Origin: Eubacteriales bacterium
Lineage (GTDB): Bacteria > Bacillota > Clostridia > Oscillospirales > CAG-272
Direction of reading: 5' to 3'
DNA length: 35,408 bases
Assembly (NCBI GenBank): GCA_045636245.1
Contig: JAZTXA010000149.1
Coordinates: 1 to 35,408 of the forward strand
Shown here: piece after piece, positions 1 to 35,408 of the stretch
Layout: the number at the start of each line of letters is the position of its first letter
Numbering within the stretch: the first letter of the stretch is position 1
The notes under the pieces: model-generated
The model's database searches: none
What the model saw: only the letters and a program-made list of their open reading frames with translations
What the model was told of the DNA's origin: nothing
Translations under genes and position numbers: made by a program

Positions 1-21
1 GTCCGATACTTTAACGAGCAT

Positions 22-43
22 AGCAAGTGTTATAACGCTTGCT
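22..43 (+). promoter_or_regulatory. Inverted repeat upstream of the mobC-like gene; candidate oriT arm
   Basis: AGCAAGTG-ttataa-CGCTTGCT forms an 8-bp stem (one G-T pair). It sits about 75 nt upstream of the relaxosome genes, where oriT usually lies. No nick-site consensus was recognised. Confidence 0.25.
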
Positions 44-44
44 G

Positions 45-70
45 AGCCAATCCGAGAGATTGGCTTTTTC
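45..70 (+). terminator. Rho-independent terminator of an upstream plus-strand gene that lies outside the window
   Basis: AGCCAATC-cgaga-GATTGGCT hairpin followed by TTTTTC. Confidence 0.5.
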
Positions 71-71
71 T

Positions 72-89
72 TTAGGGACGTATCCCTAA
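72..89 (+). promoter_or_regulatory. Perfect 7-bp inverted repeat; candidate operator for the RHH (MobC-like) protein
   Basis: TTAGGGA-cgta-TCCCTAA lies about 30 nt upstream of the mobC-like start. RHH proteins typically bind short palindromes in their own promoter or oriT. Confidence 0.3.
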
Positions 90-117
90 TACCCACAATT
101 TAGAAAGGACAAATCAA

Positions 118-384
118 ATGAGCAAAACAGAAAAAATGACCGAGCGCGTCACGGTCAAAATGGACGCGAACTTGAAAGCCAAGCTTCAGCGCGAAGCCGA
201 GCGGTGCGGCGGAGATATGTCGGCGTATATCCGTTCCTTGATTGAGAATCGGCTATCGCAGGCGGCGGGGACTTGCTACAACTGCATTGGTCGGCTTGAA
301 AAGGCGCTTGATGCAGAGGATGTAGGCTATGAGCTTCACGCCTTTATCCGTTCCAAGTACAAGGCAAAGGATGGTGAGAGCTGA
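118..384 (+). CDS. mobC: Ribbon-helix-helix relaxosome accessory protein (MobC-like)
   Basis: 88-aa ORF. The N-terminal RVTVKMDANLKAKLQREAERCGGDMSAYIRSLIEN fits a beta-strand plus two-helix RHH pattern. The stop overlaps the relaxase start (TGATG at 382-386). Confidence 0.7.
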   Translation: MSKTEKMTERVTVKMDANLKAKLQREAERCGGDMSAYIRSLIENRLSQAAGTCYNCIGRLEKALDAEDVGYELHAFIRSKYKAKDGES

Positions 385-1766
385 TGGCAACCACCTCACT
401 ATGGGCGGTGAGAGGGACGATACGCGACGTAGTAGCTTACGTCAAAGACCCTAATAAGACCGCAAATCCCGATTATGATCTTAAAAACGTGTTGACCTAT
501 GCCGCAGATAACGACAAGACCGAAAAACAGTATTACGTTACGGGGCTGAACTGCTCACCGCATTTTGCCTATGAGCGTATGACGGCAACCAAGGAGCGAT
601 ACGGCAAGCGCGGAGGCATCGTCGGATATCACGGGTATCAGAGCTTCAAGCCGGGGGAGCTAACACCCGAGGAATGTCACAAGATCGGGGTGCTGACAGC
701 CAAGCGAATGTGGGGTGACCGCTTTGAGGTCATCGTGGCAACTCACGTCAAAGGCTCGTCGGCTTTGCATAACCATTTCGTTATCAATAGTGTATCCTTC
801 AAGGACGGCAAGAAGTACCGTTGGCAGAAAGATAGTTACCGACAGTTACGCCGAGTTTCGGACGAGCTTTGCCGTCAGCATCAATTATCCATCATCGAGA
901 ATCCAATGCCAAAGAAAGTGCCAAGGCAGATATGGATCGCGGAGAAACAAGGCAAGGTCACCCATGCATCTATTCTGCGCCACGATATCGACCGCGCCGT
1001 ACGGAGCAACATCAGTTTTAAGTATTTTCTTCAAGCCTTGGAATATCTCGGCTACGTTGTCGTGCGGAACGGTGACTATAAGCACATCTCGGTCATCACC
1101 GAGGGATGGAGCAAGCCAGTCCGTATTGATAGCTTGGGCGCTAATTACACCCTTGAAGTTATTGAACGACGAATCCGAGATAATCTTCACAAAGAACCCG
1201 TACCGCATATCCGCAAACCGCAAAGGCGTATAGCTTGTGAGCTTGAAAGACAGATGAAAGCGTTAGAAAGGTATTCCACTATTGAAATACTGTTTATGAT
1301 CTTCTTTGAGCTAATGGGGATTCCGTATGATGATCCATTCACCAAGGAACAAAGGATGCCGCCGAAATATGAGATTGCGTCACCGTATTTTGCGCAGGAA
1401 GCGATCAACAACGATCGTTATTGCCGAGAGATTCGCCTTATGAGCTGGTACGAGCTTCACACCACCGAGGACGTGACCTCATTCCGTGACAAGCGCAAAG
1501 CGGAACTGCAAAGTTTGGAGCGCGAGAGAAAGGCAGTCGATAATCGTCGCCGTCGCCTTACCGATCCCTACGAGAAACAGAAAAACAGCGCCGAGCGAAG
1601 CGCGATCACAAAGAAAATGACGAACGTCCGCAGGGAGATGAACCTTGCGGACGATATTTTATCCGATTCAATAAGACTTGCCAAAGCGATTGCCGCCGAA
1701 AAGGCTTGTGAGGAACGTCTTGTGCCGGATAAAACCAAACAAAAACACAAAGAACAGGAGAGATAA
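384..1766 (+). CDS. Relaxase/mobilization nuclease domain protein (MobA/VirD2-type)
   Basis: 460 aa. It has the histidine-triad motif THVKGSSALHNHFVINSVSF, an N-terminal Tyr candidate (VVAYVK) and a charged coiled-coil C-terminus. It is translationally coupled to the mobC-like gene. Confidence 0.9.
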   Translation: MATTSLWAVRGTIRDVVAYVKDPNKTANPDYDLKNVLTYAADNDKTEKQYYVTGLNCSPHFAYERMTATKERYGKRGGIVGYHGYQSFKPGELTPEECHKIGVLTAKRMWGDRFEVIVATHVKGSSALHNHFVINSVSFKDGKKYRWQKDSYRQLRRVSDELCRQHQLSIIENPMPKKVPRQIWIAEKQGKVTHASILRHDIDRAVRSNISFKYFLQALEYLGYVVVRNGDYKHISVITEGWSKPVRIDSLGANYTLEVIERRIRDNLHKEPVPHIRKPQRRIACELERQMKALERYSTIEILFMIFFELMGIPYDDPFTKEQRMPPKYEIASPYFAQEAINNDRYCREIRLMSWYELHTTEDVTSFRDKRKAELQSLERERKAVDNRRRRLTDPYEKQKNSAERSAITKKMTNVRREMNLADDILSDSIRLAKAIAAEKACEERLVPDKTKQKHKEQER

Positions 1767-1767
1767 A

Positions 1768-2649
1768 ATGTATAAGAAATTAAAAGAACAGATCACCGAA
1801 ACCACGCAGTATTATCGGCTGCAAAACGTACACCCAAGGGCAGAACAACCCTTCCAAGTCCGCGACGATAAGGAAATGGAACAGCTTGTGGAAAGCATTC
1901 GCATGAACGGAGTCCTCAACCCTTTGATCGTAACACCAAAGCGCGGCGGATATGAGATCGTGTCGGGACACCGCCGCTATGCCGCTTGTCAAAAGCTTGG
2001 CGTGGAGACCATTCCCGTTATCGTTCGTGACCTTACCCCCGATGAAGCGACCCTTTGTATGATCGATTCCAATCTGCATCGCGAGCATTTGTTGCCCTCG
2101 GAAAAAGCCTACGCTTACAAGGCGAAGATGGAGGTGCTGAAGCGCAAGGGACAGCGATACGGTCAAACCTCGTCGCAACCTGCGACAAAGTGGGATGCCG
2201 CTACCGAGATCGGCAAGGCGACCAACGAGAGCCGCGACCAAGTGTTCCGGTATATCCGCTTGACCAATCTCATAAAGCCGCTGATGGATATTGTGGATAG
2301 TGGACGAATCGCATTTACCCCCGCCGTGGAGCTTTCCTATCTGCCCCATGAGTTGCAGGACAAAATCGTGGAGATCTTTGAGAGAGACGAAGCCACGCCA
2401 TCCTATGCGCAGACAGTGAGATTCAGAAGGCTTCTCGGCGAGGGCAAGCTGACGGCGGATACCATTGAGGATATTATGGCAAAGCCGAAAGCCAATCAGA
2501 AAGAGACGGTCAAATTCAGCTACGAACGGATCGCCCGTTTCTTTCCTCCCGAGTATAGCACAAAACAGATGGAAGATGCAATTGTGCGGATTCTTGAAGA
2601 ACGCAGACGAGAGATCTCTCGCCGCCGCGATGATGCAGAAAGGGGGTGA
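1768..2649 (+). CDS. ParB-like N-terminal (ParB/Srx) domain protein
   Basis: Start taken at ATG 1768 (MYKKLKEQ), preceded by GGAGAGA. The motif LNPLIVTPKRGGYEIVSGHRRYAACQKLG matches the ParB N-terminal GxRR box. The longer track ORF from 1678 overlaps the relaxase. Confidence 0.85.
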   Translation: MYKKLKEQITETTQYYRLQNVHPRAEQPFQVRDDKEMEQLVESIRMNGVLNPLIVTPKRGGYEIVSGHRRYAACQKLGVETIPVIVRDLTPDEATLCMIDSNLHREHLLPSEKAYAYKAKMEVLKRKGQRYGQTSSQPATKWDAATEIGKATNESRDQVFRYIRLTNLIKPLMDIVDSGRIAFTPAVELSYLPHELQDKIVEIFERDEATPSYAQTVRFRRLLGEGKLTADTIEDIMAKPKANQKETVKFSYERIARFFPPEYSTKQMEDAIVRILEERRREISRRRDDAERG

Positions 2650-2653
2650 TTTA

Positions 2654-2923
2654 TTGGGAAAGATAAACAGATGGAAATGGTTTTTATGTATGGCGCGGTT
2701 TTGTCTTGATAACAAGGTGGGCGGCTATCGCTGTCGCTCCCAAGTCCCCGAGCACGAGATCTTGAAGATCGTGCGTATGTATGAGCCGATTATCACAGAG
2801 TTTTTCGACAACGAGGAAGAAATGGCGAAATTCCAAAAGTGGCGTGAGGAGCAGGAGGAAAAGGAGAGCATGGATAAGGAGGAGAAAGCAAAGAAGAAAG
2901 CGGGAGCTGCTAACGTAGCGTAA
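2654..2923 (+). CDS. Small Cys-containing protein with an acidic/lysine-rich tail; element-encoded, function unknown. The start is uncertain (TTG 2654 or ATG 2690).
   Basis: The frame stays open after the parB-like stop. AGGGGG at 2641-2646 could serve as RBS for TTG 2654. The sequence is MARFCLDNKVGGYRCRS followed by an EEQEEKE/KKK tail. A terminator follows directly. Confidence 0.45.
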   Translation: MGKINRWKWFLCMARFCLDNKVGGYRCRSQVPEHEILKIVRMYEPIITEFFDNEEEMAKFQKWREEQEEKESMDKEEKAKKKAGAANVA

Positions 2924-2928
2924 TAGAG

Positions 2929-2963
2929 AAAGCCTCGGCAGGGAGCTTCCTTGCCGAGGCTTT
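2929..2963. terminator. Bidirectional rho-independent terminator between the Mob module and the cargo gene
   Basis: AAAGCCTCGGCA ... TGCCGAGGCTTT is a 12-bp stem followed by TTATTATAAAT. It lies between the convergent stops at 2923 and 2987. Confidence 0.7.
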
Positions 2964-2986
2964 ATTATAAATAAATGTTAGATTTT

Positions 2987-4213
2987 TCAAAAAACAAAAT
3001 CCTTGAAGGAAGCAATTTCACGAAATTCTGCTGACTTTAGTCTCTGACACACTTCATTTGAAGTTATCATATGCAGATATGGATATAATAAGAAAAAGTA
3101 AGGGCGAAGAATATGTGCTTTCTTTTTCATGACTGATAGTTCTGGTAAATAGCGATCACAAATGGTGGTATAGTATCCTATTACGTATTCCTTTTTATCT
3201 TCAGAGAGCTTTATATCATAAGGGAACAATCTACAGTCAATTGGGCGTCCTTCATATATTTTACATCTTTGTTCGTCTAAATCAAAGAAATGACATTTTG
3301 TATACTCTAATGTATTGTTTTCTCCTTTTTTTTCGTCTCGCTTCATTTGACGTACAGCGCTATTGTCATACGGAGCGGACAAAGTTTTCGAGAAAGAGTT
3401 CTTTTCTGTTTTGTTAGACGGTAATTGCTTACGGATCAAATCAAGCTCACTGTTTAAGAATACTGGCATGTCAACATTTGGATTTGCACAGCAACAAACC
3501 TTGCGTTCGGTTGAACATTTTGTGCAAAAATCAAATGTTCCATTTAATAGATTTTTGTCCTCCCCCGCTACCCAAATATATGGACTAACTCTGATTTCAT
3601 CATCAACAAAAGCGGAAAGTTTGGAGAAAGAACAAAAACCACTTAAAATATCTCTATCAATCAGTTTTAAATTGATAGCTCCTCGTTCATCAACAGACTC
3701 ATTTTGAGAATAATATTCAGCAGTTAATACTTTGTTTGTATATTTTCCTTTGAGCGTATACGTATGAATTAAAAATTCATTCCCATCTGATCCTATTTCT
3801 CGCAGAGTTACAGTTCCTTCTATTTGTCCATTTTTTTGCTTGGTTATGACAATTTGTTCAGTTTTTAATTTATTATCTTCGGCAAAAAGTGAAGTATAAT
3901 TTTGCCCCAAAACAATATTGTCATTATTGGAAGAAGATGATGTCTCAGGAACTAAAGACTTATCGCTAACATTAATAGTTGTATGGTTAGTAGTATTGTT
4001 TATGGTATTATTAACATTACCTTTATTTTTTGAACTTTTAATTACATTTTTATTATGTGACGAATTGTTCATGTTCCCCTCCGTTCGTTTCTTTTTCTTT
4101 TCTTCAAGGACTCGCTTCAATTCAATATATGCTTTTATTAAGCCAAATATGGCAGTAGGGACACCAATTATAGAAATTATCAGTGTAATAATGATCTTAG
4201 TAGATTCGTCCAT
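2987..4213 (-). CDS. Membrane-tethered protein with a C-terminal YkgJ-type CxxCxxCC cysteine-cluster domain (UPF0153-like); AT-rich orphan cargo gene
   Basis: Start taken at ATG 4213 (MDESTK), preceded by GAGGTGAGG; the track start at 4228 is a GTG. Domains in order: a TM helix (IIITLIISIIGVPTAIFGLI) followed by KKKKR, an N/S/T-rich linker, a beta-rich middle region, then CTKCSTERKVCCC ... CHFFDLDEQRCKIYEGRPIDCRLFPYD. Sampled lines are about 25-33% GC. Confidence 0.8.
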   Translation of the reverse strand: MDESTKIIITLIISIIGVPTAIFGLIKAYIELKRVLEEKKKKRTEGNMNNSSHNKNVIKSSKNKGNVNNTINNTTNHTTINVSDKSLVPETSSSSNNDNIVLGQNYTSLFAEDNKLKTEQIVITKQKNGQIEGTVTLREIGSDGNEFLIHTYTLKGKYTNKVLTAEYYSQNESVDERGAINLKLIDRDILSGFCSFSKLSAFVDDEIRVSPYIWVAGEDKNLLNGTFDFCTKCSTERKVCCCANPNVDMPVFLNSELDLIRKQLPSNKTEKNSFSKTLSAPYDNSAVRQMKRDEKKGENNTLEYTKCHFFDLDEQRCKIYEGRPIDCRLFPYDIKLSEDKKEYVIGYYTTICDRYLPELSVMKKKAHILRPYFFLLYPYLHMITSNEVCQRLKSAEFREIASFKDFVF

Positions 4214-4302
4214 AACCTCACCTCGCACAAGTTGTCATTAATATTATAACACATTTTTGATAGCAAATCAATATATAAAGACATAAATACTTAAAATAAA
4301 AC

Positions 4303-4348
4303 AAATAATCCGAACGATTCTTCAAGTAAGAGAATGTTCGGATTATTT
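4303..4348 (-). terminator. Long hairpin immediately 3' of tRNA-Pro (probable tRNA terminator)
   Basis: AAATAATCCGAAC (4303-4315) pairs with GTTCGGATTATTT (4336-4348), with inner ATTCT/AGAAT pairing. On the minus strand it is followed by GTTTTATTTTAAG. Confidence 0.55.
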
Positions 4349-4353
4349 TCATG

Positions 4354-4430
4354 TGGTCGGAGTGACGGGATTCGAACACGCGACCTCTTGGTCCCGAACC
4401 AAGCGCTCTACCAAACTGAGCCACACCCCG
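4354..4430 (-). tRNA. tRNA-Pro (anticodon CGG), CCA encoded
   Basis: The reverse complement reads CGGGGTGTGGCTCAGTTTGGTAGAGCGCTTGGTTCGGGACCAAGAGGTCGCGTGTTCGAATCCCGTCACTCCGACCA. It has a 7-bp acceptor stem (one G-T pair), a CTTGG/CCAAG anticodon stem with loop TTCGGGA, and a GTTCGAATC T-loop. Confidence 0.9.
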
Positions 4431-4436
4431 AAATAT
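4411..4436. repeat. Direct repeat copy 1 (26 bp): tRNA-Pro nucleotides 1-20 plus 6 upstream nt
   Basis: CCAAACTGAGCCACACCCCGAAATAT is identical to 4614-4639. Confidence 0.9.
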
Positions 4437-4613
4437 GAAATTTTAAGACTTGTTGTTTTATGGAATTGATTTTTGCTTTGCGAGCACCTACGCGCTCTTC
4501 CTGTTGCAACTGTTGGCTCTGCTTTCGTTCGCAAGCTCACTCGGCAATCGCCAAGTTGCTGCCACTCAAAACACCTTGCTTCATCCGCCACAGGCGGCGC
4601 AAGGAGTTTTTCC

Positions 4614-4639
4614 CCAAACTGAGCCACACCCCGAAATAT
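4614..4639. repeat. Direct repeat copy 2 (26 bp): truncated tRNA-Pro 5' fragment
   Basis: Perfect copy of 4411-4436. Beyond the repeat, the tRNA-like sequence is replaced by unrelated GC-rich hairpin DNA. Confidence 0.9.
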
Positions 4640-4652
4640 TAACGCAAGGTAT

Positions 4653-4681
4653 AGTTTATCACAGTTTTGTTTTTTTGTCAA
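4653..4681 (-). promoter_or_regulatory. Sigma-A type promoter reading toward the truncated tRNA 5' fragment (probable ancestral tRNA-Pro promoter)
   Basis: The minus strand reads TTGACA, a 17-nt spacer, then TGaTAAACT (extended -10). The predicted start is about 10 nt upstream of the CGGGG of repeat copy 2. Confidence 0.55.
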
Positions 4682-4782
4682 TATAATTTCAGAATATTTT
4701 ATAAAGAAAACGGAAAATGCTTCGAGGGGTTGACTTACGATCATTATCGTGATAAAATACGAAAAAACGAAAGGTGTACCAT

Positions 4783-5991
4783 ATGAAAAAAACGGTTGCT
4801 TTATTGCTTGCTTTGATAACATCGTTTTCACTTTTTTCCTGCGGAAACGGCGAAGATACAACGGCGGAGGGCGTAACGGACGGTATTACCGTATCCAAAG
4901 ATACGGAAACACCCGCGGAAACAGCAGAGGAAACGGAGGCTGTGACAGAGGCTGAAACTGAAGCTTTGACAGATGCTGAAACAGAGCCCGAAATAGTAGA
5001 AGAACCCAAAAACTTTATGGTCGAAAGACATAATTTTGCTGACATTACCGATAAGGTGAAATTTCTCGGCAGAACCTATACAGAGGGTACCGGCGTTGTA
5101 ATGGATGCAAGTGCATCAGGGTTTGAGTTTTGCGGATATATGAAAGGCGCTGTACGTATTTCAATGACTTGCACTGAAATGTGTTATTTTACCGTTTACG
5201 TTGACGGTGAACGTACATCCTCGCGCTTCTTTATATCCGAAGGTACACACGAAATAACAGTTGTCACATTTACGGAATTCGGATTCCATACCGTGCGCGT
5301 TGTAAAACAAACTGAGCCGTCGCTGGCCCAGTGCACTTTAAATGTGCTCCAAACTGCTTGTATATTCAGCGAAAAGCCAGAAAATAAAGAAATTTACATT
5401 GAATTTATCGGAGACAGCATTTTATCCGGCTACGGCAACCTTTGCGACAACACCGCAACAAATGCGGGTAAGCCCAACAGACAGGATGCAACGCAGGCAT
5501 TTCCTTATCTGACAGCTGAATTGCTTGGTGCCGATTTATCTGTTATCAGCTGCAGCGGAATCGGACTTGTCAAGGGAGTTCACAGCTATAACGCAAAGGA
5601 TTTTTATTCCGCACGCTCTTATTATAAAGGCACAGAGCCTTACAGCTTCGACCGCATACCGAATGTTGTTGTTATCAACTTGGGTACAAACGATTCTGCA
5701 CTCGGTGCATCTGAAGCGGATTTCAAAAACGGTGTAAAAGCACTTGTTGAATATATTAGAGCATCATACAAAAAAGACGTTCCGATAATCTGGACATACA
5801 ATGCGATGAATGATGAGCGTACAGCGCCGTGGCTTGAAGCGCAGTTCGCAACTCTCGGCGGTGAGAGCGCAGGACTTCACCTCTTTAAGCTTGACAGAAA
5901 CACAGACGGCGGTGACTTCCACCCGTCGCTTGATGCGCACAAAGCCTACTCCGAAAAGCTTTCGGAGTTCATAGAAAATATTATTAAATAA
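4783..5991 (+). CDS. Lipoprotein, SGNH/GDSL hydrolase with a CE2-like N-terminal beta-sandwich (carbohydrate acetyl esterase-like)
   Basis: Start at ATG 4783 after GAAAGG. There is a signal peptide with a lipobox (SLFSC) and an acidic T/E/A-rich linker. Catalytic motifs are FIGDSILSGYGN (block I Ser), VVINLGTNDS and DFHPSLDAH (DxxH). Confidence 0.85.
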   Translation: MKKTVALLLALITSFSLFSCGNGEDTTAEGVTDGITVSKDTETPAETAEETEAVTEAETEALTDAETEPEIVEEPKNFMVERHNFADITDKVKFLGRTYTEGTGVVMDASASGFEFCGYMKGAVRISMTCTEMCYFTVYVDGERTSSRFFISEGTHEITVVTFTEFGFHTVRVVKQTEPSLAQCTLNVLQTACIFSEKPENKEIYIEFIGDSILSGYGNLCDNTATNAGKPNRQDATQAFPYLTAELLGADLSVISCSGIGLVKGVHSYNAKDFYSARSYYKGTEPYSFDRIPNVVVINLGTNDSALGASEADFKNGVKALVEYIRASYKKDVPIIWTYNAMNDERTAPWLEAQFATLGGESAGLHLFKLDRNTDGGDFHPSLDAHKAYSEKLSEFIENIIK

Positions 5992-5997
5992 CCAATT

Positions 5998-6025
5998 AAG
6001 GGCGGTTCATTCGAACCGCCCTTTC
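5998..6025. terminator. Bidirectional terminator between convergent genes
   Basis: GGGCGGTTC-attc-GAACCGCCC followed by TTTC. The hairpin overlaps the last codons of the HAD gene. Confidence 0.6.
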
Positions 6026-6642
6026 AATATTTCATAAAGCTCATCTGTTGTTTTGACTGTTTTATAAGCCGATTTTGTAATTTCAGCTTTATCGCCATAC
6101 CCCCACAAAACGGCAACAGTGGGAATATTATTTTCTTTTGCTCCGTTTATGTCTGTCATCGTATCGCCGACCATAACGGGGTCGTTTATATCAGGCACCG
6201 AATTCAAAAGGTGCTTTATTATATCGGCTTTTTCAATACGTGCGGGTGATGCGCCGCATATTTTTTCAAAATATTTTGCAAGTCCGAAATGTTCAAGTAT
6301 CTCGGCGGACACTTCCTCGGGCTTTGCTGTTGCGACAAACAAACGGTATCCGTCAGATTTCAGCCGCTTTAACAGCACCTGTATTCCGTCATACACGTAA
6401 TTTTCAAATTTGCCGACGGTGTTATACCGTGCCCTGTATACGGAAATTGCCTCGTCAATATGCGCCTTGTCTATACCGTGACTTAAAAAGCTGTCGCGAA
6501 GCGGCGGACCGACAAATGTCAGAAGCTCTTTTTCGCTCGGCGGTGTCATACTAAAATGCTCAAATGTGACAACGGCGCTTTTCATAATACCCTCACCCGA
6601 GCAGGTGAGCGTGCCGTCAAGATCAAATATAATACATTTCAT
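6007..6642 (-). CDS. HAD-IA family hydrolase (phosphoglycolate phosphatase / nucleotidase-like)
   Basis: The motifs are MKCIIFDLDGTL (DxDxT), a FVATAK block and VGDTMTDINGA (the Asp pair of motif IV). Confidence 0.85.
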   Translation of the reverse strand: MKCIIFDLDGTLTCSGEGIMKSAVVTFEHFSMTPPSEKELLTFVGPPLRDSFLSHGIDKAHIDEAISVYRARYNTVGKFENYVYDGIQVLLKRLKSDGYRLFVATAKPEEVSAEILEHFGLAKYFEKICGASPARIEKADIIKHLLNSVPDINDPVMVGDTMTDINGAKENNIPTVAVLWGYGDKAEITKSAYKTVKTTDELYEILKGRFE

Positions 6643-6644
6643 AA

Positions 6645-7817
6645 TCAGTAAAGCAAATATTTAGCGTTATCTTTTTCAAATTTTTCAGCCTGTGATGTCC
6701 ATTTGTCCATTATCTCGTCAACCGTCAGAACACCGTCACGCACGTCCGTGTTGCCCGTGGAAAGGTCAATATGATAGTGCGCGCCTTCCTTTGCGGGCTG
6801 TCTGAATGCAAAATCATCGGGGTACATTTTTTGGAGTGTACGTATGATCGACACACCGAGGCGTATCGGATCAAAAGTATTTCTGTCATAAATATGAAGA
6901 TTTGCTCCGCACACAAGCTCATTGGGGTATTTGGAAAATTTGGGAATGAACAATGCAGGGGAAAATTTAACACCTGCAAGACCGAGGCAGTTAAGCTCAT
7001 TTGTGAATTTTATCGGATCTATATACGGTGCGCCGACTGTTGTAAAAGGTGTTGTCGTTCCTCTGCCTTCCGATGCATTTGTGCCCGAAAGCATGCACGT
7101 GCCGTTGTAGGCGACTATCGAATCCATTGTCGGCAAATTAGGGCTCGGTTTTATGAACGGTACACCCGTGTCTTCAAAATACATATCACGGCGCCAATTC
7201 TGAAGCTCAACTATATGAAGCTCACAGCCGAGATGATACTCACCGTTATAAAATCTCGCAAGCTCACCGAGTGTCATTCCGTGACGAATCGGCACAGATG
7301 TCATGCCTATGTAAGAGGAATATTTCATATCAAGGCAATTACCCGCAACTTTACCGCTTATCGGGTTCGGTCGGTCAAGCAAAACAAGCGGTTTACCTAA
7401 CTTTGCGCACGTTTTCATGGCGCAGAACAATGTCGAAGCATACGTAAAATAACGTGAGCCGACGTCCTGCATATCAAAAACGATCATGTCTGTGTTTTCA
7501 ATTGCATCCGATGCATCCGCCCCCTCGGTTTCCTTGCCCGGCGTTTCAAGTAGGTCTTTATAAAGACTGTACATCGGTATTCCCGTGTATTTGTCAACAC
7601 CGCCGTCAACCTTTTCGCCGGGACCGAGCGCACCCCATACGCCGTGTTCGGGGGCAAAAAGTGCCGTTACATTGAACGATTCCTTCATAATGTCAACGGT
7701 GAAACGGTAGTCAGATGATATACCCGACACGGCTGAAATAAGTCCGATGCGTCCCGATTTCAGATATTTATATATATTTTCTTCCTTGACTCTGTCAATT
7801 CCGACAAGCGTTTTCAT
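6645..7817 (-). CDS. DUF1343 family protein (YbbC/NamZ-like exo-beta-N-acetylmuramidase)
   Basis: 390 aa. LFAPEHGVWG and VFDMQDVGSRYFTYASTL are characteristic of DUF1343. The RBS is GGAGGC. It lies 2 nt upstream of the HAD gene, so the two form an operon. Confidence 0.8.
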   Translation of the reverse strand: MKTLVGIDRVKEENIYKYLKSGRIGLISAVSGISSDYRFTVDIMKESFNVTALFAPEHGVWGALGPGEKVDGGVDKYTGIPMYSLYKDLLETPGKETEGADASDAIENTDMIVFDMQDVGSRYFTYASTLFCAMKTCAKLGKPLVLLDRPNPISGKVAGNCLDMKYSSYIGMTSVPIRHGMTLGELARFYNGEYHLGCELHIVELQNWRRDMYFEDTGVPFIKPSPNLPTMDSIVAYNGTCMLSGTNASEGRGTTTPFTTVGAPYIDPIKFTNELNCLGLAGVKFSPALFIPKFSKYPNELVCGANLHIYDRNTFDPIRLGVSIIRTLQKMYPDDFAFRQPAKEGAHYHIDLSTGNTDVRDGVLTVDEIMDKWTSQAEKFEKDNAKYLLY

Positions 7818-7919
7818 AAGCGCCTCCGCATTCGTTTTTTGTAATTATACCCCATATGCGCGTATTTGTCAACCGAATGATAAATTTACATTTTATTCAT
7901 TATTTTTCATATCAATATA

Positions 7920-7948
7920 TTGCAAAGCAGGGGATTATATAGTATAAT
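7920..7948 (+). promoter_or_regulatory. Sigma-A type promoter for yajC
   Basis: TTGCAA, a 17-nt spacer, then TATAAT. Confidence 0.55.
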
Positions 7949-7980
7949 AAAAAGGCTATTTAATACGAAATTGGAGTTGT

Positions 7981-8295
7981 ATGGTAATGTTTAACAATCT
8001 TCTTACAGCGACAGCGGGCAATTCGGGACTTTTTTCAATAGTTCTTATCGTCGTGATGTTCGTTGTTTTCTACTTCTTTATAATCCGTCCGCAGAAAAAG
8101 CAGGAAAAAGAAGTTGCAAAAATGCTTGATGAGCTGTCTGTCGGCGATGAAATAACGACAATAGGCGGAATTATCGGCGAAATTGTCAGCATAAAGGACG
8201 AAACGGTGCTTATCGAATCTTCCCGTGACAGAACAAGAATCCGTATTCTTAAAGGCTCTGTCAAGAGTGTTGACGTAAAAGCGTCCGAAAAATAA
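7981..8295 (+). CDS. yajC: Preprotein translocase subunit YajC
   Basis: An N-terminal TM helix is followed by FIIRPQKKQEKEVAKMLDELSVGDEITTIGGIIGEIVSI, the typical YajC core. The RBS is GGAG. Confidence 0.9.
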   Translation: MVMFNNLLTATAGNSGLFSIVLIVVMFVVFYFFIIRPQKKQEKEVAKMLDELSVGDEITTIGGIIGEIVSIKDETVLIESSRDRTRIRILKGSVKSVDVKASEK

Positions 8296-8350
8296 TCATA
8301 AAAAAATTCCTCACCGAATATAATTGAAATAAAAAATTTCGGAGGGGAAA

Positions 8351-8812
8351 ATGAACAGTAATGACCGTGAAAACGGAAAAACAGTCACCAAAATTCTGAA
8401 AAACGGACTGATATCCTTGGGTGTTTCTTATGCTGTGTGCGCCGCTTTGGCGGTGCTGTGTACCGGATTTGCCATGATGACGGAGCATCCGAGGAGCATG
8501 GACTTTCTCGGTAAAATTATATTTTTCGCAGGATGCGCCCTGTGCGGGTTCATTTGCGGGAAAAAGACGGGAAAAAGCGGTCTTTTATGCGGTCTTTTTT
8601 CAGGCGGTGTTTACTGTCTTTTGGCAGTTTTGCTGTCGGCGGCGGTGTGTACGGAGGATAAGGGGCAGAATCTTATGATACCTCTTTTCGGCACCTTGGT
8701 GTCGGTCGTAACCGCTTGTGTCGGATGCATGGGCAAAGCACCCAAAAATTCCGCACCGACGGGAATAAAACAGAAAAAAGCCGTCAGGTATACCGGCGGT
8801 TACAATAAATGA
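8351..8812 (+). CDS. Small four-TM membrane protein (resembles the TIGR04086 / YrzE-like family)
   Basis: Four hydrophobic segments. The GFICGKKTGKSGLLCGLFSGGVYCLL pattern resembles that family from memory. It sits between yajC and the SCIFF genes. Confidence 0.55.
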   Translation: MNSNDRENGKTVTKILKNGLISLGVSYAVCAALAVLCTGFAMMTEHPRSMDFLGKIIFFAGCALCGFICGKKTGKSGLLCGLFSGGVYCLLAVLLSAAVCTEDKGQNLMIPLFGTLVSVVTACVGCMGKAPKNSAPTGIKQKKAVRYTGGYNK

Positions 8813-8833
8813 AAACCGAAAGGATATATTAAA

Positions 8834-8992
8834 ATGAAAAACGTAAAAACACTTAACAAGACAACATACGCAAAGAACTCTAAAGGTGCAGGCTGCGGAG
8901 AATGCCAGGCTTCCTGCCAGTCCGCTTGCAAAACTTCTTGCACAGTAGCTAACCAGAAGTGCGAAAATAAGAGCAAGACAGAAAGCAAATAA
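8834..8992 (+). CDS. scfA: SCIFF (six cysteines in forty-five residues) ribosomal peptide precursor
   Basis: Read by hand; it is under 60 aa and absent from the ORF track. The translation is MKNVKTLNKTTYAKNSKGAGCGECQASCQSACKTSCTVANQKCENKSKTESK. The RBS is AAAGGA. Its TAA overlaps the scfB ATG (TAATG at 8990-8994). Confidence 0.9.
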   Translation: MKNVKTLNKTTYAKNSKGAGCGECQASCQSACKTSCTVANQKCENKSKTESK

Positions 8993-10347
8993 TGGTACAT
9001 ATTTTTTGCCAGAACGGTTATAAATTGGCATTGGACAGCGAATCCGGCGCTGTCCATATTTTAAGCGATATTGCATACGCTATCCTCGAAAAATTCCCCG
9101 AGGGACTTCCCGAAAGCTTTGACGATATGCCCGAATTTGAGGGTTTTTCGGCTGATGACACAAAGGAAGCGTATGGGGAATTACGCACACTTTGTGATGA
9201 AGGCACCTTGTTTTCAGAGCCTGTAATAACAAAGCCCTTGAAGTACACCCCCGGTGTTTCACCTATAAAGTCAATGTGTCTTCACATTTCGCACGACTGT
9301 AATATGAGATGCCGTTATTGCTTTGCTGACGGCGGTGACTATAAGCGCGCCAGAGGTCTTATGAGCTATGAGTGCGGGTGCCGTGCGATTGATTTCTTGC
9401 TTGAAAAATCAAAGGGAATCAAGAACTTGGAGCTTGACTTTTTCGGCGGTGAGCCGCTTTTGAACTTCGACGTTGTCAAAAAGCTCGTTGCTTACGGCAG
9501 AGAAAAAGAGAAGGAATACGGCAAAAATATCCGCTTTACAATAACTACAAACGGTGTTTTGCTTGATGATGAATCAATCGCTTTTATCAATGAGCATATG
9601 TCGAATGCAGTGCTTTCCATTGACGGCCGCCGTGAGGTGAACGACTATATGCGCCCGCTTGCCAACGGTAAGGGTACGTATGACAAAATTCTTCCGCTTT
9701 ACAAAAAGCTGACGAAGGACAGAACAATGGATTGGTACGTCAGAGGCACGTATACAAGACGTAACCTCGACTTTGTAAACGATGTGCTTTGCCTTGCAGA
9801 CGAGGGATTTGCAAATATATCGGTTGAGCCTGTTGTACTCCCCGACGAAAGTGAGTTTGCCATCCGCCGTGAGGATCTGCCTGTGATATATGCAGAGTAC
9901 GATAAGCTTGCAGATGAGATGATAAAGCGTGAAAAAGAGGGAAGAGGCTTTACATTCTTCCACTTTATGATCGACCTTGATGCAGGTCCCTGCGTTTATA
10001 AGCGCACAAAGGGTTGCGGATGCGGTGCGGAGTACGTTGCGGTAACACCCAACGGCGATATTTACCCCTGCCACCAGTTTGTTGAGCATACGGAAATGAA
10101 GCTCGGAAACATTTTCGACGATACATTCAATGGCGAAATATCTTCATCGTTTGCTGATTGCAATATTCTGACAAACGAAAAGTGTAAGGAATGTTGGGCA
10201 AGATATTTCTGCGGCGGCGGTTGCTGTGCGAATAATTACAATTTCCACAAGGACATAAAAGAGCCGTATGAAATAGCCTGCGACCTTGAGAAAAAGCGTG
10301 TCGAATGTGCTATTGCCATCAAAGCGGCGCTTGCCGATACAGAATAA
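8992..10347 (+). CDS. scfB: Radical SAM/SPASM thioether-forming SCIFF maturase
   Basis: It has the CxxxCxxC radical SAM motif (HDCNMRCRYC) and a C-terminal SPASM Cys cluster (CGCGAEY ... CKECWARYFCGGGCCANN). It lies immediately downstream of the SCIFF peptide. Confidence 0.92.
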   Translation: MVHIFCQNGYKLALDSESGAVHILSDIAYAILEKFPEGLPESFDDMPEFEGFSADDTKEAYGELRTLCDEGTLFSEPVITKPLKYTPGVSPIKSMCLHISHDCNMRCRYCFADGGDYKRARGLMSYECGCRAIDFLLEKSKGIKNLELDFFGGEPLLNFDVVKKLVAYGREKEKEYGKNIRFTITTNGVLLDDESIAFINEHMSNAVLSIDGRREVNDYMRPLANGKGTYDKILPLYKKLTKDRTMDWYVRGTYTRRNLDFVNDVLCLADEGFANISVEPVVLPDESEFAIRREDLPVIYAEYDKLADEMIKREKEGRGFTFFHFMIDLDAGPCVYKRTKGCGCGAEYVAVTPNGDIYPCHQFVEHTEMKLGNIFDDTFNGEISSSFADCNILTNEKCKECWARYFCGGGCCANNYNFHKDIKEPYEIACDLEKKRVECAIAIKAALADTE

Positions 10348-10370
10348 TTGATAAAACATCTCAAATATCA

Positions 10371-10403
10371 AAACGGTGGAAAGTATATTTCCGCCGTTTT
10401 TTA
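10371..10403 (+). terminator. Rho-independent terminator after scfB
   Basis: AACGGTGGAAA-gtata-TTTCCGCCGTT followed by TTTTTAT. Confidence 0.65.
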
Positions 10404-10483
10404 TGTTTGCTGTAACACTTTCACAAATTATGATGTTGAAACTTGTGTAATATCACAAATTTTGGCAAAAGTGTCTACGTTTG

Positions 10484-10512
10484 TTGATAGGCGAAAGAAT
10501 TTATGTTATATT
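10484..10512 (+). promoter_or_regulatory. Candidate promoter for the secreted protein gene
   Basis: TTGATA, a 17-nt spacer, then TGtTATATT (extended -10). Confidence 0.45.
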
Positions 10513-10629
10513 CTAATTGTAAAGAGCATTTGTTTATAAGTTTAAAGCATGATGGGAGTGATACAGATGGCAAGTTTATCCGATGAATGTGCATTTAAAA
10601 TCAGTTTAGAAACGAAAGGACTTAAAGCT

Positions 10630-11373
10630 ATGAAAAAAATAATATCATTAATTCTTTGCATCGCTCTGTTTTCGCCCTTATTCTTAATATCTGCAAATGC
10701 TGATATGGCAATAACAAAAAGTGAGGCGGCAGAGCTTATTGATGAAATGTACAAGTTTAAAAAGCATACCATTCATACAGATACCGGGGACGTTTTTTTA
10801 GGCAGTCTTCCTTCCACCCCGATAACCGATGAGGCTGTCTATGAAAGCCTGTGTGAAATATTTAACTACAAATTTGAAATAGAACTTTTCTCACTGCTTG
10901 ACGGTGAATACGGAAAACTTTCCTTCTGGCACGAGTACATAAAAAAATTTATGTCTGATGATTACGTTGAAAATAATCTGGATCTGCATCACGGACTTAT
11001 TGAGCTTGATGATAAGGTATACACTATCGACCCTGCGTGCTATCTGGGAGCACCCGATTTTCCTCGTCTGTGCGGGTGTGACCTTCCGCTTGAAGACCAT
11101 ATAACATTGATAGATAACGATACTGTTTTGCTTGAAGCGCATTTTGACGGATATGAGCCGACAAAATACAGAATAGATTTTGAATATACGGAAAACGGCT
11201 GGCGTATCTCGGGCGGTGCAGGCGTGGAGCGTTTTATGGCAGGCTTTGTAAAATACGAAGTGCAAAACCCCGAAACGGGAGACGATGCGGTAATAATTAC
11301 CGTTTGTATGACAATGTTGGTTCTCGGTATTGCATACGGCGTAAACAAACGCAGATTTGCAAAGTGTGAGTGA
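10630..11373 (+). CDS. Secreted protein with a C-terminal sortase-like sorting signal (NPETG + TM + KRR); function unknown
   Basis: Start at ATG 10630 (MKKIISLILCIALFSPLFLISANA signal peptide) after AAAGGA. The C-terminus reads NPETGDDAVIITVCMTMLVLGIAYGVNKRRFAKCE. Confidence 0.7.
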   Translation: MKKIISLILCIALFSPLFLISANADMAITKSEAAELIDEMYKFKKHTIHTDTGDVFLGSLPSTPITDEAVYESLCEIFNYKFEIELFSLLDGEYGKLSFWHEYIKKFMSDDYVENNLDLHHGLIELDDKVYTIDPACYLGAPDFPRLCGCDLPLEDHITLIDNDTVLLEAHFDGYEPTKYRIDFEYTENGWRISGGAGVERFMAGFVKYEVQNPETGDDAVIITVCMTMLVLGIAYGVNKRRFAKCE

Positions 11374-11399
11374 TTTACGTATAAATCCGAATATGGAGA

Positions 11400-11475
11400 G
11401 CGCCCCGTCCGCACCCCCACAGTTTGTGCAACAAACTGCCTGCGGACAAGGGGCGCAGATTTTCGCAGGAAATCT
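11400..11475. repeat. GC-rich structured intergenic repeat, family A, copy 1
   Basis: The sequence is GCGCCCCGTCCGCACCCCCACAGTTTGtgcaacAAACTGCCTGCGGACAAGGGGCGCAGATTTTCgcaGGAAATCT. It forms nested hairpins and is homologous in order and motifs to 22150-22247. Confidence 0.6.
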
Positions 11476-11496
11476 ATTGATGGCTTAAATATAAGA

Positions 11497-11530
11497 AAGC
11501 AGGTGGGAAAATACCACCTGCTTCATTTTT
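11497..11530. terminator. Bidirectional terminator between the secreted-protein gene and thrS
   Basis: AAGCAGGTGG-gaaaata-CCACCTGCTT, with a T-run on the plus side and TCTTAT on the minus side. Confidence 0.6.
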
Positions 11531-13464
11531 TATTTTATAATCTTATTGTTATTTTCTTCAAGCGCGCGTGCCATGAATTCGGAAACGGTCATAACACCGA
11601 TGTCGCCTGTTCCTCTTTCACGTACTGCAACGGAATCGGACGTCATTTCCTTTTCACCGATAACGAGCATATAGGGTACTTTGTCAAGCTGTGCGGCTCT
11701 TATCTTGTAACCGATCTTCTCGTTTCTTGTGTCGCACTTAACACGAAGACCTGCTTTTGCAAGTGTCTTTCTTACGTTTTCAGCATATTCTGCCTGATCG
11801 TCGCCGATGGGGAGGATTCTTATCTGCTCGGGGGACAGCCAAAGCGGAAGTGCGCCCGCGTATTTTTCAAGCAAGTAAGCGATAGTTCTTTCGTAGCATC
11901 CGAGCGATGTTCTGTGAATGATGTAAGGATACTGCTGCTGACCGTTTGAATCTGTATACGTCATGTTGAACTGACGTGCAAGCATAAGGTCAACCTGAAT
12001 CGTTACAACAGTGTCTTCCTTACCGTGTACGTTCTTCATCTGAACGTCGAGCTTAGGGCCATAGAATGCCGCTTCGCCGACAGCCTCGGTAAACTCAAGA
12101 CCGATGTTGTTGAGGATATCACGCATAAGTCCTTCTGCCATATCCCATTCCTCGGGTGTGCCGATGTATTTTTCCGTATCGGCGGGATCCCACTTGGAAA
12201 GACGGTATGAAAGGTCGCCGATAAGACCGACATCTGTCATAACCTCTTTAAGAAGCTTTACGCAGTTCTTGAATTCTTCTTCAAGCTGGTCGGGACGGAT
12301 AACGAGGTGTCCTTCAGAAATTGTGAACTGGCGTACACGGATAAGACCGTGCATTTCACCCGAATCCTCGTTACGGAAAAGTGTTGATGTTTCGGCATAT
12401 CTTATGGGAAGATCCTTATATGAATGCTTTTCGGCAAGGTATACCTGATACTGGAAGGGGCAAGTCATGGGACGGAGCGCAAGCACCTCACCTTCAGCCT
12501 CGGGATCACCGAGGACGAACATACCGTCACGGTAGTGATCCCAGTGACCTGAGATCTTGTAAAGGTCGGATTTAGCCATAAGGGGCGTTTTTGTCATAAC
12601 ATAGCCGTATTCGTTTTCTTCCTTGTCCTGAACGTAGCGGTTAAGGATCTGGAAAAGCTTTGTGCCCTTGGGCATAAGGCAGGGAAGTCCCTGACCGATG
12701 TATTCGCTTGTTGTGAAATATCCAAGCTCTCTGCCTATCTTGTTATGGTCACGCTTCTTTGCTTCTTCAACTGCGGCAAGATAATCATTAAGCTCCTGCT
12801 TGGAGGGGAATGCAACGCCGTTGATACGCTGAAGCATCTTCTTTGATCTGTCGTTGTCATGGTATGCACCCGTGCACTGAATGAGCTTTACAGCCTTCAC
12901 AGCACCTGTTGAGAAAAGGTGGGGACCTGTACACATATCAACGAATTCGCCCTGACGGTAGAATGAAAGGATAGCATCGTCGGGCAGTGAGTTGATCTTT
13001 TCAACCTTGTAGGGCTGATCCTTCATAAGCTCAAGCGCGTCGGTGCGGGATAAAACGGAACGCTCGATCTTAAGGTTTTCCTTGATGATCTTGTTCATTT
13101 CCGCTTCGATCTGCTTCAAAATATCGGGGGAGAACGATGTTTCACAGTCGATATCGTAGAAAAATCCGTTGTCAGTTGACGGGCCCTTGTCAAGCTTTGC
13201 GTCGGGGAAAAGACGAAGCACAGCCTGTGCAAGAATGTGCGATGCCGTGTGACGGAAAATGAGCTTTCCTTCACGGTCAGCAAATGTCAGAAGCTGTATT
13301 TCGCAGTCACCGCTTATCGTCTGTGTAAGCTCCGCAGGCTCACCGTTTAACAAAGCGGCGAAGACCGTTTTGTCAATAAGCTCCGATGCTTTTGCGGCAT
13401 CGTAGATCGTTACGGGTGCGTCTGCTGAAAACGTCTTCCCGTTTGAAAATTTTACATTAACCAT
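11530..13464 (-). CDS. thrS: Threonine--tRNA ligase
   Basis: 644 aa, with the N-terminal TGS domain, the editing domain (HTASHILAQAV), a class II core and the anticodon-binding domain. It lies downstream of a Thr-type T-box leader. Confidence 0.95.
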   Translation of the reverse strand: MVNVKFSNGKTFSADAPVTIYDAAKASELIDKTVFAALLNGEPAELTQTISGDCEIQLLTFADREGKLIFRHTASHILAQAVLRLFPDAKLDKGPSTDNGFFYDIDCETSFSPDILKQIEAEMNKIIKENLKIERSVLSRTDALELMKDQPYKVEKINSLPDDAILSFYRQGEFVDMCTGPHLFSTGAVKAVKLIQCTGAYHDNDRSKKMLQRINGVAFPSKQELNDYLAAVEEAKKRDHNKIGRELGYFTTSEYIGQGLPCLMPKGTKLFQILNRYVQDKEENEYGYVMTKTPLMAKSDLYKISGHWDHYRDGMFVLGDPEAEGEVLALRPMTCPFQYQVYLAEKHSYKDLPIRYAETSTLFRNEDSGEMHGLIRVRQFTISEGHLVIRPDQLEEEFKNCVKLLKEVMTDVGLIGDLSYRLSKWDPADTEKYIGTPEEWDMAEGLMRDILNNIGLEFTEAVGEAAFYGPKLDVQMKNVHGKEDTVVTIQVDLMLARQFNMTYTDSNGQQQYPYIIHRTSLGCYERTIAYLLEKYAGALPLWLSPEQIRILPIGDDQAEYAENVRKTLAKAGLRVKCDTRNEKIGYKIRAAQLDKVPYMLVIGEKEMTSDSVAVRERGTGDIGVMTVSEFMARALEENNNKIIK

Positions 13465-13479
13465 TTTAATGTATCTCCT

Positions 13480-14037
13480 TTAATAATTTAATCCGTATAA
13501 TGTATATGTATCGGCAAATACCGAAGACTCAAATTCAGCCTTTGTATATTCGCACAAATAATAACCGTATGTTGTTGTAAGGTATACCTTTACCGTGTCG
13601 TTATTTTTCGGCACGTCAAATCGCATATTGCTTATGATCTTTTCAAATTTGTCAAGCTCACCGTATGACAATTCTATGGCTTCCTCATTTTTTGCAGTAT
13701 CGGCTGTCAAATGTTTTTTTTCACCGTTTGAAAAATATGCAACCACGTCTTTTCTTTCTGTCTCAAATGAATAAAAGTATGCAGGGCGGGACAGATTTTC
13801 GTAATCCGCAAGCTCAACGGTGATGCCGAGTATTTTTATAGGCGATTTTTCGCCGTCTTCGTTCGTTTCCTCGACGAGCCCATGGTCAAACTCGATTATT
13901 GAGCTTGTTTTGATAAGATTATATACTCTTGAAGGCGAAGAGGGAAGCGGGTATAAAAACTGTACGATCAACAGCCCTGCAATCAGCGCAAGCGTTATTA
14001 TACCGCATATTATAAGCGGTATTTTTGCATTTTTCAT
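13480..14037 (-). CDS. Membrane-anchored protein of unknown function; first gene of the T-box/thrS operon
   Basis: Start taken at ATG 14037 (MKNAKIPLIICGIITLALIAGLLIV) after AAGGAG. The track ORF start at 14157 would run through the T-box terminator. Its stop overlaps the thrS RBS. Confidence 0.65.
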   Translation of the reverse strand: MKNAKIPLIICGIITLALIAGLLIVQFLYPLPSSPSRVYNLIKTSSIIEFDHGLVEETNEDGEKSPIKILGITVELADYENLSRPAYFYSFETERKDVVAYFSNGEKKHLTADTAKNEEAIELSYGELDKFEKIISNMRFDVPKNNDTVKVYLTTTYGYYLCEYTKAEFESSVFADTYTLYGLNY

Positions 14038-14050
14038 TGAAAACTCCTTA

Positions 14051-14265
14051 AAAAATAAAACGCCCCGAGGAAAAAACTCCCTCGGGGCGGTAATTCCGCG
14101 GTTCCACCCGAACTTGTAACTTGAAACCCCTTTAACGGAGGCAAACCGTGCCGTCATTTCCTACGGCATTACAGCAGGCGGTGTCCCTTTGTTACATACC
14201 AAGAGCCTTGTTTCAGCAAACCAAGACTTCTCTGTGCGAGGATATAACGGGCTTCCTGCCGATAT
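14051..14265 (-). promoter_or_regulatory. T-box riboswitch leader (threonine-type)
   Basis: Four elements are visible on the minus strand:
- AGAGA bulge;
- F-box CCGTTA (plus-strand 14133-14138);
- T-box AAGTTCGGGTGGAACCGCGG (14096-14115);
- terminator CGCCCCGAGG ... CCTCGGGGCG followed by a U-run (14051-14089).
The candidate specifier is ACC (14180-14182), or alternatively GAA-ACA-A at 14209-14211. Both are Thr codons. Confidence 0.8.
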
Positions 14266-14271
14266 TTTTGT

Positions 14272-14697
14272 TTATTTTTTCTTTTTTAAATTGTACTGTG
14301 AACGGGGGTTGACGATCTCACGCCAATCAAGGTCGCCTCTTTCAAGTGCGCATATAAGCACCTCGGCTGTGGCAATATTTGTTGCAACGGGCACGTTGTG
14401 CAAGTCGCACATGCGTATTAAGTCGAATGCTTCATCTGTATTTGCCTCAGGCTTTGTATCTCTGAAGTAAAGAAGTACGTCTATCTCGTTGTATGCTATG
14501 CGCGAAGCGATCTGCTGTTCGCCTCCGTGTTGCCCCGAAAGCAACCTTTCGATTTCCAGCCCGGTAGCATCCGAGATGTATTTTCCCGTAATGCCTGTGG
14601 CACAAAGATTGTGTTTACTTAAAATACCGCAGTAAGCGATACATAGCTGTGCCATCAATTCTTTTTTTCTGTCATGAGCGATAATTGCTATTTCCAT
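14272..14697 (-). CDS. mgsA: Methylglyoxal synthase
   Basis: 141 aa. IAIIAHDRKKE ... LCATGITG ... GGEQQI matches the MGS-like domain signature. Confidence 0.88.
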   Translation of the reverse strand: MEIAIIAHDRKKELMAQLCIAYCGILSKHNLCATGITGKYISDATGLEIERLLSGQHGGEQQIASRIAYNEIDVLLYFRDTKPEANTDEAFDLIRMCDLHNVPVATNIATAEVLICALERGDLDWREIVNPRSQYNLKKKK

Positions 14698-14737
14698 AAC
14701 AACCCGTACCTTTCTTCACCTTGCGATGATATCCGTG

Positions 14738-15535
14738 CTATTTTGTCAGAACCCTTTTACGCCTTATTTTTTTGACACCCTTAAGTATGGGAGTGTATCT
14801 TTCACCTGTTTTGTCGGCAATGATCCTTGATGCGATATTTTTAAATGCTCTGTATGAAATAAAGCTGTCATCTGAAGCAAGCAAGCCCTTTTCCTGGGCA
14901 TATATGAGGTTTGCATCATACGGTACGACACCGAGCAGGGGAACTCTTGTTGAGTCGATTATATCGATCATTCCGATTCTTTTACCGCCTGCAACCGAAT
15001 TATAATCGAAGTTGTTTACAATAAGCCTCGGCTTGACGTTTGCGTTTTCGCAAAGCTCTGCACTTCTTTGCGCTCCGCGCAGTGATGCGGGCGTATGCGA
15101 TGCAATAACAAGCGCCTCGTCCGATGCGTCCAAAGCACAGCCGAGAATAAACGTGTCAGCCCCTGACGTATCAAGAATTATATAATCCAAGGACTGTTCG
15201 CTTGCAATCTTTTTTATTCCGTTTGCGAAATCTTCCTTAGATATTGTGTCGGAAAATTTGTACGGCGCGCCGATAAAGTAAAGTCCTTCGGTGCGGCTGT
15301 CCGTTATAACAGCATCGGAATATGAGCATCTGCCCGTCAAAACATCGCTTATATCAAACATAAGCGAGTCTTCATACCCCATTATCAAATCAAGAGAACG
15401 GACGTCAAAATCAAGATCACACAAAAGTACGGAAGCCCCTGATTTTGTAAGCTGGAAAGCAACATTTGCGGCAACTGTGGATTTGCCGACACCGCCCTTG
15501 AGCGACGTAGAAACGAAAATTGTTGTTTTATCCAT
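14738..15535 (-). CDS. MinD/ParA-family P-loop ATPase (MinD-like)
   Basis: It has a deviant Walker A (SLKGGVGKST), a MinD-like block (DLDFDVRSLDLIMG) and a basic C-terminal tail (KGVKKIRRKRVLTK). No minC or minE is adjacent. Confidence 0.8.
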   Translation of the reverse strand: MDKTTIFVSTSLKGGVGKSTVAANVAFQLTKSGASVLLCDLDFDVRSLDLIMGYEDSLMFDISDVLTGRCSYSDAVITDSRTEGLYFIGAPYKFSDTISKEDFANGIKKIASEQSLDYIILDTSGADTFILGCALDASDEALVIASHTPASLRGAQRSAELCENANVKPRLIVNNFDYNSVAGGKRIGMIDIIDSTRVPLLGVVPYDANLIYAQEKGLLASDDSFISYRAFKNIASRIIADKTGERYTPILKGVKKIRRKRVLTK

Positions 15536-15564
15536 AAAAAACTCCGCCTTATGATTATAAGTTT

Positions 15565-15593
15565 ATTTTACCACTAACGAATGATTTTGTCAA
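15565..15593 (-). promoter_or_regulatory. Candidate promoter for the minD-like/mgsA unit
   Basis: The minus strand reads TTGACA, a 17-nt spacer, then TGgTAAAAT (extended -10). Confidence 0.5.
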
Positions 15594-15631
15594 TAACCTT
15601 TTAAGAAAAATGTTATTTTTCCTGTTTTTTC

Positions 15632-15949
15632 TCAAAAATTGCGGTTGACAGTAAGCGCGATAAGCAGATCTGTGTCATCGTCCGATGCTGATCTGTTTCT
15701 GCCCGTTTTCCCGCATTTGTCACATTTATGCGTGATTATAAAGCCTTTTTTTGAGTCAGGCTCAGCCGATACGGGCCGCATAACGCCGCCGCAGTCTGAC
15801 GCCCTGTCGCCCGGGTTTACATCAAGGTGAAGAGAGCAAAGACACACCGGACAGTGGTTTCGTGAAGTATAAACAAGGGGGAAAACCTCATTTTTACAGT
15901 TTGCGCATATAAAGCCCGAATCGTTTTTGGTAAATCGTTTTGTTTGCAT
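15632..15949 (-). CDS. RNHCP domain-containing zinc-ribbon protein
   Basis: The literal RNHCPVC motif is flanked by CANC and CDKC pairs. At 105 aa it is typical of the RNHCP family. Confidence 0.8.
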   Translation of the reverse strand: MQTKRFTKNDSGFICANCKNEVFPLVYTSRNHCPVCLCSLHLDVNPGDRASDCGGVMRPVSAEPDSKKGFIITHKCDKCGKTGRNRSASDDDTDLLIALTVNRNF

Positions 15950-16007
15950 AAATCAAGCCTTTTGACACAAAATAATCGTGTCTTGTTTTATCCTTAAAAG
16001 ATATTTT

Positions 16008-16283
16008 ATGGTTATTATAAAGAATTTATCAAAGATTTTTGTAAGCGTTTGCACCCTGCTTTTTCTTTGCATTATCACTTATGCGGGAAGTGCGGTGAAC
16101 AGATATAACGATATGGCACCGCCAAGCCCTGCCGATACGGCTGTGCGCCTGGCAGAGGGGATTTCGGAAAATGCGTCAGCTCCGTCATATTCACTTTCGA
16201 TCATATTCACCGTTTTAGGCATAGGCGTGCTTTTGTTTGCACTTGTCATAGGGCTGGGAATGATCGGAAGGTCACGCAGATAA
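16008..16283 (+). CDS. Small two-TM membrane protein, hypothetical (start uncertain: GTG 15978 or ATG 16008)
   Basis: It has an N-terminal hydrophobic segment and a C-terminal TM helix followed by GRSRR. It is not antisense to any better ORF and I recognise no homology. Confidence 0.35.
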   Translation: MVIIKNLSKIFVSVCTLLFLCIITYAGSAVNRYNDMAPPSPADTAVRLAEGISENASAPSYSLSIIFTVLGIGVLLFALVIGLGMIGRSRR

Positions 16284-17399
16284 TTAAAGCAGAGAGTCAT
16301 CCATCAGCGCGTATGCTTTGAAGTCGTCGGCTTCACATACAGCGGTGATATTTACGCTTTTTTCGGAAAATTTCTTTTCTTTCTTTTGTGATATTATTTC
16401 GCTGTCAAGCTCTGCAAAAAAGTTTTCGTTTACTTCTTTTTTGTAACCGCCGTCTTCAAGTGCGTACTTTTTCATTATGTGTATGCCGTATGCGCTTGTA
16501 ACGCTTTTTACTTCGTCCTCTTTCATATCAAAGGCGGCATTTAAAAAGTTTTCCTCGTACGGCGAGTTCTTTGTGAGAAAATATCCGTCCGTGTAGTAGG
16601 TCATTCCCTCGTCCTCGTTGTATTCTTCGATCAGCTTTTCGAAGTCGCCATCCTTTGCTTTTTCAAATATATCGGCGGCAAGTGTTGTTTTTGCCGCGAT
16701 TTCCTCGCTTGTCAGCTTCTCTGTCTTATAGTACCCCGTTGACGGGTCCATGATGCGCTCTCCGTCGTCGTCAAGCACGTATTTATCCTTCGTGTTTATA
16801 AGTACGTGCTTTACACGTACATAATTTTCTTTATAGTAGGCATCTCTGTCTTCATCTGTCACCTTATCCGTGCCGAGCTCTCCGTACAGATAATCCTCCA
16901 CCATTGTCCTTTTGATCTCTATTTCGTATATGTCACGAAGCTGATTTATATTGAGCTTGTAGTTTGAAAGATGTGTGTTGAGCGCACTGCGTGAGCCTGC
17001 GGCTTTTATATCGTCCTCGATGAACTGATCGACTGAAAGCTCTATCTGCTCCTTTGCGCCGTCTATTTCACCGAGCTTGTATTCGTCGTAAAGTGCCAAA
17101 CACACTACAATATCGGAAATGTAGGATTCCGCCTGCTCCTTTGTTAGGGCATACAGTGATCGTTCCGATATTTCGGTGTCCCAGAAATCCTCGGTATAGT
17201 CAGACTCTGTGACCGTGCCGCTTTGCAGAAATGTGTTCAAAAATTTTGTTTTGTAGTATGCAAGCCAATAATCGTACTGCTTTTCGGTTATGCCGTATTC
17301 ACCGCAGGATATTACATACGGCTCATTTTTTTCGGAGCAACCGCAAAAAATCGAAAGAAGCAGTGTTAATAAGAGAAGTGTTGATATAATTCTTTTCAT
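16284..17399 (-). CDS. PrsA-like lipoprotein, parvulin (PpiC)-type peptidyl-prolyl isomerase family
   Basis: Start at ATG 17399 (MKRIISTLLLLTLLLSIFCGC lipobox). VRVKHVLI ... AYGIHIMKK are parvulin-like blocks. Confidence 0.75.
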   Translation of the reverse strand: MKRIISTLLLLTLLLSIFCGCSEKNEPYVISCGEYGITEKQYDYWLAYYKTKFLNTFLQSGTVTESDYTEDFWDTEISERSLYALTKEQAESYISDIVVCLALYDEYKLGEIDGAKEQIELSVDQFIEDDIKAAGSRSALNTHLSNYKLNINQLRDIYEIEIKRTMVEDYLYGELGTDKVTDEDRDAYYKENYVRVKHVLINTKDKYVLDDDGERIMDPSTGYYKTEKLTSEEIAAKTTLAADIFEKAKDGDFEKLIEEYNEDEGMTYYTDGYFLTKNSPYEENFLNAAFDMKEDEVKSVTSAYGIHIMKKYALEDGGYKKEVNENFFAELDSEIISQKKEKKFSEKSVNITAVCEADDFKAYALMDDSLL

Positions 17400-17410
17400 T
17401 TTATCACCGA

Positions 17411-18529
17411 TCAAAACATGTACGTCCAGGATTCGCTGTATATAACTTCATTTATGGGATATTTTGCGATTATTTCTTCGTTTATTTCTATCTGATCAAA
17501 GTATGACATAAGCTTATTTTTGAATTTTTCTTCCTCCACAAGCTCATCAAAGTTTTTGAAATCGTCCTTGTTTTCCGTATGGTCATATCCCTTGTCGTCA
17601 AGCTCAAGCTTTTTAATAAGGTGAAGTCCGTAATTTGACTTTATAAGTCTCACTTCACCGATCTCCATTTCCTTTATCGGTTCGGATATCTCTGAAAAAT
17701 AGTTATCCGCAGATGTTGTTTTTGCATTGAAATAATGACCGTAGGGATATTTTTCGTACGAAAGCTCCTCTGTGTTTTCAACGATAAGATCGTCAAAATC
17801 CTCACCGTTTTCAGCACGTGTCAAAAGTGACTGTGCATGGGTGAATTTTTCCTCCCATCTTTCGTCCGTCAGCTCCTCAGTCATGGCGATACCGTTTTTG
17901 TCAAACTTTATTTTGCCGTTTTCATCACGCACGAAGTCAACATCCATTATGTATAAATGCTTATATCGATAATAGCTGTCACGGTAATATGCATCTCTGT
18001 CCGATGCGTTCACCACATCTTTGCCTTCTTCGCCGTAAAAATAGTCCTGAAGCGCCTCTGCCTTTGCATCTGTCATGAAAATGTCGTGCATATCGTCAAC
18101 CGAAAGACCGAGTTTTTGCATCAGCTCGTCCTTTTCAAATTCTTCTTCTCCGCCTATGCCGAGCAGAAGCCCGTCTATCATCGTCTGAAGCTCATTTTTC
18201 TTTGCATCTGTCAGAGAAAGTCGGTTTTCTTTAAACAGATATTCGGCAACGAGCTTTGTTTTGATAGCTGTCAAAGAAACATCCTGCAGATATTCCGCAA
18301 CGGTCACTCCGTTTGAAGAAGATGACCAGAATTCCTCCGTATCATCCTCCCCGAATGTGTATATCCAATACGGGCGGTAGCAGGACATATAGTAAGCGTA
18401 TGCTTCCTCACTCATCGATACAGAGCCTATCTTCATTGCATAGCTTCCCGAAAATGAGCAGGAAGATGCAGAAAATATCATACATGCACAAATAAGGGTG
18501 CAGATTATACCTGAATAAAACTTTTTCAC
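17411..18529 (-). CDS. PrsA-like lipoprotein, paralog of 16284-17399
   Basis: Start at GTG 18529, 4 nt after GGAGGT (VKKFYSGIICTLICACMIFSASSC lipobox). YRYKHLYI ... NYGLHLIKK blocks match the layout of the downstream gene. Confidence 0.75.
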   Translation of the reverse strand: MKKFYSGIICTLICACMIFSASSCSFSGSYAMKIGSVSMSEEAYAYYMSCYRPYWIYTFGEDDTEEFWSSSSNGVTVAEYLQDVSLTAIKTKLVAEYLFKENRLSLTDAKKNELQTMIDGLLLGIGGEEEFEKDELMQKLGLSVDDMHDIFMTDAKAEALQDYFYGEEGKDVVNASDRDAYYRDSYYRYKHLYIMDVDFVRDENGKIKFDKNGIAMTEELTDERWEEKFTHAQSLLTRAENGEDFDDLIVENTEELSYEKYPYGHYFNAKTTSADNYFSEISEPIKEMEIGEVRLIKSNYGLHLIKKLELDDKGYDHTENKDDFKNFDELVEEEKFKNKLMSYFDQIEINEEIIAKYPINEVIYSESWTYMF

Positions 18530-18638
18530 AGTTACCTCCGAGAAAAATCTTGTATATCGGCTATTATACCACACATAAAATATTTATTTCTATATATACC
18601 TGATAATTTTTTTTGAACGGCTTTTATCGTTCTTTCGG

Positions 18639-18667
18639 TTGACAAACAATTTTCCTTGTGATATACT
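18639..18667 (+). promoter_or_regulatory. Sigma-A type promoter for the GH36 gene
   Basis: TTGACA, a 17-nt spacer, then TATACT. Confidence 0.55.
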
Positions 18668-18710
18668 GTGTGGGATAAAGAACTATTACTTTTAATAAGG
18701 GGATATAAAT

Positions 18711-20558
18711 ATGATAAAGCCGCAGTTTTCTTTCCTGTATGACGGCAAGCCGTATGACGGAAAAGGAGCAATAAAAACAACGCTTGAAATAAAAAAGCAC
18801 GAAAAATTTGATGCTGTTGAATGGGTGGTATGGTACGAAAACACATCGGAACAAAACAGCGGAATACTTTCGGAAATAAAGGATATAGACGCAGTGCTCG
18901 CACTTCCCGAATATGTACACGAATTTATGGGAAACCGTTATACATCCGAAGCACCGAAGGTCATCTGGACACAGGGACTTGTTGAGGGTGAGTCATATTC
19001 GTATGATGATGACCGTTCCGCTGAGGAATTTTCATATCACACAAAGTATTTCTACGATAAAGAGGTTACATATACATTTGAAAACGGTGAGGGCAGATGC
19101 TCTGATGAGATAATGCCGTTTTTTGAAGTGGCTTGTCTTGGCAAAGGCTACATCGTCGCCCTCGGCTGGACAGGAAGCTGGATTGCAACTTTGAAACGTG
19201 AGGATGAGGGAATACACTTCAAAGCCGGACTTCGCTATGCGGAATTTTATCTCAAGCCCGGCGAACGTGTAAGAGGCGCATCGATCCTCGTTATGCAGTA
19301 TGACGAAAATGATGACAGATACAACAAATTCCGTGACCTTATGTGGAACGAATACACACCCAAGGCACTTGTAAAACAGCGCCACGGTTTGCTTGCAAAT
19401 CTGTTCTGGGGAAGTTTACCCAGTGACGAAATGATAAACCGCATCAAACGCTTCCGTGAAAACGGTGTTGAGTTTGATGAATATTGGATAGATGCCGCAT
19501 GGAACGGCAAAAAGGCAAAGAGTGACTGCAATTTTGACAGCATCTGGGCTGACGAGGTAGGTGACTGGGAGGTAAAACCGGATGCCCACCCCGACGGCTT
19601 CCTTGATGTTGTTGCCGAGGCTGAAAAAAGTAATGCCGGCTTTATGCTGTGGTTTGACACCGAAAAGGCGGCAAAGGTAGCGCCGATTGCAAAGGAACAC
19701 CCCGAATATTTCATAGATGCGGACGAAGAATATTTGCTTGCGGACTTTTCAAAAAAGGAAGTAAGAGATTATTATTTTGAGATACTCAAAAATCATATAA
19801 AAACTCTCAATATCCGCTGTTACAGACAGGATTTTAACTGTACACCCGATATTTTCTGGAAAAAAGCAGATGAAGAGGGTAGACGCGGTATCACGGAAAT
19901 ATACCACATTTTGGGTATGTATGAGCTGTGGGATAAGCTTATAGCGGAATTCCCGCATCTCATTATCGATAACTGCGCATCGGGCGGAAGAAGAATAGAT
20001 ATTGAAACATTGAAGCGCTCGCTGATGCTTTACAAAACCGACTACCAGTGTATTTTCAATCCCAATCCCGATGTTACAAACGTTCACAATACAAACGCAT
20101 CGCGCCTTTTCCCGATAACGGGCTGTTCGACAAAGAGAAAAATGGACACGTATGCCGCAAGAAGCACATATTCGGCAACGTGGGGCATAGGCTCATATGC
20201 AACGATATTCCACTCAATGACAGACGACGAGATAAAATGGCTTGCCGAAACCGTGAAGGAGTACAGAAAGATACGCAACTATTTTACCTGCCACTTCCAC
20301 AATTTCGGTTCCGATAAGCTCGACACCACCTCATGGGTGATCTGGCAGTACCATGATAAGGACGCTGATGAAGGTATTGTCATGGCATTCAGACGTGAAA
20401 ATTCACCGTGCTGTACATCAAAGATCACGCTTAAGGAGCTTTCGGGCGAATACACCTTCACAAGCCTTGATACAGGCGCATCGTTTGTCGGCGGTGCTGA
20501 CATTACCATCGAGCTTCCCGAAAAGTATTCATCAACCATTATCACATATAAAAAATGA
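18711..20558 (+). CDS. Glycoside hydrolase family 36-like alpha-galactosidase
   Basis: 615 aa. CYRQDFN (equivalent to the KWDMN nucleophile region) and DNCASGGRRIDIE (the GH36 C-x-SGG-x-R-x-D signature) are present. The RBS is AAGGGGA. Confidence 0.8.
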   Translation: MIKPQFSFLYDGKPYDGKGAIKTTLEIKKHEKFDAVEWVVWYENTSEQNSGILSEIKDIDAVLALPEYVHEFMGNRYTSEAPKVIWTQGLVEGESYSYDDDRSAEEFSYHTKYFYDKEVTYTFENGEGRCSDEIMPFFEVACLGKGYIVALGWTGSWIATLKREDEGIHFKAGLRYAEFYLKPGERVRGASILVMQYDENDDRYNKFRDLMWNEYTPKALVKQRHGLLANLFWGSLPSDEMINRIKRFRENGVEFDEYWIDAAWNGKKAKSDCNFDSIWADEVGDWEVKPDAHPDGFLDVVAEAEKSNAGFMLWFDTEKAAKVAPIAKEHPEYFIDADEEYLLADFSKKEVRDYYFEILKNHIKTLNIRCYRQDFNCTPDIFWKKADEEGRRGITEIYHILGMYELWDKLIAEFPHLIIDNCASGGRRIDIETLKRSLMLYKTDYQCIFNPNPDVTNVHNTNASRLFPITGCSTKRKMDTYAARSTYSATWGIGSYATIFHSMTDDEIKWLAETVKEYRKIRNYFTCHFHNFGSDKLDTTSWVIWQYHDKDADEGIVMAFRRENSPCCTSKITLKELSGEYTFTSLDTGASFVGGADITIELPEKYSSTIITYKK

Positions 20559-20561
20559 TTT

Positions 20562-20596
20562 AATGCAAAACCGACCGAATATGGGTCGGTTTTGCA
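20562..20596 (+). terminator. Rho-independent terminator after the GH36 gene
   Basis: ATGCAAAACCGACC-gaatatg-GGTCGGTTTTGCAT is a 14-bp stem followed by ATT. Confidence 0.7.
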
Positions 20597-20719
20597 TATT
20601 GAGCCTGAAAATATTCAAAATTCCCGTATTGCGAGAGTGATTCTTGCGTTTTCGGGTGGTAATCTCTTTGACAAAATGGTAGAATTTCAGCAACAAATGA
20701 CCAAAGGAAGGTATAACCG

Positions 20720-22063
20720 GTGGAAAAGAAAACAATAGGTAAATTTATATCTGCCCTCCGCAAAGCGAACGGAATGACACAAAAGGAGCTTGGCGAAAAG
20801 CTGTTTGTTTCCGATAAGACGGTGAGCAGATGGGAATGTGATGAGTCAACACCCGAGCTTTCGCTCATACCCGTGATAGCGGAAATATTCGGTGTCACGA
20901 CAGACGAGCTTTTGCGGGGTGAGCGTAACAACCCCGACAAAGAACCGTTGCGCACACAGGAAGATATAAACAAAGAAAAAGCAAAAAGCGATAAGCAGTT
21001 TAACCGTATGCTTGATCTGAAAAGCAGAGAGTATAAAAATCTTACGCTTATATCATTCGGTATCACATTTCTCGGGCTTATTACCGCCGCAATAATCAAT
21101 CTCGGATTTTCAAACGGTCTTATTGCCTTTTGTGTTGCCACGGTGCTTTTTGTAACAAGTGAAATATGCCAGATGTGCTTTACAATAAATTCCCGCATCA
21201 CACCCGATGAAGATGATGATACATACACAGAGAAAATACAAAAGGCAAATACATCATTTGTAAAAACTGCCGTTATCATTTCATTCCTCAATATTGCCGC
21301 ACTTTTCTTCTGTCTGCCCTTGGTAACGCTCATCGACGGGGCAAATTTCGGACTTGCATTCAGTTCATGGCTTGGATACGGACTCTTGTTTTCGGCTGTG
21401 ATGTTTGTTATATGCTATATCATTTATGCGGCTTTTATCCACAAAATGTTTATTGATAGCGGTCTTGTGACACTTGATGAAAAGTATAAAGAAAAAACAG
21501 AGAAAAAAAGAAAATTACTCCTCAAAATCCTTGTAATTTCTTTAAGCATTTTTCTTGTTCTTTATATTGGTGTTATTATTTTAAACAGCATTGATATATG
21601 CGACTATGCAGAAAAGCTCGTATTCAACACCTGTGAAGAGTTTAAATCGTTTGTTGAAAATGATTATGATAAGTGGTACGCCGAGGGATATGAAGATGTC
21701 AGAGATGTTGAAATAGACACAGGACATTTCTCGCTCGGAATGGAAGATACTGTCATTTTGACACCGAATGAAATTCCCGATGAAGAATATGAACCGTTCA
21801 AAGAATACGAAAAAATGTACAGCTATGATGGGGAGCTTATATGCGAATATTATTATAATCCCAATCTTTACGAAAAAATAATATTCGGTGAGCATAATGA
21901 CAAAACACCGATCACCGTGATAACATCGCAGGCATATTATGATACGTGGTCAACATTTAACAATATCAGAAGCTTGATAGAGTTTTTTATGATAACAGAC
22001 ATTCTTATAGCCGCTGCCTTTTATTTTGTAAAGGCTCACAGGATAAATAAAAAATTCAAATGA
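20720..22063 (+). CDS. XRE-family HTH domain fused to a multi-pass membrane region and a C-terminal domain (membrane-tethered regulator)
   Basis: GTG start after AAAGGAAGG. The N-terminus (IGKFISALRKANGMTQKELGEKLFVSDKTVSRWECDES) is a Cro/C1-type HTH. At least five hydrophobic segments follow. Confidence 0.8.
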   Translation: MEKKTIGKFISALRKANGMTQKELGEKLFVSDKTVSRWECDESTPELSLIPVIAEIFGVTTDELLRGERNNPDKEPLRTQEDINKEKAKSDKQFNRMLDLKSREYKNLTLISFGITFLGLITAAIINLGFSNGLIAFCVATVLFVTSEICQMCFTINSRITPDEDDDTYTEKIQKANTSFVKTAVIISFLNIAALFFCLPLVTLIDGANFGLAFSSWLGYGLLFSAVMFVICYIIYAAFIHKMFIDSGLVTLDEKYKEKTEKKRKLLLKILVISLSIFLVLYIGVIILNSIDICDYAEKLVFNTCEEFKSFVENDYDKWYAEGYEDVRDVEIDTGHFSLGMEDTVILTPNEIPDEEYEPFKEYEKMYSYDGELICEYYYNPNLYEKIIFGEHNDKTPITVITSQAYYDTWSTFNNIRSLIEFFMITDILIAAAFYFVKAHRINKKFK

Positions 22064-22149
22064 AAAAAATGTCCGCACGTGGCTGTTCTCATAAGTAAGT
22101 TTGCAAATTTCATTGTAGAACTTTGTTTCATTCGAATCTTTACAGCACG

Positions 22150-22247
22150 GCGCCATGCCTGCACCCCCCACAGTTGACGTGGCGAACTACGTTACGCCTG
22201 TCAACTGCCTGCAGGCAAATGGCGCAGATATTTCCTTCGGAAATACC
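22150..22247. repeat. GC-rich structured intergenic repeat, family A, copy 2
   Basis: The sequence is GCGCCATGCCTGCACCCCCCACAGTTGAC ... GTCAACTGCCTGCAGGCAAATGGCGCAGATATTTCCttcGGAAATA. The motif order matches 11400-11475, with a longer central hairpin. Confidence 0.6.
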
Positions 22248-22258
22248 GGCAGAGAAAC

Positions 22259-22285
22259 AAAAAATCCGCACAAGCGGATTTTTTT
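22259..22285. terminator. Bidirectional terminator
   Basis: AAAAAATCCGC-acaa-GCGGATTTTTT, directly after the stop of the minus-strand IMPase-HAD gene. Confidence 0.65.
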
Positions 22286-22287
22286 CA

Positions 22288-23730
22288 TTATTTATATTCA
22301 AGCTCTGTGAAATCTTTTATGCAAAGTATGGCATCGGGGTGCTTGATACCGCCGATTGCAACGACCTTCATTCCCGCGTTGAGTGCGGCGTTTACCCCCG
22401 CCATGGAGTCTTCAAACACAACACAGTCGGAAGGTGTAAATCCGCAAAGTCTTGCCGTCAGCAGGAAAAGATCGGGCGCAGGCTTCTTGGGTAAAGGTAA
22501 TGAGCCGTCGCAGATGACCTTGAAGTATTTGTCAAGGTCAAGATCTTTTGCTATTTTCGGTGCAAAAATGCTTGATGAACCGACACCGCAGGGAACACCC
22601 TTGTCATTTGCCAGCATCAAAAGCTTTTCAATTCCCGCAACGATATCCTTTTCCGAAAGGTCCTTCGTTATTTCGACATAAGTATTTTCCTTTGTGTCGC
22701 CGACGTACATTCTGTCATCATCCGACAGCGTCATTTCGGATTTTTCGGCAATATAGTTTACGATGTAGTCACGGCCCGTGCTCTTTAAGGGCAGATATTC
22801 TTCATCACCTATTGTAACACCGAACTTTTCACCGCCCTTATTCCAAGCGATGAGATGGTACTTTTCGGTATCTACCACAACACCGTCAAAATCGAAAAGA
22901 CAGCATTTGAATGTGTGCTTCTCGCCGTTTTTGTCGGTAATCGTAACGCTTCTTCTATAGCTTTCATCAACAAGGTCTGCAATTTCCTCATTTGCCGATG
23001 CAATTACACCTTCGTCACCGTAAGAATATTCCTCACCTTCAAGGTTACGGACAATAGCCCCCGCTTCTTTACAGATGATAACACCCGGGGCAATATCCCA
23101 AAGGTTCTTTGTTATGACCACAGTGCAGTCCGTCTTGCCCATCGCAACGTATGCAAAGTCAAAGCAAGCCGCACCGAACATTCTTATCTTTGCTATTTTC
23201 GGATAAAGAAAGCCCATGGAATCGTGCTGTCTTTTTGCCACTTCGCTGTTCATATGGGAATAATCTCCCATACTTGCAATTACGTTGTTTATTGTAACGC
23301 CCTTATTTACGTGTATCTTTTCACCGTTTAAAAATGCTCCGCCGCCGACAGATGCGTAAAACATCTCGTTTGTATGGGGCAGGTAAATTACACCGAGCGC
23401 AGGCTCACCGTCAACGAACAGCGCACACTGTACACCGTGCAGACAAATGTCCCTTGCCATGTTGCACGTGCCGTCAATTGGGTCTATTATCCACGTTCTT
23501 CCGACAAGCGCCTGAGTTGATGACGTTTCCTCCCCGTGTATTTTGTCATCGGGATATTTTTTGATAATTTCTGATGAAAGGTACTTTTCAATATTTAAAT
23601 CGATATCCGTCACAAGGTCGAAATGCGACTTCTGCATAACGGAGGAAGCGCCGTGCTCGGCATACGTTTTGTATGCCGAGCGTATTTTTTCTGTTATAAA
23701 TTCAATTTCAGATGTGAAATTCATAATCAA
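22288..23730 (-). CDS. Fusion protein: N-terminal inositol monophosphatase-family domain plus C-terminal HAD (beta-phosphoglucomutase-like) hydrolase domain
   Basis: The IMPase motifs are HGEETS and [12 protein letters not shown]. The HAD motifs are [12 protein letters not shown] (DxDxV) and [16 protein letters not shown]. Its start overlaps the trpB stop (ATGA at 23727-23730). Confidence 0.85.
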
Positions 23731-24968
23731 AGCTCAAATCCTTCGCCGTAACCGTAATGCTCTGCAACATAGTCAACGTCCTTGTCGCCTCTGCCCGAAA
23801 GTGTTGCAAGGATAGAACCGCCCGTTGTTGCGTGTTCCTTTGCGTATCTCATTGCAAAAGCAACTGCGTGTGAGCTTTCAAGCGCGGGTATAATACCCTC
23901 GTAACGTGACAGCGCGAAGAATGCCTTTACAGCCTCCTCATCGTCAACGGTTACGTAATTTACACGTCCGCAGTCGTGCAGATATGCGTGCTCGGGGCCG
24001 ACAGACGGGTAGTCAAGTCCGCTTGCGATTGAGTAAACGGGAGCAGGCTCACCATTTTTATCTTTAAGCATAATGCTTTCAAAGCCGTGCATAATACCGG
24101 GTTCACCGTATGTCATTGATGCCGCATGATCGCCGAAGCCCGAGCCCTTTCCGAGAGGCTCAATACCGTATATTTCAACGGGGTCAGCCAAAAATCCCGT
24201 AAATGTTCCGATGGAGTTTGAGCCGCCGCCTACACACGCTGCAACGGCATCGGGCATAATGCCCGTCATTTCAAAGAACTGCTCTCTTGCTTCAAAGCCG
24301 ATTACGGACTGAAAATCACGAACCATAAGAGGGAACGGGTGCGGGCCCAAAACGGAGCCGATGCAGTAAATTGCATCCTTGTATTCCTTCATATATGCAT
24401 CGAATGCCGCATCAACAGCCTCTTTGAGCGTCTTAAGTCCGTGTGTTACGGGTACTACTCTTGCGCCGAGCATCTTCATTCTCGTAACATTGGGCGCCTG
24501 CTTTGCAATATCAACTTCGCCCATGTAAATGTCACATTCAAGTCCGAAATATGCCGCCGCTGTTGCCAAGGCAACACCGTGCTGACCTGCGCCTGTTTCT
24601 GCAATAAGCTTCTTTTTGCCCATGTATTTTGCCAAAAGACCCTCACCCATGCAGTGGTTCAGCTTGTGCGCGCCCGTGTGGTTAAGGTCCTCACGCTTCA
24701 AGTATATCTGACAGTTACCGATCTTGTTTGAAAGTCTTTCGCAGTGGTAAACGGGTGTGGGTCTGCCTTGAAATTCCTTGCGGATACGGCGAAGCTCGTT
24801 GATGAACTTCGCGCTGTGGCAGATAGCCTGATATGCGTCGCTTATTTCCTTGAATGCAGGCTCAAGCTCAGGCTGAACATACGCACCGCCGTAACGGCCG
24901 AAGCGTCCGTCCTTTGTGGGAAATTCTTTAGAATATGTTGCAAAATCCTTGTAGGTTTTCTTTTCCAT
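23727..24968 (-). CDS. trpB: Tryptophan synthase beta chain (stand-alone; no trpA in the window)
   Basis: [27 protein letters not shown] (PLP lysine), [16 protein letters not shown] and GGGSNSIG blocks are present. It lies downstream of a UGG-specifier T-box. Confidence 0.9.
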
Positions 24969-25070
24969 TGTTTTCTCTCCTGTTATTTAGTGTAGTTATC
25001 TCTGTTAAGTTAATTTACGTCACGCACGCCATCGTCTTGACAGTATAAACATTTCGGTAACCTCTCAAAA

Positions 25071-25305
25071 TAAAAAATTCCTGTCCTATTATAGGACAAG
25101 AATAAAACTCCTGCGGTGCCACCTAAATTAACGGATATATCCGTTCTCCTCTGCCGTACACAAACGATGTACGCATTCATATAACGGTGAATCTCCGTCG
25201 GCCATTACTCACTTTTGCTTTCCTGCCGCCCTCATAAGTCCATTCGTTGACCGCTTTGTTATGGCATTACACCCGCCTGCCACTCTCTGTAAACTCTACG
25301 GAAAA
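25071..25305 (-). promoter_or_regulatory. T-box riboswitch leader, tryptophan specifier (UGG)
   Basis: Five elements are visible on the minus strand:
- AGAGT/AGAGAGT and the distal-loop GGTGTAA;
- specifier context GAA-TGG-A (UGG at plus-strand 25240-25242);
- F-box CCGTTA (25182-25187);
- T-box TAATTTAGGTGGCACCGCAGG (25110-25130);
- terminator TTCTTGTCCTAT-aat-AGGACAGGAA followed by TTTTTT. Confidence 0.85.
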
Positions 25306-25311
25306 CTACTA

Positions 25312-25341
25312 ATCTTAATCAAAGGTTTTATATATTGACAA
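25312..25341 (-). promoter_or_regulatory. Candidate promoter for the Trp T-box leader
   Basis: The minus strand reads TTGTCA, an 18-nt spacer, then TAAGAT, just upstream of Stem I. Confidence 0.4.
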
Positions 25342-25405
25342 CATTATACACCGAGGAAAATATTTTGTCAAGTGCTTTTTTGTAAAAAGGCATCGCCGTG
25401 CTTTC

Positions 25406-25434
25406 TTGACAAACCGACACATCTGTGATATAGT
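25406..25434 (+). promoter_or_regulatory. Strong sigma-A type promoter, followed by a leader of about 260 nt
   Basis: TTGACA, a 17-nt spacer, then TGaTATAGT (extended -10). Confidence 0.55.
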
Positions 25435-25696
25435 AAATTCAGGTATTACCGCCGCAATGGCCGGATGCTTTGATGAAATATATATATCAACTTTCGGACT
25501 TATTCTCTGTCGGGAATTCTCAAATGAGGAATGCTATGTCAGAAATGGTCGAATTTTTTGAGTGGAAATCCTGTCGAATACAGAAATGACATTCTTACAA
25601 ACAGGTTTGGCTTGCGGTGTGTTTTACAGAGATATGTTAATTGCTATACAAAATATGTACCGTTTGTATCATATATAACATTCGAGGAGGTTTATA

Positions 25697-26209
25697 GTGG
25701 AACTTTTTCGTAAAAAAGAGATTTTATTAAGAATTATCTGTATTGCCGTTCTTATCGGCTACGGGACAGTTCTTATCGGTATTCCTTGGATAAGATCACT
25801 TGTAAGACTTAACGAGCTTTCAAAGCTGCCGTATTATGTTGTCTATGATCGGTACGCTATGAGCAGATTTACAGACTACGATATGTTCGAAGTGTATGTT
25901 ATGGTGAACGAAAAGAAAGATGAAATGCCGATTGAAGATAAAGTGAAAAGTCTTCTCACCGAGGATTTTCTTGGTGAAATGCGTAATGTACCGTCTGAAA
26001 ATCCCGACAAAGGAAATTTATATGAAAAATACGGAGAACATGATTTAAAGGTCTTTTTTATGTTCCCGGCGAAAGATTTACCGTATGGATGGGAAAGAGG
26101 ATATGCGTCGAATATGGAAATTCCGTACGATCACGCAATAAAAGCTACGCTTGAAATACCGATAAACGCAGACAGCGTTGATGATTGCGGGCTTGACTTG
26201 TGGAAATAA
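25697..26209 (+). CDS. Membrane-anchored hypothetical protein
   Basis: GTG start 6 nt after GAGGAGG. It has an N-terminal TM helix (LLRIICIAVLIGYGTVLIGIPWI). I recognise no family. Confidence 0.6.
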   Translation: MELFRKKEILLRIICIAVLIGYGTVLIGIPWIRSLVRLNELSKLPYYVVYDRYAMSRFTDYDMFEVYVMVNEKKDEMPIEDKVKSLLTEDFLGEMRNVPSENPDKGNLYEKYGEHDLKVFFMFPAKDLPYGWERGYASNMEIPYDHAIKATLEIPINADSVDDCGLDLWK

Positions 26210-26354
26210 GACCGGCGCATAAAAGCGCGGTTCTTGATGCATAGCCAGCGGTTTATTGGCAGATGTCTTAAAAGCAAAACTGTTGTTAATACGTAATCGC
26301 ATTATAAAACAAATCGGCAGAGAAACAATATCTCTGTCGATTTTTGATTGTTGA

Positions 26355-26427
26355 CCGTAGGGGCGATTCACGAATAGCCCGGCATAAAACACATCAAAAA
26401 AGGGGCGATTCGTGAATCGCCCCTACG
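26355..26427. repeat. Pair of inverted GTAGGGGCGATTCACGAAT units (family B structured repeat)
   Basis: CGTAGGGGCGATTCACGAAT (26355-26374) is the exact reverse complement of 26408-26427, a 20-bp perfect inverted repeat with a 33-nt spacer. Confidence 0.8.
26395..26424 (-). terminator. Rho-independent terminator of jag (built from the distal repeat unit)
   Basis: The minus strand reads AGGGGCGATTC-ac-GAATCGCCCCT followed by TTTTTTGATG. Confidence 0.7.
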
Positions 26428-26455
26428 AAGTCTTTATGAAAACCTCGTATTTAAT

Positions 26456-27103
26456 TTAAGCCTGTGTTTTTTTGTCGAGTGCAACTACGACCTTGCGGTT
26501 AGATTCCTGACCTACAGAGAATGTCGTGATGCCTTCGATGCCCTGAATTTCAGAGTGGATTATACGTCTTTCCTGTGCCGTCATAGGCTCAAGAGTTACG
26601 TTTCTTCTTGTTCTTCTCACTCTTTCCGCTGTTCTTCTTGCAAGCGCACGGAGCGTGTCCTCACGCTTTGCACGGTAATTTTCGATGTCAACAACGATTC
26701 TTGTGTAAGCTCTGTCATCGTTTTCACCGTCTTTTTTGTTTGCGGCGAGATTTGTCAGATACTGAAGTGAATCAAGTGTGTCGCCGTGGTGGCCGATAAG
26801 GACACCGGCATCTTCGCCGCTGATGCTTATAACGGCACCGTCGGAATTTTCTTCAACGCTGATCTCGGCTGAAAGATTCATATTGTCAATAAGTGTTTTT
26901 ATAAATTCTGTTGCTGTTTTAAGCGGGGGCACGGTGTAAGAAACCTTTACCTTTGCGGGTGTCGCTCCCATACCGAGGAAGCCCTTTTTCGCTTCTTCAA
27001 CAACTTCGTAGGTAATATCGGAAAGCTCAACGCCGAGCTGTGTGAGGGCATCCTCAAGTGCCGCCTCGGTGGTTTTTCCGATAACTGTAATTTCCTTTTT
27101 CAT
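26456..27103 (-). CDS. jag: Jag/KhpB-type RNA-binding protein (Jag_N, KH, R3H domains)
   Basis: The N-terminus is MKKEITVIGKTTEAALEDALTQLGV and the C-terminal R3H block is MTAQERRIIHSEIQ. It sits downstream of yidC. Confidence 0.9.
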   Translation of the reverse strand: MKKEITVIGKTTEAALEDALTQLGVELSDITYEVVEEAKKGFLGMGATPAKVKVSYTVPPLKTATEFIKTLIDNMNLSAEISVEENSDGAVISISGEDAGVLIGHHGDTLDSLQYLTNLAANKKDGENDDRAYTRIVVDIENYRAKREDTLRALARRTAERVRRTRRNVTLEPMTAQERRIIHSEIQGIEGITTFSVGQESNRKVVVALDKKTQA

Positions 27104-27141
27104 TTTGTCTCCGACCGCTTATGCGGTAATTTGATTTTGAA

Positions 27142-28365
27142 TTATTCTTCGCTGTCGTTCTCTTTTTTATCGTCTTCTTTAAGCTCCGCTCGGGCTATCG
27201 ATTTTTTGCCCTGCTCTGACTTCTTTTTGAATACGGAATCGTCTTCCATGCTGTCATCGGTACCTTTTCTCGGAATGTATTCTTCATCATCGTCGATGTG
27301 GTGAAGTGAACGCTTTGCACGCTCCTTCTTTTCCGCTGCCTGTGCCTTACGTGCCGCCGCTGCTTCTTTTTCTGCTTCCTTCTGCATCTGTCTTATTTCC
27401 TCGTCAGTCAGCTTCGGAATGGGGAACATCTTTGAAAGAATTATCTGCTGTGCAAGACCGAGCACATTCTGATATACCCAGTAGAAAGCAAGCGCTGTGG
27501 GCAAGCTGTAGCTGATGAATGCAGACAACGCGGGCATCATTACATCCATCATTTTCATGGACATATTGTTTGCCGCATCCTGTGCTGCCATGGGCTGATA
27601 TGTGAATTTCTTCTGTATCTTCATTGTGAAGAACATTGCCAAAAATACGGCAACGGGAACAAGCAAATATAAGCCCGAAGCAACATTCGGTGCTTTGCCG
27701 AGGTCGATTATACCGAAAAGATTGAAGTTCGGCAAATCAGGGGAATTAAGCCTTGCTGCGATGTCCGCGCAATAAGTGCTCCAATCCGAAATTGCCGCAC
27801 CGCCGGCATCTACTGCGCCGGAAGGAACGACACCGTCCTTCGGTAATGCGTTGATTATTGCTTCAGCACCGTTTTTGTTGACGTAGCTGAGGACGTTTAT
27901 TGCAGCGGTGTACGTTGCCTTTGCAACACCGTCTATATAACCCGTTGCACGGTTATAAGCCTCGGTTATTGTTTCGACCTGTGCTGTTGAAAAACGGCAC
28001 ACGTAGTAAAGCGGGTTCTGAATGATGGCATAAAGTGAATAAAGTACGGGAAGCTGTATTAAAAGGGGAAGACAACCGCCAAACTGGCTGTATCCCTCTC
28101 TTTGATACATTTCCTGTATCTCCATTGTCATCTTTTGCTGTGTTTGTTGATCCGTGCGGCCCTTGTATTTCTTGCGAATTGCAAGCTCTTTAGGGCGAAG
28201 TTGTGCGGATTTCACCGAGTTTTTCTGTTGCTTGATACTCAGCGGGAAAAGAATGATCTTAACGATCAAGGCAAACAGAAAAAGTGCGAGTGCATAGTTA
28301 TGAAACGATATTTTATCGCAAAATATCATTACATATTTAAGTATTTCGGCAAGCCAATCGAACAT
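27142..28365 (-). CDS. yidC: YidC/Oxa1-family membrane protein insertase
   Basis: GGCLPLLIQLPVLYSLY and the YWVYQNVLGLAQQ blocks are present. At 407 aa it is long, with an extended internal loop and a highly charged C-terminal tail. Confidence 0.9.
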   Translation of the reverse strand: MFDWLAEILKYVMIFCDKISFHNYALALFLFALIVKIILFPLSIKQQKNSVKSAQLRPKELAIRKKYKGRTDQQTQQKMTMEIQEMYQREGYSQFGGCLPLLIQLPVLYSLYAIIQNPLYYVCRFSTAQVETITEAYNRATGYIDGVAKATYTAAINVLSYVNKNGAEAIINALPKDGVVPSGAVDAGGAAISDWSTYCADIAARLNSPDLPNFNLFGIIDLGKAPNVASGLYLLVPVAVFLAMFFTMKIQKKFTYQPMAAQDAANNMSMKMMDVMMPALSAFISYSLPTALAFYWVYQNVLGLAQQIILSKMFPIPKLTDEEIRQMQKEAEKEAAAARKAQAAEKKERAKRSLHHIDDDEEYIPRKGTDDSMEDDSVFKKKSEQGKKSIARAELKEDDKKENDSEE

Positions 28366-28373
28366 TTAATGCC

Positions 28374-28622
28374 TTACTCCTCTTTTTTTTGCTGTGAAGG
28401 GCGTATGCCTTTTTCGGGTACAGGGTCGTAACCGCCTTTACAGAAAGGGTTACAGCGCAGTATCCGCCAAACACTTAAGCATAGACCCATAAAAAAGCCT
28501 CGTTTGGAAAAAGCCTCGTATGCGTATTGCGAGCACGAGGGGGTGAACCGACAGCATCTCGGCTTAAGCGGCGAAATGAAACGCTGATACATACGTATCA
28601 TATACATAAACACGTATTTCAT
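28374..28622 (-). CDS. yidD: Membrane protein insertion efficiency factor YidD
   Basis: [30 protein letters not shown] ... [13 protein letters not shown]. Its start overlaps the rnpA stop (ATGA at 28619-28622). Confidence 0.88.
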
Positions 28623-28996
28623 TCGACGATCATTCCCGTTTTTCTGAGTGCTTCCGTCAAGTCTTTGAAAACTTCGTCTGTTTTTGCTTCTGTTGCGGGC
28701 CCTCTTGCGGCAATTACCACAAGCTGTCCCGTTTTTAGGGTATATTCTTTCTGGGCTTTGTAATATGCCTCACGCATGACTCTCTTTGCTCTGTTGCGCA
28801 AAGGAGCACCGCCGAGCTTCTTGGTGACGGTAAGACCGACACGGTTAATCCTCAATTTTAACGGATGCGCCCGCTGTAAACGGGAAGCGTGATAATCGGG
28901 TAAAATATAGACACAAACAGTGCGTGTTACCGCCCTTTTGCCTTTTGTATACACTTTGGAAAACAGATGGTTTTCATTGATTGCGTAAAGCTTCAT
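28619..28996 (-). CDS. rnpA: Ribonuclease P protein component
   Basis: Start taken at ATG 28996 ([21 protein letters not shown]). The RNR-like motif is [17 protein letters not shown]. The length (125 aa) and the position after rpmH both fit. Confidence 0.85.
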
Positions 28997-29118
28997 TGAC
29001 CAAGTCCTGCTTCGGTACAGATTTTGTAAATAAAAGTATGCCCCCGTTTTATCGAAAAACGAGGGACGGGCTGCGGACATACGTCAGCAGCCCTTGGAAA
29101 CTAATTTTGTCGCAAGAA

Positions 29119-29253
29119 TTAATAAGTAAGTCTTGCTCTGCCTTTAGCGCGTCTGCGCTTGAGGACTTTTCTGCCGTTAGCGGTCTTCATTCTCTTTCTG
29201 GAGCCGTGTTCTTTTTTTCTCTGGCGGTTCTTAGGCTGATATGTTCTGAGCAT
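29119..29253 (-). CDS. rpmH: 50S ribosomal protein L34
   Basis: The C-terminal 44 aa of the track ORF read [49 protein letters not shown] lies 7 nt upstream. Confidence 0.95.
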
Positions 29254-29355
29254 TTTGGAACCTCCTTTGTAATAAACGGAATAATTATATACAGATGCCC
29301 CGATTACAGCACCGACATAATCAATCATTCTGCCCATGTATGGGCAAGCGGATTT

Positions 29356-29384
29356 ATTATAAAGCAAAGGGAATGTTTTGTCAA
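29356..29384 (-). promoter_or_regulatory. Consensus sigma-A promoter for rpmH-rnpA-yidD-yidC-jag
   Basis: The minus strand reads TTGACA, a 17-nt spacer, then TATAAT. Both hexamers are perfect. Confidence 0.7.
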
Positions 29385-29528
29385 TAGTTATTCCGATTTT
29401 ATTTTGTAAATTTTTTAAGAATCGGTATTTTTCCAAAAAATTCCGCGGATATATACACATTTTACGGCAAAACTAATCTCGGCGCAGTAAGAAAGACACT
29501 GCGCAATTAAGAAAGGATAATATGAAAG

Positions 29529-29834
29529 ATGAAGAAAATATATTTACTGATTCTTGCTGTGGCAGTGTCACTTACCTTTTGCGCCTGTGGAAATGATGAT
29601 ATGGCCACAACAACGGCAGACGGCACAAAAGCACCGTCAACAAGCGCGGTGACAGATAAGGTGACAGACAAAATTACGGACAGAATGACCGAATACGTGA
29701 CAGAAGATCAAATGACAGGGACAGATAGAGAAAGTGATACCGTAAACGATGGGGAAAGCGGCGGACTTCCCGAAATAGTCACAGATGCCGTAAGTGACAT
29801 CAGAGGCTTCTTCGGAAGACTCGGCAACAAATAA
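29529..29834 (+). CDS. Small lipoprotein with a repetitive acidic T/D-rich region
   Basis: The signal and lipobox are MKKIYLLILAVAVSLTFCAC. It contains VTDKVTDKITDRMTEYVTED repeats. A terminator follows. Confidence 0.55.
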   Translation: MKKIYLLILAVAVSLTFCACGNDDMATTTADGTKAPSTSAVTDKVTDKITDRMTEYVTEDQMTGTDRESDTVNDGESGGLPEIVTDAVSDIRGFFGRLGNK

Positions 29835-29840
29835 ATCAAA

Positions 29841-29866
29841 AGCCGATGCAGATTTTTGCATCGGCT
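29841..29866. terminator. Bidirectional terminator between the lipoprotein gene and rarA
   Basis: AGCCGATGCA-gatttt-TGCATCGGCT. Confidence 0.7.
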
Positions 29867-29871
29867 GATTG

Positions 29872-31137
29872 TTATTTATTTTCCTTTATTTTGTCCCAAT
29901 ATGCTTTTGCGGCTTGCTCTGTTTTGTTTGAACCGTATGTATAATAAACCTTATCTTTTATATCATTGGGAAGATACTGCTGTTTTACATAATCGTTTTC
30001 GTAAGCGTGCGGGTATTTGTATCCTATACCGTGGCCGAGTGATTCCGCGCCTGCGTAATGGCTGTCAAGCAGATGGTCGGGAATGTTTTTGCCAAGTCCC
30101 TGTGCGATGTCTGCCGCTGCCCTTTCGTATGCCTCAAGCGCTGTGACCGATTTCGGTGCGGTGGCAAGCATCACCGTGCAGTTTGCAAGCGGTATTCTTG
30201 CCTCGGGAATACCGAGGGTGAGTGCCTGCTGACAGCATGCATACGTTATTGCCGATGCCATCGGGTATGCCGCGCCGATATCCTCAGAGGCGATGACTGA
30301 CAGACGGCGTACCACGCTCAAAAGCTCACCTGCGCCGAGAAGCTTTGCAAGATAAAATACGGATGCGTCGGGGTCAGAACCGCGTATAGATTTTTGCAAA
30401 GCCGAAAGAAGGTCGTAATGACTGTCGCCGTCTTTTGCAAAAGCACCCTGTCCGCGCATGGCGTCGGGGATAAACTTGTCAGCAAGCTCGCGTGTTATTT
30501 CTGCTTCTGATGCATACCAAATATGTTCAAGCATTCCAATGGAACGCCTGACATCGCCTCCGCACACTGATGCGATATATTCAAGGATATCTGTTTGACA
30601 TGTGACGGTTTTTCCGCTTTCGGTGTTTAAAAGTGCAAGCGCTTTTTCAAGCCGTACTGCGCACATTTTCGGTGTTACGGGCTTGAATTCAAATACGGCA
30701 CTACGTGAGATAACAGCGCTGTATACCGAGAAAAACGGGTTTTCCGCAGTTGATGCGATAAGCGTTATGCGTCCGTCCTCAATATACTCCAAAAGCGACT
30801 GCTGTTGCTTTTTGTTGAAATACTGTATTTCATCAAGATAAAGCAGTATGCCGCCTTCGCCTATTGCAGAGCCTGTTTGCTCCGCAATGCTTTTGACATC
30901 CGCAAGTGAGGCGGTGGTTGCATTCAGCTTGTACATTGTCATATTTGATTTTTTTGCAATTATGTTGGCGCTTGTCGTTTTTCCCGTTCCGGGCGGGCCG
31001 TAGAATATCATGTTTGTCAAATATCCCGACTCCGTCATTTTGCGGAGTGAGCCGTTTTTGCCAAATAAATGCTCCTGCCCTACAATATCATCAAATTCTT
31101 CGGGCCTCATTCTGTCTGCCAAGGGACGTATTATCAT
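29872..31137 (-). CDS. rarA: Replication-associated recombination protein A (AAA+ ATPase)
   Basis: RPLADRMRPEEFDDIVGQEHL, Walker A GPPGTGKTT, Walker B LYLDEIQ and a MgsA-type C-terminal domain (HYDLLSALQKSIRGSD) are present. Confidence 0.9.
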   Translation of the reverse strand: MIIRPLADRMRPEEFDDIVGQEHLFGKNGSLRKMTESGYLTNMIFYGPPGTGKTTSANIIAKKSNMTMYKLNATTASLADVKSIAEQTGSAIGEGGILLYLDEIQYFNKKQQQSLLEYIEDGRITLIASTAENPFFSVYSAVISRSAVFEFKPVTPKMCAVRLEKALALLNTESGKTVTCQTDILEYIASVCGGDVRRSIGMLEHIWYASEAEITRELADKFIPDAMRGQGAFAKDGDSHYDLLSALQKSIRGSDPDASVFYLAKLLGAGELLSVVRRLSVIASEDIGAAYPMASAITYACCQQALTLGIPEARIPLANCTVMLATAPKSVTALEAYERAAADIAQGLGKNIPDHLLDSHYAGAESLGHGIGYKYPHAYENDYVKQQYLPNDIKDKVYYTYGSNKTEQAAKAYWDKIKENK

Positions 31138-31175
31138 ATATTTCTCCGATTTTTATTTTCATAAAGGGGATATGC

Positions 31176-31270
31176 GGGTCGTCGAGGGCGCCGACCCCTA
31201 CGGTGCCTCGAATAAACCAATCGTGTAGGGGGCGCGCCCAATCAGTTCGCTTTGCGAATCGGCCGACCTA
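31176..31270. repeat. GC-rich structured intergenic repeat (family B-like; CCCCTACG / GTAGGGGG units)
   Basis: GGGTCGTCGAGGGCGCCGACCCCTACGG is followed about 20 nt later by GTGTAGGGGGCGCGCCCAATCAGTTCGCTTTGCGAATCGGCCGACC. These are inverted GTAGGGG-type units plus a TTCGC-ttt-GCGAA hairpin. Confidence 0.5.
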
Positions 31271-31340
31271 TTTCAATACATATTATACACCCCCCGCATC
31301 GAATCGTCAAGTAAGGGGGCGAATTTTAATAATTAATTTG

Positions 31341-31369
31341 TTGACACGGTGTTTGTTGTGTGGTAGAAT
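31341..31369 (+). promoter_or_regulatory. Sigma-A type promoter for the 5'-nucleotidase-like gene
   Basis: TTGACA, a 17-nt spacer, then TGgTAGAAT (extended -10). Confidence 0.6.
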
Positions 31370-31399
31370 TATCTCAAACAATCCTGAATGGAGAAAAAT

Positions 31400-32941
31400 A
31401 TGAAAAAAATACTGTTTACTCTGCTTGCCGCAGCACTTATACTGTCATCGTGCTTTGACGTTCAGACGGATAGCGGCACAAATGCAGAGACGAAAAATGA
31501 CGAGGTTATTGACAGCAGTTGTTTTCACGCAGATGATGATGACAACGGAAAATGTGATAAATGCGACGGCTCTGTTTTGCAAACGCTTGACTTTTATGCG
31601 ATAAACGATCTGCACGGAAAATTTGCCGACACCTCTGCAAACGAGGGTGTTGACGAGCTTACGACATATCTGAAAAACCGCGGGACGGCAGACGATCATT
31701 CCGTTATCCTTTCATCGGGCGACATGTGGCAGGGTACGTCCGAATCAAATCTTACAAAGGGAAAGATAATAACAGAATGGATGAATGACATCGGAGTGTC
31801 TTCAATGACACTCGGAAACCACGAATTTGACTGGGGAAGCGAGTTTATAAAAGAAAATGCGGAAGTGGCAAAATTTCCCTTTCTTGCAATAAATGTATTT
31901 GACCGCGCCACAGACAAGCGTGCAGAGTTTTGCGCCCCGTCTGTCACGGTACAAAAGGGAAATGTCACAATAGGTATAATCGGTGCTATCGGTGACTGCT
32001 ATTCATCAATTGCACCCGATAAAACAGAGGACGTTTATTTTAAAACGGGTAATGAGCTGACAGAGCTTGTAAAGACAGAATCAATAAAGCTCCGTGCAGA
32101 GGGGGCTGACATTATTGTTTACTCTTTACACGACGGCTACAGCAGAACGAAAAGCGGTGTTACCTCTGTTTCCGGCAACGAAATTGCATCGTATTATGAC
32201 ATCAGTCTGTCACGTGACGGTTATGTTGACGTTGTTTTTGAAGGCCATACGCACAGAAGCTATGTGCTTAAGGACCCTTACGGCGTTTACCATTTACAGA
32301 ACGGCGGAGATAACGAAGGCATTTGCCATGCAGAGATTCAGGTGAATTTTGCCAATTCAAATACAAAGACCGATGCTGCGGAATTTATTTCAATCAATAA
32401 ATACGATTCTTTACAGGACGATCCCATTGTTTCAACACTTCTTGATAAATACGAAGATGATATAGCACAGGGCAGTCTTTCAATAGGAAATAATAAATAT
32501 AAAAGAAGCGGAGATGAGATGCGCAGACTCGTTGCCGAGCTGTATTACAAAAAGGGGCTTGACAGATGGGGAAGCAGATATGACATCGTCCTCGGCGGCG
32601 GATTTGTTTCAATAAGAAGCCCCGGTTATCTTGCAAAGGGAGAAATCACGTATTCAATGGTTCAAACGCTTTTCCCGTTTGACAATCCGCTTGTCCTTTG
32701 CAGTATCAAGGGATCAGACCTTCTTAAGAAGTTTATCAACACAAACAATTCAAACTACTTCGTATATTACAAGGACGGGCTTGAAAGTAAGATAAATCCG
32801 AATGAAACATATTACATTGTTACAGATACGTACACATCGCAGTACGCACCGAACAATCTTCGGGAAGTTGAAATGTACAATGAAAATATTTTTGCCCGCG
32901 ACATAGTAGCTGACTACATAGCCGCAGGCGGTCTTTCCTGA
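31400..32941 (+). CDS. Lipoprotein, metallophosphoesterase / 5'-nucleotidase family
   Basis: Start at ATG 31400 (MKKILFTLLAAALILSSC lipobox) after GGAG. The motifs INDLHG, SSGDMWQG, LGNHEFD and GHTHRS are present, followed by a 5'-nucleotidase C-terminal-like domain. Confidence 0.85.
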   Translation: MKKILFTLLAAALILSSCFDVQTDSGTNAETKNDEVIDSSCFHADDDDNGKCDKCDGSVLQTLDFYAINDLHGKFADTSANEGVDELTTYLKNRGTADDHSVILSSGDMWQGTSESNLTKGKIITEWMNDIGVSSMTLGNHEFDWGSEFIKENAEVAKFPFLAINVFDRATDKRAEFCAPSVTVQKGNVTIGIIGAIGDCYSSIAPDKTEDVYFKTGNELTELVKTESIKLRAEGADIIVYSLHDGYSRTKSGVTSVSGNEIASYYDISLSRDGYVDVVFEGHTHRSYVLKDPYGVYHLQNGGDNEGICHAEIQVNFANSNTKTDAAEFISINKYDSLQDDPIVSTLLDKYEDDIAQGSLSIGNNKYKRSGDEMRRLVAELYYKKGLDRWGSRYDIVLGGGFVSIRSPGYLAKGEITYSMVQTLFPFDNPLVLCSIKGSDLLKKFINTNNSNYFVYYKDGLESKINPNETYYIVTDTYTSQYAPNNLREVEMYNENIFARDIVADYIAAGGLS

Positions 32942-32945
32942 TAAT

Positions 32946-34412
32946 TTATTTACATTTTGGACGCATGGCGGCGGAAACGCGTAGCGCAAAATCCTTATCC
33001 GCCGCTTCAAAATATGAAAGCACACGCTTTATGATATCTCCCCGGCAGAGCTTAAGCTCGACGGCTATGTTATCCGCAAGCGTGTTCTTTTCTTTTTCCG
33101 TCATGCTGCGGTATCTTTCGCCTGCCTGTGTGAAGTAATCGGGCGGCATTACAGGATGCGGTGCTACCTGTCCCGATGCTGTGGCGGGCTTCGGTGTTTT
33201 TATCTGCGATACCTCAGGGCGGTTGCCCGCAAGGCTGTTGGGTGAATAGTTTATGGGATTTGGATTGAAAACATACGTCATCTCACCGTCACGCTGATTG
33301 TTTTCCGGCATAAATTTCGGGCGGTTGACAGGAAGCTGTGCGAAGTTCGTGCCTATTCTGTAACGCTGTGTGTCAAGATACGAGAAAACTCTGCCCTGAA
33401 GCATTTTATCGTTTGAAAACTCAATGCCGGGCACTATGTTTGCGGGGCAGAATGCAGATTGCTCAACCTCCGCAAAAAAGCTTTTCGGGTTTCTGTTCAG
33501 CGTCATCATGCCGACACGCAGAAGAGGGAAGTCACGCTCGCTCCACACCTTTGTGTCGTCAAGTATATTGAAGCTTTGCTGTGCTGCTTCATCCTCTGTC
33601 ATAAGCTGTACGCAAAGTTCATATTTCGGGTAGTCTCCGCGTTCTATCGACTCGTAGAGGAGCCTTGTGGCAATATCGGGATCGGCGCCCGCTAAATATT
33701 CCGCTTCCTGGCGTGATATCGTTTCCACACCTTGCTGTGTTTTCCAGTGGTATTTCACATACCGTCTTTCACCTCTTGCGTTAACCCACACGAATGTGTT
33801 TACGCCGAAGCCGTCTATGTGGCGGTAGTCTTTTATTGTTCCCATATCGGAATAAAGCCACGTTATCATGTGTGTGGCTTCGGGCGACAGAGAAACGAAA
33901 TCCCAGAATCTTTGATTATCACGCAGATTCGTGTCGGGCGACGGCTTAAGCGAGTGTATCAGGTCGGGAAATTTGATGGCATCGCTTATGAAGAAAACGG
34001 GAATGTCATTGCTGACAAGGTCGTAAATGCCGTGATCTGTGTAAAATTTCACGGCAAATCCTCTGGGGTCACGCACGGTGTCGGCAGAGCCTTTGCCGCC
34101 TATGACTGTCGAAAACCGCACAAAAACATCCGTTTGCTTGCATGGGGACTGCAAGAAATCGGCGGATGTATATTTGCTCATGCTTTGGTACGGCTTGAAT
34201 ACACCGTATGCCCCCGCACCCTTTGCGTGAACCACGCGTTCGGGTATCCTCTCGCGGTCGAAATGCGCCATTTTATCTATAAATCTTACGTCCTCCAAAA
34301 CGGCGGGACCGTTTTCGCCGACGGTAAGTGTGTTTGAATCGTTTGTTATCGGTCTGCCCAGTGAATCTGTCATGTATCCGGGCATATTTAAGTTATGTTT
34401 GCAGTTGTCCAT
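32946..34412 (-). CDS. katA: Monofunctional heme catalase
   Basis: FDRERIPERVVHAKGAGAYG (distal His) and the RVFSYLDTQRYR region (proximal Tyr) are present. 488 aa. The RBS is GGAGG. Confidence 0.95.
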   Translation of the reverse strand: MDNCKHNLNMPGYMTDSLGRPITNDSNTLTVGENGPAVLEDVRFIDKMAHFDRERIPERVVHAKGAGAYGVFKPYQSMSKYTSADFLQSPCKQTDVFVRFSTVIGGKGSADTVRDPRGFAVKFYTDHGIYDLVSNDIPVFFISDAIKFPDLIHSLKPSPDTNLRDNQRFWDFVSLSPEATHMITWLYSDMGTIKDYRHIDGFGVNTFVWVNARGERRYVKYHWKTQQGVETISRQEAEYLAGADPDIATRLLYESIERGDYPKYELCVQLMTEDEAAQQSFNILDDTKVWSERDFPLLRVGMMTLNRNPKSFFAEVEQSAFCPANIVPGIEFSNDKMLQGRVFSYLDTQRYRIGTNFAQLPVNRPKFMPENNQRDGEMTYVFNPNPINYSPNSLAGNRPEVSQIKTPKPATASGQVAPHPVMPPDYFTQAGERYRSMTEKEKNTLADNIAVELKLCRGDIIKRVLSYFEAADKDFALRVSAAMRPKCK

Positions 34413-34432
34413 ATAAAACCTCCTTTACAGAA

Positions 34433-34462
34433 AGTATATTCACGGCGTTGCTTTTTTGTCAA
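34433..34462 (-). promoter_or_regulatory. Candidate katA promoter
   Basis: The minus strand reads TTGACA, an 18-nt spacer, then TATACT, just upstream of the RBS. Confidence 0.4.
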
Positions 34463-34725
34463 AGGTTACATGGAGATAATTGAAAAATAAATTGATATTA
34501 AGACTTGTATTTTTACAGTATATGTGATATAATAAAAAGGATAATTTTGTTACGAAAACACAAAATAATACGAATGTTAATATATTGTTTACAAATCGCA
34601 CGATAAAATACTTGTGTTTTTATTGACAAACGATAAAAAATGTTGTAAACTATAATTGCTTACACAAGATATACGCCCACCGGCGGAGGCGGTATCAAAA
34701 ATACTATGCGCCGGAGATAGGATAA

Positions 34726-35408
34726 ATGATGGATAAGGCAAAGGTTTTAGAGCTTGAGAAGATCGCAAACGGTATCCGCCGTGATATCGTAACTCAGGTG
34801 TATTCCGCAAACTCGGGTCATCCGGGCGGTTCTCTTTCCATTGCGGATGTTTTGACATACTTGTATTTTGAGAAAATGAATGTAAAGGCGGATGATCCCA
34901 AGTGGGAGGACCGTGACAGATTCGTGCTTTCTAAGGGACACGCTTCCCCTGCAGTCTACGCAACACTTGCGGCAAAGGGCTTTTTCCCGAAGGAGGAGCT
35001 TGTCAAGTTCCGTAATATCGAAAGCTTCTTGCAGGGTCATCCCGATATGAAGCACACACCCGGCGTTGATATGTCAACGGGCTCACTTGGACTCGGCATC
35101 TCGGCGGCTTGCGGTATGGCGCTCGGCGGTAAGACTCAGAAAAAGGATTTCCGTGTGTATACCATACTCGGTGACGGCGAAATTGCGGAAGGTCAGGTAT
35201 GGGAGGCAGCAATGTTTGCCGCTCACTATAAGCTTGACAATCTCGTTGCTGTTATTGACTGGAACGGACTTCAGATAGACGGAGCTGTTACCGAGGTTAT
35301 GAACCCCACTCCTCACGACGAGAAATTCCGCGCTTTCGGTTGGCACGTTATAAGCATCGATGCGCATAATTTTGATGAAATAGAGGCTGCCTTTGAGGAA
35401 GCAAAGAC
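34726..35408 (+). CDS. tkt: Transketolase, N-terminal (thiamine diphosphate-binding) subunit; 3' end truncated by the window edge
   Basis: Read by hand; there is no stop in the window, so it is absent from the track. The translation begins MMDKAKVLELEKIANGIRRDIVTQVYSANSGHPGGSLSIADVL and continues to ILGDGEIAEGQVWEAAMFAAHYKLDNL. GGAGA lies 8 nt upstream. Confidence 0.9.
   Translation, partial: MMDKAKVLELEKIANGIRRDIVTQVYSANSGHPGGSLSIADVLTYLYFEKMNVKADDPKWEDRDRFVLSKGHASPAVYATLAAKGFFPKEELVKFRNIESFLQGHPDMKHTPGVDMSTGSLGLGISAACGMALGGKTQKKDFRVYTILGDGEIAEGQVWEAAMFAAHYKLDNLVAVIDWNGLQIDGAVTEVMNPTPHDEKFRAFGWHVISIDAHNFDEIEAAFEEAK

Follow-up and report, generated by a model that had tools for sequence, protein, structure and literature searches.

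A compositionally foreign gene beside tRNA-Pro encodes a predicted membrane-tethered beta-barrel and YkgJ-type protein, a candidate single-gene defence factor

What is the product of a single AT-rich gene placed between a tRNA-Pro gene and a relaxase/ParB module, and why is it carried there? The question arises from a 35,408-nucleotide stretch of DNA from a Eubacteriales bacterium (contig JAZTXA010000149.1), referred to here as the window. A first-pass annotation had described the gene as an orphan and had guessed at defence, exclusion, or addiction cargo. The reading preferred here is that the gene's product works alone as a sensor-effector of the abortive-infection type and that integrative/conjugative elements (ICEs) carry the gene as cargo at their edges. 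Domain architecture and gene neighborhoods give this reading a probability of about one half.

The gene occupies positions 2987..4213 of the minus strand and, according to the open reading frame list and its translation, encodes 408 amino acids from an ATG start, as originally described. An alternative in-frame GTG start lies upstream at 4228 and would yield 413 residues. A ribosome-binding site (GAGGTGAGG; 4216..4224, minus strand) was read from the sequence 2 nt before the ATG. Further upstream, a sigma-70-like candidate promoter (4243..4271, minus strand; TTGATT-17-TATAAT, with a TG before TATAAT as in extended -10 elements) matched 10 of 12 consensus positions in a consensus scan, and its assignment is by consensus match only. 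The composition of the gene sets it apart from its surroundings. Its GC content is 0.327 versus 0.496 for positions 1-2986 and 0.44 for 4431-14431, and no 1227-nt window within the 35 kb goes lower (mean 0.437, sd 0.034). GC at third codon positions (GC3) is 0.267, whereas chromosomal genes have 0.43-0.55 and the Mob genes reach 0.57-0.63, which bears out the earlier impression of a gene foreign even relative to its mobilization neighbors. An origin of the AT-richness in the Asn/Lys linker only is ruled out because the folded part (residues 105-408) has by itself a GC3 of 0.259.

On one side, the gene is flanked by tRNA-Pro (CGG), located at 4354..4430 on the minus strand (ARAGORN; Rfam 59 bits). 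A hairpin with a T-run directly after the tRNA (4307..4344, minus strand, read by eye) is likely the terminator of tRNA-Pro and was missed by the terminator scan because its loop is long. For the 203 nt upstream of tRNA-Pro, Rfam gave no match, and the folding energy is ordinary (z = -1.05). A comparison of the window with the fetched homolog loci by blastn identified a segment of 1439 bp (2961..4399) that is 96.6% identical to two other loci (L001 and L002), whose flanks are otherwise unrelated to those of the window. This segment runs from the 3' 46 nt of tRNA-Pro through the hairpin, promoter, and gene to 26 nt past the stop codon. L001 carries only a 3' fragment of tRNA-Pro, with no tRNA call there. 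The ratio pN/pS between the gene and its L001 copy is ~0.05. Metagenomes scanned for exact matches to a 24-mer of the insert upstream of the tRNA yielded no empty site or related strain.

On the other side lies a mobilization module (118..2649, plus strand; Pfam and NCBIfam), which is context and not part of the gene. It encodes an RHH/NikA-like protein (118-384), a MobA/VirD2 relaxase (384-1766), and a ParB_N protein (1765-2649), all on the plus strand, and the window ends within it. A GC-rich hairpin (2932..2960, read by eye) occupies the interval between the gene and the module, just outside the shared segment. An operon with the Mob genes was rejected because the genes converge and their GC3 differs (0.27 vs 0.6).

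The encoded protein begins with one predicted transmembrane (TM) helix (~residues 6-30; 4124..4198, minus strand; Kyte-Doolittle maximum 2.52), which continues into ELKRVLEEKKKKR and carries the positive patch KKKKR right after its end. Across 105 relatives, the 15 residues past the helix contain on average 4.9 Lys and Arg residues, versus 0.7 before it. Because of this asymmetry, the topology is predicted to be N-out/C-in, which indicates that most of the protein is cytoplasmic, in agreement with the initial description. The helix is followed by a low-complexity linker of ~75 residues rich in Asn, Ser, Thr, and Lys (~residues 31-104; 3902..4123, minus strand; N17, K10, S10, and T7), delimited by composition and by a family alignment (A1) in which its length and sequence differ among homologs. 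Tethered by an Asn-rich stretch, one TM helix might do no more than anchor the protein, a point that speaks against an effector role for it.

The remainder of the protein is folded. The beta-rich region recognized earlier is predicted to be an 8-stranded up-and-down beta-barrel (~residues 105-216; 3566..3901, minus strand; AlphaFold2 and Foldseek), for which there is no Pfam family. Foldseek searches against the PDB placed it near designed and avidin-type barrels (target-normalized TM-scores 0.65-0.77), and its likenesses include avidin, nitrobindin, lipocalin, and designed ligand-binding barrels. Family alignments revealed the conserved barrel motifs YTSLFAE, DERGxINLK, SGFCSFSK, and SPYVW. 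The C-terminal domain (~residues 225-408; 2990..3541, minus strand) is of the YkgJ/CxxCxxCC type, as proposed from its cysteine cluster, and was delimited by Pfam PF03692 and by invariant columns. The Pfam match is marginal (residues 241-339, E 5e-5, 24.3 bits vs a 23-bit cut-off). Relatives score up to 36.8-38 bits, and a precomputed PF03692 match is present on many homologs. Eight Cys residues (C230, C233, C241, C242, C307, C317, C327, and C352) are fully or almost fully invariant across the main alignments (A1 and A2) and in a distant subfamily (A6), with a spacing of Cx2Cx6-7CC, not Cx2Cx2CC. The model of this domain has a pLDDT of 86.8. Because its best Foldseek match in the PDB has an E-value of 1.8, it has no known fold relative, and neither single-protein nor profile searches detected a sequence relative in the PDB. 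In the joint AlphaFold2 model of residues 95-408 (pLDDT 89.9, pTM 0.89), the barrel is packed on the YkgJ domain, and the model shows residues ~105-408 as one compact, conserved module, predicted to be cytoplasmic. Foldseek searches with the whole model against the PDB and BFVD returned generic beta-barrels and nothing more.

Relatives with the full architecture form ~115 clusters at 90% identity, and homologs number roughly 400. Hence, the term orphan does not hold in the sense of a gene without relatives, although it does hold in the sense of a single gene without a conserved operon partner. The family is sparse: whole-module matches at E<=1e-30 number 29 among 1.84e9 representative proteins, and barrel-YkgJ relatives occur sporadically, in ~16 of 185,579 species representative genomes. 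The view that the protein is not assignable to a described system is upheld by PADLOC-DB v2.0.0, in which 0 families matched at E<=1. NCBIfam, its FliB model included, likewise gave nothing above noise. PHROGs gave a weak partial match only (E 0.004), to a family whose function is not known. A scan of 2.9 million IMG/VR viral contigs with the family alignment found no relative, which speaks against a phage-encoded gene (prophage moron). In the full texts searched, literature on PF03692, CxxCxxCC, UPF0153, or YkgJ comprised the FliB paper and incidental mentions, none of them in a defence context, and no publication was found on the barrel-YkgJ protein.

The key finding concerns what the family attaches to this module. 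Alignments and domain assignments show that the barrel and Cys module is constant whereas the N-terminus is interchangeable at one junction. In the window gene, the N-terminus is one TM helix on a flexible linker. Elsewhere, it is a calcineurin-like metallophosphoesterase (Metallophos; P0110, E 7e-15), a TIR_2 domain (P0132, E 2.7e-7), or DUF4062 (P0122, E 1.2e-14), each of these three variants being known from one or two clusters. Multi-TM N-termini also occur (P0114 and P0117), and some relatives have none (P0125, P0130, P0131, and P0135). DUF4062 has been described as a TIR-like NADase immune effector found N-terminally in modular defence proteins (bioRxiv 10.64898/2026.09.04.749371, 10.64898/2026.05.01.722283). 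The fused parts are also found as separate genes. In one locus (L064), a 376-aa TIR_2 protein (E 1.6e-22) is encoded on the same strand 73 nt upstream of the N-terminus-less P0135, which is 62% identical to the TIR fusion P0132. In another (L062), a TM-barrel gene is followed after 10 nt by a stand-alone YkgJ gene and then by a second TM-barrel gene, and this split set adjoins a serine recombinase. Stand-alone TM-barrel relatives of ~150 aa exist as well. Because the module is fused elsewhere to known immune killer domains, the window protein is probably a new single-gene defence protein.

The genomic positions of homologs point in the same direction. ICE edges harbor homologs in three loci (L004, L014, and L059), and the TM and DUF4062 variants share one ICE slot, after a MobL relaxase and a coupling protein. 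Integrase islets at tRNA genes carry others (L003 and L054). The direct repeats around such islets (L003, L022, and L054) are short only and probably due to chance. One homolog is located just outside a prophage lysis cassette. Mobile-element genes are present within 10 kb in ~10 of the 12 Pfam-annotated contexts, the window included. Recognized defence genes are found within 10 kb in five of the 12, a sixth being the RT_UG31 DRT that, with HATPase_c_3, neighbors the L017 homolog in a genome scan; these are raw counts. Adjacent defence genes include RloB with AAA_21 (L001 and L056), AbiE (L003), and AAA_13 (L053), and the L056 homolog lies directly upstream of Thoeris ThsB_TIR and ThsA_Macro. 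One context (L008-10) has neither a mobile-element gene nor an adjacent defence gene within 10 kb, and a PemK toxin gene is ~6 kb away. Together with N-terminal exchange and split operons, the edge contexts lend support to the original guess of a defence, exclusion, or addiction cargo, and a role in defence is proposed from association and domain logic.

No Pfam family is common to more than four of 121 neighboring proteins, and there is no conserved partner gene or synteny. No cyclase family occurs among the listed neighbor families of 14 loci or in 11 annotated contexts. For want of a conserved partner gene, a CBASS or Thoeris effector was dismissed as an account of the family in general.

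Positions at mobile-element edges would also suit other kinds of cargo. Extreme ICE edges and adjacency to a prophage lysis cassette are typical of exclusion genes, and the N-terminal anchor would fit passive superinfection or entry exclusion, in which a membrane-tethered cytoplasmic domain blocks the entry of phage or element DNA without killing. This is distinctly improbable, as the soluble TIR, DUF4062, Metallophos, and N-terminus-less variants cannot work at the membrane, the bulk of the protein is cytoplasmic and not surface-exposed, and a passive block leaves the conserved 8-Cys metal domain unexplained. Anti-defence genes abound in the leading regions of conjugative elements, and relaxase and coupling-protein genes adjoin the gene in the window, L014, and L059. 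In L014, the ICE arm that holds the homolog also encodes the ArdA anti-restriction protein, and this, like the gene's own strong predicted promoter, would suit an anti-defence or establishment gene that is expressed early in a new host and neutralizes immunity or helps the element settle. Homologs, however, also occupy integrase islets that are not conjugative, and others have Thoeris or DRT genes or the prophage lysis cassette as neighbors. Furthermore, the window gene converges on the Mob genes, with no operon. Fusions to TIR or DUF4062 NADases are, moreover, a hallmark of host-killing effectors and not of known anti-defence proteins. An anti-defence role is consequently considered improbable.

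The surroundings of some homologs could instead suggest an ordinary cellular redox or metal sensor, or an anti-sigma-like regulator, that stands beside mobile DNA by chance. Small sigma-70 region-4 genes neighbor the homologs in L054 and L056, and in very low-GC genomes, a soluble subfamily is found amid ribosomal-protein and other housekeeping genes (L083, L084, and L107). Homolog GC is 0.27-0.38 irrespective of that of the host flanks (0.30-0.61), so the composition is foreign to the host in every case. Sporadic occurrence, non-conserved synteny, a near-identical cassette in unrelated contexts, and fusions to immune effector domains all argue against a cellular regulator, which is highly improbable.

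Under the preferred sensor-effector reading, the barrel and Cys module would act as the sensor or switch. Its Cys residues probably hold an Fe-S cluster, by analogy with FliB, and Zn is also possible. The cue would be phage infection or incoming foreign DNA, perceived as a small molecule in the barrel, a foreign protein, or a perturbation of redox state or of the Fe-S cluster. Activation may lead to oligomerization of the protein. In the TM variant, the N-terminal helices would then assemble in the membrane and depolarize or permeabilize it, stopping the infected cell, whereas in the sister variants the same switch would trigger NAD+ hydrolysis or a phosphoesterase. Points that count against this reading are the lack of a PADLOC or IMG/VR match, the marginal Pfam score of the window protein, the few clusters behind the TIR, DUF4062, and Metallophos variants, the L008-10 context, and the soluble subfamily in housekeeping surroundings. 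A more specific proposal, put forward tentatively and on balance doubtful, is that the barrel and YkgJ pair constitutes an infection sensor of a new kind and the first immune role for the UPF0153/YkgJ fold. The 8-Cys Fe-S cluster could signal that a phage has caused a redox, iron, or SAM-related change. Alternatively, the Fe-S domain might make a small product that is bound by the attached calycin-like barrel. The signal would pass in cis to the fused membrane-disrupting helix, TIR or DUF4062 NADase, or phosphoesterase, and the split TM-barrel/YkgJ and TIR/module genes may represent an ancestral enzyme and receptor pair.

If confirmed, the sensor-effector would add one more single-gene defence family, from gut Clostridia, which are under-represented in defence screens built on E. 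coli and Bacillus. The YkgJ/CxxCxxCC domain, found in numerous bacterial genomes and understood only in FliB, would also gain a testable role. The family offers a set of effectors (TM, TIR, DUF4062, and phosphoesterase) naturally swapped on one sensor, and the question of the trigger is experimentally tractable because NADase read-outs are easy. How immunity travels on mobile elements is a further question, one on which the position of the family at the outermost ends of ICEs and tRNA islets has a bearing.

Among known proteins, the closest to the C-terminal domain is the YkgJ/CxxCxxCC family (PF03692, formerly UPF0153; E. coli YkgJ). The domain passes the Pfam threshold of the family and contains its eight Cys in the arrangement CxxC...CC followed by C...C.IY..RP.DC..FP.D. 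Typical members retrieved together with the homologs are soluble and stand alone at 150-200 aa, unlike the barrel and membrane anchor present here, so that the fusion is as unusual as the first-pass annotation had held. PDB sequence and Foldseek searches found no solved structure for the family. To our knowledge, no member besides FliB has an established function.

In FliB, the flagellin lysine N-methyltransferase of Salmonella, the Cys motif binds an O2-sensitive [4Fe-4S] cluster (PMC8598068), and an Fe-S cluster is therefore the default expectation for the window protein. The two share a related Cys-rich motif, eight conserved Cys, and a cytoplasmic placement at the membrane. These likenesses raise the prospect of a membrane-anchored FliB-type enzyme with no part in immunity, in which the YkgJ [4Fe-4S] cluster and SAM would modify a substrate held by the barrel, namely a protein, lipid, or small molecule at the inner membrane face. 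The TM helix would merely localize the enzyme, and the mobile element would gain by other means than immunity. FliB, the sole characterized relative, is a SAM-requiring [4Fe-4S] protein that associates with the membrane as an oligomer in the cytosol (PMC8598068). Barrels of the fold predicted here typically bind small molecules, and soluble versions lacking the N-terminus occur in housekeeping surroundings. However, no profile link to FliB was detected in NCBIfam, and the Cx2Cx6-7CC motif begins mid-protein at residue 230, versus the N-terminal CX4CX3CC of FliB (PMC8598068). The window gene lacks a flagellar context, a conserved substrate or partner gene is absent, and FliB has no reported barrel or N-terminal effector swap. 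A helix that only localizes would also leave the replacement by TIR, DUF4062, or Metallophos, as well as the split TIR operon, unexplained. This enzymatic reading is therefore considered unlikely.

The exchange of TM, TIR, DUF4062, and hydrolase N-termini on a constant sensor is instead shared with Avs/NLR-like proteins, NIR/DUF4062 systems (Vulcan, Swarozyc, and Evangelion), and TIR-STING/TM-STING. Unlike in those modular sensors, the constant part here is a barrel with a YkgJ domain and not a STAND NTPase, repeats, STING, or SAVED, and the DUF4062 papers compared here (NIR/DUF4062 systems) do not mention such a module. Type II Thoeris (ThsB TIR with ThsA TM-Macro) offers a similar logic of a TM-plus-ligand-domain effector. 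An association with Thoeris or TIR is found in two loci only, L056 (ThsB_TIR and ThsA_Macro) and L064 (separate TIR gene). Unlike Thoeris, the module lacks a Macro or SLOG domain, and most homologs have no TIR gene nearby.

A last comparison is with Cap15, the CBASS TM effector, which has TM helices joined to a beta-barrel that senses a ligand and which, once the ligand triggers its oligomerization, damages the membrane and kills (PMC10419184). Unlike Cap15, the window protein lacks a cyclase (CD-NTase) or other conserved partner gene and has no PADLOC CBASS match, and Cap15 structures are outside its 50 best Foldseek matches. The barrel is, furthermore, fused to or paired with a Cys-cluster domain that is missing from Cap15. 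Both nevertheless place an N-terminal TM segment ahead of a small cytoplasmic beta-barrel, an arrangement predicted for the window protein, and Cap15 could be the best analogy for the working of the TM variant.

The minus-strand ORF at 2987..4213 is a genuine gene that starts with ATG, encodes 408 aa, and carries a ribosome-binding site, GAGGTGAGG, 2 bases before the start; an in-frame GTG at 4228 offers an alternative start that would add five residues. A sigma-70-type site (TTGATT, 17 nt, TATAAT with TG in front) lies at 4271-4243. Compared with the copy in the homolog locus L001, 25 codons differ synonymously and 5 non-synonymously (pN/pS ~0.05), which places the gene under strong purifying selection. 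The first-pass annotation considered it compositionally foreign, even compared with the adjacent mobilization (Mob) genes, and windowed GC and codon measurements bear this out. Its GC content is 0.327, versus 0.496 in positions 1-2986 and 0.44 in the 10 kb to the right, the lowest among all 1227-nt windows of the 35-kb window (mean 0.437, sd 0.034). Third-position GC (GC3) is 0.27, deviating from both chromosomal genes (0.43-0.55) and Mob genes (0.57-0.63). Because Mob GC3 exceeds that of the chromosome, three compositional classes lie side by side. The Asn/Lys-rich linker is not the cause of the AT bias, since GC3 is still 0.259 when only the folded part (residues 105-408) is counted.

The encoded protein begins with a strongly hydrophobic helix (residues ~6-30) followed by ELKRVLEEKKKKR. 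In 105 relatives, the 15 residues that follow the helix contain on average 4.9 Lys and Arg, versus 0.7 before it, which indicates a cytoplasmic bulk (N-out/C-in), as first proposed. The low-complexity linker noted earlier spans ~75 aa after the anchor, is N/K/S/T-rich, and differs between homologs in both sequence and length. Residues 95-408 come out as a single compact unit in an AlphaFold2 model built on a 79-sequence alignment (pLDDT 89.9, pTM 0.89). Within it, the region previously described as beta-rich is indeed so and is predicted to form a ligand-type, eight-stranded up-and-down beta-barrel (residues ~105-216), which no Pfam family covers. The best PDB matches of the barrel by Foldseek (E ~1e-3, target-normalised TM 0.65-0.77) are designed fluorescence-activating barrels, avidins, nitrobindin, lipocalins, and GID4, all ligand- or peptide-binding folds. 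Residues ~225-408 constitute the YkgJ/CxxCxxCC domain recognized at first reading (PF03692, scoring 24.3 bits where the cut-off is 23 bits, with relatives reaching as much as 38 bits). Eight cysteines (C230, C233, C241, C242, C307, C317, C327, and C352) are kept in the close family and in a distant subfamily. Neither a sequence profile nor Foldseek with the domain model (pLDDT 86.8, best E 1.8) found a relative of this domain in the PDB.

Sequence comparison indicates that this barrel and Cys-domain module is constant and that the N-terminus varies at a single junction, just before a conserved strand (I.GEW.S.F.E / YTSLFAE). Most members, including the product of 2987..4213, have one TM helix and a linker, whereas P0114 and P0117 have several TM helices and P0125, P0130, P0131, and P0135 have no N-terminal domain. 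Other members carry a calcineurin-like metallophosphoesterase with intact-looking DxH/GD/GNHD motifs (P0109 and, at Pfam E 7e-15, P0110), a TIR domain (P0132; E 2.7e-7), or DUF4062 (P0122; E 1.2e-14). According to preprints from 2026 (including bioRxiv 10.64898/2026.09.04.749371 and 10.64898/2026.05.01.722283), DUF4062 is a TIR-like NADase acting as the N-terminal effector of modular anti-phage proteins; the preprints nowhere mention a cysteine-cluster or barrel partner. This domain swapping, rather than the membrane tether as such, is the most informative feature of the family.

Two split forms link the parts of the family. At locus L064, a separate 376-aa TIR_2 protein (E 1.6e-22) is encoded on the same strand, 73 nt upstream of P0135, which shares 62% identity with the TIR fusion P0132. 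A 297-aa ORF follows, its N-terminus SIR2-like by eye only and without a Pfam match; L064 1393-4620 may be a three-gene system. The operon at L062 6001-7473 encodes a TM-barrel protein (150 aa), 10 nt further on a stand-alone YkgJ protein (167 aa), and a second TM-barrel protein (151 aa), and represents the fused gene in split form. It adjoins a large serine recombinase and a primase-like zinc-finger protein. About 10 more stand-alone TM-barrel proteins (130-195 aa) match the barrel part of the profile.

We favor, at a probability of roughly 0.5, a stand-alone sensor or switch with an N-terminal effector. The barrel and eight-Cys module would serve as the sensor or switch and would probably carry metal, with Fe-S suggested by the analogy to FliB; it might respond to a small molecule bound within the barrel, to a foreign protein, or to damage or a redox change affecting the cluster. 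Activation would lead to oligomerization, upon which the N-terminal helices of the TM variant (2987..4213) would damage the membrane; TIR and DUF4062 variants would deplete NAD+ instead. Membrane damage by TM helices joined to a ligand-binding barrel is known from Cap15 (PMC10419184). A FliB-like membrane-anchored enzyme with no link to immunity, a doubtful alternative, has most difficulty in accounting for the effector swaps and the split TIR operon. The same observations fit poorly with an anti-defence or establishment gene of a transferred element, which is improbable, with passive entry exclusion, slightly less probable again, and with a cellular sensor or regulator, which we regard as very improbable.

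The gene was initially called an orphan, but 115 clusters out of 5.8 billion searched share its full architecture (35-99% identity), almost all of them derived from gut and rumen metagenomes. A few homologs carry the name 'YkgJ family cysteine cluster protein'. The barrel-YkgJ family is small and sporadic: among 1.84 billion representatives, the module profile has 418 matches at E<=1e-3, and the whole module (E<=1e-30) occurs in only 29. Relatives are present in only ~16 of 185,579 species representative genomes, with carriers including Acutalibacteraceae, Oscillospiraceae, Lachnospiraceae, Ruminiclostridium, a Desantisbacteria MAG, and a Planctomycetales MAG, and in none of 2.9 million IMG/VR viral contigs. 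One 318-aa homolog, P0112, has its C-terminal half after the CCC motif swapped for a ribosomal protein end (PF00828) and probably arose as a chimera during assembly or gene calling, or through a truncating insertion.

Homologs form an AT-rich, mobile distribution without a partner gene, often beside defence genes. Their GC content is 0.27-0.38 regardless of host flanks (0.30 or 0.61), no Pfam family is common to more than 4 of 121 neighbouring proteins at 14 genome loci, and the gene travels as single-gene cargo. At L004-7, the homolog lies at the end of an integrative and conjugative element (ICE) beside ParB_N, DUF6017, MT-A70, DUF3801, a coupling protein, and TrbL. At other ICE ends, a TM variant (L014-16) and a DUF4062 variant (L059-61) each directly follow a MobL relaxase and coupling protein, and therefore occupy the same slot. 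Further settings are a three-gene islet (L003: tRNA-Arg, homolog, small ORF, integrase; AbiE 9 kb off), an integrative element with excisionase and integrase beside tRNA-Val (L054), a tRNA-Ser (L022), and a position just outside a prophage lysis cassette (L011). Defence-island settings contain RloB with AAA_21, DUF2971, NYN, and RNase III (L001); AAA_13 (L053); TnpV, Thoeris ThsB_TIR with ThsA_Macro, and RloB with AAA_21 (L056); or a DRT reverse transcriptase (RT_UG31) with HATPase_c_3 (L017). The AAA_21-RloB pair recurs near homologs in two otherwise different islands (L001 7368-9311 and L056 16114-17990).

The association with mobile elements, tRNA genes, and defence genes has two exceptions. 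At L008-L010 (10001-11230), a homolog of 0.38 GC sits between melibiase and ParA/BacA genes (~0.60 GC), with no mobile-element gene nearby and no integrase, relaxase, or defence gene adjacent. The chromosome in the window also has melibiase (18711-20558) and ParA (14738-15535) genes, a few kb apart. Soluble relatives of ~291 aa without the N-terminal domain (L082, L083, L084, and L107; gene GC 0.20-0.24, flanks ~0.29) have housekeeping neighbours in L083, L084, and L107, at a different site in each (ssb/rpsR, rplM/rpsI, and ymdB/spoVS), and do not fit a purely mobile-element distribution. The cautious initial guess of a defence, exclusion, or addiction cargo is nevertheless strengthened by the effector swaps, split operons, and mobile settings beside defence genes. 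The initial description was accurate overall; the main corrections are the existence of a family, the barrel, and N-terminal swapping.

The gene lies, as first described, between a mobilization module and tRNA-Pro(CGG) (4354-4430, minus strand). On the left (1-2960) are an RHH/NikA-like protein, a MobA/VirD2 relaxase, a ParB_N protein, and a 76-aa ORF (2693-2920) with no Pfam match; this module shows no integrase and continues past the left edge of the window. Everything to the right of the tRNA belongs to the ordinary chromosome (ThrRS, ParA, YidC, Jag, MgsA, catalase, and others). Positions 2961-4399 match L001/L002 at 96.6% identity, and nothing else there matches. The shared segment comprises the 3' 46 nt of tRNA-Pro, the post-tRNA hairpin, the promoter, the gene, and 26 nt past the stop; given the unrelated contexts, this cassette has moved between them. 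L001 has only a tRNA-Pro 3' fragment (~9812-9860), without the 5' half, directly upstream of its 99%-identical homolog, and no tRNA is called there. The T-arm of the fragment differs in sequence from that in the window and is still self-complementary. The fragment looks like an att remnant from the tRNA-Pro of another host. Because tRNA-Pro 3' parts adjoin the gene in both places, it abuts tRNA-Pro-derived, att-type sequence at the edge of integrated DNA. It may be part of the Mob element or else an older, separate insertion; its GC3 is unlike both neighbours, and the other end of the Mob element is outside the window. A 29-nt direct repeat (97% identical; 4411-4439 and 4614-4642, spacing 203 nt) comprises the initial 20 nt of tRNA-Pro and the 9 nt that precede it, the upstream copy being a tRNA 5' stub behind a promoter-like site, TTGACA-17-TAAACT (4681-4653). 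The intervening 174 nt match nothing in Rfam, and their folding energy is unremarkable; the repeat may be an insertion or excision scar at the tRNA, or a partial duplication.

Among known systems, the gene product falls within the CxxCxxCC/YkgJ superfamily by its Pfam score and eight-Cys pattern, with metal binding putative. To our knowledge, FliB is the sole characterized relative of the cysteine motif. In FliB, a CX4CX3CC motif binds an oxygen-sensitive [4Fe-4S] cluster required for SAM-dependent lysine methylation, and the enzyme is a cytosolic, membrane-associated oligomer (PMC8598068); the gene product is not in the FliB family by profile (NCBIfam) or motif position. Cap15-type effectors would work similarly under the proposed mechanism, but the gene product is not classed with them: the gene lacks a cyclase partner, no Cap15 structure is among the top Foldseek matches of the module, and a PADLOC search of the protein gave no match. 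No defence-related paper was found in the full-text literature on PF03692, CxxCxxCC, UPF0153, or YkgJ. Modular single-protein immune sensors follow the same logic, whereas the sensor module found here is absent from the DUF4062 preprints. The barrel-YkgJ proteins are regarded as a candidate defence family whose sensor is new.
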